64,000 bases of DNA. Source: Phycisphaerae bacterium. Lineage in GTDB: Bacteria; Planctomycetota; Phycisphaerae; UBA1845; Fen-1342. Location of the stretch: positions 192,001 to 256,000 of the forward strand of contig CAXXWX010000006.1 of NCBI GenBank assembly GCA_963675745.2, in the 5' to 3' direction. The translations under genes were made by a program, and so were the position numbers. Numbering within the stretch: position 1 is the stretch's first letter; the number at the start of each line of letters is the position of its first letter. The notes under the pieces were generated by a model. The model saw nothing but the letters and a program-made list of their open reading frames with translations. It was not told the DNA's origin and searched no databases. Shown in pieces: positions 1-64,000 of the stretch.

Positions 1-523
1 GCTGCTGGCGCAGCAGCGTGACGGCCTCTGCGGCGCTGCCGGCGACGAGGGGCTGGGGGCTGCCCGGCTGGTGGTTACCGATGATCTCCACCAGCGAGCG
101 CCAATAATCGCCGAGCAGGACCAGCGGCCGGGCCGGGCGCAGAAAACGCTTGGCGGCAAATTCCCAAACGGCGGCCAGTTCGAGCAGGGTGCCCGTGCCG
201 CCCGGCAAGACTACATACGCGTCCGCCAGGCGCATCAGCGTGTTTACGCGTTGAAAGAGGTCAAACGTGGGGATTTCCTGTCGAATGTGGCGATTGGGAC
301 CGCTTCGTCGCCGGATTGTGGCACACGTAACCCCGATGGTGTGGCCACCCGCCTCCATGGCACCCTCGGCCGCGGCGGCCATCGTGCCACCATATCCCCC
401 GTTACACACCGTCCACCCGGCTTCCGCTATCGCCCGACCCAGCCGGCGGGCCTCTGCGTAAGCCGGGTCGGCCGCGACGACAGTTCCCGATCCGAACACC
501 GTGATGACGGTCCGTCGTTGCAT
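1..523 (-). CDS. LOG-family (lysine decarboxylase-like) nucleotide-binding protein, 3' end beyond window
   Basis: Not in the ORF track. Manual translation from ATG at 523 gives MQRRTVITVFGSG...WTVCNGGYGGTMAAAAEGA...ADAYVVLPGGTGTLLEL, with the LOG PGGxGT motif. Confidence 0.85.
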   Translation of the reverse strand, partial: MQRRTVITVFGSGTVVAADPAYAEARRLGRAIAEAGWTVCNGGYGGTMAAAAEGAMEAGGHTIGVTCATIRRRSGPNRHIRQEIPTFDLFQRVNTLMRLADAYVVLPGGTGTLLELAAVWEFAAKRFLRPARPLVLLGDYWRSLVEIIGNHQPGSPQPLVAGSAAEAVTLLRQQ

Positions 524-577
524 CAAGAATCTCCGGCGATGCGTGGCCTGCGTAGTATAGCGAATGGGGCAAGAGAG

Positions 578-608
578 CAGGGAACAGGGAACAGGGAACG
601 GGGAACAG
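578..608. repeat. Short tandem heptamer repeat (CAGGGAA) x~4
   Basis: cagggaa-cagggaa-cagggaa-cggggaa-cag in the intergenic gap; complementary ccctgttccc at 631-640. Confidence 0.8.
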
Positions 609-662
609 TGTGATATCCCGCCGACCACCGCCCTGTTCCCCGGTCACTGCCCTTTGTCCCGG

Positions 663-1406
663 CTACGCATCCAGCAGGATAATCTCGACGTGGCCGGGGC
701 CGTGTACGCCCGTGACGAGTGTGCTTTCGATGTCCGCGGTTTTGCTCGGGCCGGTGATCAGGTTGATGTTCGCGGGTAACGGCGGGCCCTCCGAAAGGAG
801 CGCGAAGTAGTCGACCAGGTCGGGCAGTATCTGCTCGCCGCGGACCAGCGCGATGTGTACGGGTGGGGCGAGTGTCGCCGAGCGTGGGGCAGTCTCGCTC
901 GACGCCCAGATCAGCGAACCGGTCTCGGCGACGGCGCCGGCCACGCCGGTGATGGCGGCGTCCACATCGAAGAAAGTGGCCTTGTCCATGGCGGACGTGA
1001 CCGTCAGCCCGGACGCGCGCAGCGCGTCGGCCAACCGCGCGCCGCACTCCTCGCCGCCGATGACCATCACGGTGGCATCGAGGTAAACGGCCTCCACGTT
1101 ATGCTCGCGCAAGACTTCGCGCAATATGGCGAGCCAGTCCGCGTGCCGCGCGTCATGGACGCCGCAACCGGCCGACCGCGCCTCGCTGATGAATCGCGCT
1201 ACGAGATCATCTGCGCGGCTAACCTCGCGCGCTGCCTCACCGAAATCTTCTTCCTGAGCACTACGCGCCGCCGCCGCCTGCTCGCGCGTCTGACCTCGCC
1301 CGCCGGGCCGTTTGTCGCGGCGTTTGAGTCCGGCGATGAACTCGCGCAGCACGGCATCCGCCGCCGGCGCCGGTCGGTCATTACCGTCAGTCGGGTGATT
1401 CATCAC
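663..1406 (-). CDS. lutC: Lactate utilization protein C (LUD domain, YkgG)
   Basis: GAVAETGSL...LITGPSKTADIESTLVTGVHGP motif; overlaps the end of lutB. Confidence 0.88.
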   Translation of the reverse strand: MMNHPTDGNDRPAPAADAVLREFIAGLKRRDKRPGGRGQTREQAAAARSAQEEDFGEAAREVSRADDLVARFISEARSAGCGVHDARHADWLAILREVLREHNVEAVYLDATVMVIGGEECGARLADALRASGLTVTSAMDKATFFDVDAAITGVAGAVAETGSLIWASSETAPRSATLAPPVHIALVRGEQILPDLVDYFALLSEGPPLPANINLITGPSKTADIESTLVTGVHGPGHVEIILLDA

Positions 1407-2793
1407 CCAGTCCTTTCAGCCAACGCTTGCGGAAACTGTCTTTCGGCGGCGTCGGCATATCCCGCGACCGGGTCCAGGCCTTCAGCGGGCCGATACCGGT
1501 GTGCGACCACTCGCGACCGCCGCGGCCTAACCAGCTACGCATCAGCCATTGTCCCAAACGGTAGAGCTCCGGCCGGCGCATCGCGGAGCCCCACAGCCAC
1601 ATGCCAAGCCGTTTCGATAGCGGCTGGGTGTGCGTCGCGCGCCCGCGCAGCTTCAGCAGCAACGATGGTATGTCCAGCTTCACCGGACAGGCAACGGCAC
1701 ACACACCGCACAGGCTTGATGCGCGCGGCAGGTCGGCGTGCTGGGACAGGCCGCCAAGCAGTGGCATCAGCACCGAGCCGATCGGTCCCGGATAGACGCT
1801 GTTGTAGGCATGGCCGCCGACGTTGCGATAGACCGGGCAGGCGTTCAGACAGGCGCCGCAGCGGATGCAGCTCAACACGGCGCGAAACTCGCCGGCCCAG
1901 ATGTCCGATCGCCCATTGTCCAGCAGCACGACGTGCAGATGTTCCGGGCCGTCGGGGTCGGCGGGGCGCTTCGCGCCGGTGATCAGCGTCGTGTATACCC
2001 CCATCGGCTGACCGGTCGTCGAGCGCGAGATCAACTTCAGCAGCACCGGCAAGTCACTCAAACGCGGGACGAGCTTCTCGATACCCATCAAGGCCACGTG
2101 TACGCGCGGCTGCGTCGTCGTCATGCGGCCGTTGCCCTCGTTGGTCAAAATGCAGAGCGTACCGCTCTCGGCGACGCCGAAATTCACGCCGGTAATGCCG
2201 AGATCGCAGCGCCGGAAGATGTCCCGCAAGTGCGCGCGGGCGATCATGGTCAGCGCGGTGGGGTCTTCCGTGTATTCGCAGCCGATCTCGCGCGTCATCG
2301 CCCTTGCGATCTGCGCGCGGTCCTTGTGGATGATCGGGCTGACGATGTGACTCGGGCGATCGTGATCGATCTGGACAATGAACTCGCCCAGATCAGTCTC
2401 GACGCAGCGCACGCCGGCCGACTCTAACGCGTCGTTAAGCCGTACCTCCTCGGTGGTCATGCTCTTGGCCTTGACGGCCAGCCGTGATTCGTGTTGCCGG
2501 GCAATGTCACAGACAATGCGCCGGGCGGCGACGGCGTCTTTCGCGAAGTGTACGTGCCCGCCATGACGCTCGACCTGGGCGGCGAACTGTTCGAGATAAC
2601 GCGGCAGCTCGTCGAGTGCGTGACGCTTGATTTGCTCGGCCATCGAGCGCAGCGCCTCGGCATCGCGCAGCTTGGCGAGCGCGTCGACGCGCTGCGCGAC
2701 CTTCTTGAAGGTGGTCGAGTGTACGGCGCGCATCAGCCGCTCGTCGGCCTGCGCTGCGCAAACGCGCTCGCGGAATGTGCTTGGCGCGCTCAT
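1387..2793 (-). CDS. lutB: L-lactate oxidation Fe-S protein LutB/LldF
   Basis: KSMTTEE, ETDLGEFIVQ, TNEGNGR, CIRCGACLNACPVY, YPGPIG and SSLCGVCAVACPV motifs. Confidence 0.93.
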   Translation of the reverse strand: MSAPSTFRERVCAAQADERLMRAVHSTTFKKVAQRVDALAKLRDAEALRSMAEQIKRHALDELPRYLEQFAAQVERHGGHVHFAKDAVAARRIVCDIARQHESRLAVKAKSMTTEEVRLNDALESAGVRCVETDLGEFIVQIDHDRPSHIVSPIIHKDRAQIARAMTREIGCEYTEDPTALTMIARAHLRDIFRRCDLGITGVNFGVAESGTLCILTNEGNGRMTTTQPRVHVALMGIEKLVPRLSDLPVLLKLISRSTTGQPMGVYTTLITGAKRPADPDGPEHLHVVLLDNGRSDIWAGEFRAVLSCIRCGACLNACPVYRNVGGHAYNSVYPGPIGSVLMPLLGGLSQHADLPRASSLCGVCAVACPVKLDIPSLLLKLRGRATHTQPLSKRLGMWLWGSAMRRPELYRLGQWLMRSWLGRGGREWSHTGIGPLKAWTRSRDMPTPPKDSFRKRWLKGLGDESPD

Positions 2794-3530
2794 CCTTCCG
2801 GCTCCATGAGTCCCAGGGACTCAGCCAGGCACTCCGCCAGGTGCTTGAAACGCAGATCGAGTTCCCGACGACGCGCCCCGCCCGCGAGATTCAAACCACA
2901 CCCCCCCTCGTTGCAGATCACCAGCCGCGCCCCGCTCGCGACCAGATCGTCGAGCTTGTCTTCCAGCATCGCCCCGCTGATTTCCGGAAAATCAACGGCG
3001 AACATGCCGCCAAAGCCGCAACACAAGTCGGCGTGCGGGGGCGGTTGCACGCGGTTACCCTCCCCGGCCAGCCAGCCGCAAAGATCGGCAACCGTGTACA
3101 CCCCGCGCGCATGGCACGGATAGTGATACGTGACCGGCTCATTGAATCTGACGTGATCGGCGATGTCCACCGCGATCCGGTCCCGCAGAAACGTGGCGAA
3201 CTCATGCGTCTTGTGTGCGAGACGTTGGGCCGCGGTAGCCCACTCAGCTTCATCGGCAAGCAGCTCCGCGTAGTGGTCCTTCAGCATCGTCGCGCATGAC
3301 GCGGACGGCGTAACAACGTGCTCGTACGGCTCGAAAATCTCAATCAGGCGCCGGGCCAGTGGTTTCGCCGCGTCACAAAAACCGCTGTTGAACGCCGGCT
3401 GGCCGCAGCAGGTCTGCTCGGCGGGGAACTCAACCTCGCAGCCGAAGTGGCGCAGCACACGCACGACCGCTTCGCCAACACGCGGATAAAAAGTGTCCGT
3501 CAGGCAGGTTATGAACAGCGCCACGCGCAT
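2790..3530 (-). CDS. lutA: (Fe-S)-binding CCG-domain protein LutA
   Basis: MRVALFITCLTD...QTCCGQP...CCGFGG; start reassigned to ATG at 3530; stop overlaps the lutB start. Confidence 0.9.
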   Translation of the reverse strand: MRVALFITCLTDTFYPRVGEAVVRVLRHFGCEVEFPAEQTCCGQPAFNSGFCDAAKPLARRLIEIFEPYEHVVTPSASCATMLKDHYAELLADEAEWATAAQRLAHKTHEFATFLRDRIAVDIADHVRFNEPVTYHYPCHARGVYTVADLCGWLAGEGNRVQPPPHADLCCGFGGMFAVDFPEISGAMLEDKLDDLVASGARLVICNEGGCGLNLAGGARRRELDLRFKHLAECLAESLGLMEPEG

Positions 3531-3777
3531 GAAAACTCCGGCCGGGTTTCCCGGGCAAGCGTGGCGCGGCAAACAAAGGCGACCGCGCATGCGCCGGTCG
3601 CGCGCATTGTAGCGGCGGCGGCGACTCTGCGGGAATGTCACGGCCGGTTAGTGCAGAGCAGTATGGAAAATTGGGAATGCGGGTTGAAGGTCTCATGGGG
3701 ACTGGTGAGAATGACGCGTAGATGAGTGGGTATGGTGTGCGCGTAACGTCTGTTCACCTGGGCTGTCTGGGAGGTGC

Positions 3778-4668
3778 TTGACCGTGACATCACGACAATG
3801 CTGCCGTCGCGCCGCATGGGTTCCATGCGTTGTGCTTCTAACCGTCGTCGGCTGCGTGATCACCACGCCCACGCCGATCGAGATCACGCCGACAGTGCTA
3901 ACCGCCGCGATTGAAGGACGGGCATACTCGGCCGGGCTGATCAACACCGGCGGCGGCGACACCACCTGGTCGATCGCCAGCGGCCAGTTGCCCGACGGAC
4001 TGTTTCTGGGCAGTGAAAGCGGCGTCATAACCGGAACGCCCACACTGCCGGGAACCTACTCGTTCACCGTCAAAGCCCGCTCCGGAACCCAGTCGGGCGA
4101 AATAAACTACAGCCTGCAAGTGATCTCAATGCTGCGCGTGCAAGCCAGCCTGGCCAATCCGCAGGTGGATGTGGCTTATAGTGCCGCATTGCTGCCATCG
4201 GGCGGTCTCGCGCCGTACACCTACTCGTCTGTAGGGCTGCCGGCGGGATTGAGCCTGGACTCTGATACCGGCGTAATCTCGGGTTCACCCGTGGTTCCCG
4301 CCCAGAGCGTACAACTCCAATTCACGGTCACCGACAGCAACGCCGGCGCGTTGCGACAGACCGCGACCACAACCGTGTTTGTGATGGTCCGCCCGCGGCC
4401 GGTGAGTATCACGACTACGGAACTGCCGAACGCCACGTTGCACACGGCATATACGCAGGCCGTTGCCATCGCGGACGGGCTGGGGCCCTACAGCTTTGCA
4501 ATTACCAGCGGAACTTTGTCTGGCAGCGGACTGCGCCTGGATACGAGCACCGGAGCAATCACGGGCACTCCGGCACAGGCCGGCATCTTTGAATTCACCG
4601 TCCGCGTGACGGATAGTGACGTGCCGCCCAACGTTGCCTCGCAGGCGCTGTCAATCGTTGTTGAATAG
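3778..4668 (+). CDS. Secreted/lipoprotein with three putative Ig (He_PIG-like) domains
   Basis: Hydrophobic leader ending VVGC; three repeats of the type G.LP.GL.L....G.I.GTP...G...FTV. Confidence 0.8.
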   Translation: MTVTSRQCCRRAAWVPCVVLLTVVGCVITTPTPIEITPTVLTAAIEGRAYSAGLINTGGGDTTWSIASGQLPDGLFLGSESGVITGTPTLPGTYSFTVKARSGTQSGEINYSLQVISMLRVQASLANPQVDVAYSAALLPSGGLAPYTYSSVGLPAGLSLDSDTGVISGSPVVPAQSVQLQFTVTDSNAGALRQTATTTVFVMVRPRPVSITTTELPNATLHTAYTQAVAIADGLGPYSFAITSGTLSGSGLRLDTSTGAITGTPAQAGIFEFTVRVTDSDVPPNVASQALSIVVE

Positions 4669-4738
4669 CCGCCGGGGCCGATCAGCGCGCCCCGGACGCG
4701 CGCAACCGCGAATCACTCGCGCTCGGATGGAGCAGAAC

Positions 4739-5440
4739 ATGAACAGACTGGGCATGCTAGTAACACTGGGCATCATGCTGGGGCTCGTATGCGGCGGTTG
4801 CGCCATTGAAGTCGATGTCCCATCTGATGGCGGCAGCGCGATCACCGCGCCGCTCGATCAGGCCAACGCGACGATAACGATCGAAGGACTGGCCTCTACC
4901 GGTCAGGCCACGGTGACCGCGCGCCTGACCGATTCTCGCGGCCGGCTGATCGAGCTCGGCAGCGGCCAGGCGGTATTCGTCGCCGGCCAGCAGTTGACCG
5001 GACCGAATCTCAATGGTGACTACGTGGCCACCATCGGCGCCGCCGGCGAGTACATCATCGAGGCCTCGGAGCCGTCGCTGGGTATCCAATCGACCACGGT
5101 GTCGGCGCCGCCGGGGTTCCTGATCCTCACGCCGGAGCCGCAGGACACGGCCTCGCTGGCCGGTTTCACGATGACCTGGGATGGCGCCAACCCGAATCTG
5201 ACTGTAATGATCAACCTGCGCCAGAATGTCTTCGGCCAGGATCGCGAACGCAGCTTTGGCCCCTTTGCCGACACCGGCACTCAGACGTTCGGCGCCGACA
5301 ATCTCAGCGGGTTTCAGCAAGGGGCGCCGTTGGTGGCCGAGGTGGTCAAGAGCACCACGCGAAGCAGCCTGAACGGTTTCCAAAGCGCGACCGTGGAATC
5401 AACCTTCACCCAATCCGTGCTCGTCAACCCCGGCCCGTAA
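4739..5440 (+). CDS. Hypothetical beta-rich lipoprotein
   Basis: GGAG RBS upstream of MNRLGMLVTLGIMLGLVCGGC (lipobox-like); no family recognised. Confidence 0.65.
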   Translation: MNRLGMLVTLGIMLGLVCGGCAIEVDVPSDGGSAITAPLDQANATITIEGLASTGQATVTARLTDSRGRLIELGSGQAVFVAGQQLTGPNLNGDYVATIGAAGEYIIEASEPSLGIQSTTVSAPPGFLILTPEPQDTASLAGFTMTWDGANPNLTVMINLRQNVFGQDRERSFGPFADTGTQTFGADNLSGFQQGAPLVAEVVKSTTRSSLNGFQSATVESTFTQSVLVNPGP

Positions 5441-5463
5441 AGGCCACCCACGCCGAACGAGTA

Positions 5464-5498
5464 CGGCACGGACAGGCGGGGCAAGCCTGTCCGTGCCG
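5464..5498. terminator. Perfect 14-bp hairpin between convergent genes (terminator or REP-like)
   Basis: cggcacggacaggc-ggggcaa-gcctgtccgtgccg. Confidence 0.6.
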
Positions 5499-5544
5499 CT
5501 CGGCGAGGTAAGGGGTTAAGCCAGTCATAAAAGCGTGGGCAGCA

Positions 5545-6246
5545 TCACTCGGTCTTGCCGGGAGGCAGGATGGGATCTGCCGTGTCGTTAAACGCCAGGT
5601 CCGTGTCGGGTTCGACCCAGAGCCGCAATTCCGTGATCTCGTGGGTTACGCGTGCTTCTCGCGAAAGCTCACGCCCGCGCCCGAAGCCATATCCGTTATC
5701 AACCACAAAGCGGCGTACGCTTCCCGGCAGCAGCGGCCCCCGGAATAGTTCGTGATCAACCTCAAACGCCAGCGGCGTGGCAACCGCCGCGACGATCTCC
5801 CGGTCGGGCGCTGCACCAGGGTTGCTGACTGAAATGCGCGCCGTCAGGAGTGAGACGGTTTCCGCGCCGTTGTTGGCCACCTCGACAATCACACAGTATC
5901 GATCGCTGTCCTCGCCATACGGAGCGATGCTGGTGCTGAAGTCGAGCTGGTCGCGATAGGTGGGATCGCGGCGATCGTTGAAGGCGTCGGCGATCAACGG
6001 TGGGGCGATCTCGCGCCAGTTCCGAAGTTCCTGGAGCACGCTCTTCGCCATGTCGGCCGAGTCGCCGGTCAGACGGGCGACCAGATCCAGCGCCACATCC
6101 GTTTTCTTGTCCGCCACCCATAGCCCGTACATTCCCAGGAGAGTCGCACAGACAATGGTGACAATCAGGAATCCGAAGAATCCCTGCGCGATCGCGGTGA
6201 AGAACCCGCCCTTCTTGTTGACCACGACTGATGGCTGCGTGCTCAT
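5545..6246 (-). CDS. Hypothetical single-TM membrane protein
   Basis: AAGGAG RBS; N-terminal hydrophobic helix FFGFLIVTIVCATLLGMYGLW. Confidence 0.7.
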   Translation of the reverse strand: MSTQPSVVVNKKGGFFTAIAQGFFGFLIVTIVCATLLGMYGLWVADKKTDVALDLVARLTGDSADMAKSVLQELRNWREIAPPLIADAFNDRRDPTYRDQLDFSTSIAPYGEDSDRYCVIVEVANNGAETVSLLTARISVSNPGAAPDREIVAAVATPLAFEVDHELFRGPLLPGSVRRFVVDNGYGFGRGRELSREARVTHEITELRLWVEPDTDLAFNDTADPILPPGKTE

Positions 6247-6469
6247 GGCCTTGCTCCTTCAGTGTCGGCGTCTTGTCGCGGCCGGCTGCCGGCCCGCTAC
6301 GCCTACTGATACGTTCCAACGTGGACTTCGCATCTGGACTGGTATTATTGCCCAAGTGGCTCAGAAATACCGTCGGAAAACGTCGGCCCCGCGCGGGGAC
6401 ACGGCGCCCACTTGCCGATCGTGTACAATGTGGTCGGCGTACGTGGTGCGGACCGCTGCGAGGCGTATC

Positions 6470-7393
6470 ATGCGACATCAAAAGACCATCATTATCGGCT
6501 GTTTGCTCGCGTGTCTATCGACACTCACCGCTTGTGACCTGCCAATTGTCCCGATGGACGAGTTCGTCAATATGGCCAGCGAGCTGGCCCTGTTGCCAGA
6601 GGCCACCTGCGAAGAGCTCAAGGTCTCCTTCGGCGTGCCGCATCTCCAGACCGTCGATGTTCCTTCCGAGGCCGGCATCGCATACGAAGAGGTCATGCTC
6701 GAGAACATCAGCGGCGAGTTGATCCGCGTCTGGTACATTCCCAGCACGCTCGATCGCGGCACGGTAATCCTGTCAAACGGCGCGGTCGGCAACATGGCCT
6801 GTTTCCTCTACGTAACCCACATGCTGCGCGCCGACGGCTGGTCCGTGGTCATGTATGACTTCCAGGGCTTTGGCGGCAGCACCGGGCAGCCTTCGCTGCT
6901 CTCGCTCTACGGCGATCTCGATGTCGTGCTCGATTGGACGCTGGCGCGCACCGGGCGCGAGCAGGTGACCTTGATGGGCGTGTCGATCGGCACGATTCCG
7001 TCGGTGGCTCATGCCGTCAGCCGCCCGGATGACGTAAACGCCATCGTTCTGGATGGGCCGATCTCGTTGACGGTTGAGGTGGCCGCCTTCGCGGCACTGC
7101 TGGGTGGCGATATATCGCCCTATATGGCGCTGCTGGGCGACGAGGCCCTGTTCCAGGCTCAGTTTCCCCGCGTCAGGCAGCCGACGTTCGTGTTTCTCTA
7201 CGGGCTCGACGAATTCGCCACCGCCGAGGTGTTCGAAGAGATTACGGCGGACCTGCCGCCGCCGATGGAGATCATCAAGTTCCCACACCTGCCGCACGCG
7301 CGCGGACCATATCTGGAAACGGCGACTTATTTCTACCAACTCGACCGGTTTCTGGCCTCGGTCTGGTCGGACCTGGCGGAATTTGTTCGGTGA
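6470..7393 (+). CDS. Alpha/beta-hydrolase fold lipoprotein
   Basis: Lipobox LTAC; YDFQGFGGS; nucleophile elbow GVSIG; start reassigned to ATG at 6470. Confidence 0.8.
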   Translation: MRHQKTIIIGCLLACLSTLTACDLPIVPMDEFVNMASELALLPEATCEELKVSFGVPHLQTVDVPSEAGIAYEEVMLENISGELIRVWYIPSTLDRGTVILSNGAVGNMACFLYVTHMLRADGWSVVMYDFQGFGGSTGQPSLLSLYGDLDVVLDWTLARTGREQVTLMGVSIGTIPSVAHAVSRPDDVNAIVLDGPISLTVEVAAFAALLGGDISPYMALLGDEALFQAQFPRVRQPTFVFLYGLDEFATAEVFEEITADLPPPMEIIKFPHLPHARGPYLETATYFYQLDRFLASVWSDLAEFVR

Positions 7394-7643
7394 GTCTCGC
7401 TGCGCTCGACCTCCGCTACCCGGCTGAGTACTGATGACCTCAGCCCCTTGTCGTGACGCTGGCGAGGCAGTAGTTGGCGACGCGACGTCACTGGCTGAAG
7501 TCTATTGCCTCTCTCGGCGCCAACCTGCCGGCGGTCACTTGTCGGGCCGGCGCCTGATCCCCTAGAATGAACCACCCCGCCACCCCCGCTGGGACGGTGG
7601 GCGGCGTGACCCCCGGGCACCCTGGTTTGGAGGAGTCGGTCTG

Positions 7644-8024
7644 ATGGCGGTTCCCGCAGATTGCAAATTCGCTCAGACGCACGAATGGTACAAGGTGGAC
7701 GGAAATGTCGTGACCGTCGGCATCTCCCAGTTCGCCGCCGACGAGCTCACCGACATTACCTATGTCGAAATCCCCGAGGTCGGCACGGCCGTCGAGGCCG
7801 GGACCGGGATCGGCGAGATCGAGTCGGTGAAAGCCACCAGCGAAATCTACGCCGCCGTCGGTGGCAAGATCATTGAAATCAACACGCGCCTGGCCGACGA
7901 GCCGGAGTTGTTGAACACCGATCCATTCGGCGAAGGGTGGATAGTGAAGATTGAGACCAGCGATTTGTCCCCGCTCGAAAAGATGATGGACGCCGCCGCG
8001 TATGAGAAGATGATCGCGGAATAA
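7644..8024 (+). CDS. gcvH: Glycine cleavage system H protein
   Basis: THEW...GEIESVKA (lipoyl-Lys)...LNTDPFGEGWI; GGAGGAG RBS. Confidence 0.96.
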   Translation: MAVPADCKFAQTHEWYKVDGNVVTVGISQFAADELTDITYVEIPEVGTAVEAGTGIGEIESVKATSEIYAAVGGKIIEINTRLADEPELLNTDPFGEGWIVKIETSDLSPLEKMMDAAAYEKMIAE

Positions 8025-8067
8025 GCGTCGGTCGATACGGCGCGGTTACCCGTGGAACCCACAAGCA

Positions 8068-9411
8068 ATGGACTACCTGCAACTCAGCGGACAAGACCGC
8101 CAATCAATGCTGGCCGCGATCGGCGTACAGCGCGTCGACGATCTGTTCCAGGACATCCCCGGACAACTTCGCGTGCGCGGGCTGCTCGAAATCCCGCCGC
8201 CGCTGAGCGAGCCGGAACTCCTGGCCGATCTCAATCAGCTCGCCTTGCGGAATCGAACGGCGGACTGCGCGCGCTGCTTTCTAGGCTGCGGCGCATACGA
8301 CCACTTCATTCCGTCGGTCGTTGACAGTCTGGCCGCGCAGAATGGTTTCCTGACCGCCTACACGCCTTACCAGGCCGAAGCCTCACAGGGCATCCTCCAG
8401 AATTTCTTCGAGTTCCAGACGATGGTCTGCGAGCTGACCGGCATGGATGTATCCAACGCGTCGCTTTACGACGTCGCCACCGCGCTGGTCGAAGCCGTGT
8501 TCATGGCGCGCAGCGCCACCAAGCGGCCGAATGTGGTCTGCGGCCAGGCCGTGCATCCCGATTGCCTGCGCGTGCTGCAAACGTACCTGGCCGAGGAGCC
8601 CGGCGAGGTTCGCGTTGCGGCGGAGGCAGTCGGGCGCATCAACCCCATGACGCTGTCAGACCTGGTTGATGAACGAACCGCCGCCATAGTCGTGCAATCG
8701 CCGAACCTGTTCGGCCAGATAGAGAACCTGGCCGACATTGCGACGATGGCGCGGCAGTGCGGCGCATTGCTGATTGTGGTGATGGATCCGATCAGCGTCG
8801 GCGTGCTCAAGCGGCCCGGCGACGTCGGCGCGGATATCGTCGTCGCCGAGGGCCAGCCGCTCGGGCTGCCGCTCCAGTATGGCGGGCCGTATCTCGGTCT
8901 GTTGGCGTGCAAGCAGAGCCACATGCGCCGCATGCCCGGGCGTCTGATCGGGCAAACGGTGGATGCCGACGGCCGCCGGGCGTTTTGTCTGACTCTGCAA
9001 ACACGCGAGCAGCACATCCGCCGCGAGAAGGCCACGAGCAACATCTGCACCAACCAGGGGCTGATGGCCACGCGCGCGGCGATCTACATGTCGGCGGTCG
9101 GCCGCGGCGGCCTAAGGCGTATTGCCGAGCTTTGTGTCCACAAGGCGCACTACGCCGCCCAGCGCATCGCGACGCTCCCGGGCTACACCCTGCGTTTTGA
9201 TGGACCGTTCTTCAAAGAGTTCGTGGTCATCAGCGAACGGCCGGTGGCAAAGGTGCTGGCGCACTGCCGCGACGCGGGAGTACACGCGGGGGTGCCGCTG
9301 GGCCCCTGGTTCGACGAGCTGGAAAACTGCTTTGCCGTGGCCGTCACCGAGAAGCGGACAAAGGATGATATTGACGCGCTGGTGGATGCGCTGGCGACCG
9401 TGGATGGGTAG
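8068..9411 (+). CDS. gcvPA: Glycine dehydrogenase subunit 1
   Basis: FLTAYTPYQAEASQG, NASLYD and TLQTREQHIRREKATSNICTNQ motifs. Confidence 0.96.
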   Translation: MDYLQLSGQDRQSMLAAIGVQRVDDLFQDIPGQLRVRGLLEIPPPLSEPELLADLNQLALRNRTADCARCFLGCGAYDHFIPSVVDSLAAQNGFLTAYTPYQAEASQGILQNFFEFQTMVCELTGMDVSNASLYDVATALVEAVFMARSATKRPNVVCGQAVHPDCLRVLQTYLAEEPGEVRVAAEAVGRINPMTLSDLVDERTAAIVVQSPNLFGQIENLADIATMARQCGALLIVVMDPISVGVLKRPGDVGADIVVAEGQPLGLPLQYGGPYLGLLACKQSHMRRMPGRLIGQTVDADGRRAFCLTLQTREQHIRREKATSNICTNQGLMATRAAIYMSAVGRGGLRRIAELCVHKAHYAAQRIATLPGYTLRFDGPFFKEFVVISERPVAKVLAHCRDAGVHAGVPLGPWFDELENCFAVAVTEKRTKDDIDALVDALATVDG

Positions 9412-9446
9412 TGGCGTTTCAGGCCGTGAATGAGTGAGAACAACGC

Positions 9447-10908
9447 ATGCGGGACGATCCCAAACGAGCCTTGCCGCTGATATTCGAACAGAGCCGCGCC
9501 GGGTTGTGCGCGGTCAGCCTGCCGGGGTGCGATGTGCCGGCGTGCGACCTGGAGACCGCCATCCCCGCCGAACTGCGTTGCGAGCAGCCGCCGGCGCTGC
9601 CGGAAGTCGGCGAATTGGACGTCGTTCGGCATTTCACGCGGCTCAATCAACGCGCATTCAGCGTCGATACCAATTTCTACCCGCTCGGCTCGTGCACCAT
9701 GAAGTACAACCCGAAGATCAACGAGCGGGCGGCGGCATTACCCGGCCTGGTCAACCTGCACCCCTACCAGGACGACGCCGATGTGCAGGGCATGCTCGAG
9801 TTGCTATATCGCACCCGCGCTATGCTCGAACAGATCACCGGGTTTCATGAGGCGTCACTGCAACCCGCGGCAGGAGCCCATGGCGAGCTCACCAGCCTGT
9901 TTGTCATCAACGCCTTTCACCGAGACCACGGCGGGCCCCGATCCAAGGTGCTCACGCCCGACTCGGCTCATGGCACCAACCCGGCTTCATGCGCCGTCTG
10001 CGGTCGCCAGGCGGTGCCGGTCAAATCGATGGCGGATGGCTCGGTTGATCTGAACGACTTGCGCGCGCTGGTTGATGAAGATACCGCCGCCATGATGCTG
10101 ACGTTTCCCAACACGGTCGGCAAGTTTGAGCGTCACATCGCGGAGATCGCCGAGATTCTCCATGCGAAGGGCGCGCTGCTCTACGTTGACGGCGCGAATC
10201 TCAACGCGATCTGCGGTATTACGCGCCCGGCTGATCTGGGCGCCGACATCATGCACTTTAACACGCACAAGACCTTCAGCACGCCGCACGGCGGCGGCGG
10301 TCCGGGGGCGGGCCCCATCGCCTGCGTGATGAAGCTATCGCCCTACCTGCCCGTACCGCAGGTGATGAAGCGCGATGATGGCAGCTTCTATTGGAACGCC
10401 GATCGCCCGCGCTCGATCGGGAAAGTGCGCTCATTCTATGGCCAGATCGGCGTGCTGGTGCGGGCCTATACGTTCTTGCGCGCGCTTGGAAACAGCGGGT
10501 TGCGCGCCGCCAGCGAGACCGCCGTGCTCGCGGCGAATTACCTCGCCGCCAGGCTCAAAGACCACTACACCCTGCCTTACGGCGGTCCGTATGGCCACGA
10601 GTTCATTCTGCTGCCCGAAATGGAAAAACAGGGCATCAGCGAACTCGACGTGGCCAAGCGTCTGATTGACTATCGGTTTTCACCCGCCGACGATGAGTTG
10701 GCCGGTGCCGCACTGTCTGATGATCGAGCCGACCGAGACCGAGTCGAAGCAGACGCTTGATGACTTCGCCGACGCGATGATCCAGATAAAGCGCGAGGCG
10801 CTCGAGGAGCCGGACAAGGTCAAGCGCGCGCCGCACAACGCGCCGGTCCGCCGTCTCGATGAGGTCGCCGCCGCCCGCAAGCCGATTCTGCGCTGGCAGG
10901 CTGAGTGA
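9447..10908 (+). CDS. gcvPB: Glycine dehydrogenase subunit 2, with a 1-nt frameshift near 10674
   Basis: [12 protein letters not shown] and [14 protein letters not shown] in 9447..10760. The conserved tail [10 protein letters not shown]...[10 protein letters not shown] lies in another frame (10666..10908); the junction reads gac tat C ggt ttt cac. Confidence 0.9.
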
Positions 10909-10947
10909 ATTCGCGCGGGTCAGCCGACGATGCGCTGACACAACCGC

Positions 10948-12133
10948 TTACCACACCCCCGGGATCTTCGTGCCGCACTTCGGGCAGTGGCCGGCTTTCA
11001 TGTTGTTGGCCGCCACGCGGAAGCCGATGCGGCGGATTAGGTCGTGGCCGCAGCCGTGGCAATACGTGTTCTCGCCGGGGTGCATCGGCACGTTCCCCGC
11101 ATATACGTAGCGCACACCGGCGTCCAGCGCGATCTGGCGGCAACGCTCAATCGTCTTGACCGGCGTGCTGGGCAGGTTGGTTACCCGGTAAGTCGGGTGA
11201 AACCGTGTGAAGTGCATCGGTACGTCCGGCCCGAGATGTGCGACGACCCACTCGCTCATTTCCCTGATCTCGGCGGCCGAGTCGTTCAGCGTCGGGATGA
11301 TCAGCACCACCATCTCAAACCAGATGCCGATGTCCTTCAGTGTCTCCAGCGTCGCCAGCACCGGTTTGAGCTCGCCATCGCACGAGTCGGCGTAGAACTT
11401 CTGCGTGAACGCCTTGAAGTCGATCTTCACCGCCGATAAGTGGTGGCAGAGTTGACGCAGCGGGGCTTCCTGGATGTAGCCGTTTGAGATCATCACGCTG
11501 CCAATGCCCGACTCGCGCGCCAGCTTGGCCGTGTCGTGCATGTATTCGTAGAAGATGACCGGTTCGGAGTAGGTATATGCGATCGTCGGACATCCACTGG
11601 ATTGGCAAGCGGCGACCAGGCGAGCGGGGGTTACCGGCGTGCTCTCCACCTGCTCCGGGCGGAACTGGCTGATCCGCCAGTTCTGGCAGAACTTGCACTC
11701 CATGTTGCAGCCCGCCGTCGCTATCGAAAACGCCTTTGTCCCTGGACGGAAGTGAAAGAGCGGTTTCTTCTCGATCGGATCCACGTTCGCCGAGCAGAGC
11801 GCGCCATAGACCAGCGTCTGGTACTCGCCGCGCACATTCTCGCGCACGCCGCAATAGCCGCGCTCGAGTTCCGCGACGTGGCACTCCCGCGGGCACAGCA
11901 CGCACTTGATTTCGTCAGTCGCCGTGTTGTTCCCAGAACATCGCCCGGCGGCGCACGACGCCTTTCAGTAGCGGCCCCGAAAGAGCGCCGGTGCCGGCCG
12001 TATCCTGTGCAAACACGCAGCCGGCACCCAACGCGCATGCACCGCCAGCAAGCCCCCAGCGCAGCAGTTCGCGGCGCGATGGCTGTGAGAAGACGTCGTC
12101 GAGGTTGTCCACGTCAGACCTCGATACGTTCAA
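10948..12133 (-). CDS. amrS: AmmeMemoRadiSam system radical SAM enzyme with Tat-like leader; 1-nt frameshift near 11917
   Basis: CVLCPRECH...GYCGVR, VDPIEKKPLFHF, GCNMECKFCQNW (CxxxCxxC), IAYTYSEP. Upstream ORF 11915..12133 (SRRELLRW...AMFWEQHGD) joins it if one base is removed (ggc gac T gac gaa atc aag tgc). Confidence 0.88.
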
Positions 12134-13118
12134 TCCTCTTCAAGTCACTGACGCCCAGGCCCTGCGCCCCCGCCGTGGCAATGTACGTCGGCGGGCGGCC
12201 GGCATCGGCGAGGGACTCCATGCCCTGTGCGGCGCGGTGTTTTTCGAGGTAGTCGACACCGACAGCATCCAGCGCCACGAAGTCGGTGCTGGTGATCATC
12301 CCGCCGAATCGCCAATCGTAGGCGCGTTTCCTCATCGGCCCGCCTTCGTACTGCCCGAGCGTTCCATCACAGACGGTCAAGCGCCACTTGTCGCGAATGA
12401 ACGGGTGCCTGACGATGTCGGCGATGTATGGATCGCAACGGTTGCCGTGATACTTATTGGGGTTGTGGATCGCGCCGTAGAAGTTCTTCATGCCCAGCGA
12501 GGCCCCGGCAATGCCATGGTCCTTGAGCACGGGGGCCGAAATGAGCGCGTCGATGCGCTCGGCCAGAATTTTCGAGAAACAGGAGCCGATCTTGCCGCTG
12601 GTTTGCACGTCGCGCTGATAGCCTCCGCCCAGCCGGCTGGCGTCGGTTCCGCGACACTGCACGCCCTTGCCTGACTTGTTGAGCTTGAATCCCGCGCGTT
12701 CCAGCTCGGAATCGAAACGGTCCCAGATGACAATGTTCTCCGCGGGGACATCCGCCTGCCGCAAGCCGGCGACGATGGCATCCACGACCGCCGGCTGTGT
12801 TGTGCGGCCGAGGCAATTGACCTTGATACCAATGCGTTCGGTCGGCTTGAAGAGCTTGCGCCACGCGCTGGCGGCATCCGCGGACTTGGTCAGCTTCTGC
12901 ATCGACGCATCCAGCATCTTGCACAGCAGATCCGCGTGCTCGCTTATCTCCCCTTTCAGCAGGGCGTCGTCGCGGGCGATCGCGACCAGCGCGCCCGGCG
13001 CCGCGGCACCCTCCTCCGCCCAGACTTGCTCGAATGGCACCGCGGCCCCGGCGACCACCGCCCCTACTTGTGCGAGAAACTGCCGTCGACTCGTGAGATC
13101 TGGCCCATGCATCAGCAT
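12114..13118 (-). CDS. DUF362 domain protein with Tat signal
   Basis: SRRQFL twin-arginine leader; IGIKVN, PVLKDHG...SLGMKNFYG and DFVALD motifs. Confidence 0.82.
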   Translation of the reverse strand: MLMHGPDLTSRRQFLAQVGAVVAGAAVPFEQVWAEEGAAAPGALVAIARDDALLKGEISEHADLLCKMLDASMQKLTKSADAASAWRKLFKPTERIGIKVNCLGRTTQPAVVDAIVAGLRQADVPAENIVIWDRFDSELERAGFKLNKSGKGVQCRGTDASRLGGGYQRDVQTSGKIGSCFSKILAERIDALISAPVLKDHGIAGASLGMKNFYGAIHNPNKYHGNRCDPYIADIVRHPFIRDKWRLTVCDGTLGQYEGGPMRKRAYDWRFGGMITSTDFVALDAVGVDYLEKHRAAQGMESLADAGRPPTYIATAGAQGLGVSDLKRIERIEV

Positions 13119-13160
13119 TCCGCCTTTCTGCCGATTGCGACACTGCCGCGACCGGCGGGT

Positions 13161-14690
13161 CTAATCACACCCCGGCTCGCCGAAAACTTCCGCTTCAAAC
13201 GAATATATCTCCGTGTCGCGTTGCTTCCAAGCATCATTTGGCAAACCTGCCTTGCGGCAGGTCTGCGCGAGGAACTCTTCCCGTCGCCAGCCCCGCTCAT
13301 AGGCCACCTGGGGCAGCAAAACGCCGCGCCGTCCGCCGCGCGCTATCAGCAATCCGTGCTGACCAATGATGATGTCCCCCGTGGACTTCATGCGTTGCAT
13401 CGGCGTCAGGTAGCTGATTTCAATGTCCAGATCGTCAAGCTCGCCGGCCGTGACCGGATTGTGTACAAAGCGGCGATCGCGACACGCCGCCACCGCGTTG
13501 CTGATTACAGCCTCGTACAGCGGCCCCGTGGCCAGCATGTTGCCGATACACCCCCGCAGCTCGCCGTGGTTTTGCAGCGTCACAAAACACGCGCCGTCGC
13601 CGCGCAGCTTGGCGGGCAAGTCGGCGGCGCTCGCCGCGGGCACTTCCTGGCTTTGCAGATAGGCCTTCACCGTGGCACGGGCCATCTTCAGCAACCTGTC
13701 GCGCTCGTCGGCCGCCAGCGTGCCTTGCCGCGGCGTGAAAACGAACGACTGGTAGGTGACGCTGTTGGTCCAATCACCGGTGATCTGGCCGGATGTGTCA
13801 AAAGCCGCGCGCGTTGCCCGGGCACCGCCGCGCATCGACAGCACACGCAGCAGGAGTCGTACGGCACCGCGCCCGCAAATTGTATCGCTTGTCTTGTCGA
13901 GGTGGGCGGCGAAACCGTCGTAGTCGCAGCGCTCAATCGCTGTGGCGGCTTTGTCCGCCAGGTCGCGCAGGCGCGTCGGCACATCCTCGCTGAATGGCTG
14001 GTAACCGTAGTTAGGCCCGAAGTGAGTGAAGTCAGTGCTGGCGACCAGCAGCGTCTCGTCATCAATCAGCGGGAGCAGGGCGTGTGCCGCTCGCGCGCAG
14101 TCATCGTCAGACATCCGCCCGACCAGGAGCGGCACCAGCGAGAAACTGCCCAGCGCGCGCTGCAGGAAGGGCAATTGCAGTTCGAGCGAGTGTTCGCGCG
14201 CGCCGACGCCGGTGTGTGCGCCGTATAGCTCCGAAGTCCGCAGCGCCGCAAATGCTTCGCGGTCGAGGGCAACGTCTCCCAGCGGCGTCGCATAGGCGGA
14301 CAAGTCGTCCGGCACATCCACGCCCTTGTACGAGCCCGCGTAACGATGATCCAACGCCAGCACGATCACGCGCTTGTAGGTGTGCCCACGCAGAGCGGCG
14401 TAGGCCGCCGCCGCCACCGGTGCGCTGAACCGGTAGCCCGCGTGCGGGCTGATCAGCGCGACGGGTTTGCCTGTTGTTTTGGGGGGGCCGTGCTTATCGA
14501 GCAGGCCGTCAATCTGCTTCGTGAGCTCAGCCGGGTCAGCCGGGTACCAGGTCCCGGCAAAACCTGCCGGTCGGACCTTCGCCTCATCTTTGGCACAGGC
14601 GTGCCCGATCGAGGCAACACCTGCGGCCGCCAGCAGAACAAAGACAGCGCTAATTCGTGCCGCGGGCATGGGATACGCCTCCATCACCAT
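13161..14690 (-). CDS. amrB: AmmeMemoRadiSam protein B (Memo-like) fused to protein A (AMMECR1), with signal peptide
   Basis: Memo domain: VRPAGFAGTWYP, ISPHAGYRFS, EHSLELQLPFL, ASTDFTHFG, TICG. AMMECR1 domain: GACFVTL...LRGCIG...GVLLPQVA. Hydrophobic N-terminal leader. Confidence 0.92.
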   Translation of the reverse strand: MVMEAYPMPAARISAVFVLLAAAGVASIGHACAKDEAKVRPAGFAGTWYPADPAELTKQIDGLLDKHGPPKTTGKPVALISPHAGYRFSAPVAAAAYAALRGHTYKRVIVLALDHRYAGSYKGVDVPDDLSAYATPLGDVALDREAFAALRTSELYGAHTGVGAREHSLELQLPFLQRALGSFSLVPLLVGRMSDDDCARAAHALLPLIDDETLLVASTDFTHFGPNYGYQPFSEDVPTRLRDLADKAATAIERCDYDGFAAHLDKTSDTICGRGAVRLLLRVLSMRGGARATRAAFDTSGQITGDWTNSVTYQSFVFTPRQGTLAADERDRLLKMARATVKAYLQSQEVPAASAADLPAKLRGDGACFVTLQNHGELRGCIGNMLATGPLYEAVISNAVAACRDRRFVHNPVTAGELDDLDIEISYLTPMQRMKSTGDIIIGQHGLLIARGGRRGVLLPQVAYERGWRREEFLAQTCRKAGLPNDAWKQRDTEIYSFEAEVFGEPGCD

Positions 14691-14752
14691 TCACTGATGG
14701 ATTGTACCGCGAGGTCTCCCGGAGCGCCGGTCCGCGCCGTGCGACCTGCCTG

Positions 14753-15709
14753 CTAAGGTGTCGATGGCTCGGCGGGGCGCTCATTCTCCGCCGGCGCGGC
14801 CTCGCGACTGATCATCGGCAGCAAGGATTTGCAGATACTGACAACCTTGTCATCAACATCCAGGAACCGGTCAAAACCGAGTGGCTTGAGCGTGTCGGGG
14901 TGTTGCGTATGTACCGTCTGGAGGAATATGGCGGCCTTCACAGCTATCTGGCTGTCCAGCGCGGGCGAAGCCAGCACCAGCAAGTCCGGAACGGCTTCCG
15001 TGCGCGCTAGTGTCGCCAGCTTTCGTTGACAGGGCGCATCTGGTCGCTCGTCGGACAGCGGGTAGTGCAGCCAATCAGTCATGTCGACGAAAGCCGCGTC
15101 GACCGTCCCATCGAGCACCAGCTTGGCCCGACGTTGTGCATCGCCCACATGACGCCAAAGCGGCAGATCGAGCAATTCATAGCCGGCCAGGTCGGATTTC
15201 TGTAGTCCGTTGGCCGCTAGCAACGCCAGGGCGGCGTAATGGCACCGTGAATCGTAGGACGTGCCAAAAGCAACGCGCTTGCCACGCAGGTCATCGATCG
15301 ACTTGATCTCGCCGTCAGCCCGCACGATCAACAGTGCCGGATACACCGCGGGTTTGCCGCATTTCGCCGGCATCGCCAGGACACTTACGTTGTCCACGCC
15401 CTTCAGTTGGGCGAATTGGGCCGGCGTCGCAACGGCCAGCTTGTACCATCCGCTATCAAGTTGCGCCACCGCCTGAAACGTGAAACATGGCTCCAGGCGC
15501 ACGGGGCGCCCGATATCGTCGCTCAACTTGGCTAACAACGGATCGTAGGGTGAGAACGGGTTTATCAGGTTCACCGCGTCGTCGGTTACCAGCGCCATAC
15601 GCAGGGGCTGGCCGAGCCCGAACAGGTTGATGAACGTCCGACACCCGGTGCCGGCCGCGATAGTTGCGGCCATCAGCGATAAAGCAATCGTTATCCGGAT
15701 TCCTCGCAT
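14753..15709 (-). CDS. PhnD/phosphonate-binding-like periplasmic binding lipoprotein (orphan)
   Basis: Lipobox-like AGTGC; LLIVRADGEIKSIDDLRGKRVAFG and VLDGTVDAAFV; no ABC ATPase or permease nearby. Confidence 0.72.
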   Translation of the reverse strand: MRGIRITIALSLMAATIAAGTGCRTFINLFGLGQPLRMALVTDDAVNLINPFSPYDPLLAKLSDDIGRPVRLEPCFTFQAVAQLDSGWYKLAVATPAQFAQLKGVDNVSVLAMPAKCGKPAVYPALLIVRADGEIKSIDDLRGKRVAFGTSYDSRCHYAALALLAANGLQKSDLAGYELLDLPLWRHVGDAQRRAKLVLDGTVDAAFVDMTDWLHYPLSDERPDAPCQRKLATLARTEAVPDLLVLASPALDSQIAVKAAIFLQTVHTQHPDTLKPLGFDRFLDVDDKVVSICKSLLPMISREAAPAENERPAEPSTP

Positions 15710-15743
15710 GGTAAACTCCTCGTGACTACTCCGTTGTCAGCGG

Positions 15744-16712
15744 TCAGGATTCCATGTCAACCAGCACATCTCGATCAAATACCGGTCCTTCGGTACACGA
15801 TAAGGCCCAGCGCCAGCCTTGCGGCGCGCCGGCGTCGTGCGCACGCACAACGCAGGACAGGCACGTCCCCATCCCGCAGCCCATCATCCGCTCGATACAC
15901 AATTGACAGTCCATGTCAAATGCGCGCGTCATCCGCGCGACGCCGCGCAACATCGCCTCGGGGCCGCAAGCATACACGATCGGGCGTCGTGCGGTCCCGG
16001 CGAGCTGCTCCCGCCAGCACGACAGTCCATCCGTTACGCGGCCGCACAACCCCAGCGAGCCATCGTCAGTGGTTAGAATGGTACCGTATCTGCCGCCGTT
16101 CGGAAAACGCACGCACGATGTCGGCGTGGTCGGATCCGTGGGATTGTCAATGACCCGCACCGGCATCAGAGCGCCCGTGGTCGCGCCAAACACAGCGGTC
16201 ACATCGCGCCTGCCCGCCTCGCACAATGTGCGCGCGAGGTAAAGCAGTGGCGGGATGCCGACACCGCCGCCCACCAGCGCGATTGGCCGTTCAATATTCG
16301 TAACAGCAAAGCCGTTACCGAACGGACCGCTGACGTTTACCACATCTCCCGCGCATCGAGTGGCCAACCAATGTGTCCCTGGACCGACCGTTCGCAGTAT
16401 GACAACCAGGTGTACTCGGCTGTCGTCGCCGGTCCAGCGGTCTGCGATGCTGAGCGGTCGCCGCAACAGCACTTCCCCGCCACACTTCGTGTTGTCGCTC
16501 AGCCCAGGCAGTGTGCCGTCACGCCACTCGCATGTGGCTGTCGGCGTAGCGGCGCCCTCGCCGCAGCGCACTTGAAGAAACTGCCCGGGCCGCGACTCGG
16601 GAAACTCGTCGGCGAGCAGTTCGAGCGCGACGTGCGCTTTGCACAGCGGCGTGTTGCGCAGCACCCGGGTGTCGATCGCGCAGGCGGTCGTGGTCTGCGT
16701 GTTGCCGGTCAT
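15744..16712 (-). CDS. pyrK: Dihydroorotate dehydrogenase electron transfer subunit (FAD/2Fe-2S)
   Basis: PGQFLQV, LRRPLSI, VGGGVGIPPL, YACGP and ERMMGCGMGTCLSC...CTEGPVF motifs. Confidence 0.85.
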   Translation of the reverse strand: MTGNTQTTTACAIDTRVLRNTPLCKAHVALELLADEFPESRPGQFLQVRCGEGAATPTATCEWRDGTLPGLSDNTKCGGEVLLRRPLSIADRWTGDDSRVHLVVILRTVGPGTHWLATRCAGDVVNVSGPFGNGFAVTNIERPIALVGGGVGIPPLLYLARTLCEAGRRDVTAVFGATTGALMPVRVIDNPTDPTTPTSCVRFPNGGRYGTILTTDDGSLGLCGRVTDGLSCWREQLAGTARRPIVYACGPEAMLRGVARMTRAFDMDCQLCIERMMGCGMGTCLSCVVRAHDAGAPQGWRWALSCTEGPVFDRDVLVDMES

Positions 16713-16815
16713 CGGCCTGGTCGCTCCGGAGAGGCCACTGCGCTATTGTTTCACGCGCGTGCCATGCCTTATAAACTCCGTCGCGCGACAGTAAAGCTCA
16801 CCGCGTACGCGCTGC

Positions 16816-16858
16816 AAAAAAAACTTCCGGGACCAAGCCTGATGGTTGGTCCCGGAAG
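16816..16858 (-). terminator. Rho-independent terminator
   Basis: Minus strand: cttccgggaccaa-ccatcaggc-ttggtcccggaag followed by 8 T. Confidence 0.85.
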
Positions 16859-16923
16859 CGCGCCACGGCTAGAACAGCCGCAAATTCCGTTCTTCTCTCC
16901 TGGTCGAGCCGGTCGCCCGACCA
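16816..16923 (-). ncRNA. Candidate ~108-nt small RNA or attenuator leader
   Basis: Bounded by a sigma70-like promoter and a strong terminator; starts with a 5' hairpin (16901-16923); no convincing ORF. Confidence 0.5.
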
Positions 16924-16928
16924 CCTGG

Positions 16929-16957
16929 AATATACTCGATCGGTCAACGGGTGTCCA
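16929..16957 (-). promoter_or_regulatory. Sigma70-like promoter TGGACA-N17-TATATT
   Basis: -35 at 16957-16952, -10 at 16934-16929, exact 17-nt spacer. Confidence 0.55.
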
Positions 16958-17184
16958 CTTGCCGACTGTTTTTTACGCGGAGCGCAGTCAGTTGTGTAAT
17001 GTGTTGCAAATAAAATACTTACGCGCCGCGACATTCCCTCTAGAGGTTGTGAATACCCAGCCGGCAGCCGGGCGCGCAACCGCGCACGAAATTGGTCAAA
17101 AAACCCAAGTCGTGACCTGTCAGCAGGTTGTGAAAGCGTCAAACCTGGCTTGTGTCCCGGCGACGGTCCGCCACAATCACCGAC

Positions 17185-17592
17185 ATGGACCAAAAGCCGG
17201 TCAACGTTGCGCTTGCCCTTGTCCACTGTGATGATCGTTGGTTGGTTGCCCGCAGAAAACCGCGGGCGCATCTGGGCTCGCTTTGGGAGTTTCCTGGTGG
17301 GAAGGTCCAGGCCGGCGAGCACCCACGCGACGCCGCGGCGCGTGAGTTGCGCGAAGAGTGCGGCGTGGAGGCAACGCCGGAGCGTCTGCTACGTGCTGTC
17401 CGCTGGCGTTACCCCGATCGCTGCGTGTTGCTGATACCGGTTGTCTGCCGCTGGGTGCGCGGCGCGGGCCGGGCGCTGGAGAGCGATGAGTGCCGTTGGG
17501 TCTCTGCCGCGGAGCTGGCGCAACTGAACATGCCGGCCGCGAACGACGGCATCATCGCGCAATTGGCCGCACAGGAATCGCAATTGCACTAA
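17185..17592 (+). CDS. NUDIX hydrolase, MutT-like
   Basis: Nudix box WEFPGGKVQAGEHPRDAAARELREECG; C-terminal MPAAN. Confidence 0.9.
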   Translation: MDQKPVNVALALVHCDDRWLVARRKPRAHLGSLWEFPGGKVQAGEHPRDAAARELREECGVEATPERLLRAVRWRYPDRCVLLIPVVCRWVRGAGRALESDECRWVSAAELAQLNMPAANDGIIAQLAAQESQLH

Positions 17593-17629
17593 GTGATATC
17601 CAGGAGTGATTCACCACACGGGAGACACC

Positions 17630-20242
17630 ATGTACCGACCATTTGTTTTGGCTGTTCTGCTGACCACCGTGTTCGCCGGAAGCCACCCCACCGCGATCGC
17701 CGCCGGCCATCGTGACTGGACAGTTGTCCCGTTGGGTTCGTTCCAGTTGGACCAGGATGAGCAGGATATCGTGATTCGCCGTCCATACGATCGTTTCGGC
17801 GTAATTCAAACGCCGATCGCGTTGCTGGCCGTGCCGGACCGGGCACAGATTGCATCGGGCGAACCGATGAAGATCACGATGTCGATCGGGGAGACAACCT
17901 TTCCTGAGTGGAACATCGACTCGCCGGGGCAGATCTACGTCATCGGTGTCGAAGTCCAACAACGGCATGCCACCCAAGCAAACGCCGCCCTGACAATGCA
18001 CGTGCGTGTTGAAGGTGCGGCGGCGCCGGTACAGTTGATCGCCAGCGCCCCACCAGACCTTTGTCTGGCCGGCGCCCACTGGGTTGGACCGCTGGCCGCG
18101 CGTGTGGAGCAGTTGGAACGCGGGTTGCCTCGCGAGTACCTGACCGCGGCCCTGGCGAGCAACGTTGTGCCACTGGATCAGGCGCGGGCGGAGTTTGCCC
18201 GCCTGTCCGAATCCGCCGATCCGCGGATCGCCAGATATGCCCGCGAGAAACTCCGGCGGATCGACTTCGTCATCGCGGAGCGCAGTGCATCCGAGGATTT
18301 CGCCGGCCACTATCGCCTCGGCCTCTACGCACAGCAGTGCGGGCTTTACCGACACGCCCTGACGCACTTCGCCATGGCGACGTCGTTCGACGGTGCAAGT
18401 GCGTTTGAACGCAGCGACGCTCTGTACCGGCTGGCGGAGGCGATGATGCGCTGTGGGGAGCCCATCAGCCGCGTGGCCGACGTGGCGGAGCAGGCCGGCA
18501 TCGCGGCGGCCGTCAAAGCCAACACCTGGGATGTCTGCCTGGCCGTCCTGATGGCCGAGCACACCGACGAGGTCAGTGAAGACGGGGCCGCGACAGAACC
18601 GAAGCGCATGCGCCCAGATCAGATCGAGACGTTGAAGCGCGACTGGGGGATTGTGGAGAAGATGGTTTTCGGTGCTTCCGGCGGCTACTTGCGCCTCAAG
18701 ACGCGAGTCATCCAGGTACCCAGCAACCAGCGCGTTGCTTACGACGTCTTCGGCGGTTGGTTACCGGGGCCGGCCGACGGGTTTCTCAGCCAGCGTGGCG
18801 ATGTTGACGTTGTCATGTCGTTTCGGCCCGGAGGGGCTTCGGTGACAGGCGGCGCCGATTGTGGCCCCGACGGTTCCGCAATGGTGGACATTGGCCCGGA
18901 ACGCGGATGGGAGGTCTTTCTTCACGAGTGGAACCACTCGTTCGACTGGGCACGCATCACCGGGGAGACTTGCGCAGGCTATCCAATCACACACCATTCA
19001 GATGGTTGCGGATACCAGCCCATTCCGTCCATGGGCTATGGACATCTTTCCAGTATGCGCTACTGGGCCCCACCGGGCATGTACCAACGCACCGAGCTGG
19101 CGGATACCGACCCCGGCACGGGTTATGTCCGCAACTGGTGGCTGGGCCAGCCGCACGCCATTGACGATGATCCCCCCGCCCAGGGCACGCCAACCGCACG
19201 ACACGCGCGTGAATTCGGCCCGGATCGCTTCAGTGAAGCCGACAGAGACTACAGCGGATTCGACGGCAACTTCATCGACCTGCTTCCCCATCTAACCGAG
19301 ACTTTGGGCGCCGAGCGCCCCGTCTGGTGTGTCACGCAGGCGACCACGCATGTCTGGTCTCCCGAGCGGCGCGCCGTACGCCTGTGGCTTGGTCACAATG
19401 ATGGCATGGCGGTCTGGGTCAATAACGAGCTGGTGCATCGGGGGGATTACTACGCCATCGCGAAGTTTGAGGACCAGAACTGGCCCAACATGGCGTGTAC
19501 GGGGGCCCTGCTGCTGCAAGGTTGGAACCGGATTGACGTGGCGGTCGAATCATGGCCGGCGCCGTTCGACAAAGGCTATGGGTTCTCGGTTCGCATCTGT
19601 GATTACGACAACCATGAGATTCCGGATCTGAAGATCGCCACGGCGGGCAGTGACGCACCGACGACAATTGCTCCCGACGCGCTCGCCCCGCGTTTCGGGA
19701 GGTTCTACAAGTGGGATCAGGTGCGCGACGACTACTACTGGAAACTCCCGCGCATTACCGCCGAGGACTTGCGCGATCATTGCGGGCTGGCTGACGGCGC
19801 CACGCTTTCCGTCGTGAGCAACATCGGCCCCACCAAGGGCTTTCTGGCCATTGGAGCATCGTCGGACAAGAGCGATGGCACGCTGCTACCGATCCCCGAC
19901 GATTGGGACCGCGAGCGCGATCGTGACGAGCGGGTCAACAACATCATGGACTACAACCGCGAGGCGATCGCGGTCTACCCGTTCGAGATGCGCGGGCAAA
20001 CTCGGCATCTGCTGATCATGCGGCCGGAAGCGGTCGGCCCATATCTCAAATGTCTCAACGAAGCCCCCGACGCAGCACGCGTGTACGCGGATAAGCCGGT
20101 GAGCGATCGCATTGTCGGGTATCTGCTGACCGGCCGGAACATCGGTGAGCAGGAGGGTGTCCGCGCCTGGGTTGTGGCGGAGGCGATGCTGCCCGCGCCG
20201 CTGCCGCTTGATGAGGAAGATCTGCTGGCGCCGCTGCCATAG
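17630..20242 (+). CDS. Large secreted multidomain protein with TPR-like helices and an HEXXH zinc motif
   Basis: GGAG RBS; signal peptide; HYRLGLYAQQCG...ALYRLAEA helices; FLHEWNHSF; LWLGHNDGMAVWVN beta-sandwich segment. Confidence 0.7.
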   Translation: MYRPFVLAVLLTTVFAGSHPTAIAAGHRDWTVVPLGSFQLDQDEQDIVIRRPYDRFGVIQTPIALLAVPDRAQIASGEPMKITMSIGETTFPEWNIDSPGQIYVIGVEVQQRHATQANAALTMHVRVEGAAAPVQLIASAPPDLCLAGAHWVGPLAARVEQLERGLPREYLTAALASNVVPLDQARAEFARLSESADPRIARYAREKLRRIDFVIAERSASEDFAGHYRLGLYAQQCGLYRHALTHFAMATSFDGASAFERSDALYRLAEAMMRCGEPISRVADVAEQAGIAAAVKANTWDVCLAVLMAEHTDEVSEDGAATEPKRMRPDQIETLKRDWGIVEKMVFGASGGYLRLKTRVIQVPSNQRVAYDVFGGWLPGPADGFLSQRGDVDVVMSFRPGGASVTGGADCGPDGSAMVDIGPERGWEVFLHEWNHSFDWARITGETCAGYPITHHSDGCGYQPIPSMGYGHLSSMRYWAPPGMYQRTELADTDPGTGYVRNWWLGQPHAIDDDPPAQGTPTARHAREFGPDRFSEADRDYSGFDGNFIDLLPHLTETLGAERPVWCVTQATTHVWSPERRAVRLWLGHNDGMAVWVNNELVHRGDYYAIAKFEDQNWPNMACTGALLLQGWNRIDVAVESWPAPFDKGYGFSVRICDYDNHEIPDLKIATAGSDAPTTIAPDALAPRFGRFYKWDQVRDDYYWKLPRITAEDLRDHCGLADGATLSVVSNIGPTKGFLAIGASSDKSDGTLLPIPDDWDRERDRDERVNNIMDYNREAIAVYPFEMRGQTRHLLIMRPEAVGPYLKCLNEAPDAARVYADKPVSDRIVGYLLTGRNIGEQEGVRAWVVAEAMLPAPLPLDEEDLLAPLP

Positions 20243-20272
20243 GTAATCGGCGACCGGGTACGATGAGCACCG

Positions 20273-20938
20273 ATGGCTCCGGATTCGGATGCAAACGAAC
20301 GCAGCGCTGAGCGCGAGCGGATGGTGCGCGAGCAGCTTGCAGGGCGGGGGGTCGCGGCGTCGCGCGTGTTGGACGCCATGCGTAGCGTTCCGCGTGAGTG
20401 GTTCATGGCCGCCGACCTGCAAGGGCGGGCGTACTCCGACGCCGCCCACCCTATCGACTGCGGGCAGACGATCTCCCAACCTTACATGGTGGCGCGCATG
20501 ACTGAGTGCCTGGCGCTCAGTGGCGGCGAGCGCGTGCTGGAAATCGGGACGGGCTCCGGATACCAGACGTCGATCCTGGCACTGCTCGCCGGCCACATAT
20601 ACACGGTGGAGTGGCACCTGCTCCTGATGAACAAGGCGGCCGACTGCCTCGCGCGACTCAGTCTCGCTAATGTGACCTATCGCTGCGGCGACGGTTCAGT
20701 CGGTTGGCCCGAGCACGCGCCGTATGAGGCGATCCTGGTGGCGGCCGGCGCTCCCGAGGTGCCCGAGGCGCTGTGCGAGCAACTGGCCGACGGCGGGCGT
20801 CTGGTGATTCCGGTGGGCGATGCGCACGAACAGACACTCATCACGGTCACCAGGTGCGGGGATCATTACGAGCGCGACGTGGGGCTGCGCTGCCGGTTCG
20901 TGAAGCTTGTCGGGCAGGCCGGCTGGCAGGCGCGTTAG
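20273..20938 (+). CDS. pcm: Protein-L-isoaspartate O-methyltransferase
   Basis: GQTISQPYMVA, VLEIGTGSGYQ and GDGSVGWPEHAPY motifs. Confidence 0.94.
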   Translation: MAPDSDANERSAERERMVREQLAGRGVAASRVLDAMRSVPREWFMAADLQGRAYSDAAHPIDCGQTISQPYMVARMTECLALSGGERVLEIGTGSGYQTSILALLAGHIYTVEWHLLLMNKAADCLARLSLANVTYRCGDGSVGWPEHAPYEAILVAAGAPEVPEALCEQLADGGRLVIPVGDAHEQTLITVTRCGDHYERDVGLRCRFVKLVGQAGWQAR

Positions 20939-21999
20939 ACGTTGAACTTGAACGTGATAAGATCGCCGTCCTGCACGATGTAGTGCTTGTGCTCCTGGCG
21001 CACCACGCCGGCCGACTTGGCCTCTCTGAAGTCTCCGGCGGCGAACAGGTCCTTGAACGCCACCGTTTCGGCACGGATGAACCCGCGCGCGATATCCGTG
21101 TGGATTTTGCCGGCGGCATCCACGGCGCAGGTGCCCTTGGGAATGGCCCAGGCGCGGACCTCTTCCGGGCCACCACCCGTGAGGAAACAAATCATGCCGA
21201 GCGCATCGAAGCAGGCGCGGATGATGCGATCACGGGCCAGGGCGCGAATTCCATAGCCATCCATGAACTCGCGCCGGTCCGCCGGATCGACCAGCGCGAT
21301 TTCGGCCTCGAGAGCGGCGGAAAGCGCAAACGTATCCGCCGCGTGCGGGTCACGAAACGCCGGTTCCTGCCCAATCTGGTCCTCGCCGATGTTGATCAAG
21401 GCGACCAACGGCTTCTGCGTGAGAAAGCCGAAGCTGCGGAGCATCTTCTCGGGCTCGCCCGGTTGGACGATCTCGCTGAGCGGGCGTTCGCGTTCGAGCG
21501 CATCCTGGCAATGGCGCAGCAGCTCGAGCTCGCGTTTCTGGGTGTCGCGGTCCTTGGTGGGTTTTCCGATCGCCTTCTCCAGCTTTTCCACGCGGCTGGA
21601 GCAGATCAGAAGATCCGCCAACAACATCTCGTCACGAAGTTGTGAGAAATCTCGCTTTGGGTCAATCGTGGGCGCGTGGCTCGGAACCGATTCCGACTCG
21701 AATGCCCGGAGCACCACCAGCAGCGCGTCCGACTGGCGCAGTGTCGGCAGGTGCTTCTCCAGCCCCGCCCGCTCACCGTCACCTTCACCGCTGCCGGGGA
21801 GGTCGACGAACTCCATCACCGCTTCGGTCAGCCGTTTGGGCTTGAACAGCTTGTACAGAAACTCCAGGCGTGGTTCGGGGATCTTGACGGCGGCGAGCGT
21901 CTCATCGGCCATGTGCGCCGGATCCACCGTGATGCCCGAGACTGCCGTAAAAACGGCCGATTTCCCCGAATAAGGGAATCCGACAATTGTCACGCGCAT
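20935..21999 (-). CDS. ychF: Redox-regulated ATPase YchF (Obg-like)
   Basis: GFPYSGKS, EFVDLPG, EVRAW, AGKIHTDIARGFIRAE and YIVQDGD motifs. Confidence 0.88.
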   Translation of the reverse strand: MRVTIVGFPYSGKSAVFTAVSGITVDPAHMADETLAAVKIPEPRLEFLYKLFKPKRLTEAVMEFVDLPGSGEGDGERAGLEKHLPTLRQSDALLVVLRAFESESVPSHAPTIDPKRDFSQLRDEMLLADLLICSSRVEKLEKAIGKPTKDRDTQKRELELLRHCQDALERERPLSEIVQPGEPEKMLRSFGFLTQKPLVALINIGEDQIGQEPAFRDPHAADTFALSAALEAEIALVDPADRREFMDGYGIRALARDRIIRACFDALGMICFLTGGGPEEVRAWAIPKGTCAVDAAGKIHTDIARGFIRAETVAFKDLFAAGDFREAKSAGVVRQEHKHYIVQDGDLITFKFNV

Positions 22000-22113
22000 C
22001 GAACCGCTCCTCGAACCGTATGGCCAGTGCCCAGGAACCTACAGCGATACCAACGCCCCACAGCGGCCTGCGTTTTGCAGGCCAGTGCGGCAAACCGGCG
22101 TTTCCGCCGTCCT

Positions 22114-22139
22114 ACGGCCGGCGGGGCGCCGGCCGCTAC
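22114..22139. repeat. GTAG-type REP palindrome copy
   Basis: acggccggcggggcgccggccgctac; related copies at 23435, 23489, 42841 and 49738. Confidence 0.75.
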
Positions 22140-22287
22140 ATTGCAGCACGCCGCAAACGATCACTACACCGGACATCCAGGTCCACCATCGCGAAGTACA
22201 CGCATGATTCGCGGCCGCGCGAGCGCGACGGACCGCTAAGCCTTGTCTGTCATTCCGGCCGATGTACAATAGCGTCGGTGATGGCGC

Positions 22288-22899
22288 GTGGATAGGCAAG
22301 CCATCAGATTCGAGTCCTGTGGGGATCGGGTGTCTGTGCGCAATCCACTGAGCGATCTGAGGATACAGTTCCTCAAACTGGCGGGACTGGCCGTCCTGGT
22401 GCCGCTGTTGCAGGGTTGCCCGCCAGAGGACTTCCCCAACGCCATCGATGCACTTCAGCCTGAAGTGGATGAGATCATCAATGACCCGGTGAATACGCCC
22501 CAGGAACGACGCGAGGCGCTGGCGGCACTTGGTCTGAGTCCGGCGACCATCAACGGGCTGCTGCAGTCGGAACGAACCGGAAACCAGTTCGGCGGCACCT
22601 TGAGGTCGGCGTATGCCAAAGTGACCGAGCCGGCGTTCGCCGAATTGACCCCCGACGAGGTTCAACTCTACGCCGACGCTGTCGCCGAGGCAGATTCCAC
22701 CGTGGCGTATAGCCTGAGTGACGTACAAGCGCAGGAAGTGCAGAGCGCGTTTGTGGCAAACGCGCTGAACTCTCCGGCCGACGTGGAAGCGTTCCTGTCC
22801 GACCCCACCAAGGATGTGCCGGGGAGCACTACCGTTGCGGTGCTACAGGATGTGTTCGTTGACTTCGACCCAGAGGAAGTTGTGGACCAGATACCATAA
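22288..22899 (+). CDS. Hypothetical acidic lipoprotein (start uncertain)
   Basis: Lipobox-like LLQGC followed by an acidic helical domain. Confidence 0.62.
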   Translation: MDRQAIRFESCGDRVSVRNPLSDLRIQFLKLAGLAVLVPLLQGCPPEDFPNAIDALQPEVDEIINDPVNTPQERREALAALGLSPATINGLLQSERTGNQFGGTLRSAYAKVTEPAFAELTPDEVQLYADAVAEADSTVAYSLSDVQAQEVQSAFVANALNSPADVEAFLSDPTKDVPGSTTVAVLQDVFVDFDPEEVVDQIP

Positions 22900-22911
22900 G
22901 GAGATGGCGCA

Positions 22912-23283
22912 ATGCTTTGTAAGCGGACTATCGCAGTTACCCTCGTGCTCGCGACGGCACTAATGATCGCCGGGTGCCCGGCCGCGGCCACCGACAACTC
23001 GAATCCCGTCACGCGATTGGCCAACGCCGCCTCGGGCGCCGGTAAGATCGCCAACGGCGTCATGACCACGGTGACCCCCGCGGAAGTCGAGGCGATGGCG
23101 ATGACCATCAACGAGTTCAACCCGGAAGTGCCGGCGATCAGCCAGGCCGAAGCGCAGGTCATCATCAATTTCCTGATTGCCAACAACATCAACACGGTGG
23201 AAGACGTCGAAAACCTCGACCCGGCGACCGTGGAAATCCCGGAAGGGCTCGAGGACCTGATCCTGCACTACACCGAGATCTGA
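22912..23283 (+). CDS. Hypothetical small lipoprotein
   Basis: TAAGGAG RBS; leader ending MIAGC. Confidence 0.7.
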   Translation: MLCKRTIAVTLVLATALMIAGCPAAATDNSNPVTRLANAASGAGKIANGVMTTVTPAEVEAMAMTINEFNPEVPAISQAEAQVIINFLIANNINTVEDVENLDPATVEIPEGLEDLILHYTEI

Positions 23284-23332
23284 TCGGCTGACGGTTTCTG
23301 CTGTAACTGTCAACGTAATCCGGAATCCGAGA

Positions 23333-23370
23333 CGACGAACATCCCTGCTTGATAGCAGGGGTGTTCGTCG
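23333..23370 (+). terminator. Stem-loop downstream of the lipoprotein pair
   Basis: cgacgaacatccctgct-tgat-agcaggggtgttcgtcg (17-bp stem). Confidence 0.65.
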
Positions 23371-23434
23371 CGTCTAATATTGGCGTAGCGTCACGCATGG
23401 TTCGATCAGCCGGCGAAGGTTGCCCGCACATGGC

Positions 23435-23514
23435 GTGGCGGCCGGCGCCGCGCCGGCCGTGGAAGATCGGTGACGCCGTTTTGTGGCGACGGCCTGCGAG
23501 GCGCAGGCCGCTAC
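23435..23514. repeat. Inverted doublet of REP palindromes (REPIN/BIME-like)
   Basis: gtggcggccggcgccgcgccggccgt (23435-23460) and acggcctgcgaggcgcaggccgctac (23489-23514). Confidence 0.7.
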
Positions 23515-23569
23515 GGTGTTGCAAGTGCCAGGCGGTTTGATCGGAGGCGCGCTCCGGAGACCCAGGCGG

Positions 23570-24238
23570 ATGTTCACAGGCATCATTGAGACTGTCGCCG
23601 AGATCGTCACTGCCCGGCCGGGCAGCGCCGTGGCCGGCGCCTCGACAGGTGCGATGCGTCTTGAACTGCGCCTGGGAAGGATGCTCGACGAGATCAGAGA
23701 CGGGGCCAGTGTGGCGGTCAACGGCGTGTGCCTGACGCTTGCCGGCCGACGTGGGGAAATCGCCTGCTTTGACGTTGTCCCCGAGACGTGGCAACGCTCA
23801 AACCTCCGGCTTCTGCGGCCGGGCGACGCGGTCAATATCGAGCGCGCACTTCGGATGGGGGACCGCCTTGACGGTCATTTTGTGCAGGGACACGTGGACG
23901 CAATCGGCCGGTTGGACTCGATTGATCGCGCCGGCGCGGAGTGGAAACTGTGGGTGGCGCTGGCGGCTGAGCCATTGACCTATATCGCTGCAAAGGGCTC
24001 TGTCGCTATCGACGGAATCAGCCTGACCGTCGTTGACGTCGAGTCCGAGCGGTTTTCCGTCGCCATCATTCCCACAACACTGCGCGAGACAAACCTGTCG
24101 CGCCGCGCCCCGGGTGACCAGCTCAACATCGAGACGGACTATCTTGCCCGGCTGGTAATAGGCCGACTGATGGCGCCGCGCGCCACTGGTGGTGGCCTGA
24201 CACTGGACAAGTTGCGCGACGCGGGATTTGCGACATGA
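23570..24238 (+). CDS. ribE: Riboflavin synthase (alpha chain)
   Basis: N-terminal MFTGII, SVAVNGVCLT, GHFVQGHVD and KGSVAIDGISLT motifs. Confidence 0.95.
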   Translation: MFTGIIETVAEIVTARPGSAVAGASTGAMRLELRLGRMLDEIRDGASVAVNGVCLTLAGRRGEIACFDVVPETWQRSNLRLLRPGDAVNIERALRMGDRLDGHFVQGHVDAIGRLDSIDRAGAEWKLWVALAAEPLTYIAAKGSVAIDGISLTVVDVESERFSVAIIPTTLRETNLSRRAPGDQLNIETDYLARLVIGRLMAPRATGGGLTLDKLRDAGFAT

Positions 24239-25290
24239 ACGCGCAGCCCGAAAACACTGGTGGCCGGCCACTGATCGGCATCACGATGGGTGATCCGCTG
24301 GGCATCGGCCCCGAGGTGATTGTCAAAGCGCTGGCCGACGCCGACCTGCGCCGCAAGGCGCGCTACCTGGTCTATGGGTTCCATGACGCGCTGGAACTGG
24401 CGGCGGACCAGGCCGAGATCGATGTGTATTGGTGGCGCGAGCCGTACGATCACGGACCGCGGGTGGGCAGCGGCGTGCTGGTGGCCGATTTCGACGACAT
24501 TCGTCCGCCGCGGATAAACGGCGTGCGCGAGGCGGACGCACTGGCCGGCAATGCCTCGCTACAGTTCGTTGAAGAGGCGATCCGCAATCTGCGTGCCGAT
24601 GCGATCGACGCCCTCGTGACGGCCCCGATCAGCAAAGAGGCCTGGAGCCTGGTCAAGCAACGCAGTACCGGTCACACCGAACTGCTGGCGCGACGTTTTA
24701 ACACGCGGCGGGTGACCATGATGTTCGCCGCCCCCCAGTTGCGCGTAGCCCTGGCCAGCACGCACGTGCCCCTCTTTGAGTTGAGAAATCACTTCACCAT
24801 CGGGCTGGTCCATCAGCCAATTGACCTGCTGGATCGCGCCCTGCGCGAGTGGTTCGGCATCGCGCGACCGTTGATTGGTGTGCTGGGGCTGAACCCACAC
24901 GCGGGTGAGGCCGGCCTGCTCGGCGATGAGGAGCGGCGCGTCATCGAACCCGCAATTGCCATGGCGCGCAACAGCGGCATTCGGGTCAGTGGCCCCCTGA
25001 CCCCCGACACCGCTTTCTCCAGCGCTTCGATCGAGCGGTTTGACGGCTTCGTGGCCATGTACCATGACCAGGGATTGATCCCGGTGAAACTGCTCGCCTT
25101 CCATGAGGCCGTCAATCTGACACTCGGCCTCGGCGCGATTCGCACCAGCCCCGACCACGGGACGGCGTTTGATATCGCCGGCAAAAACCTCGCCCATCCC
25201 GGCAGCATGCGCGCCGCGATCGAGTTGGCAATTCGCTTGGCGCAGGTGCGCGGAAACGCGACGGCCACGGCGTCAACAGTGACACCTTGA
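24235..25290 (+). CDS. pdxA: 4-hydroxythreonine-4-phosphate dehydrogenase PdxA
   Basis: GITMGDPLGIGPE, GHTE, GLNPHAGE, AMYHDQG and RTSPDHGTAFDIAG motifs. Confidence 0.94.
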   Translation: MNAQPENTGGRPLIGITMGDPLGIGPEVIVKALADADLRRKARYLVYGFHDALELAADQAEIDVYWWREPYDHGPRVGSGVLVADFDDIRPPRINGVREADALAGNASLQFVEEAIRNLRADAIDALVTAPISKEAWSLVKQRSTGHTELLARRFNTRRVTMMFAAPQLRVALASTHVPLFELRNHFTIGLVHQPIDLLDRALREWFGIARPLIGVLGLNPHAGEAGLLGDEERRVIEPAIAMARNSGIRVSGPLTPDTAFSSASIERFDGFVAMYHDQGLIPVKLLAFHEAVNLTLGLGAIRTSPDHGTAFDIAGKNLAHPGSMRAAIELAIRLAQVRGNATATASTVTP

Positions 25291-25369
25291 CTCGCCGCGT
25301 TGGGCGTACAAGCTTGTGAAATGCTACGAGCGGGCGCGCGTCCTTAAACTAATGGCCGCTGCCGAGACG

Positions 25370-25579
25370 CTACACCATGGGCAGGTCAATGGCGGCTTCA
25401 CCCATCAGGTACTGCACCAGGGCCGCTATGGCCGTCGCCGCCAGACTGGTTCCCGCCTCACCCGCCCCGGTGAGCACCGTTTCGCGCACATCAGACTGGC
25501 AATTGGTGAGAACCGCGGCCAAGCCACCGGTGGCGAACACAAGCCAGCGTAGCTGAGCACTTCTGAACCACATACGCAT
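25370..25579 (-). CDS. Small hypothetical lipoprotein-like protein (69 aa)
   Basis: GGAG 7 nt upstream of ATG at 25579; MRMWFRSAQLRWLVFATGGLAAVLTNC leader. Confidence 0.5.
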   Translation of the reverse strand: MRMWFRSAQLRWLVFATGGLAAVLTNCQSDVRETVLTGAGEAGTSLAATAIAALVQYLMGEAAIDLPMV

Positions 25580-25813
25580 CGGACAACTCCTGCATTCCGC
25601 GGCTGCACGACAGCGCCAGCCGGCTTGAACGGTTCGTACGCGTCCCCTGTCTCTGTGCGTATCATCGGCCAGTCCGGCAGGGCGGATTAGCACTCGGCGG
25701 GGGCACACTGTGAGGGATATGGGCGCATTAACTGCGCGACGGCGATCCGGCTTGCGTCAGTTGGGACGACGCGGAGCTCGTATTCCCGGCAACCGATCCT
25801 TGTGCATTACGCC

Positions 25814-28195
25814 TCAACCTGCCAGCGCGACGACGAAGGGGTCGATGTCGCCATTGTTCACCAGACCGTCACCGTCGATGTCGGCGTTGTGACAGCCTGG
25901 ATAGGCGTCTGCGTAAGCGGCGTAGTCGGTCAGCGCCAGCAGGAAGGGGTCGATGTCGCCGTTATTCACGAGGCCATCGCAATTCGTGTCGCCGACCAGA
26001 TAACCTGTCCCGCCTTCGTCGGCGCCGGCGTCGTAGTTCTGCTGCACTTCAGCGGGGCTGAGCGCCCGGTCGTAGATCGCGACGAGACGATACTCACCCA
26101 GCCACGGACGCGTCAGCGGATACTCATCACCCAACAGCAGCCGATCGACCTCAGTGGCATCCCACGTCGAAAAATCGCCCGTCTTCGTGCCGCTGGCCAC
26201 CGGGACCGCGGAGATGTAAATGGTCTCGCTGCCCGTCCATTCGCGGGTATAGACCACGTGCTGGATAGTCGGCACGGCGGAGCCTGGGGGCGTCTCCAGG
26301 CCCGGCGAGCCGGTGGTGTCGGTCTCCGAGGTGCGGAGTTTCACGTCGTAGCAATTGCCGAGTGACTCATCATCACGGCCGTGGCCGAGCGTGAAGTTGC
26401 GCCCGTTGGCCGAACGTGAGAACGTGACTATACGCCCGGGGCCCTCCTGGTATTCGAGCGCCGGCACAATCCACGCTTCGATGGTGAGTTCATTTGTGGC
26501 CTGGCAGTATGTGGCGATTTTCGCAGCAGCCCCCGCCGTACATGCCCGCGCCCCGTCGAACCTGAGCCCCCCAGTCGTCCAGGTGACATCCGCCGGTTCG
26601 TTGATCGTCAAATGGAGCGGCGTTCCGACACCCGATACGTCGTGTACGATGGTCCCGTCAGCCTCTTCGAAGTCGTACATGGCCACCAACCCGTCGAACA
26701 CGCGATTCCACGCCCAGTAGGTAAACTCGACCGAGGAGTCTGGCGCGATGATGTTCGGCGGTGTGGCCTGGTCGTAGATATTGTTGACGGTCAACGTGTA
26801 TGTGGCGCCGGGTGACAGCGGCGAGACAGTGAGCGCGACAATCGACTCATCAACCTGTTGCACCGCGGCCGCGACGGTCACGCCGCCATCAATCACGTAG
26901 TTGCCGGCCACGGCGGCCGAAGTGGGATCGATCGGTTCCGAGAAATAGACCATGACCTCTGTTGGTGCGCCAAAGGAAGACGCCGCGTCCAGGCGGGGAG
27001 GAATCTGGTCGGTGTAGGGGGAGCCGGTCCAATTGGCGTACAGGAAGGGGTTGCCGAAGAGGTTGTTTCCCGACAGCTCTTTGTGGATGTCGCGGTCGGC
27101 GTAGCGCTGATGAATGGCGACCGAGTTTTCGCGCGTATCAAGCAGGTATTTCCATGATTCGCCCAGGTACCAGCCATCACGCATCTGTTCGGTGATGTAG
27201 TTCATACCCTCGGTGCCGTAGCTCCAGCTTGTGCCGCTTGCGGCCTGGCCGGCGCCGGGGCCAAAGGCATATGCGACCGCGATATTGGTGTTGCCGGCGC
27301 TCGCGCCTTCGGCGTAAATGAAATCGCCGCTGTGACACCCGTAGATATGGGCGATCAGCGGTCCGGTGCCGGGCGCGGCCGCCATCACTACGCTGGAATA
27401 CAGGTTGCTGGACGGAATCCCGGTATCCCACTGCTGCAATGTGCTGCTGGCGTGACTCCAGAAGTGGATTATGTCGTAGCTCTGACTGAATATCTGCGCG
27501 CTGAGTTCGGTGCAGTCGACCAGGTCACTGCCCTCGCCGTCGGTTCCGACATTTGCCGAGCCGTAGATGTCCACCAACGCGGGCATGGAGGGAATCGTGC
27601 CGCCCCAGAAGTTACCGTCGTAGTCACTATGACAGGCGACGTAGGCCTGCTTTGTGACGGTGAAGTCGCCCATGTAATAGTCGTGGATCTCGTCGAGCAA
27701 CGCGTTCAGATAGCCGGCGCTGTCCATGATCGGCGGGCGCATCCAGCAGGACCAGATTTCCGGGCCATCGAGCGTGCCCCAGTCGTGGTAGTCGTACCAG
27801 CCATCGCTGTTCAGATCGGTGAACAGGCCGTCGAGGTCTTCGTAAAAGAACGACAAGATGCCCTTGTTGGTACCGAAGGCGGGGTCTTGTTCCCACAAGG
27901 CGTAGGGAATGTGACCGGCCAGGATCACACCGTCTAGCCCGGTGGTGGACCATTCGCTCTGAAGGTATGCCCGAATGTCTTCGGGAGACTGACTTTCAAA
28001 GCTGCCGGTGTGGATTTCCAGGTCGACGGGGAAGCGCGCTTCGACTTCGCCCGCGTAGCGCAGAAGCCGAGTATCGACCTGGTTGTAGAGCGTCTGGTCG
28101 ATCAACAGAATGACCCGGTCGTTGACAGCGAAGGCCGCGGTTGCTGATAGCAGGATCAGCGCGACAGCCACGCCGTGGACGTTCTTCACACTCAC
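25814..28195 (-). CDS. Secreted protein: C25/gingipain-like domain, Ig-like domain, LamG domain and C-terminal dockerin-like domain
   Basis: Signal peptide; EDIRAYLQ...DGVILAGHIP, FYEDLDG, GPEIW, FWSH...YGC, NLFGNP; LTIEAWI (LamG); GDTNCDGLVNNGDIDPF duplicated motif. Confidence 0.72.
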   Translation of the reverse strand: MSVKNVHGVAVALILLSATAAFAVNDRVILLIDQTLYNQVDTRLLRYAGEVEARFPVDLEIHTGSFESQSPEDIRAYLQSEWSTTGLDGVILAGHIPYALWEQDPAFGTNKGILSFFYEDLDGLFTDLNSDGWYDYHDWGTLDGPEIWSCWMRPPIMDSAGYLNALLDEIHDYYMGDFTVTKQAYVACHSDYDGNFWGGTIPSMPALVDIYGSANVGTDGEGSDLVDCTELSAQIFSQSYDIIHFWSHASSTLQQWDTGIPSSNLYSSVVMAAAPGTGPLIAHIYGCHSGDFIYAEGASAGNTNIAVAYAFGPGAGQAASGTSWSYGTEGMNYITEQMRDGWYLGESWKYLLDTRENSVAIHQRYADRDIHKELSGNNLFGNPFLYANWTGSPYTDQIPPRLDAASSFGAPTEVMVYFSEPIDPTSAAVAGNYVIDGGVTVAAAVQQVDESIVALTVSPLSPGATYTLTVNNIYDQATPPNIIAPDSSVEFTYWAWNRVFDGLVAMYDFEEADGTIVHDVSGVGTPLHLTINEPADVTWTTGGLRFDGARACTAGAAAKIATYCQATNELTIEAWIVPALEYQEGPGRIVTFSRSANGRNFTLGHGRDDESLGNCYDVKLRTSETDTTGSPGLETPPGSAVPTIQHVVYTREWTGSETIYISAVPVASGTKTGDFSTWDATEVDRLLLGDEYPLTRPWLGEYRLVAIYDRALSPAEVQQNYDAGADEGGTGYLVGDTNCDGLVNNGDIDPFLLALTDYAAYADAYPGCHNADIDGDGLVNNGDIDPFVVALAG

Positions 28196-28349
28196 CAGCG
28201 ATCCTCCGCACGGGGCCGCCGCGGTCGGTGGCGGCGCGGCGCATAAACGGTTTCACCTCCCTTATATCACAACGGCATCCGCCATTGCAATCAGTATGTG
28301 GCTGGTGCGCATGATCTGGCCGGTATGCGCCGCAGTGATGTACGTCGGC

Positions 28350-30578
28350 TTACGGAACAAGCTGCCTGGCCAACTCGGCCGGCGATGTCACCGGCTTTTG
28401 GCAGACGTTGTTCCGGCAGACATAAGCCGCCGGTTTGCCGGCGACCATCTCGCGCGATTCGAACAGCGGCGACGAGATCGCGGCGTCGGCGGTGGCGGGA
28501 TTGCGCAGCAGCACGACGTTGTTGGGAACGTATTGCTTGCGTACGACCTCCAGCAGCGCCCGCGTTTGAGCGTCTTGGGGATCGCCGATGACGACGATCT
28601 CCAACGCGCCGGCCAGGGCGAAATCGATGCCTGACATGAAACACTCGCCGGCGCCAAGGTTGCCGGCCAACCGCGGGCCGAACAACGCAACCATGCGTTC
28701 CGCCCGGGCCCGCAGCCCCGAGTCGCCGAGCATGGCGGACAGGCGCAGCAGGTTTATAAGCTGAACTGAATTGCCGCTGGGCGTGGCCCCGTCATTGACC
28801 TCTTTGCTGCGGGTCAGCAGTTGCTCGTGGTCGTCGGCGGTGAAGAAGAACCCGCCCTGCTCCTCATCCCAGAAGCGCTCGATGGCGGTGTCGTTAAGCG
28901 CTACCGCCGTGGTTAGCCAGCGCTTGTCGAACGTGGCTTCGTACAAGTCGATCAGAGCCTCGATCATGCAGGCATAGTCAGTAATAAAGGCCGTGTCGAC
29001 GGTTTTGCCGTCACGGTAGGCGCGTCGCAGCCGGCCGTCGGCGTACTGATGCGTCAGAACAAAATCCGCGGTGCGCGCGGCGGCCTGGATATATCGGGGT
29101 TCACCGAGCGCCACGCCGCCACGTGCCAGGCTGGCGATCATCAGGCCGTTCCATTCGCAAAGCACCTTGGTGTCCAGGGCCGGCGCCACTCGTTGAGCGC
29201 GCCGCGCCAGCAATTTCCGCCGCGCAGCCTTCAAACGCAGCTCCGCCTCTGCGCGCGAGAGCCCGCGTGACTCCGCGACGGTTTGCAGCGGACGGGTCAC
29301 GTGCAGAACGTTCTTGGCCTCTCCCGGCGCGTGGGGATCCTGCCAGTTGCCGGCGTCACTCACGTTGTAGTAATCGCAGAATAGCTCGGCGTCGCCAGCG
29401 CCGAGGGCGTCCACAACCTCGGCCTTGGTCCACACATAGTACCGGCCCTCTTCATCCTCGCTGTCGGCGTCGCGTGCGCTGTAGAACCCGCCGTCGGGCG
29501 ATTGCAGATCGGCGATGACGTAGTTGAACACCTCGCGTGCCACGTCGGCGTGCCTCTGCTGGCCGGTGTACAGATACGCGTCAATATAGATGCGGCTCAC
29601 GAGGGCCTGGTCATAGAGCATTTTCTCGAAGTGCGGCACGTGCCAGCGGGGATCGGTGCTGTAGCGCGCGAAACCGCCACCCAGATGATCGCGGATGCCG
29701 CCGTTGGCCATGTGGTCGAGCGTGTTCACAACGTGGCCGACGAGCTTGTCGTGGCTGCTCTTATCGTCCTGGCGCCGCCACGCGGAGCGCAGCAGGAGCT
29801 CCAGCGCCATGCTCGGCGGGAACTTGTTGGTTGTGCCGCTGAGCAAGCCGCCATGCTCAGGATCGAAGGCGCCGGCGAGCGCGTCGGCGGCCTGGTCTAC
29901 CTGCGCCAATGTCGGCGTGTCGCCCGCCGCTTCGGTCGCCATTGAGCGCGTCAGCGCATCGGCCAGTTGATCGCCCGCACTGACGAGGTCATCCCGCTGG
30001 TCTCGCCATGCTTCGTGCAGCATCCGGCACAGGCGTTTGAAGCCCGGTCGGCCATAGCGGTCGTCGGGCGGGAAGTAGGTGCCCGCAAAGAACGGCTTGA
30101 GATCGGGCGTGAGAAAGACGCTCATCGGCCAGCCGCCATGGCCGCGCGTGTAGAGCACGGTGGCCCGCATGTATATCTCGTCGAGGTCGGGGCGTTCCTC
30201 GCGATCGACCTTGATGCACACGAAATACTCGTTCATGAGCGCCGCAATCTCGGCGTCTTCAAAGCACTCGTGGGCCATTACATGACACCAGTGGCACGCC
30301 GAGTAACCGATGCTCAGAAAGATCGGGCGATCTGTGCGGCGGGCGGCCTCGAGCGCTTCCGGCCCCCACTCGTACCAGTCCACGGGGTTATGCGCGTGCT
30401 GAAGCAGGTAGGGCGAAGTCGCATGGATCAAGCGGTTGGTGTGGGCTTGCGCCCCCGGTTGCGTGGTTGCTGCCATGTCAGCCTGCTTTCCTTCCGGGGC
30501 GCCTGCGGCCCAACAGGTTGTGAATATCGTCGCCAGCGTGGCCGGTGCGATACCGATCGAAATCCGACTGCCGTTCAT
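28350..30578 (-). CDS. Thioredoxin-domain (DUF255/YyaL/SSP411) protein
   Basis: [45 protein letters not shown] and [12 protein letters not shown] motifs. Confidence 0.92.
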
Positions 30579-30712
30579 GCACTCCTACCGGTCGAGTCGC
30601 GGCGCGCCATCCGCGTGGCGCGCGTGGTGCGAACATGCGGCGTGAGCTTCCGCCTCCCGACTCGGGCGCGGTGGCCTTACGGGGGTTCAACGGTCGCCAC
30701 GGGGAGCGGCCG

Positions 30713-33378
<2,666 letters not shown>

Positions 33379-33399
33379 CATCCGGACGCGCGCCCGCTA

Positions 33400-33592
33400 G
33401 TGCGAGACCGCAGGTGCGAGATTCTGCCGCTGGTGCGAGATTGCGCCGCTGGTGCGAGATTCCTATCTCGCATCAGCCCGCGCGGGATTCCTCTCCCGCA
33501 TTCTCAGACTGTGGGAAGGGATTCCCGTTGAGGAACGTGCGAGAAGGGATTCTCGCACGAGCGATAGCACGAGCGTGAGCAGATTCTTGCAC
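33400..33592. repeat. Cluster of GTGCGAGA-based tandem and palindromic repeats
   Basis: 19-nt tandem ggtgcgagattNNgccgct; hairpins at 33449-33476 and 33537-33558. Confidence 0.75.
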
Positions 33593-33626
33593 GCGCGTTC
33601 CGCTGGACATCAGGAGCGATACACGC

Positions 33627-34409
33627 ATGGCAAAGATCAAGGCGGCTGATGCTCTGCTGGTGATCGACATCGGCAACACGCGCACCAGCATGGCGGTATG
33701 CGACGAAGACGGCATTCACGACGTGACGCACGTGCCGACCGCCGATCCCGATACCTGGGCGCCCGTCGTGGACCAGACGTGGAGCGCGTGTGGCGGGGCC
33801 GCGCATCGTGATATTGTGATTGCCAGCGTCGCGCCGCGCAGAACCGAGCACATGCTGGCGTGCATCGACAAGACCTGTGGCGTTGACGCGCTCGTCGTGC
33901 GCGATGATCTGCCGCTGCCGTTGGAACTGGCGATCGACAACCCACGCGAAGTCGGCGTTGATCGCATCTGCTGCGCCGCCGCGGCGTATGAGCGCACTCA
34001 TTCCGCGTGCGCTGTTGCTTCGCTGGGGACCGCCACGACGATCGACTGCGTTTCCGCCGACGGCCGGTTTCTCGGTGGCGCGATCCTTCCGGGTGTGGAG
34101 ATGTGCTTTGACATGCTGTGCGAGCGCACCGAGCAGTTGCCACGCGCCGCTTACACCGCGCCCGAGCGTCCCTTCGGCCGCAACACGCTCGAAGCGATCA
34201 ACTGCGGCGTCGTGTATGGCACGCTGGGGGCCCTGCGCGAAATCGTGGAAAGATTCGCCACCGAGCTGAGTGAGTGGCCGCGCCTGGTGGTCACCGGCGG
34301 TAACGCCCCCGTCATAAGCCGGCTTTCGGATTTCGTCGACGCGGTCGTGCCGAACTTGTGCCTGATCGGTATCGCACTAACACACCGCCGCGCATCAGAT
34401 CAGCGATGA
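33627..34409 (+). CDS. coaX: Type III pantothenate kinase
   Basis: LVIDIGNT, ASV, VGVDR, LGTATTID, GGAILPG and TGGNA motifs. Confidence 0.92.
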   Translation: MAKIKAADALLVIDIGNTRTSMAVCDEDGIHDVTHVPTADPDTWAPVVDQTWSACGGAAHRDIVIASVAPRRTEHMLACIDKTCGVDALVVRDDLPLPLELAIDNPREVGVDRICCAAAAYERTHSACAVASLGTATTIDCVSADGRFLGGAILPGVEMCFDMLCERTEQLPRAAYTAPERPFGRNTLEAINCGVVYGTLGALREIVERFATELSEWPRLVVTGGNAPVISRLSDFVDAVVPNLCLIGIALTHRRASDQR

Positions 34410-35575
34410 GCAGCCCGGAATCACAGCCAACCAGCTTCTTCCAGCGTCTGACAGCCCCCGGACCAGCGGCGATCGCGGTCGTGCGCATGTGCGGTCCGGC
34501 GGTGAGCTTGTTTGTCCGCGACCGGCTGTGCCTGCGCCGTGAGTTGGCGGCGGCCACGCATCCGCCGGGCAGTGTCGTTCGTGGGCGGTTGCTCGACGAG
34601 ACGCGTGAGCCGATCGACGAGATTCTGCTATCGGTACACGCCGTCGAACCGGCGTGGGACATCCGCTTGCACCTGCACGGGAGCCCGTTTCTTGTGCGTC
34701 GTTGCGAGGAGCTGTTGTGCGCGGCCGGCTTTCGGAGCGCGCCTCCCGCGGAGGCCGATCTCTGGCAGGCGGATGATCTCATCACGTCCGAGGCCTACGC
34801 CCTGCTGGCCGAGATGCCGACTGAGCGGGGCTGCTGTTGGCTGTTGGGGCAGGTGGCGCGGCTGCGCAACACGCTGGGGGAATTGGGCGTTCAATCGTCG
34901 TTCGACGCAGCGCGAGCCGAGTGCCGGGAGATCGCGGCGCGGATCTACCGTGTCGGTTGGTTTACAACGCCGTTGCGGGTCGCACTGGTTGGCCCGCCCA
35001 ACTCCGGCAAGAGCACGCTTGCGAACGCGCTGGCCGATCATCCGGTGAGCCTGGTCTCGCCGCAGGCGGGCACGACGCGCGATTGGGTGGAAGTCCCCGG
35101 CGAGGCCGCGGGTTATCCGCTGACGTGGCTCGATACCGCCGGCCTGCGCAGTACGGCGGACTCGATCGAGTCGGAGGGCGTGGCCCGCACGCTGCGCCTG
35201 ATGGAGCAAGTTGACGCCGTCGTCATCGTGCTGGACCGCTCGGCCCCGGCGGCGGTGAATCAGGAGGCCCTGCGATTGTGCGGCGCGAGCTCCGCCGACA
35301 CGGCCCTGATCGCGTGGAACAAGTCAGACATCGGCGGTTCCGCGGGCGACGGACTGAGTATTGACCTGACCGGGGTCGAAGTATCCGCCGTTAACCGCAC
35401 CGGGCTGGATGAGCTGGCGGACCGGCTACTGGAGAAGGTGGGGCGTTCGGGGGAGGCGCTTGACAGCGCGACGGCGTTTACAGCGCGGCAGGCCGCGCTG
35501 CTGGAGGGTGCAGCCGGGGCCGCCGATCGAGAGCGCTTCCGGGCCGGGCTGGCCGCCTGCTTGGGCCCGGCGTAG
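34406..35575 (+). CDS. MnmE/TrmE-like GTPase (short, atypical)
   Basis: TAPGPAAIAVVR, LHGS, GPPNSGKS, GTTRD, DTAG and NKSD motifs; no terminal FCIGK. Confidence 0.78.
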   Translation: MSSPESQPTSFFQRLTAPGPAAIAVVRMCGPAVSLFVRDRLCLRRELAAATHPPGSVVRGRLLDETREPIDEILLSVHAVEPAWDIRLHLHGSPFLVRRCEELLCAAGFRSAPPAEADLWQADDLITSEAYALLAEMPTERGCCWLLGQVARLRNTLGELGVQSSFDAARAECREIAARIYRVGWFTTPLRVALVGPPNSGKSTLANALADHPVSLVSPQAGTTRDWVEVPGEAAGYPLTWLDTAGLRSTADSIESEGVARTLRLMEQVDAVVIVLDRSAPAAVNQEALRLCGASSADTALIAWNKSDIGGSAGDGLSIDLTGVEVSAVNRTGLDELADRLLEKVGRSGEALDSATAFTARQAALLEGAAGAADRERFRAGLAACLGPA

Positions 35576-35640
35576 CCGTACGCCTCCCGAATTGCGCCTT
35601 GTCCGCGGGCCCTGACCGCCGATATAGTGGTGTGGCACGT

Positions 35641-36984
35641 ATGCCCCAAGGCAGACGAGGTGTGTACCCGCCGACGCCTGGGAAGCTGGAGACTCCACCG
35701 TTGTACGCACTGCTCGGGGGTTTGGCCGGGCTGGCCATTCTGAGCCTCTACGCCTCCACGCTCACCAACATACTCCGGTCGTATTCGCGGGCGCGGCTTT
35801 CTGACTGTCTGGGTTCGGACAAGCAACGGCACTGGCTCGATTGGCTCGATCACCACGAGGGACCGCTCATCGTCGGGATGAGCTTCTTTCGAGTTGCCTG
35901 CAACCTGGCCATCGTCGTCCTGATTATCGGGTGGTATGTCACGCCCGCCGACGCCACCCCGCGCTGGCTGGATCTGCTTATCCCGACCCTGCTGGCGCTG
36001 GTGTTACTGACCCTGCTGAACATCGGTCTCGGGCACGCTCTCGCCGTGCATGTTGGTGAGTATCTGTTGGCGCGCAGTTTGCCCGTCCTCGCCGCACTGC
36101 GACTTGCGCTCTGGCCGGTTGCACAGGTGTTGATGGGGTTTGAATTTGTGGTGCGGCGGCTGCTGGGCAAGAGCGAGTCAACTCCGGAGCAGGCCAGCGA
36201 GCGTGTTGAGGAGGAGATTCTTGACGCCGTGTCCGAGGGCAAGGCCGCCGGCGCGGTTGATGAAGAGCAGGAGGACATGATTGAAGCCGTGTTTGCCCTG
36301 CACGACACGGCCACCAGTGCGATCATGACACCGCGCACCGACATTATTGCATTTGAAGCCGATGCGTCGCTCGATGAGATCCGCAAGCTGGTCGTCGGTG
36401 CGGGGCACTCGCGCATCCCGGTGATTGAAGATTCGCTCGACGAGATCATCGGAATTCTATATGTCAAAGACCTGGTTTCGCTGTTGCCGGACGAGGCCTT
36501 TGATGCGCGCAAGCTGATGCGCCCCGTGCTGTACGTACCGGAGGCCAAGACGATCAATGAGCTGCTGCGCGAGTTTCGGCAGAAGAAAGTGCATATGGCG
36601 GTCGTGCTCGATGAGTATGGCGGAACGGCGGGGTTGGTGACGATCGAGGATATCCTGGAGGAGCTCGTCGGCGAGATTGACGACGAATACGACGCGTCCA
36701 CGCCGCCACCGATCAGCCGCATAGACGCCAACACGCTCGAAGTCGACGCGCGCGTACACGTCTCTGAGGTCAACGATGAGCTCGAAGACCTTGAAGTGGA
36801 ACTACCCGAGGATGGTGACTACGAGACTATCGGCGGGTTCATTTTCGCCGCACTCGGCAAGATACCGGCCGTCGGTGAGGAAGTCGCACACGAGAACATC
36901 CACATCAAGGTGGTATCCGCCGAACAGCGCAAGATCAACCGCGTACGAATCCACGTGATCAACACGGAACGCCAGTCGGCGTAA
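35641..36984 (+). CDS. Hemolysin-family CNNM/CBS/CorC protein (start uncertain, possibly TTG at 35701)
   Basis: N-terminal TM helices; IMTPRTDI, GHSRIPV, AVVLDEYGGTAGLVTIEDILEELVGEI and YETIGGF motifs. Confidence 0.9.
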   Translation: MPQGRRGVYPPTPGKLETPPLYALLGGLAGLAILSLYASTLTNILRSYSRARLSDCLGSDKQRHWLDWLDHHEGPLIVGMSFFRVACNLAIVVLIIGWYVTPADATPRWLDLLIPTLLALVLLTLLNIGLGHALAVHVGEYLLARSLPVLAALRLALWPVAQVLMGFEFVVRRLLGKSESTPEQASERVEEEILDAVSEGKAAGAVDEEQEDMIEAVFALHDTATSAIMTPRTDIIAFEADASLDEIRKLVVGAGHSRIPVIEDSLDEIIGILYVKDLVSLLPDEAFDARKLMRPVLYVPEAKTINELLREFRQKKVHMAVVLDEYGGTAGLVTIEDILEELVGEIDDEYDASTPPPISRIDANTLEVDARVHVSEVNDELEDLEVELPEDGDYETIGGFIFAALGKIPAVGEEVAHENIHIKVVSAEQRKINRVRIHVINTERQSA

Positions 36985-37029
36985 CCGCCGTACACACCGA
37001 TCAATCTCCGCGCCAGTCGAGGCCGCACT

Positions 37030-39414
37030 CTACGGCGCGTTCAACAACTCGACAAACGCGTCAATGTCACCGTTGTTAATTGCACCGTCGTCGTTGCAGT
37101 CGGCGAGCCAGCGGTCGCAGTCTGGGTACGCGATCAGATAGCCGAGTGGGCTGGTGATAGCCAGCACGAAGGGGTCGATGTCGCCGTTGTTGACCAGGTC
37201 GTCGCAATTGAGATCGCCGAGTAGCACTACGGGGCACTGGTTCAGCAGCACCGAGATGTAGTCGTCGTAACCACCGTCAGCGACAACCAGATCGGCTGCC
37301 TCGTCACCGTTCAGGTCACCAATCGCGACGGAGGAGGCTGAGCCGGCACTGGCGTAATTCAGCGCGTCGGCGAACGTTCCATCGCCGACACCCAGCAGCA
37401 CCGAAACACTGCCGCCCCCCGCCACGGCCAGGTCGGGCACTTCGTCACCGTCCAGGTCGCCGATCGCGACGGACTCGGGCCAATAGCCGCTGGCGTAGTT
37501 CACCGCCCCGCCGAACGTGCCATCGCCAAGACCCAGCAGCACCGAGACGCTGTCGCCGCGGTTGTTCGCAACGGCCAGGTCGGGCACCTCGTCGCCGTCC
37601 AGGTTGCCGATTGCGACGGAGCAGGGTCGATCGCTGGTGGCATAGTTGACCGCCCCGCCGAACGCCCCGCCGCCGAGACCCAGCAGCACCGAAACGCTGT
37701 CGTCCCACGCGTTCGCGACGACCAGGTCGGGCACCTCGTCAGCGTCCAGGTCACCGATCGCGACGGAGTACGCGCCATCACCGGCACCGTAGTTCACCGC
37801 GCCCGCAAACGTCCCGTCGCCGACGCCCAGCAGCACCGAGACGTTATCGTCGGCCGCGTTCGCTACGGCCAGGTCGGGCACTTCGTCTTCGTCGAGGTTA
37901 CCGATCGTCACGGAGCGGGAATCGCCACCAGCGGGGTATTGCGTCGCGGCGAAAAAGAGGCCGTTGCCGGCGCCGAGCAGCACCGAGACGCCTCCTGTGA
38001 TGTCTGGGTAGTAATTGGGATCCGACTCGGCGACAGCCAAATCGGGAATCTGGTCGCCGTTCAGGTCGCCGATCGCGACCGAGTGCGGGTACTCGCAGGC
38101 GGCCCAGTCCAGCGCGCCAAGAAACGTCCCGTCGCCCGCCCCCAGCAACACCGAGACGCTGTCGCTCTCGTTGTTCGCGACGGCGAGGTCGGGCACCTCG
38201 TCGCCATCCAGGTCGCCGATCGCCACGGCTTGGGGGTATTCGCCGACGCCGTTGTGCAGCGCCGCGACGAACGCTCCGTCGCCGACCCCCCGCAGCACCG
38301 TGACGGCGTCGGAGGATATGTTCGCGACGACCAATTCGGGCGCCTCGTCGCCATCCAGGTCACCGATCGCCACCGACTCAGGCCCGGCGCCGGCGCCGTA
38401 GTTCACGGCACCGGCGAAAGTCCCGTCACCGACGCCCCGCAGCACCGAGACGCTGTTGCTGGACCCGTTCGACACGGCCAGGTCGGGCACCTCGTCACCG
38501 TCGAGGTCGCCGATCGCCACGAATCCGGCGTACTTGTCGCTCGCGTAGTTCGCCGCCGCGACGAACGTCCCGTCGCCGATCCCCAGCAACACCGAGACGC
38601 AGTCGTCATATGCTGGGAACGTGCCGAAGTTGGCGGTGGCCAGGTCGGGAACCTCATCGCCGTTCAGGTCGGCGATCGCCACAGAGGCGGGTGATTGGCC
38701 CACGCCGTAGTCGACGGCCGCGATGAACGTCCCGTCACCGACACCCAGCAGTACGGACACATTGTCGTCACCGTTGTTCGCCACGACCAGGTCGGGTACC
38801 TCGTCGGCATCCAGGTTGGCGATCGCGACGGACTCGGGCCATTGACCGGTACCGTAGTCCACCGCCGCGCCGAACGTGCCGTCACCAATGCCCAGCAGCA
38901 CCGAGACGTCGCCGTCGAGCCAGTTCGCCACGACCAGGTCGGGCGCTTGGTCGCCGTTCAAGTCGCCGATCGCGACTGAGTACGCGCCACCACCAGCGTC
39001 GTAGTTCACGGCGTTGGCAAAGGTGCCGTCGCCGATGCCCAGCAGCACCGAGACGTTACCGCCGTAATTCGCCACGGCCAGGTCTGGCACCTCATCGCCG
39101 TTCAGGTCGCCGAGCGCCACGGCGTTCGGAGACGAACCGGCGTCATATCGAACCGGCGCGCCAAACGTGCCGTCGCCGGCGCCCAGCAGCACCGAGACGC
39201 CCTCGTCGTATGTCGGGTACCCGCCGGTGTTGGCTGCGGCCAGGTCGAGCAGCTCGTCGCCGTTCAGGTCGCCGATCGCGATGGAGCGTGGATAATCGCC
39301 GGCGGCGAATTGCCGGCCGGGAAACAGCGTACAGTCGCCCAGCGCCAGGTTGCTCCAGATCAACCCCAGCGCCACTGACATGCCGATACGAAGTCGTAGG
39401 TAGTGAGTGAACAT
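37030..39414 (-). CDS. Secreted FG-GAP/VCBS repeat protein (14 repeats) with C-terminal dockerin-like domain
   Basis: GGAGGA RBS before ATG at 39414; 14 copies of VAIGDL(N/D)GDEVPDLAVAN...VSVLLG.GDGTF; tail GDLNCDDLVNNGDIDPF. Confidence 0.88.
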   Translation of the reverse strand: MFTHYLRLRIGMSVALGLIWSNLALGDCTLFPGRQFAAGDYPRSIAIGDLNGDELLDLAAANTGGYPTYDEGVSVLLGAGDGTFGAPVRYDAGSSPNAVALGDLNGDEVPDLAVANYGGNVSVLLGIGDGTFANAVNYDAGGGAYSVAIGDLNGDQAPDLVVANWLDGDVSVLLGIGDGTFGAAVDYGTGQWPESVAIANLDADEVPDLVVANNGDDNVSVLLGVGDGTFIAAVDYGVGQSPASVAIADLNGDEVPDLATANFGTFPAYDDCVSVLLGIGDGTFVAAANYASDKYAGFVAIGDLDGDEVPDLAVSNGSSNSVSVLRGVGDGTFAGAVNYGAGAGPESVAIGDLDGDEAPELVVANISSDAVTVLRGVGDGAFVAALHNGVGEYPQAVAIGDLDGDEVPDLAVANNESDSVSVLLGAGDGTFLGALDWAACEYPHSVAIGDLNGDQIPDLAVAESDPNYYPDITGGVSVLLGAGNGLFFAATQYPAGGDSRSVTIGNLDEDEVPDLAVANAADDNVSVLLGVGDGTFAGAVNYGAGDGAYSVAIGDLDADEVPDLVVANAWDDSVSVLLGLGGGAFGGAVNYATSDRPCSVAIGNLDGDEVPDLAVANNRGDSVSVLLGLGDGTFGGAVNYASGYWPESVAIGDLDGDEVPDLAVAGGGSVSVLLGVGDGTFADALNYASAGSASSVAIGDLNGDEAADLVVADGGYDDYISVLLNQCPVVLLGDLNCDDLVNNGDIDPFVLAITSPLGYLIAYPDCDRWLADCNDDGAINNGDIDAFVELLNAP

Positions 39415-39585
39415 CGCCAATCCTCCCTTGACGTGTGCGCGGATGCGCTCTACCCACCATGATAACCTCTGGGAGATGCGGGAGAACAAAAACTCTTGAC
39501 AGAGAGCTCTGCGCGACGACCGATTGGCGGTCATCCAACAGCGCATCGCAGGTGCCATGGATCGCGCCCGACCGTTATTTTCTTA

Positions 39586-39637
39586 ACTACAATCCTTGCA
39601 TCGCCGACAGACATGTAGTATTTGTTAATATGTTAAC
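39586..39637. promoter_or_regulatory. Candidate BlaI/CopY-type operator region in a divergent promoter
   Basis: ACTACA (39586-91) and TGTAGT (39614-19) are inverted; gttaa-tatg-ttaac palindrome at 39624-37; AT-rich. Confidence 0.4.
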
Positions 39638-39649
39638 GTAAGGAGTGGC

Positions 39650-40024
39650 ATGCCGCGTAACCGCAGCGAAGCGCTGACAGACCGTGAAGCCCAGATCATG
39701 GCCGTGCTCTGGGAGCAGGGGCCGTCCACGGCTGACGTGATCCGCGAGGCCTTGGCCGCCGAACTCCACGATTCCACCGTGCGCACACTGCTAAGGGTTT
39801 TGGAATCAAAGGGTTACGTGCGACACGTCGCTCGGGGCAAGGCCTACGTCTATCGCGCCGTCGTCAAGCGCGCAAAGGCCGAACGCAAGGCCGTGCGCAG
39901 CATGTTGCAGCGGTTTTTCGGCGGATCGGTTGAGGCGCTCGTCCTACGCTTGATGGAAGACGAGCAACTCACACCGGAGCGTATTGAGGAGCTGAAAAAG
40001 CGGCTGCCTGACGATCGATCGTAG
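39650..40024 (+). CDS. BlaI/MecI/CopY family transcriptional repressor
   Basis: LTDREAQIMAVLW...STVRTLLRVLESKGYV...FFGGS; AAGGAG RBS. Confidence 0.93.
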   Translation: MPRNRSEALTDREAQIMAVLWEQGPSTADVIREALAAELHDSTVRTLLRVLESKGYVRHVARGKAYVYRAVVKRAKAERKAVRSMLQRFFGGSVEALVLRLMEDEQLTPERIEELKKRLPDDRS

Positions 40025-40163
40025 CCGGTAGCAAGGACGGCGTCGGCCCCTGCGGCCGGCGTGGATTGCCGACACCGCCTCGAAATCCGACGTCCGCCAC
40101 CGGGGGCGGACGCGACGTTTTGCTTTGCGGCGGACTGCCAAGCGGTGTCTTGTTGAGGGAGCC

Positions 40164-41879
40164 ATGGCCGGGCTGCCTGCGTTTGAATTGCCCACCCTCT
40201 CCAGCGCGGCGCTGGCCGCGCTGGACATTGCGCTCAAATCAACGCTGCTGATTCTCATTGCACTGGTGCTGAATCGTCTGTGGTCGCGTCCGGTGTACGT
40301 CCTGGCGCGAGCGACGATGTGGAACGCGCTGCTGATCGGGCTGCTGGTGATGCCGCTCATCACCGTCGCGTTTCCACCACTGAGAGTTCCGTGTTTATCC
40401 TCTGCACCGGGCGGGGCGACGACCGACGATGCGCGGTTGGTTGCGTCCGCGGATACCGAGACGATCGACTGGGCGCAGACTCCGGCGACGCTGCGCGCGC
40501 TCAGTCCGCGACAGCGCGCGATCCTGGCGGGGGATGCCGAGTTTGCGTGGCTGCCGAGTGCGACCGCGCAGGAGGACGAAACGGCCCCACCGCCTCTTTG
40601 GCAATTGGACTTGGGGATGTTCGCATTGGCCGTGTATGTCGGCGGCGTGGTATTCCTGATGCTTCGGCTGCTGGCCTCGCTGGTCGCCGTGGGGATTTTG
40701 CGCCGCGCGGTTGTCCCGCTGCGTGATCCATTCTGGACCGACGCGGTGGACGGATGGCGGCGCGTGCTGGGCATTCGTCGTCCGGTGGCCGTCGCGGAGG
40801 GAAGCCGGCTGAGCGTGCCGATCACGGTTGGCGCGCTGCGCCCCACAATCATCATTCCAAGCGCCATGGTCGAGGCGGCCGATGGCAGTGATCGCGACGC
40901 GGTTGTGCTGCACGAGTTGTCGCACATCCGCCGGGGCGACTATGGCTGGCAATTGCTCTCGGCGCTCGTACAGGCGCTGTACTGGGCGCATCCGCTGGTC
41001 TGGCTGACTCGCCGCGTGATTGGCGTCACGCGCGAGCAGGCATGCGATCAACTCTGCGTCCACTACCTCGGGGGCCCGGGCTACTACTGCCGGACACTGC
41101 TCGACGTCGTCGAGTCGCTGATCAGACGCCACCGGGCGCCAGCCGCGCGCGGGCTGACAATGGCGCGCTCTTCAATGATCGAACAACGCCTTGACTGGAT
41201 CGAACGCGGACACCGCCGGGCCGACTGTGTGCCGCACTGGGCGCTGCGTATCACTGTCGGCTTGTGCGTGTTCATCGCGACCGGGCTTTTGGCGTCAATC
41301 CAGCTCAGCTATGTGGCCGGCGTGCGTGAGGCACAGGCAAGTTCGCGCTTGCAGCGCTGGTCGCGCGCACTGGCGGCGCTGAACCGGGCCGAGCTGACGC
41401 GTGAGCTGAGCTCCGCCGAGCTCGAGCGACTGTCGCGCGCGGGAGTACCCGCCCAGCGCGTCGGCGCCGATTTCCTGGCGGCGCTCGGCCGCGGGGACCA
41501 GCGCGCGATTGACGCTCTGGTCGTCGGCCGGCTCGCTGGATACCCGCCAGATGCGTGGGAGTCGGCTTTGAGCGACGTCCACGACGCTTACGGAAGCCGC
41601 CTGGCACAATCAGATGGCGAGATGAGCTGTCTGCGCGCGGCCGATCACATGGTGCTGCGCGGTGGCGTGCTCTCGAACGCCAGTGGACAACCGCCGCACG
41701 CGCTTGCGCTCGTGCTGACGATGCAGGACACCGGCAAGTGGCGTGTCATCGCGCTCGATGAGGTCTCGCCCGATGCCGAGTTGGAGTCCGTACTACATGA
41801 CGGGCTGGAATGGGCCGCGGGGCAGGCCGCCGACGGCAGGATTCTGTCCGTGCGTACCAGCATTCACATCGGAACGTAG
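40164..41879 (+). CDS. M56 family (BlaR1/MecR1-like) membrane metallopeptidase
   Basis: TM helices; P.TVG.LRP.IIIP, VLHELSHIRRGD, YWAHPLVW and REQACD motifs; directly downstream of BlaI. Confidence 0.9.
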   Translation: MAGLPAFELPTLSSAALAALDIALKSTLLILIALVLNRLWSRPVYVLARATMWNALLIGLLVMPLITVAFPPLRVPCLSSAPGGATTDDARLVASADTETIDWAQTPATLRALSPRQRAILAGDAEFAWLPSATAQEDETAPPPLWQLDLGMFALAVYVGGVVFLMLRLLASLVAVGILRRAVVPLRDPFWTDAVDGWRRVLGIRRPVAVAEGSRLSVPITVGALRPTIIIPSAMVEAADGSDRDAVVLHELSHIRRGDYGWQLLSALVQALYWAHPLVWLTRRVIGVTREQACDQLCVHYLGGPGYYCRTLLDVVESLIRRHRAPAARGLTMARSSMIEQRLDWIERGHRRADCVPHWALRITVGLCVFIATGLLASIQLSYVAGVREAQASSRLQRWSRALAALNRAELTRELSSAELERLSRAGVPAQRVGADFLAALGRGDQRAIDALVVGRLAGYPPDAWESALSDVHDAYGSRLAQSDGEMSCLRAADHMVLRGGVLSNASGQPPHALALVLTMQDTGKWRVIALDEVSPDAELESVLHDGLEWAAGQAADGRILSVRTSIHIGT

Positions 41880-41961
41880 CACCGTTTGCGCCATAACGGC
41901 CGTGGCAAGCGGAAATCGCCGTTTTGCACCGACGGTCCACGGGACGCCGGCACATCTGTGA

Positions 41962-42750
41962 TCACTTGCCGGCGGGTCCGGGCCGGGTCTTCCTGATTCC
42001 AGACGCACTTCGCGGAACGGTCCCCTCGACACTGACGGCGTCAGCCGGTAGTTCGCCGGTATGAGCGGGGCCGACTGTTGTGCCCGTGACGGCGCGTCCC
42101 TCGCGGTACGCGTCGCTGATGGAGGCGACGGCCAGGTCGACATCGTCGGTGACCGTGAACAGGTCGAGGTCTTCCGGCGAGATGTTGGCGTGGATCGCGA
42201 GCATATTGTCCCGCAGCCACGCGATGAGGGGGTTCCAGAATCGCGTGCCCACGAGCACCATGTGCATGGGCGGCACACGCTGCGTCTGGATCAGCGTCAC
42301 CGTTTCAAAGAACTCGTCCATCGTGCCGAACCCGCCCGGGAAGCAGACCACGGCCAGTGCGTACTTCAGAAACATGACCTTGCGCACGAAGAAGTAGTTG
42401 AATTCGATCGCGATGTTCTGATACGGGTTGGCGTCTTGCTCCATCGGCAGCCATATGTTCAGACCGACACTCTTGCCGCCGGCCTCGGCGGCCCCGCGGT
42501 TGGCGGCCTCCATGATGCCCGGACCGCCACCCGTGATGACCGCGAAGCCCTCGTGTGAGAGCTTGGCGGAAAGCTCGAAGGCTTGTTGGTAATAGACGTC
42601 TTCGGGCGGTGTGCGCGCAGAGCCGAAGACCGTGACGGCCGGTCCGACCGTTGACATGACCTCGATGCCGTCGACGAACTCGGCCATGATGCGGAAAAGC
42701 CGCCAGGTCTCCTCTGCCGCCGCCCGGGGCGTGAACTCGCCATTGCTCAT
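41962..42750 (-). CDS. LOG family (TIGR00730-type) Rossmann-fold protein
   Basis: WRLFRIMAEFVDG, VFGSAR, TGGGPGIMEAAN, FFVRKVMF and PGGFGTMDE motifs. Confidence 0.92.
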   Translation of the reverse strand: MSNGEFTPRAAAEETWRLFRIMAEFVDGIEVMSTVGPAVTVFGSARTPPEDVYYQQAFELSAKLSHEGFAVITGGGPGIMEAANRGAAEAGGKSVGLNIWLPMEQDANPYQNIAIEFNYFFVRKVMFLKYALAVVCFPGGFGTMDEFFETVTLIQTQRVPPMHMVLVGTRFWNPLIAWLRDNMLAIHANISPEDLDLFTVTDDVDLAVASISDAYREGRAVTGTTVGPAHTGELPADAVSVEGTVPRSASGIRKTRPGPAGK

Positions 42751-42840
42751 CGGGTATGTCTCCTGTGTTGCTGGGTGCGTCGGGCCGTGGCGGTCTGCGC
42801 CTCGCCGACCGTCGCCGCCAAGCAGCATTCGCAGTCATCA

Positions 42841-42914
42841 ACGGCCGGCGGGGCGCCGGCCGCTACTGATCATGGGCGTCCGCAACATCTGTGGGACCGG
42901 CTTCCAGCCGGTCA
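42841..42914. repeat. REP cluster: GTAG-type copy and GTGG-type palindrome
   Basis: acggccggcggggcgccggccgctac (42841-66) and gtgg-gaccggc-ttcca-gccggtc (42891-42913). Confidence 0.7.
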
Positions 42915-42995
42915 GACTGCCGGCCGGAGCGCCCACCGCCACGGCGCCCGGCGCCGGGCCGTCCGCCACCGTCGGCGATCTGTGCCGGGGGGCGG

Positions 42996-43388
42996 CTATG
43001 CGCCCTGGAACAGCGAGATCACGGCGCCGGTCGGATCAGCGATCACGCAGAATCGCCCGACCGTCGGAATGTCCATCGGCGGGACCTTCACGGTGCCTCC
43101 CAGCTCGACGCACTTCTTCGCCCGATCGTCAATGTCGTTGACGGCGATATAGGGCATCCAGTGTGACGGAAGGCCTTCCCACTGCGGGCCGTCCATCGCC
43201 ATCATGCCACCCACGGAGCATTTCTGCCCCGGTATCTTCAGGACTGTGTATTTCCCCTCACCAATGTCGGATTCTTCAGTCTCCCAGCCGATCAGCTCTG
43301 TATAGAACTTCTTGGCGGCCTCGACATCACGCGTAGCCAACTCGGTCCAGCAGAACGTCCCCGGTGTAATTGCGCACTCATCGCCCAT
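42996..43388 (-). CDS. VOC/glyoxalase family protein
   Basis: PGTFCWTELAT...KFYTELIGW...WMPYIAV...GRFCVIADPTGA; AGGAG RBS. Confidence 0.9.
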   Translation of the reverse strand: MGDECAITPGTFCWTELATRDVEAAKKFYTELIGWETEESDIGEGKYTVLKIPGQKCSVGGMMAMDGPQWEGLPSHWMPYIAVNDIDDRAKKCVELGGTVKVPPMDIPTVGRFCVIADPTGAVISLFQGA

Positions 43389-43621
43389 GACATCTCCTCT
43401 GTCTTCCACGACATGTTTACCCGTCCGGCCCACGAATGGCGGGATCCAGTGGCGCAATTGTATTGGGGAACGCTTGTGCCGGACAGGGGCCGCGGAGAAC
43501 ACTGGACGCGTCGGGCGTCAAAAGCCGCTGAGGGAGGCGCGTCGCACTGGTCGCGGCGCTCGTACGCCGGACTGACGCGCCTCCTATATGCATAGGACGC
43601 GCGCCTGGGGTCCGTGAACCA

Positions 43622-44581
43622 TCAACTCACCGAGGATTGTGAGCCTGGGCCTACTGGAACGCGCGCGGCGATTGCGCGCAGGCGGCTGATGTTTACCTCG
43701 TCCCAGTCGCGGCCGCGGTCGTCCTGGCCCTTGGGCGTCTCCAGGATCATCGGCACGTCGCGAAAACGGGGATCTGCCAGCAGGTTGCGGAATCCCGCCA
43801 TCCCGATATGGCCCCGACCGATGTGTGCATGTCGATCGCGGTGTGAGCCCAATTCGCGAAGGCTGTCATTGAGATGCCAGCAGCGGATGCGGCGTGACCC
43901 CACCCCGCGCTCGGCCTCGGAGATCATCTGCGCATAGGCCTCTGGCCGCCGAATGTCATAACCCGCGGCGAAGACATGGCAGGTGTCAACACACACGCCG
44001 ACGCGCTCGGGTTGGGCGAGCTTATCAAGGATCGCGCCCAACTCATCAAACGAGCGGCCGAGCGTCGTGCCCTGGCCGGCCGTGGTTTCCAGCAGCGGCA
44101 TGGTGCGCAGCCGCGGATGGCGCTTGAAGATCTGGTCGAGCGCCTTGGCGACGCGCGCGGTCGCCTTGTTAACCGGCGCCGTCCCAGCGGCCCCAGGGTG
44201 CACGACCAGGTATGGGATGCCCAGCAGGTCACAGCGCGCGAGCTCGTCGGCGAAAGCGTCGCGGCTCCTGGTCCTTAGCTCCCGGTTCTCCGAAGCGAGA
44301 TTAATCAGGTAGGACGCATGCGCGACCGTGGGGCCAAAGCCCGGCGTGGCGATCAGCTCGCGCCACCGCGCGACATCATCCTCGCGCAGCGGCGGCGCAC
44401 GCCACTGGCGCTGGTTCTTCACGAATATCTGGACGGTGTCGAATCCAGCTTGTAGTGCCGATTCGGCGGCGTGGTGAATGCCGCCCGCGACCGACAAGTG
44501 AGCCCCAAGCCGGTGTCGCGGTCTCGCGGCGCATGACTTACGCGATTTTCGCCGATTTGTAACTGCCGAACGGGTCATCAC
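43622..44581 (-). CDS. nfo: Endonuclease IV
   Basis: LGAHLSVAGG, HASYLINLAS, LETTAGQG, DTCH, HLNDS, DRHAHIG and ILETPK motifs. Confidence 0.94.
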   Translation of the reverse strand: MMTRSAVTNRRKSRKSCAARPRHRLGAHLSVAGGIHHAAESALQAGFDTVQIFVKNQRQWRAPPLREDDVARWRELIATPGFGPTVAHASYLINLASENRELRTRSRDAFADELARCDLLGIPYLVVHPGAAGTAPVNKATARVAKALDQIFKRHPRLRTMPLLETTAGQGTTLGRSFDELGAILDKLAQPERVGVCVDTCHVFAAGYDIRRPEAYAQMISEAERGVGSRRIRCWHLNDSLRELGSHRDRHAHIGRGHIGMAGFRNLLADPRFRDVPMILETPKGQDDRGRDWDEVNISRLRAIAARVPVGPGSQSSVS

Positions 44582-44617
44582 CGGTTACGGTATAGGGCGC
44601 GGGCGGGAAATCAACCA

Positions 44618-45292
44618 ATGCCCGGAACGGAGTCCGGCCGCGCGAAAGCCCCGCACACGGAGCAGGTTGTGAGTGACGGAATGCTGATACTAGCGTCAGC
44701 CAGTCCCCAGCGGCGAATGCTGCTGGCGGAGCTGGGCGTTCCGTTCGAGGTGCGCCCCAGCGACCTGGCCGAGCCGACCCGCCGCGCCGCGCACGTGCCG
44801 CCCGTGAATTGGGCCGAGGCCCTGGCCTACTTCAAGGCCCGGGAGGGCGCGATGCGACAGCCGGGGAGTTGGGTGCTCGGCGCCGACACCGTGGTTGCTT
44901 GTGCAGGTGAGTTGCTGGGCAAGCCGGTGGACGAAGCCGACGCGCGACGCATGCTGCTGGCGCAGGCGGGTCGCCGTTGCGACGTGATCACGGGGCTGGC
45001 TCTGGTGCGCTATGACGCTGAGGTGCTGCGGCATATTCGACACGCGATTACCCGCGTGTGGCTGCGCGATGATGCGGACGCCATCGATGACTATCTGGCC
45101 GGGGGCGAATGGCGCGGTAAGGCCGGCGCATACGGCATTCAGGACGTCCATGACCGATTGATCGAACGGATCGACGGCAGCTTCTCAAACGTTGTCGGTT
45201 TGCCGGTCGGCTTGACTCGCGAGCTGCTGATCATGGCGGGATTTCGGCCTCTATCTCCCGGACGACCGACAGAACCCGTGCCCGCCGCGTGA
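44618..45292 (+). CDS. maf: Maf family nucleoside triphosphate pyrophosphatase
   Basis: LILASASPQRR, VLGADTVV, GKP, KAGAYGIQ and NVVGLP motifs; true start may be further downstream. Confidence 0.92.
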   Translation: MPGTESGRAKAPHTEQVVSDGMLILASASPQRRMLLAELGVPFEVRPSDLAEPTRRAAHVPPVNWAEALAYFKAREGAMRQPGSWVLGADTVVACAGELLGKPVDEADARRMLLAQAGRRCDVITGLALVRYDAEVLRHIRHAITRVWLRDDADAIDDYLAGGEWRGKAGAYGIQDVHDRLIERIDGSFSNVVGLPVGLTRELLIMAGFRPLSPGRPTEPVPAA

Positions 45293-45495
45293 TCGGACTT
45301 GGCGTGTCGGCATCGGGGGCGAAAGCGTGATAAGTTGTGGAATCACGGGCGGCCGGGGGATATAGTGTGTTTGCGCTGAATGCGCGGCGTTCGATCGTCG
45401 ATACCAGTTTAGTGTCGAAGCTAATGCACGCGGTTATTAGCGGACCGCCTATGTGGGCCGTTGCTGTGCCGTAGTTACAGAAGGTAGTGATCCAT

Positions 45496-46389
45496 ATGGC
45501 TGGCAAGGCTGATCCGGGCCTGGGGGATTACCTGAAGCAGATCAAAGATTACGATTTGCTGACGGCGGAACAGGAACGCGAACTGGGTACGAAGATTCGC
45601 GCCGCGGCGGAGTCGCGCGAAAAGCTCGCCAGCCGCGAAATCACGATCGAGGACTACAACCGGATCCAACGCGAGGCGGCTGACGCGCGCAGTCAGATGA
45701 TCACGGCGAACCTCAGGCTGGTGATCAGCGTCGCCAAGCACTTCCGCGACCGCGGGCTGCAAATGGAGGATCTGGTCAACGAGGGAAACGTCGGGCTGGT
45801 CAATGCCGTTGACCGCTTTGACCCGAGTGTCGGCTCGCGTTTCAGCACGTATGCGAGCTACTGGATTGACCAGGCGATTCGCCGGGCTATTCAGAGCGCC
45901 ACGCAGATGATCCACATTCCCAGCTACCTGATGGAGCAGATCAGTCAGATGCGTCTGGCTATGCGCGAGCTGAGTGAGAAACTGGGGCGTCATCCGTCGA
46001 TGAAAGAGCTCGCCGACCACCTGGAGATTACGCCGCGCCGCGCGCAGGCAATCTCCAAAGCGATCAAGGCCTGCACCTGTCCGACCCAGGCCGGCAACCC
46101 TGACGATGAGATGTCGATCACCGATTCGTTGCCCGATACGCGCACGCCACAACCGTTTGAGACGATGTTCTCCGAGTCCGATGCGGACTTCGTTAGCCAG
46201 ATGCTGTCGCGCATCACGGAGCGCGAGGCAATGGTTCTCAAGCTGCGGTATGGACTGCGCAACAAGAAGGGCAAGCAGATGACGCTCAAGGAGATCGGTG
46301 AGACGGTGGGGCTGACCCGCGAACGCGTGCGTCAGATTGAGAAGCAAGCCAAGAACAAGCTGGAAGAGTACGTCAAAGAGTATCTCTAG
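45496..46389 (+). CDS. RpoD/SigA-family sigma70 factor lacking region 1.1
   Basis: YLKQI...LLTAEQE, ANLRLVISVAK, DLVNEGNVGL, RFSTYASYWI and TRERVRQIE motifs. Confidence 0.93.
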   Translation: MAGKADPGLGDYLKQIKDYDLLTAEQERELGTKIRAAAESREKLASREITIEDYNRIQREAADARSQMITANLRLVISVAKHFRDRGLQMEDLVNEGNVGLVNAVDRFDPSVGSRFSTYASYWIDQAIRRAIQSATQMIHIPSYLMEQISQMRLAMRELSEKLGRHPSMKELADHLEITPRRAQAISKAIKACTCPTQAGNPDDEMSITDSLPDTRTPQPFETMFSESDADFVSQMLSRITEREAMVLKLRYGLRNKKGKQMTLKEIGETVGLTRERVRQIEKQAKNKLEEYVKEYL

Positions 46390-46791
46390 CCGGACTGCGT
46401 GGATTCATAACGGCCGCCTGCGGGTAACATATGGCGGACACGCAATGTCGGTCTTGTGTGCAGCGGTTGCTGGCGGGCATTGCGACCCACCGCCGCGTGA
46501 CTCTTGTATCCGGTTGTAACTGATCGCAGGCCAGCGACTGCCGGACATCTCCCGCATAACGAACTCCCCCGCGATACGAGCAACGTGTGTGCGGGGTGGT
46601 ATCAGTCCGGCCTGGTGCCGGCAGCGCGTAGCGTGCGGTTAATGAACCGATTGCTTAACACGAGTTGACTCGCTGGTTGGACGGCAGATCCCGCCGAAAA
46701 TTCCGGCGGGCGCGCAGGCAGAGCCCGATAATGGCTAGCTTCGTGCACCATGAATCGCGTGGTTCACTTATCAGTTAGGTAATTATCCGTA

Positions 46792-46821
46792 TTGAGTGAG
46801 CCGGTTCATTAAGGCTATCAT
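46792..46821 (+). promoter_or_regulatory. Candidate sigma70 promoter TTGAGT-N18-TATCAT with a LacI-like operator in the spacer
   Basis: Near-palindrome TGAGCCGGTTCA at 46797-46808; inverted match ttaatgaaccg at 46639-46649. Confidence 0.4.
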
Positions 46822-46840
46822 GTAGGGGCAGTACTCTTAG

Positions 46841-48428
46841 CCCGGATTATTCACGGTTGAGTTGAAAGAGCGGCCTTCGTGTGGTCTAACTGGTTTTGAC
46901 CAAACAAGTTGGACCGAGCACGGAGGCCGCCGATGTTTGAACAGACTGAAGCTCAGTTGTTCTTCTCGTTTTTCGCCGATCGCAAGCTGATTGTCCAGCG
47001 TCACGCCGGACAAATTTCCTCGGACGCCGGGCTGTTGCCGATTCGGCAGTTGGACCAGCGGCTGCGTTTTACCGCGCGGCTGGTCGCCGGCCTGAGCGAT
47101 GACCGTCACGAACCGCGGCACACGCAACTCGAGATGCTGCGGCAGCGGCTCTACGGGGTGCTGGCCGACTATGAGGACTGCAATGATCACGACACGCTTC
47201 GCGACGATCCGATCTTCAAGATTGTTGCGGATCGGTTGCCCGAAGACGATCCGCTCGCCAGCCAGCCCACGCTATCGCGTTTCGAGAACGCCGTCACGAT
47301 CGACACGCTGTGGCAAACGCTCGACTTCCTGGTCGCGACCGGGATCGAGCGGCTGCGGGAGAAGAACGAGGGCCAAATGCCCGATCGCCTCACGCTCGAT
47401 CTCGACGCCACCGACGATCCGGCGCACGGGCAGCAGCAATTGGCGTTGTTCCACGGCTACTACGAGCAACACCAATACTTCCCGATCGTGATCAGCGAGC
47501 CGACCACGCAGCACGTGTTCTACGCCGCCCTGCGGCCGGGCAGTGTGCACGCCGCTCACGGTGCCGACGATGACCTGGAATTCGTGGTCGAGCGTCTGCA
47601 CGCCGCCCGCGGCGACCTTGCGATTCACGTTCGCGGCGACAGCGGCTTCGGCGTGCCATCGATGTACAAAATCTGCGAGAAAAACCGACTGACGTACACG
47701 TTCGGCATCGGCGCCAACAAACGGCTGCAGGCCCTGGCCCAGCCGTTACTCGACCGAGCCGTCGCCGAATACGAACGCACCGGCGAGAAGCAACGCCTGT
47801 TCATGCACTTCAACTACCAGGCCGGCTCGTGGGATCGGCCACGCGCCGTGATCGCCAAGGCCGAGTGCCAGGCGGCCGGCACGAACCTGCGTTTCGTGGT
47901 CACCAATCTACAGGTGAACTCCGACGCCGACGCGCAGCGTGTTTACGACGACTACATCCAGCGTGGTGCCAGCGAACAACGCTTCGATGAACTCAAGAAC
48001 GGTCTGCACGCCGACCGGCTGAGTTGTCATCGCTTCGTGGCCAACTTCTGGCGTCTGCTGCTGCACACGGCGGCGTTCAACCTGTTGAACTGGTTGCGTG
48101 ATGACGAGCAGGTGCCGGAGACGTTGCGTACCGCCCAGCCGGCCACGTGGCGGAGTCGCGTGATCAAAGTGGCGGCAACGGTCATCCAGTCGGCTCGGCG
48201 GGTGGTCGTGGCGATTGCTGGCCAGTGGCCACACTGGTCGACTCTTCACACCGTCGCCGTCCGCAGTGGTGCCATCCCCGCAGGCCCGTAACCCCGCCGA
48301 CAACGTGTTTGCTCGTGGGGGTAAGGGGGAATTGCGCGCGTCCTGCATCCGAGAACGTCATCAGCCCCTTGCAAAACCGCGACGAACAACAAAAACCCGA
48401 ACGGCACCCTACCCGTGAATAATCCGGG
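46841..48428 (+). mobile_element. IS1380-family insertion sequence (1588 bp)
   Basis: Perfect 16-bp IRs cccggattattcacgg (46841-56) and ccgtgaataatccggg (48413-28); TTAG direct repeat at 46837-40 and 48429-32. Confidence 0.93.
46933..48291 (+). CDS. IS1380-family DDE transposase
   Basis: GQISSDAGLL, YEDCNDHDTLRDDP, LASQPTLSRFEN, LDLDATDDPAHGQQ, VRGDSGF and QRGASEQRFDELK motifs. Confidence 0.94.
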   Translation: MFEQTEAQLFFSFFADRKLIVQRHAGQISSDAGLLPIRQLDQRLRFTARLVAGLSDDRHEPRHTQLEMLRQRLYGVLADYEDCNDHDTLRDDPIFKIVADRLPEDDPLASQPTLSRFENAVTIDTLWQTLDFLVATGIERLREKNEGQMPDRLTLDLDATDDPAHGQQQLALFHGYYEQHQYFPIVISEPTTQHVFYAALRPGSVHAAHGADDDLEFVVERLHAARGDLAIHVRGDSGFGVPSMYKICEKNRLTYTFGIGANKRLQALAQPLLDRAVAEYERTGEKQRLFMHFNYQAGSWDRPRAVIAKAECQAAGTNLRFVVTNLQVNSDADAQRVYDDYIQRGASEQRFDELKNGLHADRLSCHRFVANFWRLLLHTAAFNLLNWLRDDEQVPETLRTAQPATWRSRVIKVAATVIQSARRVVVAIAGQWPHWSTLHTVAVRSGAIPAGP

Positions 48429-48533
48429 TTAGGCTGGCATCGATTGGCCGATCCAGTTCCCCGCATGGGCTGTTGCCCGCTACCAAGCGGGCACGTACTG
48501 ACAGGCATGTCTCACTTTAGGAGGTACGAAGGG

Positions 48534-49151
48534 ATGAAATATCTAATTGTCTTGTTTGCCATCTGTGCCGTGCCGCTGGCGACGGCGGACTATCTGGACG
48601 AGGATCTGAACTCGACAAACGCAAACGTTTCATTTTCGGGCAATACCGGGTTTGCCGTCGACGACCAACTGGGCGTCGAAGTCGTCGAACGCTTCGGCGA
48701 TTTTGCCGGCTGGGTATGGCCTGCCATGACGATCACGTTCCCGGATACCGTCATTGAGGCGGGCGCCTCGCTCGATCTCCACGGACGTTATCACCAGGAA
48801 GAGTACACCTGGGACCACGACGCCGACCCGAACACGCCGGACTACACGCGCTATCCATACAGCGACGCGAATGTCTGGTTGATCCTGAAGGGTCCCGGCG
48901 GCGACATCGATCTGGCCTGGGCCGACAACGACGGCTGGAAGCACATCGGCGACGTGTGGCGGAATGTGATCATGGATCTCAGCGCCCACGCTGGCGCAAC
49001 CGTCAACGGTCTCGAGATTCGCAGCACCAACTGGCAGGCGCCGCTTCCCAACAACGACTTCTATCACTTCTCGAATGTCACGATTACCCCCGAGCCGACC
49101 ACGCTGGGTCTGTTCGGTCTCGGCCTGCTCGGCCTGTTGCGCCGCAGGTAG
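48534..49151 (+). CDS. PEP-CTERM sorting domain protein
   Basis: Signal peptide MKYLIVLFAICAVPLATA; C-terminal TPEPTTLGLFGLGLLGLLRRR. Confidence 0.9.
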   Translation: MKYLIVLFAICAVPLATADYLDEDLNSTNANVSFSGNTGFAVDDQLGVEVVERFGDFAGWVWPAMTITFPDTVIEAGASLDLHGRYHQEEYTWDHDADPNTPDYTRYPYSDANVWLILKGPGGDIDLAWADNDGWKHIGDVWRNVIMDLSAHAGATVNGLEIRSTNWQAPLPNNDFYHFSNVTITPEPTTLGLFGLGLLGLLRRR

Positions 49152-49184
49152 AGGAACTGCCTTACAGTATCGGAATTGAAGACG

Positions 49185-49221
49185 CGACGCGACCCGCGGC
49201 CAACCGCCGCGGGTCGCGTTG
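49185..49221. terminator. Hairpin between convergent genes
   Basis: cgacgcgacccgcggc-caacc-gccgcgggtcgcgttg. Confidence 0.65.
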
Positions 49222-49271
49222 TCTTGTGGTGCGCCAGCGTTGCCCGTCTGAATCCGAACGCTTATTTGCGG

Positions 49272-51818
49272 TCAATTGTGCTTGCGCCCTGCTGACAGGA
49301 TGATTGTTGAGGCGAGCTTGATTGCGGCGAGGAGGCAGGCCGTGGTCGTGATGCCGAAGACCGGTATCAGCAGGATTCCGCAGGTCAGCGCGCCCAGGCA
49401 GGCTCCGGCGTGGTCCGGGCCGACGATGCGCGCAGCTACGACGGCGGGATGCTGGTCCATGTTTCGCCGCAGGTGCCCCGCCAGCGCGAACGCGGCGCCG
49501 CCGAGCACGCCGGTTAGTAGCACCATGATTGAGATGCAGACCTCAACGAGCGCGAAACCGGGCGAGTCGGCATTGAATGCGCCGAGCGCCATCAGCAGTG
49601 GCGACGCCGTGAGGGCGAGGAGCGTTAGAAGCAGGTCGACCACGACTAGCGCATGCCATGATGAGGACCGGCGGGCAGGTGGTTCGGTGGTTGGTTCGGC
49701 GGGCTGGGGTGGGAGATTGTGGGTTTGCTCTACTTCCACGGCCGGCGAGGCGCCGGCCGCTACGTTTTGTGGCGCGGCGCCGCCTGCTGCATTCGGTGGC
49801 GACATGTCGGCTGGCACATTTCGTCGTCGGCCGGCCAGCGCGCAACCTATAACCAGGCCGGCCATGAACAGTGCGATTATCCAGCCGATGCGCTGATAGA
49901 CATAGCCGTACAGACTCTGAAAGGCGAAAAGCCAGACCATGCTGAGGGCCATGGTCACAAAGCCGGTGGTGCCCACGGAAAGCGTGACCGCTCCGGCCGC
50001 CCATCCGTCACCCGCTCCGCGTCGCAGGCGCGTCAGCAGTAGCGTTGCGCCGCCGAGAAGAGCCAGTGCAACGGCGACGTGCCACAGGTGGATTGAGCGC
50101 AGGGCCGCAATCGGGCCGGCTGCACTGCGTCCCGGACCGCTGCCCCCACGGGTGATCGATTCCCACAGCACCAGTCGTTGCAGGTAGATCGCCGGGTGCA
50201 GGTCGGTACTGATTTGCACAAGGTCGGCGCGATCAAGATCAGCTCGGCGGCCAGCAATCTTGGATTCATCGAGCCAATCGGTGCCGCCCTCAAACCACAG
50301 CGGGTCAAACAACTCCGCCGCGACATGACGCCGAGTGTAGCGCGCTGCCAGCTCCGCCGGATCGGTGCTGAGCAGTTCCCGATCGGTTGCGGCGAGAATC
50401 TGGGCCGGGTTGCCCCACCCGATCAGGATCTCGCGGAAATGTCGGGCCAGTGTAGCGCGCAGTCCGGCCAGGTAGTCCCGCGCCGCGGGTGAGAGCGCGC
50501 CCTCAGACGCCGTCGCATTTGTGCAAAACACGGCCCGGGCGGTCATGGCATTGCGCAACTCGGCGAAGAACTCGTCCGTGTAGAATCGCGCGCGCTGTGC
50601 CGACATCGGCTCGGGCAAGCGCGCGATGACGAGGTCGAATTGGGCGCGTTGCGTCTTGATGAAATGGCGCGCGTCGTCGTGGTGTACCGTGACGCGCGCA
50701 TCGACGAGCGCCTGCCGGTCGCGGTCGGAAACATAGGGTCGCACCAGCTCGATGAAACGCGGGTCCAGCTCAACGTAGTCCACGCGCTCAACCGGGTGCA
50801 GCAGAACCTCCGCCAACAGCCCCTCGACGCCTCCGCCGAGAATGAGCACGCGGCGTGGCAGGGGATGCTGACACATCCAGAAGTGCGCGCGGGGGGCGAA
50901 TGTAAATGGATCGGGGAAGTCAGCGGCCACTTGCCCGTCACAATAAAGCGTGTATTGCCCGGCCCGGTGCCCGATGGCCAGATTTTGATAGCGAGACTCG
51001 GCCTCGGCCACCAGCCTGTAGCCGGGGGCGAGCGTTTGCCAGCGGCGTTGCACCAGACGGTGGTCGAGCCGATCGCCGGCCAGCAGCGCCACGCCGGCGG
51101 CGCCGACCGCCAGGCCAATCAAGGCCCAACTCGGTGGCGATGCGTACCACGCGCGGCCCGGCGCGCGGCGTAATAGTACGGCGCACGACGCGGCCGTGAT
51201 CGCTCCGCAGAGCAGGGCAATCTGAATCGGGCGCAAAGACTCGACCGCCCAGAAGCTGAAGGCCGCGCCGCCAATCAGGCTGCCGACACATTCCAGGGCG
51301 TAAACACGCGCAAACGAGAGCAGCGGTGTGCGCGGGGCACCGGGCGCTGCGCTGATCCCCCCCGTGTTGCACGCCAGTGGAAACGCCATGCCGACCAGCA
51401 TGCTGGTCGGCGAAACCAGGAGCATGGCCGCGAGTGCCGTGGTCGGCAACGATAGCAACTCGCCGGCCTCAACGCCGAGCCACGCGCGGGCGCCCCGAAA
51501 GGCCCAGAGCTCGACACACGCGGCGGCACTCAGGGCCAGCAGTACGATCGCCAGGCAGGTTCCCGGCGCGCGCGTGCCGGCGCCTGTTCTGGCGATGCCC
51601 TCACCGATGTACGCACCGACCGCCACGCCCAGCAGCCAGGCGAACAGCACGATCCCCCAGGCGAGTTCGCTTCCGAACATCAGCACCAGGGCCTCGCGCA
51701 GCAATAGCGACTGGGTGACGATCGCCTGCGCCCCCCAGGCCACGACGACCACACTCAGTCCGAACCGGGAGGCGCGCTCGGATCGAAGGGCTGCTGGCGT
51801 TGGCAGGTGCGCGCACAT
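49272..51818 (-). CDS. Multi-TM membrane protein with spermidine-synthase-like SAM-binding domain
   Basis: AAGGAG RBS before ATG at 51818; Q.LLLRE...GSEL; ESRYQNL; RVLILGGG...VELDP...DDAR.FI...FDLVI; flanking TM blocks. Confidence 0.8.
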   Translation of the reverse strand: MCAHLPTPAALRSERASRFGLSVVVVAWGAQAIVTQSLLLREALVLMFGSELAWGIVLFAWLLGVAVGAYIGEGIARTGAGTRAPGTCLAIVLLALSAAACVELWAFRGARAWLGVEAGELLSLPTTALAAMLLVSPTSMLVGMAFPLACNTGGISAAPGAPRTPLLSFARVYALECVGSLIGGAAFSFWAVESLRPIQIALLCGAITAASCAVLLRRAPGRAWYASPPSWALIGLAVGAAGVALLAGDRLDHRLVQRRWQTLAPGYRLVAEAESRYQNLAIGHRAGQYTLYCDGQVAADFPDPFTFAPRAHFWMCQHPLPRRVLILGGGVEGLLAEVLLHPVERVDYVELDPRFIELVRPYVSDRDRQALVDARVTVHHDDARHFIKTQRAQFDLVIARLPEPMSAQRARFYTDEFFAELRNAMTARAVFCTNATASEGALSPAARDYLAGLRATLARHFREILIGWGNPAQILAATDRELLSTDPAELAARYTRRHVAAELFDPLWFEGGTDWLDESKIAGRRADLDRADLVQISTDLHPAIYLQRLVLWESITRGGSGPGRSAAGPIAALRSIHLWHVAVALALLGGATLLLTRLRRGAGDGWAAGAVTLSVGTTGFVTMALSMVWLFAFQSLYGYVYQRIGWIIALFMAGLVIGCALAGRRRNVPADMSPPNAAGGAAPQNVAAGASPAVEVEQTHNLPPQPAEPTTEPPARRSSSWHALVVVDLLLTLLALTASPLLMALGAFNADSPGFALVEVCISIMVLLTGVLGGAAFALAGHLRRNMDQHPAVVAARIVGPDHAGACLGALTCGILLIPVFGITTTACLLAAIKLASTIILSAGRKHN

Positions 51819-51931
51819 CCTGGTGCTCCTTCGTCCCGCGCGACAGATTGCGGGCTGCCGGCGTGGCGCGGTCGGGGCCACATTCTGCCGCGGGGCGTGT
51901 ATAGTATGACGAGCAACGGGAGTCGTGCGCC

Positions 51932-52582
51932 ATGCCACGTCTGTTTGCCAAGCAATACATGCGGCCGGTGACGGCGATCAGCCGTACTGAAAAGGCGGTA
52001 GGCGCCGGCATTCTGCTGCTGACGGCGACGATTGTGGCCGCGTTCTTCATCCACGTCGCGACCCGACGAGAAAGCCCGCTGAGCGCTGACCCGGAGATCT
52101 ACGGCACCGGGGCCGAAGTTGACCAGACACCGGGATCCCCGCCGGCAGCAACAGCCGAACCGTCCGGCGGTTTCCCGGAATCAGGTCTGACCGATTGGCA
52201 ACGACCGTCGCGGCTCGAGCGCTATGCACCCGATGAGCTGTACGTAAAGATCAACGGTCAGGCGGACGCGTATATCGAGAGTGGCTGTGTGGGATTGACG
52301 TTCGGAAGCTACAGCTCCCGGGCGAATGCCGAGGATGCCATCGACGTTTATTGGTACGACATGGGCACTGCGGCGAACGCGTCGGCGGTATACGAAGACG
52401 AGAAGCCGCCGAACGTCGCCGCGATCGAGCTGGGAGGCGCGGCGTACCAGGTTGGCAGCGCGGTGTTTTTCTGGCAAGGCTCGGGCTATGTGCAGGTAAT
52501 GCCGACCAGCTTTGACGATTCGCAGGCCGGCGCGGCCCTGGCGATTGCCCGCCGCCTGGCCGATTCTCTCCCCGGTGAATAG
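51932..52582 (+). CDS. Membrane-anchored periplasmic protein, DUF6599-like
   Basis: One N-terminal TM; Y.PDELYVKINGQADAYI...IDVYWYDMG...FWQGSGYV pattern. Confidence 0.6.
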   Translation: MPRLFAKQYMRPVTAISRTEKAVGAGILLLTATIVAAFFIHVATRRESPLSADPEIYGTGAEVDQTPGSPPAATAEPSGGFPESGLTDWQRPSRLERYAPDELYVKINGQADAYIESGCVGLTFGSYSSRANAEDAIDVYWYDMGTAANASAVYEDEKPPNVAAIELGGAAYQVGSAVFFWQGSGYVQVMPTSFDDSQAGAALAIARRLADSLPGE

Positions 52583-52624
52583 CAACGTATCACGTGGCGC
52601 GACTGAGCGCGCCAGGCACAGGTC

Positions 52625-53710
52625 ATGACGGATAGGCGACTGACACGCAGGGAATATCTCAAACGTGGCGCCGGCGCGGTTTTAACCGCGGGGGTGGCCG
52701 CGGCGGGCGGGTATTTGCTGTGGGATCCCACCGGCGATGCGGGGCGCGCCGGCGCGGCCCAATCCACACCGCTCTGGCAACCGACGAACTACTTCGCTGA
52801 TATTGAATTGCCGCCGTCAGCTCCGCGGATCAGCGTCGCAGTTGGTGATGGGCAGCAGATTGACCGGCTGGTTCGTGCGGCGCTTGAGGCATTGGATCCC
52901 GGGGCCGGGCTGGGTCGATTCATCAAAGCCGGCGACGTCGTGCTGCTGAAGCCGAACGTCGGCTTTGACCGGCCGTCGCAGTTGGGCGCCACAACGCATC
53001 CTGAGGTCGTGCGGTCGATGATTCGCTTGTGTCTGGAGGCCGGCGCGCGAGACGTACTGATCACGGATAACCCGATCGAGACGCCGCAGGCCTGTTTCTC
53101 GCGCAGCGGAATCGCGCGTGTCGCCGATGAGGAGGGGGCGCGCGTGGTGCTGCCGACGGCGCAGCGATTCGAGACGCTGGTGCTGCGCGATCGTCCGGTT
53201 GACCGAGCGCGTGGAGAGGCGCTGGAACGCTGGCCCATCCTGCACGCTCCCCTCTCAGCCGCGACGAAGGTCATCGGCATCGCGCCGATCAAAGACCACA
53301 ATCTGTGCAGCGCATCGATGAACCTGAAGAACTGGTATGGCCTGCTTGGCGGGCGCCGAAACCAGTTCCACCAGGTGATTCATGAGATCATCAGCGACCT
53401 GGGCCTGATGATCAGCCCGACGCTGGTCGTTGCCGACGCAACGCGCGTGATGATGCGCAACGGTCCGACGGGAGGACGGATCACCGACGTCCAACCGGGC
53501 GGGCAACTGGGCCGGCCGGCGATCATCGCGTCGGCTGACCCGGTGGCCTGCGACGCGTGGTGCTACGAAAACCTGTTGGGGCGTGATCCCGCCGGGTTGC
53601 GCTACCTCGATCTGGCCGGCGACAAAATCGCGGCGCACCGATCGCCGCCGGACAGCAACGGCTCGGCGAGCGTGATTGGCGCGTATACGATCGCGCCGGG
53701 CTCGTTGTAA
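52625..53710 (+). CDS. DUF362 domain protein with Tat signal (possible C-terminal frameshift)
   Basis: TRREYL leader; VLLKPNVGFDR...TTHPEVV, PIKDHN...SMNLKNWYG, RNGPTGG and DPVACD motifs. Confidence 0.82.
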   Translation: MTDRRLTRREYLKRGAGAVLTAGVAAAGGYLLWDPTGDAGRAGAAQSTPLWQPTNYFADIELPPSAPRISVAVGDGQQIDRLVRAALEALDPGAGLGRFIKAGDVVLLKPNVGFDRPSQLGATTHPEVVRSMIRLCLEAGARDVLITDNPIETPQACFSRSGIARVADEEGARVVLPTAQRFETLVLRDRPVDRARGEALERWPILHAPLSAATKVIGIAPIKDHNLCSASMNLKNWYGLLGGRRNQFHQVIHEIISDLGLMISPTLVVADATRVMMRNGPTGGRITDVQPGGQLGRPAIIASADPVACDAWCYENLLGRDPAGLRYLDLAGDKIAAHRSPPDSNGSASVIGAYTIAPGSL

Positions 53711-53807
53711 CGACACGTGTGTAGAGGCCGACTCCCGAGCCGGCCGTGGCACTCAGGTGAACCCTCGTCGGGCGTGGAGGCCCGACGCCCCAGCGGAAGA
53801 GGCACTG

Positions 53808-55421
53808 ATGGCCGAGCCGGTTGAACGAGTGCGCCCCACGCGGTTCCGTGACTCGTGGCTGAACTGGACGCGTATCACGGTCGTGCGCGTGATCGTGCAG
53901 ACGGTCATGTTCGCGCTGTTCAGCGCATTCGTGCTCCTGACGACATTTGCCAGCCTCGATCGCTGGCCGGCTCTGCACTGGTGGGTCAGCAAAGTGCTCG
54001 AGGTCGACCCGCTCATCGCGTTGGCGACCGCGCTCACAACGCACACCGTCTACAAGGGGTTGTTGTGGTCGTTGGTGATCCTGATCCCGACCCTCTTCCT
54101 CGGACGCTTCTTCTGCAACTGGATCTGCCCGTTCGGGGCACTGCACCAGTTCGTCCGCTGGGTGTTCTGGAACGGCAGTGCCCGCGAGATCATCGCAGGC
54201 AACAGCTACCGCCCCATACATGCGGTCAAGTATTACGTGCTGACCGGCCTGCTGCTGGCCGCGGCGGCCGGCAGCCTGCAGATCGGCCTGTTGGACCCGA
54301 TTTGCCTGCTGTATCGTTCGATCACCGGCGTGGCCCTGCCCACGCTGGGGATGGCCGCGCCGGCGCTGGCGGGTGAGACGCGCTTGTATCAGGGGGCGTG
54401 GTTAATCGGCTTGCTCCTGGTTGGCCTGCTGGCCGCCAATCTGGTCATGCCACGTTTCTTCTGCCGCGTGTTGTGCCCGCTGGGAGCGCTGTTGGGCGTG
54501 TTGAGCAGGTTTGCCTGGTGGCGTATCGAGCGCGACCCGTCCGTCTGTCACCAATGCGACCGTTGCCGGCTGCACTGCGAAGCCGCGTGCGACCCGCACG
54601 CCAAGCTGCGCAAGGCCGAGTGCTTCGTATGTCTGAATTGCATCGAGGATTGCCCCGAGGGCGCGCTGGCCCTGCGCTTCGCATTCATGCCACCGAAAGA
54701 GCACGAGGTGACCGGGCCGGATGTGTCGCGCCGCAAGCTGCTGCTCGCGGGCATGGCGGGGCTGCTGTTTTTCCCGTTCGCGCGGAGTTCGGGAAAAAGC
54801 ACGCGTAACTTCTCCAGCTCGGTCGTACGGCCGCCCGGGGCCGTCGAAGAAATCGAGTTTCTCGAACGCTGCATCAAGTGCGACCAGTGTGCGCGTATCT
54901 GTCCGACAAACGTCATTCAACCCGACTGGTTCGACAGCGGAATCGAAGGACTCTGGACACCAGTTCTTAACTTCCGCATGGGATTCTGCCAGTTGCACTG
55001 CACGGCGTGCGGGCAGGTGTGCCCGACCGGCGCGCTGCAGCAGATTCCCGTTGCGCAAAAACTCGGGCTCGGCGAATTCTCAGAGCAAGGCCCGATCCGG
55101 CTGGGCACGGCGCACGTGGATCCGTCCCGTTGCCTGCCGCACGCTAATAACATCCCATGCGTGGTCTGCGAGGAAGTCTGCCCCACGAGCCCCAAGGCCA
55201 TCTACGGCGAGCGCGTTACGCGCGTGGCCCGGGACGGCACAATGCTGGAGCTGACCGTCCCGCGCGTCGATGTCGATCGCTGTATCGGTTGCGGAATCTG
55301 TGAGCATGAATGTCCGGTAGTCGGCGACCGCCGCGCTATATACGTGACGGCGGAGGGTGAGACGCGTTCGCAATCTCAGCCGCAGCGCGATCGCAACCGC
55401 TCGGTGCGTGCCGTGCCCTGA
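53808..55421 (+). CDS. Membrane 4Fe-4S protein: NapH/MauN-like domain fused to NapG/MauM-like polyferredoxin
   Basis: GRFFCNWICPFG, RFFCRVLCPLG, several CxxCxxCxxxC motifs, internal SRRKLL, VRPPGAVEE. Confidence 0.87.
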   Translation: MAEPVERVRPTRFRDSWLNWTRITVVRVIVQTVMFALFSAFVLLTTFASLDRWPALHWWVSKVLEVDPLIALATALTTHTVYKGLLWSLVILIPTLFLGRFFCNWICPFGALHQFVRWVFWNGSAREIIAGNSYRPIHAVKYYVLTGLLLAAAAGSLQIGLLDPICLLYRSITGVALPTLGMAAPALAGETRLYQGAWLIGLLLVGLLAANLVMPRFFCRVLCPLGALLGVLSRFAWWRIERDPSVCHQCDRCRLHCEAACDPHAKLRKAECFVCLNCIEDCPEGALALRFAFMPPKEHEVTGPDVSRRKLLLAGMAGLLFFPFARSSGKSTRNFSSSVVRPPGAVEEIEFLERCIKCDQCARICPTNVIQPDWFDSGIEGLWTPVLNFRMGFCQLHCTACGQVCPTGALQQIPVAQKLGLGEFSEQGPIRLGTAHVDPSRCLPHANNIPCVVCEEVCPTSPKAIYGERVTRVARDGTMLELTVPRVDVDRCIGCGICEHECPVVGDRRAIYVTAEGETRSQSQPQRDRNRSVRAVP

Positions 55422-55494
55422 CATTGACGCCCCCTGATGTAGCGGCCGCCCGTTGTCCGCGACACACCGCCGGCCAATGCGGTAAGCTGTCCGC

Positions 55495-56283
55495 ATGGAG
55501 ACGATCTCAGCCAACTGGTACGACTACCCGCATCTCTACGACATCGCCTTCTCGTGGGACGCGTCGCTCGAGATTGACTTTCTGGTCTCGATGTTTGAGC
55601 AATATGCGCACGGGCCGGTTGAACGCGTCTTTGAGCCGTTCTGCGGCACCGGGCGTCTGGCGATCCCGCTGGCGCGGCGCGGTTATCGCGTTTGTGGTAT
55701 GGATATCAACTCCAGCGCGATCGCGTTCGCGGAGCAGCGTTGCGCGACAGAGCGCGCCGAGGTTGACCTGAGCGTTGGCGACGTTGCCGCCTGGACCACG
55801 CGGGAACCTGTCGATGCGGTGGTAACGCTAATCGACAGTTTCCGCCACCTGACCAGCGCCGAGCAGGCGCGGGCGGCGCTGCGCGCGTTTCATGTCGGCC
55901 TGCGGCCCGGTGGCGTATTGGTCATCGGGTTGCAGCTCGGCGATACGCCGATCGAGGCTGATGACAGCAACCACTGGGAAATGGAACGAGATGGTACCGT
56001 CGTAGAGACGATCGTGGCCGGCTTGCGCAAGGCGGGCCGGACACCCGGAACGACAGTGGTGCGCTCCGTGTTGCGAGTCACCGAGGCCGGCGGCCGTCAA
56101 TATGACATAATCACCGACGACGAAATGCGCGAGTACACGCTGGCTTCACTAAAGCAACTGGCGCACCAGTGCGGGCCGTTTGAGTTTCAGGCCGGCTACA
56201 GTTTCGAGGATCTCGGATCGAATCAGATCCTGGACTCGGATGACCCGCAAGGCAACACGGTCGCGGTGTTTGTGCGCCGTTGA
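55495..56283 (+). CDS. Class I SAM-dependent methyltransferase
   Basis: YDYPHLYD, VFEPFCGTGR, GMDIN and LRPGGVLV motifs. Confidence 0.88.
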   Translation: METISANWYDYPHLYDIAFSWDASLEIDFLVSMFEQYAHGPVERVFEPFCGTGRLAIPLARRGYRVCGMDINSSAIAFAEQRCATERAEVDLSVGDVAAWTTREPVDAVVTLIDSFRHLTSAEQARAALRAFHVGLRPGGVLVIGLQLGDTPIEADDSNHWEMERDGTVVETIVAGLRKAGRTPGTTVVRSVLRVTEAGGRQYDIITDDEMREYTLASLKQLAHQCGPFEFQAGYSFEDLGSNQILDSDDPQGNTVAVFVRR

Positions 56284-56299
56284 CGAGATACCGAGCATT

Positions 56300-57418
56300 A
56301 TGAGAATCCTGGCGCTCGAACCATACTACGGCGGCAGCCATCGCGCGTTTCTCGACGACTGGCGCGCGCACAGCGCCCACGACTGGACATTGCTCGGACT
56401 GCCTCCGCGGAAATGGAAGTGGCGCATGCGTCACGCGGCCGTTACGTTTGCCGACCAGGTGAGTGCGCTGGTGGCCGAGGGGGCGCGCTGGGATGCCGTC
56501 TTCTGCTCGGACATGCTGAATCTGGCCGAATGGCGCGGCCTGGCGCCCCAGGCCGTGGGCGCGTTGCCGTCGATTGTCTACTTCCACGAGAATCAACTGA
56601 CCTATCCGTTCCGCTTCATGGGTGAGCGCGACCTGCACTTCGGGTTCATCAACATGACCACCGCTCTCGCCGCTGAGCGGGTGTGGTTCAACTCGGCGTT
56701 TCATCGCGACGATTTTCTGGGGGCCTTGCAGCGCGGTCTGCGCAAGATGCCGGACTATCGTCTGGATGATGTTGTCGAGCGTATCCGCGCCAAGTCAGCG
56801 GTTGAGCCGCTCGGCGTTCGCGACATCACGCCGGCCGCCGGCCGTGTTGATGGACCCTTGCGCATTCTGTGGGCGGCGCGGTGGGAGCACGACAAAGACC
56901 CTGACACGTTCTTCGCGGCCATCGACGGTCTGGTTGAACGGGGCGTGGATTTTCGCCTGAACGTGATCGGTGAGCGCTATGCCGAGGTGCCCGACGCGTT
57001 CCCCGCCGCTCGCGCACGTTTCTCCCAGCATATCGACCGCTGGGGCTACCAGCCGGATCGGGCAACGTATGAAGCGGCGCTGCGCGAGGCCGATGTAGTG
57101 GTCTCGACGGCACAGCACGAGTTTTTCGGCGTCAGCGTGATCGAAGCGATCGCGGCGGGTGCGTTTCCGCTATTACCGCGGCGACTTGCCTATCCGGAAA
57201 TCCTCAGTGCCGACGTCAGCGCGGAACCAGACGCTTTCTTCTACGACGGAAGCGCCTTGGCTCTCACCGAGCGGCTGGCCGTTCTCGCCGGTGCGCTTGC
57301 CGCCGGCGACCTGTGGGGCGGCGACCCGTTGCGGGCCAGGCGGGCGGCCGAACGTTTCTTCTGGCGAAAGCGCGGCCCCGACCTCGACGCGGCGCTATGT
57401 CGCGCCACGGGCAACTGA
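56300..57418 (+). CDS. DUF3524/GTDC1 (QTMAN)-like GT-B glycosyltransferase
   Basis: [56 protein letters not shown] and LAYPE motifs. Confidence 0.85.
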
Positions 57419-57509
57419 CAGCCGGTTTGCCAGCGCTTACACTGTCGCGCCAACACGAACGGCCGTATTTGATCCGCGCGGCGTGATTGCTGTCGGGCAG
57501 GAGCAATGT

Positions 57510-59636
<2,127 letters not shown>

Positions 59637-59670
59637 GGCCGTCAGGGCCGCCATGACCGCTGGCACGCGG

Positions 59671-60474
59671 CTACGGCAGGAATCTGGGAGCTGGTCGAGC
59701 ACCGGATGGCAACGGCGCGGCTTTGGCACGATCGACGTGGCGCACGCGCGGATTGAACGGAATGTCGAGCGGCGCGCGGCGGACAACCGGGGCGCTCTCC
59801 AACAACGCCCGTAGCTGACCACCCGTCTGCAAAGCCAGCAACCCGATCCATGCGATCGCGATGAAGGCGGCCGTCGCCGCGTAGTGCCAGCCGTGGCTCT
59901 TATGCTGGTCGGGCCGCCACAACGATGGTCCGGTATCCGCGCGGGCAACCGCGGCCGCGGTCCGATTTGCGCGGCCATTGTGGCACTCGGCTGTTGGCCA
60001 ATCATCGGGAAACAGGTTCGCGAGAGGAACGTCCGGCTCCGCGGGAACGAGGAGTCCCGCGCGTGTCGGCGGCAATAGCGAATGAGGGTGATCGGGGGCA
60101 TCGTGCGATGCCGGTTGGACGGGTACATCATCGTTGCCGATCGCCGGCCGGCGCAGCGCTGCTTGCGCGAGGATACGCTCGACAACGTCGCGCCCCCACT
60201 CCCGCTCCGTGGTCCAGACCGGAGTATCACAAGGTTGTCCGACCACCGGTGAGGCGGACATGCCGGCGCCGTTGGAGTTTGAATGCTGCAAACTGACGGT
60301 TTCGATGACGCCAAGTGGTGCGTAACGGCTCACGACCGCGGCCACCTGTGATTGCGCGTGCTCGTAAGCGTGAAACGTCGTGGTATCCCAGACAGCACCG
60401 CGCTGGCCGACGGTTACAACGAGACGGTATCGCTTACCATTCCGGCGACACAAATGCACAGAACGACCCCTCAA
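59671..60474 (-). CDS. Hypothetical protein with one TM segment
   Basis: Longest ORF filling the gap; TM AATAAFIAIAWIGLLAL; no family recognised. Confidence 0.35.
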   Translation of the reverse strand: MRGRSVHLCRRNGKRYRLVVTVGQRGAVWDTTTFHAYEHAQSQVAAVVSRYAPLGVIETVSLQHSNSNGAGMSASPVVGQPCDTPVWTTEREWGRDVVERILAQAALRRPAIGNDDVPVQPASHDAPDHPHSLLPPTRAGLLVPAEPDVPLANLFPDDWPTAECHNGRANRTAAAVARADTGPSLWRPDQHKSHGWHYAATAAFIAIAWIGLLALQTGGQLRALLESAPVVRRAPLDIPFNPRVRHVDRAKAAPLPSGARPAPRFLP

Positions 60475-60718
60475 TCGTCCAAATGGATCGGAAACATCCC
60501 CCGCGCCCTAGCCATTGCGGGAGCAGCCAGTCTATCGCCGAACAAACGACAATGAAAGTGGCCGACGTCACGCGGCAGCCAGGCCGATCCACCCCCCTTT
60601 TTAACGCGTTGGTGAGAAATTGTTTGCATTGTCGGCGCGCGGCGGTACGATGCGCGCGGCCCGTGAGAGGCGGTGACACGCACGAAACACATCTGGGCCG
60701 AGCATGGGAGCATAAGTC

Positions 60719-60919
60719 ATGTCACAGATCACCGAATTGGATGCCACCACCGCCGCACCCGAGTGCGACCGTGATGTGGACATGTCCATAGAACGCCTTG
60801 TGCCGCTGCTACGGCAACTGACGGTCGAGGAGATCGAAGCCGCGCGCGTGCGGCTCCAGGCGCTGCTCGACCGCCGTACCGATGATGTCGACTGCCGGTG
60901 CGGCTGCGGCAGCGTGTAG
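60719..60919 (+). CDS. Small hypothetical protein (66 aa)
   Basis: GGGAG upstream; amphipathic helix and terminal CRCGC. Confidence 0.4.
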   Translation: MSQITELDATTAAPECDRDVDMSIERLVPLLRQLTVEEIEAARVRLQALLDRRTDDVDCRCGCGSV

Positions 60920-61076
60920 GCGCCATCGGCGTCGCTGTACGGACTTTACCGTATCGCAGCGGGGGTTTTCATCTACTTGAATCAGCGCGCCTGAGCTACT
61001 AGTGTTCGGCACGGAATTCCGGGCCGACGACGGCGTCGAATTGCCCCAGATAAAGGCGGACCTCCCCGGGCGCTGC

Positions 61077-62390
61077 ATGCGAGTGTCAAACGTGACCGGC
61101 AACGAACCTGAATACGCCGTACCTGGGCCCGCACGGGTGCCGGTGAGTGACTATCCGGCACAGATGGCCCCGATTCCGCCATCGCGGATGTTCATCGTCA
61201 AGAACTCGCTGAATGCCTTTCGCGAGCGTTTTCCCGAGCGCGAGACATTCAATGCCTCGCAGGGCGATGGTGGCGCCAGCCTGCCCGGCGTGCCGGCGGA
61301 GCTGCTCGAAGCGGCTCACAGAATGCAGGTGGACCACGGGACCGCCTACGATCTGCCAGGCGGCTGCGCTGAGTTCCGGCGGGCGGTTGTCGAGGACTAC
61401 TGGCAGGCCACTACCGACACGCGGCTGACGCCCGATAATGTGCTCGACGGCGCCGGCGGCCGCGATGTGCTCGTGAAGGCCTTCGCTGCGATGCTGAGCC
61501 TCGGTGCCGGACGCGTCGGCGACGTTGTCGTCACCAGCCGCGTCCCATGGATCAGCTACAACTGGGGGCCGTATGGCGTCGGGGCGAACGTCATGCACGC
61601 GCCCGGTGACGCCGCCGATGGCTGGGCCCACACGCCTGACGGAATTCAAGCTTGTGTAAACCTGGCGGCGCGCGAGGGCCGAGAAGTTGCCGGCGTTGTG
61701 ATCACAAGCCCCGACAATCCCACCGGCAGAACGCTGAGCACGGATGAGCAGGTGGCGCTGGGAAAGGCCGCACTGCGCGCGGGTGTGCGCTTTGTGCTGT
61801 ACGACTGGATCTATCACTGGGTCACCGACGATGCCCCGACTGACATAAACGCGTTTTTGCCACAGTTCGACGTTGATGAACGCCGGCGCATCATGATCAT
61901 GGACGGCATCACCAAATCGCTCGGCGGCTCGAACATCCGAAACGCGCACCTGATCGCACCCACCGAGGTCGTCCGCTTCATTCAGAATCGCGCATCCCAC
62001 GGCGTAATCCCGAGTTTCCACAGCCAGGCGGTTGCCATCGCGGCGTTTCGTGCAGGAATGGCCAAAGCGGCGGCCGGCATCATCGAACCCACTAGACAGA
62101 GCCGCCAACTTGTCCGAGAGTTCGTGGCGCACCGCGACATGAATGCCATCATTGGCCAGGGGTACTACGCACTGATTGACGTCACGCGTTGGCTGCGCGC
62201 CGCCGGCATGGCCGACAGCGAGGCGCTCGGAGCCCATCTTGCCGAGAACCACGGCGTGGCCGTTGTGCCGGGCGTGTTTTTCTCGAAGCATGGCAAAGAC
62301 TGGGTGCGTTTCTCATACGCGATGCCGCCCGACCACACCAAGGGGGCGCTCGAGCGTCTTTGGGAAGGGTTGTGCGCCCTGGAATCTTAG
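61077..62390 (+). CDS. PLP-dependent aminotransferase class I/II (start uncertain)
   Basis: TSPDNPTG, YDWIY, DGITKSLG...IR, GVAVVPG and VRFSYA motifs. Confidence 0.85.
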   Translation: MRVSNVTGNEPEYAVPGPARVPVSDYPAQMAPIPPSRMFIVKNSLNAFRERFPERETFNASQGDGGASLPGVPAELLEAAHRMQVDHGTAYDLPGGCAEFRRAVVEDYWQATTDTRLTPDNVLDGAGGRDVLVKAFAAMLSLGAGRVGDVVVTSRVPWISYNWGPYGVGANVMHAPGDAADGWAHTPDGIQACVNLAAREGREVAGVVITSPDNPTGRTLSTDEQVALGKAALRAGVRFVLYDWIYHWVTDDAPTDINAFLPQFDVDERRRIMIMDGITKSLGGSNIRNAHLIAPTEVVRFIQNRASHGVIPSFHSQAVAIAAFRAGMAKAAAGIIEPTRQSRQLVREFVAHRDMNAIIGQGYYALIDVTRWLRAAGMADSEALGAHLAENHGVAVVPGVFFSKHGKDWVRFSYAMPPDHTKGALERLWEGLCALES

Positions 62391-62518
62391 ACCAGTTTCA
62401 ACAGAGGTCGGTCACCTGGCAGCGTGCCACGGCTCTGTGAGCCGTGAGGTTCCACGTTATAAGCGCCCTGCTCATAGAGTAGTGGCACGCCGGGCCGATT
62501 CCGGAGGCGTTCTGGCCG

Positions 62519-64000
62519 CTATTGACGGCGTTTCTTCGACACGAACTCGCGGATTCTGTCGAGCGGCCACGTGTTGAGCACGTCGGCCGTCCGTAGACCA
62601 GCACGGCGGGCGGTCATCACGCCGAACTTCATGTCTTCGAAGTCGTCTGTGTTGTGTGTGTCGGTGTTGACTGAGACAACCGCACCCAGCTCGTGGGCCA
62701 GGCGGGCATGCGTGTCCTTCAGGTCCAGCCGATATGGTGAGGCGTTGATTTCAAGGGCGGTACCGGTGCGGGCGGCTTCCGCGCAGATGGCCTCGATGTC
62801 GAGCGGCATGGCCTCGCGACGATTGAGCAGCCTGCCGCTGGGATGTCCGATGACATTGACATACGGATTCCTCATGGCGGCCAGCGTGCGCTGCGTGTTG
62901 ACCGCGACGTCCCGCCCCATGCCGTAGTGGATCGAGGCCACCACAAAGTCAAGCTGGGCCAGCAGATCATCAGGGTAATCAAGCCGACCCTCGGCCAGGA
63001 TATCAACCTCGGCGCCGATCAGGACCGTGATCTCAGGGTTCTGGCGATCCGCATCGCGCACGGCGGCGATGTGTTCGCGCATGCGCTCGGCCGAGAGACC
63101 GTTGGCAATCGTGCTGGACCCGGAGTGGTCGGTGATGCAGATGTATTCATAGCCGCGCCGCCGGGCGGCATCGGCCATCTGCGCCGGCGTCGCCGTACCA
63201 TCGCTGGCCGTCGTGTGCATGTGCAGGTCGCCGCGGATGTCTGCCAACGTGAGCAGGTCGGCGGGAATTTCGTCGAGTTCGAACTCGAAGCGGTCTTCAC
63301 GAAACTCGGGCGGGTAGCACGGCAGGCCCAGGGCCGCATAGATGTCGGCCTCGTCGCGCGAGGCGATCACGCGGTCACCTTCGCTGAGCCCGTACTCGTT
63401 CAGCGACCAGCCACGCTTGACGGCTAACTCGCGCAACCGCACGTTGTGCGCCTGGCTCCCGGTGAAATACTGCCATGCCGCCCCAAACGATTCCTCGGGC
63501 ACGACGCGCAGGTCAATCTGAATCGTCCGCCGCGGGCGATATTCGTAAAGCACCGAGCCCTTGGTCGCCCCGGCGGCCAGCACCTGCGTCACGCCGCTCA
63601 GTTCCGTGAAGCGCTTGATGATCGACGCACCATCGTCGCTTGCGCACAACAGGTCCAGGTCGCCGACGGTCTCGCGCCCGCGACGCAGCGAACCCGCGTA
63701 CTCAACGCGCCCCGCGCCGGCGAATCCGCGCGCAGCATCACAGAGCTGTTCCGCCACCCTCCGCGCGGTGCCGATCAAACGACGGCCGGCACTGCTTTCG
63801 AGAAACGTGATCCCCTGGCGGATCTGTTCGATACTCTTCTTTCCGAAACCCTTGAGGCCGGCCAGGCTGTCCGTGTCGATCGCGTTTTTCAGGTCGGCTA
63901 TGGACGATATCCGGCGCTCGCGCCATAGGACGGCGACCTTCTTGGGGCCGACGCCGGGGATCTTCAGCAGCTCCAACAGCGATTCGGGGACTTCGTCTAT
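62519..64000 (-). CDS. polX: DNA polymerase X / PHP 3'-5' exonuclease, 5' end beyond window
   Basis: [39 protein letters not shown] and NTDTH motifs. Confidence 0.94.

Follow-up and report, generated by a model that had tools for sequence, protein, structure and literature searches.

A putatively exported AmmeMemoRadiSam system with a candidate SAM transporter and a predicted DUF362 docking partner in a Phycisphaerae bacterium

The AmmeMemoRadiSam genes of this Phycisphaerae bacterium appear to encode an extracytoplasmic sub-type of the system, with its own SAM supply and with a DUF362 protein (DUF362-1) as a docked redox partner and not a client; we give this whole reading a probability of about one half. 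Its firmest part is export: judged from the leaders, AmrS would very probably leave by Tat, the Memo-AMMECR1 fusion by Sec and DUF362-1 by Tat. Export of all three products had been proposed in a preliminary description of the locus and finds good support in the conservation of the leaders, an AmrS clade that uses several routes, fusions to outward domains and a TatC gene in the genome. Radical SAM chemistry depends on SAM, a strong reductant and an oxygen-sensitive cluster, and to our knowledge the enzymes have been treated as cytoplasmic. No exported AmmeMemoRadiSam system was found in a literature search conducted mostly at title and abstract level.

The three minus-strand genes for the Memo-AMMECR1 fusion, DUF362-1 and AmrS lie at 10948-14690 of the window (the whole stretch of 64,000 nucleotides analysed), as described earlier (Table 1). 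The amrS gene starts with a GTG at 12112, one base past the DUF362 stop. Its reading frame shifts at about 11917; the ORF called for it spans 10948-11901. Six intact homologues match amrS in two frames across 11917, and Logan contigs from runs X1 and X2, which represent one sample, possibly the source sample, each have one base fewer at 11917/11919; run X3 has no coverage of the site. The frame break is an assembly error because the X1 and X2 contigs lack the extra base, which confirms the 1-nt frameshift earlier thought to hide an RR leader. A pseudogene is suggested by the stop that follows the frame change in the window sequence. Against it, neither covering run shows the surplus base in its contigs, nor the similar ones at about 10672 (gcvPB) and about 10910, and the catalytic cysteines are all intact. 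The pseudogene was rejected at contig level, in one sample, and its probability is very low. Indels are not dense in the genome, since a rough survey of about 139 gene loci gave only two other frameshift-like junctions. The adjoining glycine cleavage genes were rejected as part of the system, being absent from the recurrent neighbours in 80 loci, and are treated as local context.

Table 1. Features of the two loci in the window
Feature	Position	Strand	Remarks
amrS radical SAM gene, full extent	10948..12112	-	CxxxCxxC and N- and C-terminal Cys motifs conserved
Surplus base in assembly (false frameshift)	11917..11919		Homologue alignment in two frames; run contigs
Twin-arginine leader of AmrS	12008..12112	-	Ends in AxA-like site, then conserved QD
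DUF362-1, 334 aa, lactate-racemase N-domain fold	12114..13118	-	PF04015; fold search Z 15-17; predicted AmrS docking
Tat leader of DUF362-1, SRRQFL	13017..13118	-	TIGR01409 21.7 bits, cut-off 16.7
Memo-AMMECR1 fusion (AmrB-A), 509 aa	13161..14690	-	TIGR04336 198 bits (cut-off 26) and TIGR04335 170 bits (cut-off 99), both above
Sec-type leader of AmrB-A	14592..14690	-	Possible starts Met1, Met3 and Met8; probable cut site behind residue 33
MFS-fold transporter, 7 TM + spermidine-synthase-like domain + 7 TM	49272..51938	-	Soluble domain predicted outside
DUF6599 protein, N-terminal hydrophobic segment	51932..52582	+	
Second DUF362 (DUF362-2), RR leader	52625..53710	+	C-terminus changes frame near 53640
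NapH/NapG-like membrane polyferredoxin fusion	53676..55421	+	Under family cut-offs

AmrS scores above the TIGR04337 cut-off (369 versus 220 bits) and far under the cut-offs of activase models. Leaders were scored with HMMs and with our own regular-expression and hydropathy rules. The twin-arginine leader expected after frame repair is present with the motif SRRELL, the textbook Tat consensus being RRxFLK. It is under the Pfam Tat cut-off (PF10518, 18.2 versus 22.7 bits, E 0.0024) and gave no match to the TIGR01409 Tat model at E<=0.001. The RR motif, hydrophobic region and peptidase site are all conserved across AmrS orthologues. RR followed by a hydrophobic stretch occurs in 79 of 80 AmrS from GTDB loci, compared with 191 of 4050 shuffled leaders, the single miss being cut by a contig end, and 117 of the 120 best protein homologues have an intact RR leader, the other three being short gene calls. 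A second AmrS without a leader and a stand-alone leaderless Memo are also present in the genome.

All 66 leader-bearing AmrS sequences fell into one clade together with seven unlabelled ones, and the 93 leaderless sequences were found on the other side of the tree (support 0.80/0.78, with 166 of the 181 sequences retained, a midpoint root and leader labels of our own). In a second tree the exported clade had a support of 0.71/0.63, and a single clade of leader-bearing AmrS is thus moderately supported. Members of this clade also use Sec, lipoprotein and membrane (TM) anchors. Two FMN_bind-AmrS fusions (P0134 and P0153) have a single N-terminal TM only, with the FMN-binding domain outward; other fusions combine FMN_bind-Fer4_5-TM-AmrS and Sec-Memo-AMMECR1-AmrS. 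Another branch, in which AmrS is linked to flavin/NapH modules, has no DUF362-1. For the Sec-routed forms of AmrS the cluster would have to be assembled outside the cell, a point that counts against the extracytoplasmic reading.

The Memo-AMMECR1 fusion matches human MEMO1 (E 3e-27) and PH0010 (E 4e-30). Invariant in 33 sequences are Memo His83, His115, His167, Asp220, His223 and Cys272, which we take to be the Memo-site residues, and the AMMECR1 motifs RGCIG (379-383) and DxRF (405-408). The latter correspond to the RGChG and DxRa motifs defined in the available text of PMC2034487, both intact here. The Sec-type leader that had been noticed on this protein has a hydropathy of 2.7, with values of at least 1.8 in 54 of 58 scorable orthologues; its hydrophobic character is conserved and its sequence is not. 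The fusion was seen in 60 of 80 loci, many of them on short contigs.

HMM searches suggested in the preliminary description placed the A, B and S components above the curated cut-offs and assigned the DUF362 protein to PF04015. Its SRRQFL start, noted earlier, scores as a Tat leader above the TIGR01409 cut-off, and an RR leader is present in 64 of 67 complete DUF362-1 orthologues. A sequence search against solved structures gave no match for DUF362-1, and only a fold search succeeded, pointing to the N-terminal domain of LarA. There was no match to PF09861 and no two-domain build, and the fold alignment stops at residue 296. The sequence match to LarA is weak (local hhalign E 0.011; global hhalign failed); in this alignment Lys211 matches Lys184, His224 or Cys228 lies near His200, and Arg75 is not conserved. 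The genome has larB, larC and larE. LarC is found in 57 of 61 and 38 of 41 genomes, and LarA-like proteins in 27 of 61; being nearly universal, LarC gives no link between DUF362-1 and the pincer cofactor. A nickel-pincer nucleotide as the DUF362-1 cofactor is a tentative and rather doubtful proposal.

The predicted AmrS-DUF362-1 complex scored 0.66, whereas the best of three controls scored 0.00. Of 157 solved pairs, 116 attained the mark set for this score, as against 2 of 215 mismatched ones; with our own alignments these counts hold roughly. Predicted contacts agree to at least 85%, with a partner pLDDT of 92, and join the cluster-proximal loop and N-terminal domain of AmrS to the pocket rim of DUF362-1 (residues 103-104, 202-203 and 218-224). 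The AmrS interface motif, Glu18 and Phe85-Arg86, was present in all 22 AmrS examined of the DUF362-1 clade, Phe85 sometimes being Tyr or Val; it was also found in the AmrS L189, whose genome has a partial DUF362-1, and was not retained in the six sisters of L189 without a DUF362-1 gene. The model suggests that DUF362-1 probably docks its cofactor pocket on the [4Fe-4S] loop of AmrS. The cluster loop would be the docking place of reductants, a view with one reference title behind it. According to the available text of PMC13450708, the native reductant of the PFL-AE cluster is flavodoxin. DUF362-1 may reduce the AmrS cluster as flavodoxin does in the cytoplasm, a step to which we give slightly less than even odds.

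The second half of the system, overlooked in the preliminary description, lies elsewhere in the window at a distance of 35 kb. Its transporter model (pLDDT 88) has a 6+6 helix MFS fold (Z 28.6, rmsd 3.3, 361 aligned) and a SpeE-like domain (Z 27.7), with the lipid flippase LtaA among the fold matches (Z 20.5), and the positive-inside pattern places the soluble domain outside. In this domain both aminopropyltransferase aspartates (equivalent to human spermidine synthase Asp104 and Asp173) are replaced, and the adenosyl-binding Glu and Asp are kept; the roles of these residues, including the dcSAM-selecting Asp in GGGDG and the catalytic Asp, are presumed. There is an even chance that the protein supplies SAM or removes a product.

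AmrS orthologues occur in 18 of 60 relatives, which are kin and not independent, so that the counts overstate the association. DUF362-1 was found in 18/18 of these and 0/42 of the others, the Memo-AMMECR1 fusion in 18/18 and 3/42, the transporter domain in 17/18 and 1/42, and NapH/G in 18/18 and 8/42 (E<=1e-100). The co-occurrence of AmrS with AmrB/A and DUF362, a check suggested earlier, was observed in these relatives. NapH/G also occurs without the system, which speaks against the main reading. Of 41 genomes from another class, 29 have a leader-bearing AmrS, and 28 of these carry the transporter domain, as do 2 of the 12 others. Exceptions that count against the main reading are G081, which has a leader-bearing AmrS and no transporter match, and G068 and G082, where DUF362-1 is present but an exported AmrS and the transporter are missing. 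A search of 13 genomes whose leader-bearing AmrS is of another type gave no DUF362-1. The gene neighbourhoods gave no substrate signal, and no glycyl radical enzyme was among the recurrent neighbours.

In the mechanism we propose, AmrS would be folded and loaded with its cluster in the cytoplasm before Tat export, and the Memo-AMMECR1 fusion and DUF362-1 would be exported by Sec and Tat, respectively. The MFS/SpeE-like protein would bring SAM to the outer face, or remove a product, through its outward adenosyl-binding domain. DUF362-1, with its cofactor pocket against the AmrS [4Fe-4S] loop, would be the reducing partner in the role of cytoplasmic flavodoxin and would probably be recharged by the NapH/G wire. 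AmrS would then make the 5'-deoxyadenosyl radical, AMMECR1 Cys381 would carry an intermediate and the Memo metal site would complete the reaction on a lipid-linked or small-molecule substrate of the envelope and not on RNA. A narrower version, with Tat-exported AmrS, a dedicated MFS SAM exporter whose SAM-binding lid faces outward and a Tat-exported DUF362 protein that takes the place of flavodoxin, reducing the AmrS cluster with a nickel-pincer nucleotide as its redox cofactor, is distinctly unlikely; if true, it would provide a client for the larBCE genes in genomes where LarA was not found.

DUF362-1 could instead be the client of an exported system in which AmrS and Memo-AMMECR1 modify the protein or its pocket cofactor. 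The closest solved relative of AmrS, the PFL activating enzyme (E 1e-16), acts on a protein, the predicted contact is at the DUF362 pocket rim and the co-occurrence with AmrS is exact in the 60 relatives. Nevertheless we consider this unlikely: DUF362-1 is missing from the 13 genomes with other leader-bearing AmrS types, the contact sits on the post-cluster loop and N-terminal domain of AmrS, G068 and G082 keep DUF362-1 without exported AmrS, and Tat export suggests that DUF362-1 is loaded before leaving the cytoplasm. The preliminary description had proposed a periplasmic radical-SAM machine that might, for example, mature a cofactor for DUF362; the exported machine is supported, but maturation, while possible, is not the best reading, and the substitution of flavin/NapH modules for DUF362-1 elsewhere also disfavours it.

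Quite improbable is a role of the MFS protein in moving the substrate or product, for example by flipping a lipid-linked intermediate, with the outer domain as a SAM-dependent methyl or aminocarboxypropyl transferase of the same pathway. The LtaA match, the pattern of kept and replaced residues and the position of the MFS protein as the most constant partner are consistent with this, but it leaves SAM delivery unexplained and the neighbourhoods hold no substrate signal. It overlaps with the main reading in the leaders and export step and in DUF362-1 docking. There is a still smaller chance that AmrS is not exported, or only transiently, its RR leader being a membrane tether or chaperone handle, with the radical chemistry cytoplasmic and the partners outside. 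The sub-threshold Tat score, the h-region cysteines (one to four in 115 of 117 homologues), which could have another job, and the failure to find a periplasmic radical SAM enzyme in the literature searched would fit. Against it are the independent Sec, lipoprotein and TM-anchored forms, the fusions that place AmrS after an outward FMN-binding domain and have no additional TM, the AxA-like cut sites in AmrS leaders and the predicted binding to the Tat-positive DUF362-1.

If the extracytoplasmic reading is true, radical SAM chemistry would have a new setting, in a conserved clade of exported enzymes served by a transporter and redox partners of their own. The available text of PMC2034487 describes the AmmeMemoRadiSam association and proposes RNA base modification; if exported, this branch cannot act on cellular RNA, contrary to that proposal, which constrains the role of Memo/AMMECR1. 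For DUF362, a family without known function, the predicted contact with AmrS and the possible cofactor can be put to concrete tests. Anammox relatives are cultivable and carry the exported AmrS clade, so the system is open to testing.

Several known systems resemble the parts described here. The fold of DUF362-1 is that of the N-domain of LarA (Z 15.0-17.1, rmsd 3.1-3.6, 206-214 aligned), and its His201 and Lys211 match LarA His174 and Lys184, but it lacks the C-terminal LarA domain and an equivalent of His108, has an uncertain counterpart of His200 and would be exported by Tat; the available text of PMC11770544 places both families in the same Pfam clan. The transporter shares the SpeE fold, adenosyl-binding residues and MFS fold with spermidine synthase and fused MFS-spermidine synthases (PRK03612, NF037959) but is under both cut-offs, and its domain is predicted outside. 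NapH-like and NapG-like domains are joined in one chain, recalling the NapGH and MauMN quinol-to-periplasm electron wires; unlike these, the protein is under cut-offs and is paired with DUF362-2 and DUF6599. The PFL activating enzyme, paired with flavodoxin, needs a protein reductant according to the available text of PMC13450708, whereas AmrS bears additional Cys motifs at both termini and is exported on our reading. Finally, the system shares with AmmeMemoRadiSam (TIGR04335 A/AMMECR1, TIGR04336 B/Memo, TIGR04337 radical SAM) the three clustered domains, the B-A fusion and intact motifs, but differs in the leaders on every part, the inserted DUF362, the constant MFS/SpeE-like partner and the separate AmrS clade.

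The AmmeMemoRadiSam operon is a real and new form of a known system, with components that we infer to be exported; at the sequence level its catalytic motifs are intact, its leaders conserved and its partners co-occurring. The preliminary description had proposed from the sequence alone that every component is exported, and the leaders it quoted for the operon genes are present. All three AmmeMemoRadiSam models (A, B and S) score above their own cut-offs in the operon. The reported 1-nt frameshift near 11917 was also borne out: amrS aligns in two frames with six intact homologues, and contigs of both covering runs have one base fewer than the assembly at ~11917, ~10672 and ~10910, in runs of one sample (possibly the source sample) that bear on the assembly and not on an independent strain. 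The frame change in amrS is shown to be an assembly error.

Features in the window, lar genes on contigs (C) of this genome and two genes at GTDB loci (L)
Feature	Position	Strand	Remark
gcvPB	9447-10908		split by false frameshift near 10672; surplus base absent from both covering runs
amrS	GTG start at 12112	-	directly past DUF362-1 stop; frame change ~11917
AmrS leader hydrophobic region	12008-12075		1-4 cysteines in 115/117 homologues
DUF362-1	12114-13118	-	
Memo-AMMECR1 fusion	13161-14690	-	
878-aa protein	17606-20242		signal-like start; no Pfam or NCBIfam match
ORF	46909-48291		just past transporter gene; putative IS1380-type transposase
Membrane partner	49272-51938	-	MFS transporter with spermidine-synthase-like domain
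Second DUF362	52625-53720		frame change near 53640 relative to orthologues, probably another assembly indel
larB	C3:96517		
larE	C16:24769		
larC	C26:250731		
Leaderless DUF362-1	L146:9027-9980		adjoins Tat-leader AmrS
Leaderless DUF362-1	L148:1752-2687		adjoins Tat-leader AmrS

The RR leader on which the proposal leaned is kept among AmrS homologues. It lies 56-66 residues ahead of the first Cys motif in 117 of the 120 best protein homologues, most of which also show a conserved QD preceded by an AxA-like site, and the three exceptions are short gene calls. A rule of RR plus hydrophobic region is passed by 79 of the 80 best among 403 GTDB loci versus 191/4050 shuffled leaders, a comparison made for AmrS. 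The Pfam Tat model scores the AmrS leader below its cut-off, which counts against the Tat reading; TatC is present in the genome. DUF362-1 has an RR leader in 64/67 complete genes (absent in L146 and L148, degenerate in L152), and of 58 Memo-AMMECR1 fusions that could be scored 54 have a hydrophobic leader, three are near misses and one is truncated, with four more unscored. The genome also encodes an AmrS paralogue and a stand-alone Memo, neither of which has a leader. By label, the relatives are mainly Phycisphaerae, but also anammox bacteria, Acidobacteriota, Gemmatimonadota and Abyssobacteria.

In a midpoint-rooted tree of 166 of 181 AmrS cores (15 were left out for partial coverage), all 66 leader-bearing AmrS and seven unlabelled ones fall on one side of the root versus 93 leaderless on the other, with support of 0.80/0.78, or 0.71/0.63 with more sequences. 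Anchors within this clade are Tat, Sec, lipoprotein and membrane types. FMN_bind domains face outward, and fusions to AmrS therefore place it outside, RR motif aside: P0134 and P0153 run from a single N-terminal TM through FMN_bind to AmrS with no later TM, and P0130, P0140 and P0145 have an additional NapH-like block and a last TM ahead of AmrS. P0169 is a triple fusion of leader, Memo-AMMECR1 and AmrS. Fusions of AmrS to FMN_bind, Fer4_5, DsbD_2, beta-propeller or CBM_11 domains were seen in P0130, P0132, P0133, P0134, P0136, P0140, P0143, P0145 and P0153, and inteins with LAGLIDADG domains in P0183, P0188, P0217, P0218 and P0259. A second Tat-leader AmrS branch in the same order (L051, L053-L059, L061, L062) sits behind a ~500-aa protein with mostly a signal-like N-terminus and no Pfam match.

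The system is larger than the operon first described. Often downstream in relatives are the spermidine-synthase-like membrane protein (34/80 loci), a second DUF362 (8/80) and an NapH/G-like ferredoxin (7/80), and in this genome these three and a DUF6599 gene lie at 49272-55421. Among 60 relatives, where kin are non-independent and some genomes incomplete, the 18 with an AmrS orthologue versus the 42 others have DUF362-1 in 18 and 0, the fusion in 18 and 3, the membrane partner in 17 and 1, and NapH/G (E<=1e-100) in 18 and 8. With the same reservations, 29 of 41 genomes in the class holding anammox bacteria have a leader-bearing AmrS, and the membrane partner occurs in 28 of these 29 versus 2/12 others. 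Anammox-type genomes (L173-L185) have Tat AmrS, DUF362-1, Sec fusion and transporter, mostly unlinked; that the target compartment there could be the anammoxosome is speculation.

The membrane partner is predicted (pLDDT 88) to have seven TM, a soluble domain and seven TM. In fold comparison it reaches Z 28.6 with MFS transporters (rmsd 3.3, 361 aligned) and Z 27.7 with spermidine synthases. Alternating Lys/Arg counts predict the soluble domain outside, with one outer loop atypically basic. Glu and Asp, which we take to bind the adenosyl group, are retained, but other residues stand in place of Asp104 and Asp173 of human spermidine synthase, presumably the aminopropyltransferase aspartates, so that a spermidine synthase is unlikely from these residues. 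The protein would supply SAM; in the rival reading it would flip the substrate and carry a transferase domain.

Because the two leaderless DUF362-1, which may be exported piggy-back, adjoin AmrS that keep a leader, binding between the two proteins was modelled. The complex scored 0.66 (0.66, 0.71, 0.54) and the best of three controls 0.00, with the mark reached by 116/157 solved and 2/215 mismatched pairs, counts only approximate for our own alignments. Contact agreement was at least 85% and partner pLDDT 92. The model supports binding of AmrS to DUF362-1; structure searches found no similar complex. Predicted contacts are the DUF362-1 pocket rim and AmrS residues 15-23, 73, 80-89 and 243-244 (counting from base 11916, which places the cluster cysteines at 70, 74 and 77). 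Glu18 and Arg86 are kept in 22/22 DUF362-1-clade AmrS examined, and position 85 is Phe, Tyr or Val. In the anammox-holding class, DUF362-1 occurs in 15/15 genomes of DUF362-1-clade AmrS, and among seven sister-clade genomes only in G091 (partial), whose AmrS alone keeps the interface motif. It occurs in 0/13 genomes with other exported AmrS types, two of them with AmrS after an FMN_bind/NapH gene. Against exclusive pairing, G068 and G082 have DUF362-1 without exported AmrS.

Reductants are taken to dock at the radical SAM cluster loop, for which the backing is one title in the reference list of PMC10267522. DUF362-1 would be the reducing partner of AmrS, since radical SAM clusters require a protein reductant (PMC13450708) and flavin/NapH modules replace DUF362-1 elsewhere. 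With SAM from the MFS protein, an envelope substrate might be handed between AmrS, AMMECR1 Cys381 and the Memo metal site; folds, membrane topology and the AmrS-DUF362-1 contact are predicted.

The trio is already known, with RNA base modification proposed in PMC2034487, where a search by term gave no mention of signal peptides. No exported form was found described in the open-licence papers searched; Burroughs et al. 2019, cited on Memo-AMMECR1 systems in PMC7159879, and its supplements lie outside that search and may mention exported forms.

The DUF362-1 model matches the lactate racemase N-domain (Z 15-17; next fold 5.3), in agreement with the single Pfam clan of DUF362 and lactate racemase (PMC11770544). 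The genome has larB, larC and larE above cut-off and six DUF362 matches, and PF09861 (LarA) gave no match in this 91% complete genome; among 61 genomes, LarC was found in 57 and a LarA-like protein in 27. DUF362-1 His201 and Lys211 align, weakly (E 0.011), with LarA His174 and the cofactor-tethering Lys184. Unlike LarA, DUF362-1 has no His108 equivalent and no C-domain and is not a member of that family, but it may bind the same cofactor, and the nickel-pincer cofactor may have its clients among DUF362 proteins.

Follow-up and report, generated by a model that had tools for sequence, protein, structure and literature searches.

A split gene cluster of Phycisphaerae that may support radical SAM chemistry outside the membrane

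Since radical SAM enzymes depend on both SAM and a strong reductant, they are taken to work in the cytoplasm. A stretch of 64,000 nucleotides of contig CAXXWX010000006.1 of a Phycisphaerae bacterium (the window) raises the question of whether such an enzyme could be served in the periplasm, and by which partners. It carries an AmmeMemoRadiSam operon with export signals and, 35 kb away, four further genes. Radical-SAM/redox chemistry of this kind is not known from the outer face of the membrane. The features of interest are as follows.

10948..12112, minus strand: amrS, AmmeMemoRadiSam radical SAM enzyme with a Tat leader (TIGR04337, 369 bits, cut-off 220)
12114..13118, minus strand: DUF362a, with a Tat leader (PF04015, TIGR01409), adjoining amrS in 66/80 loci
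13161..14690, minus strand: AmrB (Memo)-AmrA (AMMECR1) fusion with a Sec-type signal peptide (TIGR04336 and TIGR04335, over cut-off)
46909..48291, plus strand: IS1380-type transposase (PF13701, E 3.5e-123), outside the system
49272..51818, minus strand: 14-TM membrane protein with a spermidine-synthase-like domain (PF01564, topology, amrS adjacency)
51932..52582, plus strand: DUF6599 protein, short form (PF20244, 90 bits, over cut-off), one N-terminal TM
52625..53724, plus strand: DUF362b, with a Tat leader, TRREYL (PF04015, E 4e-39)
53808..55421, plus strand: polytopic polyferredoxin, a NapH-NapG fusion (four Sec TMs, twin-arginine before TM5, [4Fe-4S] motifs)

The locus is composed of two modules. 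Module A comprises AmrS and DUF362a, both with predicted Tat export, AmrB-AmrA, with predicted Sec export, and the 14-TM SAM-fold protein; module B comprises DUF6599, DUF362b (predicted to be Tat-exported) and the polyferredoxin. Their distribution was followed in 80 amrS loci, 80 polyferredoxin loci, 46 exported-AmrS genomes, 48 module-B (polyferredoxin) genomes and 90 genomes of the class.

Components of the two loci

The four open reading frames at 49272..55421 had been described at the outset as a divergent group encoding a multi-TM spermidine-synthase-like protein, a TM-anchored protein, a Tat-exported DUF362 and a NapH-NapG fusion, and profile searches confirmed both the frames and the families. 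The frame of the SAM-fold protein, 49272-51938 (minus strand), matches PF01564 with E 1.9e-23, and its best NCBIfam match is PRK03612 (176 bits, cut-off 472); the likely start is the ATG at 51818, 7 nt downstream of GAAGGAG, giving 848 aa. A scan of the divergent gap for promoters returned no sigma-70 site. The DUF6599 protein spans profile positions 3-130 of 186. Truncation by error was rejected, as the copies of several relatives are equally short, and this is a natural short form. Its predicted outward-facing domain holds no conserved Cys or His, and an Atlas search with it returned DUF6599 clusters only. The motif of DUF362b, KDHNLCSASMNLKNWYG, matches KDHGIAGASLGMKNFYG of DUF362a, as the preliminary description had pointed out. 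The DUF362b frame ends at 53710 and an alternative frame at 53724 with the LG...W tail of the family; the last ~25 residues are probably displaced by an assembly frameshift near 53630.

The polyferredoxin frame (53676-55421, plus strand; likely start ATG 53808) has a NapH-like N-terminal and a NapG-like C-terminal half, with NapG and NapH scores under the NCBIfam cut-offs (90/269 and 65/234 bits). Its [4Fe-4S] motifs are predicted to lie on both sides of the membrane, with four periplasmic ones (outer) besides those of the cytoplasmic side (inner), and the internal twin-arginine before TM5 is kept as RR in 78/79 aligned rows. A role in nitrate respiration was rejected on account of the missed cut-offs and of the gene content: in the genome, 91% complete, no NapA-like gene was found and there is one weak partial PF00384 match, in agreement with the initial claim that nitrate reductase is lacking. 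A search of the genome for methylamine dehydrogenase gave no match, and its controls likewise gave none.

In the partner operon all AmmeMemoRadiSam cut-offs are passed, with 170/99 and 198/26 bits for proteins A and B. At lower scores, the family matches of AmrS are to glycyl-radical activases. Near 11918 the reading frame shifts between the Tat leader of amrS and the body of the enzyme; however, short-read contigs from two runs of one sample each have one base fewer there, so that amrS is intact and the frameshift an assembly error. A pseudogene or a leaderless enzyme was rejected on these reads. Tat leaders are present in 77/80 AmrS relatives across phyla, the other 3 being cut by contig ends; most relatives shown have hydrophobic N-termini on AmrBA, and TatC is encoded in the genome. 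Contig C19 carries a further amrS, one without a leader.

Neighbourhood and co-occurrence of the modules

In related bacteria there is no gap of 35 kb: the four genes and the operon are contiguous and make up one cluster. In 6 other distinct Phycisphaerae contigs, amrB/A-DUF362-amrS directly flanks the four genes as a single seven-gene cluster, 2 further Phycisphaerae clusters are cut by contig ends, and a Zixibacteria chromosome joins 6/7 genes in a different order. A lack of co-occurrence with or adjacency to exported Amr genes had been named as grounds for refutation; the neighbourhoods do not refute the proposal. A single inversion would explain the split in the window, and the IS1380-type transposase, 1 kb from the presumed right breakpoint, may have taken part in the rearrangement.

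Beyond these clusters the association is unequal. A polyferredoxin match is found in 43/46 exported-AmrS genomes from many phyla, and DUF362 adjoins the polyferredoxin in 28 of the best 30 loci of these genomes; exported-type AmrS is present in just 7/48 polyferredoxin genomes and absent in 41/48. Among the class genomes, polyferredoxin occurs in 7/8 with exported-type AmrS vs 16/50 with the low-identity type only, the 8 being one family and not independent; G084 is the one of them with no polyferredoxin match. Polyferredoxins are, besides, common in anaerobes generally, which weakens the co-occurrence as evidence. Module A depends on module B one-way, and module B is the more widespread. An exclusive tie of all four genes to the Amr system was rejected, given that DUF6599-DUF362b-polyferredoxin is widespread without exported AmrS. 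The earlier suggestion of one split system thus stands as regards contiguity in relatives, but not in the sense of one dedicated partner locus.

The SAM-fold gene is the exception: it adjoins amrS in 45/80 amrS loci and in 5/5 distant loci, and it is present in exactly the 8 class genomes (of 90) that have exported-type AmrS, at most 2.3 kb from amrS in 7. It belongs to the exported Amr operon and is the sole one of the four genes that tracks exported AmrS both ways.

Could the modules be two independent envelope systems? In that case module B would act as a nickel-pincer dehydrogenase that has an electron wire to itself, and module A would draw its electrons from elsewhere; clustering and co-occurrence would reflect that both do well in anaerobic, Tat-rich lineages, or that they share a pathway without direct electron hand-over. 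Several observations lean this way. Module B adjoins amrS in just 5/80 amrS loci and 4/80 polyferredoxin loci, which counts against a single system; its usual neighbour is instead an aldo-keto reductase (AKR; 44/80 polyferredoxin loci, and 31/46 loci with long flanks vs 4 with amrS). The DUF362b of the window is nested among AKR-adjacent copies in the tree, and in family f13 the DUF362-polyferredoxin pair is unlinked and ~30% identical to that of the window. However, the adjacency is seen again in Zixibacteria and in Aminicenantes-type loci, and a quick tree splits the DUF362b copies that adjoin amr genes between two clades, each with its own support, which implies at least two origins of the adjacency. 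The retention of the polyferredoxin across exported-AmrS genomes also argues against independence, as does DUF6599, which alone accompanies module A in 12 Aminicenantes-type loci, divergent to DUF362a-amrS. Independence is considered unlikely. DUF6599 is present in 56/80 polyferredoxin loci, and is probably a scaffold or chaperone of exported DUF362 proteins.

The SAM-fold and DUF362 proteins

The SAM-fold protein is laid out as 6+1 helices, the SAM-fold domain, and 1+6 helices. Its 14 hydrophobic peaks and Lys/Arg bias place the domain outside the cytoplasm by prediction. TM1-6 are homologous to TM9-14 (HHalign 96.7%, E 4e-10), giving two homologous six-helix bundles as in the Major facilitator superfamily (MFS). 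No Pfam MFS match was obtained, and the TM domain had no HHalign match to one MFS sequence; in the Atlas cluster of rank 28, 16% of members carry MFS_1.

The protein might still be an ordinary membrane aminopropyltransferase for surface polyamines, or else the twin-arginine leaders might be unused and the Amr enzymes cytoplasmic. Its top solved-structure matches are all spermidine synthases, and a Glu stands one position past the lost Asp of GxG(D/E)G in 51/79 rows of close relatives, both of which favour the former. Yet both catalytic Asp are lost: aligned to 2O05, D104 of human SRM becomes V331 and D173 becomes R400. The acidic GxG(D/E)G residue that selects decarboxylated SAM is thus Val in the window protein (Asp in 0/72 and Glu in 2/72 rows), and the catalytic Asp of the DxxD gate (D173) is Arg, with Asp in 5/72 rows. 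The residues that bind the SAM nucleoside in the spermidine synthase fold (Q49, E124 and D155 of human SRM) are retained, with D382 in 72/72 and E350 in 59/72 rows. The same loss is seen in a fungal 7-TM enzyme whose methyltransferase activity has been proven (PMC10349129), and against unused leaders stand the AmrS leaders kept across phyla together with the Sec signals on AmrBA. This alternative is judged highly improbable. Rather than an aminopropyltransferase, the protein is probably the member of the Amr module that handles SAM or transfers methyl groups; the predicted outward domain and the lost residues fit the SAM-handling role first suggested for it.

A likeness of DUF362 to LarA was absent from the preliminary description. 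The structure model of DUF362b (pLDDT 95) matches the N-terminal cofactor domain of LarA with Z 15.9-17.6 and rmsd 2.9-3.3 Å over 207-217 residues, the next match having a Z of 6.0. The match covers LarA residues ~33-270 and ends there; DUF362b has no LarA C-terminal domain. K109, H225, K235 and H249 are invariant in DUF362b; a His and the Lys at +10 fall on LarA H174/K184 in weak profile alignments (E 0.056 and 0.0036), and an invariant His follows 13-14 residues past the Lys, vs 16 in LarA. DUF362 and DUF2088 both belong to clan CL0471. Sequence searches of the PDB with DUF362b gave no matches. DUF362b is a candidate nickel-pincer hydride-transfer enzyme.

The window genome holds larB, larC and larE; LarA was not found, and a search of the genome with PF09861 (Lar_N) gave no match. 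larC is present in 47/48 module-B genomes and, in the class sample of 90, in 23/24 genomes with polyferredoxin vs 26/66 without; a Fisher test of this contrast was set aside because kin are not independent. One operon reads AKR-larB-larE-larC-DUF362-polyferredoxin, with a CbiM-type transporter adjoining. One within-family larC contrast is weakened, as the polyferredoxin of G113 has no DUF362 neighbour. Among exported-AmrS genomes larC is found in 36/46 and absent in 10/46, which counts against the pincer part of the preferred explanation; in two single-contig chromosomes larB, larE and larC were not found while controls were detected.

Both lar-less chromosomes retain the full His/Lys/His motif of DUF362, and this could point to module A as a maturation system, in which AmrS, AmrA/AmrB and the membrane methyltransferase make or insert a cofactor, or modify a side chain, in DUF362a, perhaps as a substitute for the pincer that needs no nickel. 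DUF362a is indeed the most constant amrS neighbour and forms a separate deep DUF362 clade tied to amrS, and the glycyl-radical activases among the AmrS matches agree with such a role. However, low-identity amrS genes exist without DUF362a, larC accompanies most exported AmrS, and an exported maturase would be odd, since Tat substrates normally receive their cofactor ahead of export. Maturation is accordingly held to be improbable.

Proposed mechanism and comparison with known systems

The balance tips slightly towards the two loci being separated halves of one envelope redox system of modules A and B. Its best reading is that a shared electron wire in the membrane, together with a protein that handles SAM, would supply periplasmic radical-SAM chemistry. 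Electrons would pass through the polyferredoxin from the inner side of the membrane to its four outer clusters. DUF362b, probably loaded with nickel-pincer nucleotide before Tat export, would transfer hydride on a small substrate and swap electrons with these clusters; its pairing with an electron wire points to a net redox reaction and not to racemisation. AmrS may draw one electron per turnover from the outer domain of the polyferredoxin; quinol lacks the reducing power for a radical SAM cluster, and a lower-potential source is therefore needed at this step. The 14-TM protein might export SAM and/or retrieve SAH or 5'-deoxyadenosine via its duplicated six-helix bundles, the outer domain serving as a binding cap; the protein may also methylate. 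The target of AmrS, AmrA, AmrB and DUF362a would then be a molecule of the envelope or periplasm rather than an RNA base. Module B could be a general service unit, paired elsewhere with an exported aldo-keto reductase. A bolder form of this scheme is regarded as doubtful: that radical SAM and nickel-pincer-type enzymes share one pathway outside the membrane, with an iron-sulfur wire and a SAM exporter that carries a disarmed spermidine synthase as its outer domain, and that DUF362 couples pincer hydride chemistry to the one-electron Fe-S transfer that drives radical generation.

In many phyla the cluster offers candidates for the supply of both SAM and reductant outside the membrane. Three orphan families (DUF362, DUF6599 and membrane-fused SpdS-like proteins) are thereby given roles that experiments can probe, and the dual Sec/Tat polyferredoxin is given a partner. 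For AMMECR1 and Memo, which both have human homologues and whose function has long been in question, the cluster provides soluble, secreted forms to study. If the pincer assignment is true, DUF362 adds another class to the nickel-pincer enzymes, and the genomes without lar genes allow a sharp test of the cofactor question. A literature search on AmmeMemoRadiSam, DUF362, DUF6599 and periplasmic radical SAM enzymes, judged mostly on less than full text, found no paper on this system; the work of Burroughs et al. (2019) on Memo-AMMECR1 systems, cited in PMC7159879, may include exported forms.

The closest known systems each resemble one part. The AmmeMemoRadiSam neighbourhood noted in PMC2034487, where RNA base modification was guessed, likewise has AmrS, AmrA and AmrB in an operon. 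The system of the window differs in having export signals on every part, a fused A+B, and DUF362a, the 14-TM protein and the polyferredoxin module attached; with its Tat leaders and Sec-type signals it does not appear leaderless and cytoplasmic, and the predicted periplasmic location does not fit the published guess. Tat-dependent export of the C-terminus has been demonstrated for PFD of the delta proteobacterium MLMS-1 (Q1NSB0; PMC5449189), to which the window polyferredoxin is likened by described architecture: a NapH-NapG fusion, a twin-arginine directly before TM5, and three inner and four outer motifs. The available text of that study deals with insertion and names no partner or function. 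Fungal NHMT, described as a 7-TM N-terminal histidine methyltransferase acting on secreted proteins (PMC10349129), shares by description 7 TMs ahead of a spermidine-synthase-like domain without the acidic GxG(D/E)G residue, whereas the window protein has 7 extra TMs that repeat the first bundle. With the LarA superfamily (5HUQ, 9EIA, 7S91), as described in PMC11770544, DUF362b shares the N-domain fold, with a His and a Lys that fall on H174/K184 in the weak profile alignments, but has K-P-N in place of D-x-T-R, a Tat leader and an electron wire as partner. NphT (PMC13524815) shows that non-LarA enzymes beside larB/C/E use the pincer cofactor for intermolecular hydride transfer; its main text and the 12/17 supplementary files searched mention neither DUF362 nor export. 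A tblastn search of the window genome returned no AKR of the neighbouring type; aldo-keto reductases, the class to which the pincer-cofactor NphT enzymes belong, are the usual neighbours of module B.

Gene content and order in the window and its relatives

The window is part of contig C6 in a 28-contig genome of 5.2 Mb (91% complete), and searches with the polyferredoxin, the SAM-fold protein and AmrS place its closest named relatives in the Phycisphaerae. Domain and family profile searches recovered the four ORFs of the preliminary description as it had portrayed them, together with a partner operon and several neighbouring genes:

9447-10940 (+): gcvPB, with a frameshift near 10673 in the assembly
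10948-14690: partner operon of AmrB-AmrA fusion (AmrBA), DUF362a (12114-13118, -) and AmrS, each above its family cut-off
17606-20242 (+): protein of 878 aa whose N-terminus resembles a signal peptide, with a HEWNH zincin-like motif; no Pfam match
46909-48291 (+): IS1380-type transposase, past the SAM-fold gene's 3' end
48444-49151 (+): PEP-CTERM protein, directly past that 3' end
49272-51818 (-): spermidine-synthase-like membrane protein (SAM-fold protein); likely start 51818, not the longest ORF
Divergent from it, in this order: DUF6599, DUF362b (52625-53724, +) and a NapH+NapG fusion polyferredoxin (likely start 53808, not the longest ORF)
56180-57418 (+): bacterial homologue of tRNA-queuosine alpha-mannosyltransferase (QTMAN_N PF12038, E 2e-61, plus a GT4 domain)

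The last of these follows the gene for a class I methyltransferase (55495-56283) and stands beside the cluster in none of the fetched loci. In the assembly, the body of amrS and its Tat leader are in different frames, and short-read contigs (two runs of one sample) have one base fewer at the shift; they also have one base fewer in gcvPB near 10673 and near 10910. Since the extra base is missing from the short-read contigs, the amrS and gcvPB shifts are assembly errors, and the two gcvPB sites indicate scattered one-base insertions. A putative frameshift, similar to that of amrS, affects the end of DUF362b in the assembly.

In six distinct Phycisphaerae contigs, amrBA-DUF362a-amrS is followed by the SAM-fold gene, which faces amrS, and then by DUF6599-DUF362b-polyferredoxin; in two further ones the cluster is interrupted by contig ends. 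A Zixibacteria chromosome holds six of the seven genes in a different order, and in 12 Aminicenantes-type loci DUF6599 is divergent to DUF362a-amrS-SAM-fold gene. Inverting the window from about 10.9 to 49.2 kb would restore the gene order of the relatives, the IS1380 transposase being 1 kb from the right end of the proposed inversion. The PEP-CTERM and IS1380 genes occupy the position held by amrS in relatives.

Distribution of the two modules

The relatives analysed were the best 80 of 557 polyferredoxin loci, all 35 SAM-fold loci and, of at least 591 AmrS loci, the best 80. Within this last set, amrS neighbours DUF362a (66/80), the SAM-fold gene (45/80; 37 of the 62 loci having at least 4 kb downstream), AmrBA (41/80), DUF6599 (17/80) and the polyferredoxin (5/80); these first three partners form, with AmrS, module A. 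The frequency of DUF362a might suggest that the Amr enzymes mature it, a reading that we consider improbable. Around the SAM-fold gene itself, amrS occurs in 13 and DUF6599 in 8 of the 35 loci, and amrS adjoins it in all five loci retrieved with a distant homologue. In L092, L093, L094, L098 and L102 an O-methyltransferase (PF00891) is directly upstream of it. Among the best 80 of 557 polyferredoxin loci, the neighbours are DUF362b (75/80), DUF6599 (56/80), an aldo-keto reductase (AKR; 44/80) and amrS (4/80), the first two forming module B with the polyferredoxin. The AKR is the usual companion of this module (L073:6441-7673 and 43 other loci), and both AKRs examined beside it are Tat-leadered.

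Of 90 class genomes, 8, all of one family, encode exported-type AmrS (61-69% identity), and the SAM-fold gene is found in exactly these 8. The polyferredoxin is encoded elsewhere in the genome in seven of these eight, with DUF362b adjacent in 5/6 fetched loci, and in 16/50 class genomes with lower-identity amrS only (classed by identity, not by leader). It is held by 43 of 46 exported-AmrS genomes picked from 57 more distant amrS loci, and a DUF362 adjoins it in 28 of the 30 best loci of those genomes. Conversely, AmrS at 51% identity or above was found in 7 of 48 module-B genomes, which were picked from the best 80 of 557 polyferredoxin loci for having no amr neighbours. These proportions (43/46 against 7/48) therefore indicate a one-way dependence of module A on module B. 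Independence of the modules would suit the few polyferredoxin loci with amrS and agrees poorly with the 43 genomes; it is rather unlikely. Of the earlier proposal of one split system, contiguity stands in the six Phycisphaerae contigs, and the single unit gives way to two modules with dependence in one direction.

In a DUF362 tree (quick search, 62 rows, midpoint root), a-type and b-type copies separate, and the window's DUF362b is nested among AKR-adjacent copies. The Zixibacteria copy falls in another supported clade, so amr adjacency arose at least twice. The window's genome also has four more DUF362 genes (contigs C19, C15, C26 and C23; RR leaders on at least two) and, scattered over C19 and C3, an amrS without a leader together with genes resembling amrA and amrB.

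Export signals and the SAM-fold membrane protein

A twin-arginine leader is found on 77/80 AmrS (best 80 of at least 591), the remaining three being interrupted by contig ends; most AmrBA N-termini shown resemble Sec signals, and RR precedes the fifth TM of the polyferredoxin in 78/79 aligned rows. Tat-dependent export has been shown for a polyferredoxin of that architecture (PMC5449189), and the window's protein shares the RR before the fifth TM. TatC is present in the genome, and AmrS, AmrBA and the polyferredoxin outer domain are predicted to be exported. A second amrS (L120:5503-6708), 43% identical, has a twin-arginine leader, so exported AmrS extends beyond the high-identity clade.

Alignment-averaged hydropathy gives the SAM-fold protein 14 helices, seven either side of the soluble domain, helices 1-6 being homologous to 9-14. 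Lys/Arg counts alternate as expected for an inside N-terminus and an outside domain, with one loop ambiguous; the SAM domain is thus predicted outside, in line with the preliminary description. Compared with human spermidine synthase, nucleoside-binding residues are conserved, whereas D104 is replaced by Val and D173 by Arg (Asp in 0/72 and 5/72 rows of the alignment, respectively). Fungal NHMT, a methyltransferase with 7 TMs that acts on secreted proteins, shows the same loss (PMC10349129). Taken together with the predicted outward domain, these features suggest that the SAM-fold protein has its binding site for SAM-like molecules on the outer side and probably does not synthesise polyamines; it may act in transport or as a methyltransferase. 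Any likeness to MFS transporters is tentative: the one MFS sequence compared gave no HHalign match, and an Atlas cluster at rank 28 carries MFS_1 on 16% of its members. An ordinary aminopropyltransferase, for which the fold would speak and the lost Asp residues would not, or leaders that are unused despite their near-constancy, is very improbable.

DUF362, a probable pincer cofactor and a proposed pathway

The structure model of DUF362b (pLDDT 95) has good matches to the LarA (lactate racemase) family only (Z 15.9-17.6 over 207-217 residues; next Z 6.0), and weak profile alignments pair its His and Lys with H174 and K184 of LarA, residue numbers whose roles are given in PMC11770544. The window's genome has larB, larC and larE, nickel-pincer cofactor biosynthesis genes; LarA was not found in this 91% complete genome. 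larC occurs in 47/48 module-B genomes, and in 23/24 class genomes with the polyferredoxin versus 26/66 without. The locus L261:5386-12113 has an operon AKR(Fe-S)-larB-larE-larC-Tat DUF362-polyferredoxin beside a CbiM/Q/O-type transporter, and its genome, G033, is the sole larC carrier among 12 sampled from its family; in three Verrucomicrobia loci, lar genes adjoin module B. On the other hand, larC is absent from 10/46 exported-AmrS genomes, and two single-contig chromosomes, with positive search controls, have none of larB, larE and larC and keep the DUF362 motif. The pincer cofactor is therefore likely in the window's DUF362 clade and not universal.

We favour, with modest confidence, a system that faces outward: an exported AmrS/AmrA/AmrB/DUF362a pathway would receive its electrons from the polyferredoxin-DUF362b unit, have its SAM handled by the 14-TM protein, and modify an envelope molecule. 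RNA modification is the guess published for AMMECR1 systems (PMC2034487, PMC4075521), and among the publications listed by the literature searches none dealt with an exported form.
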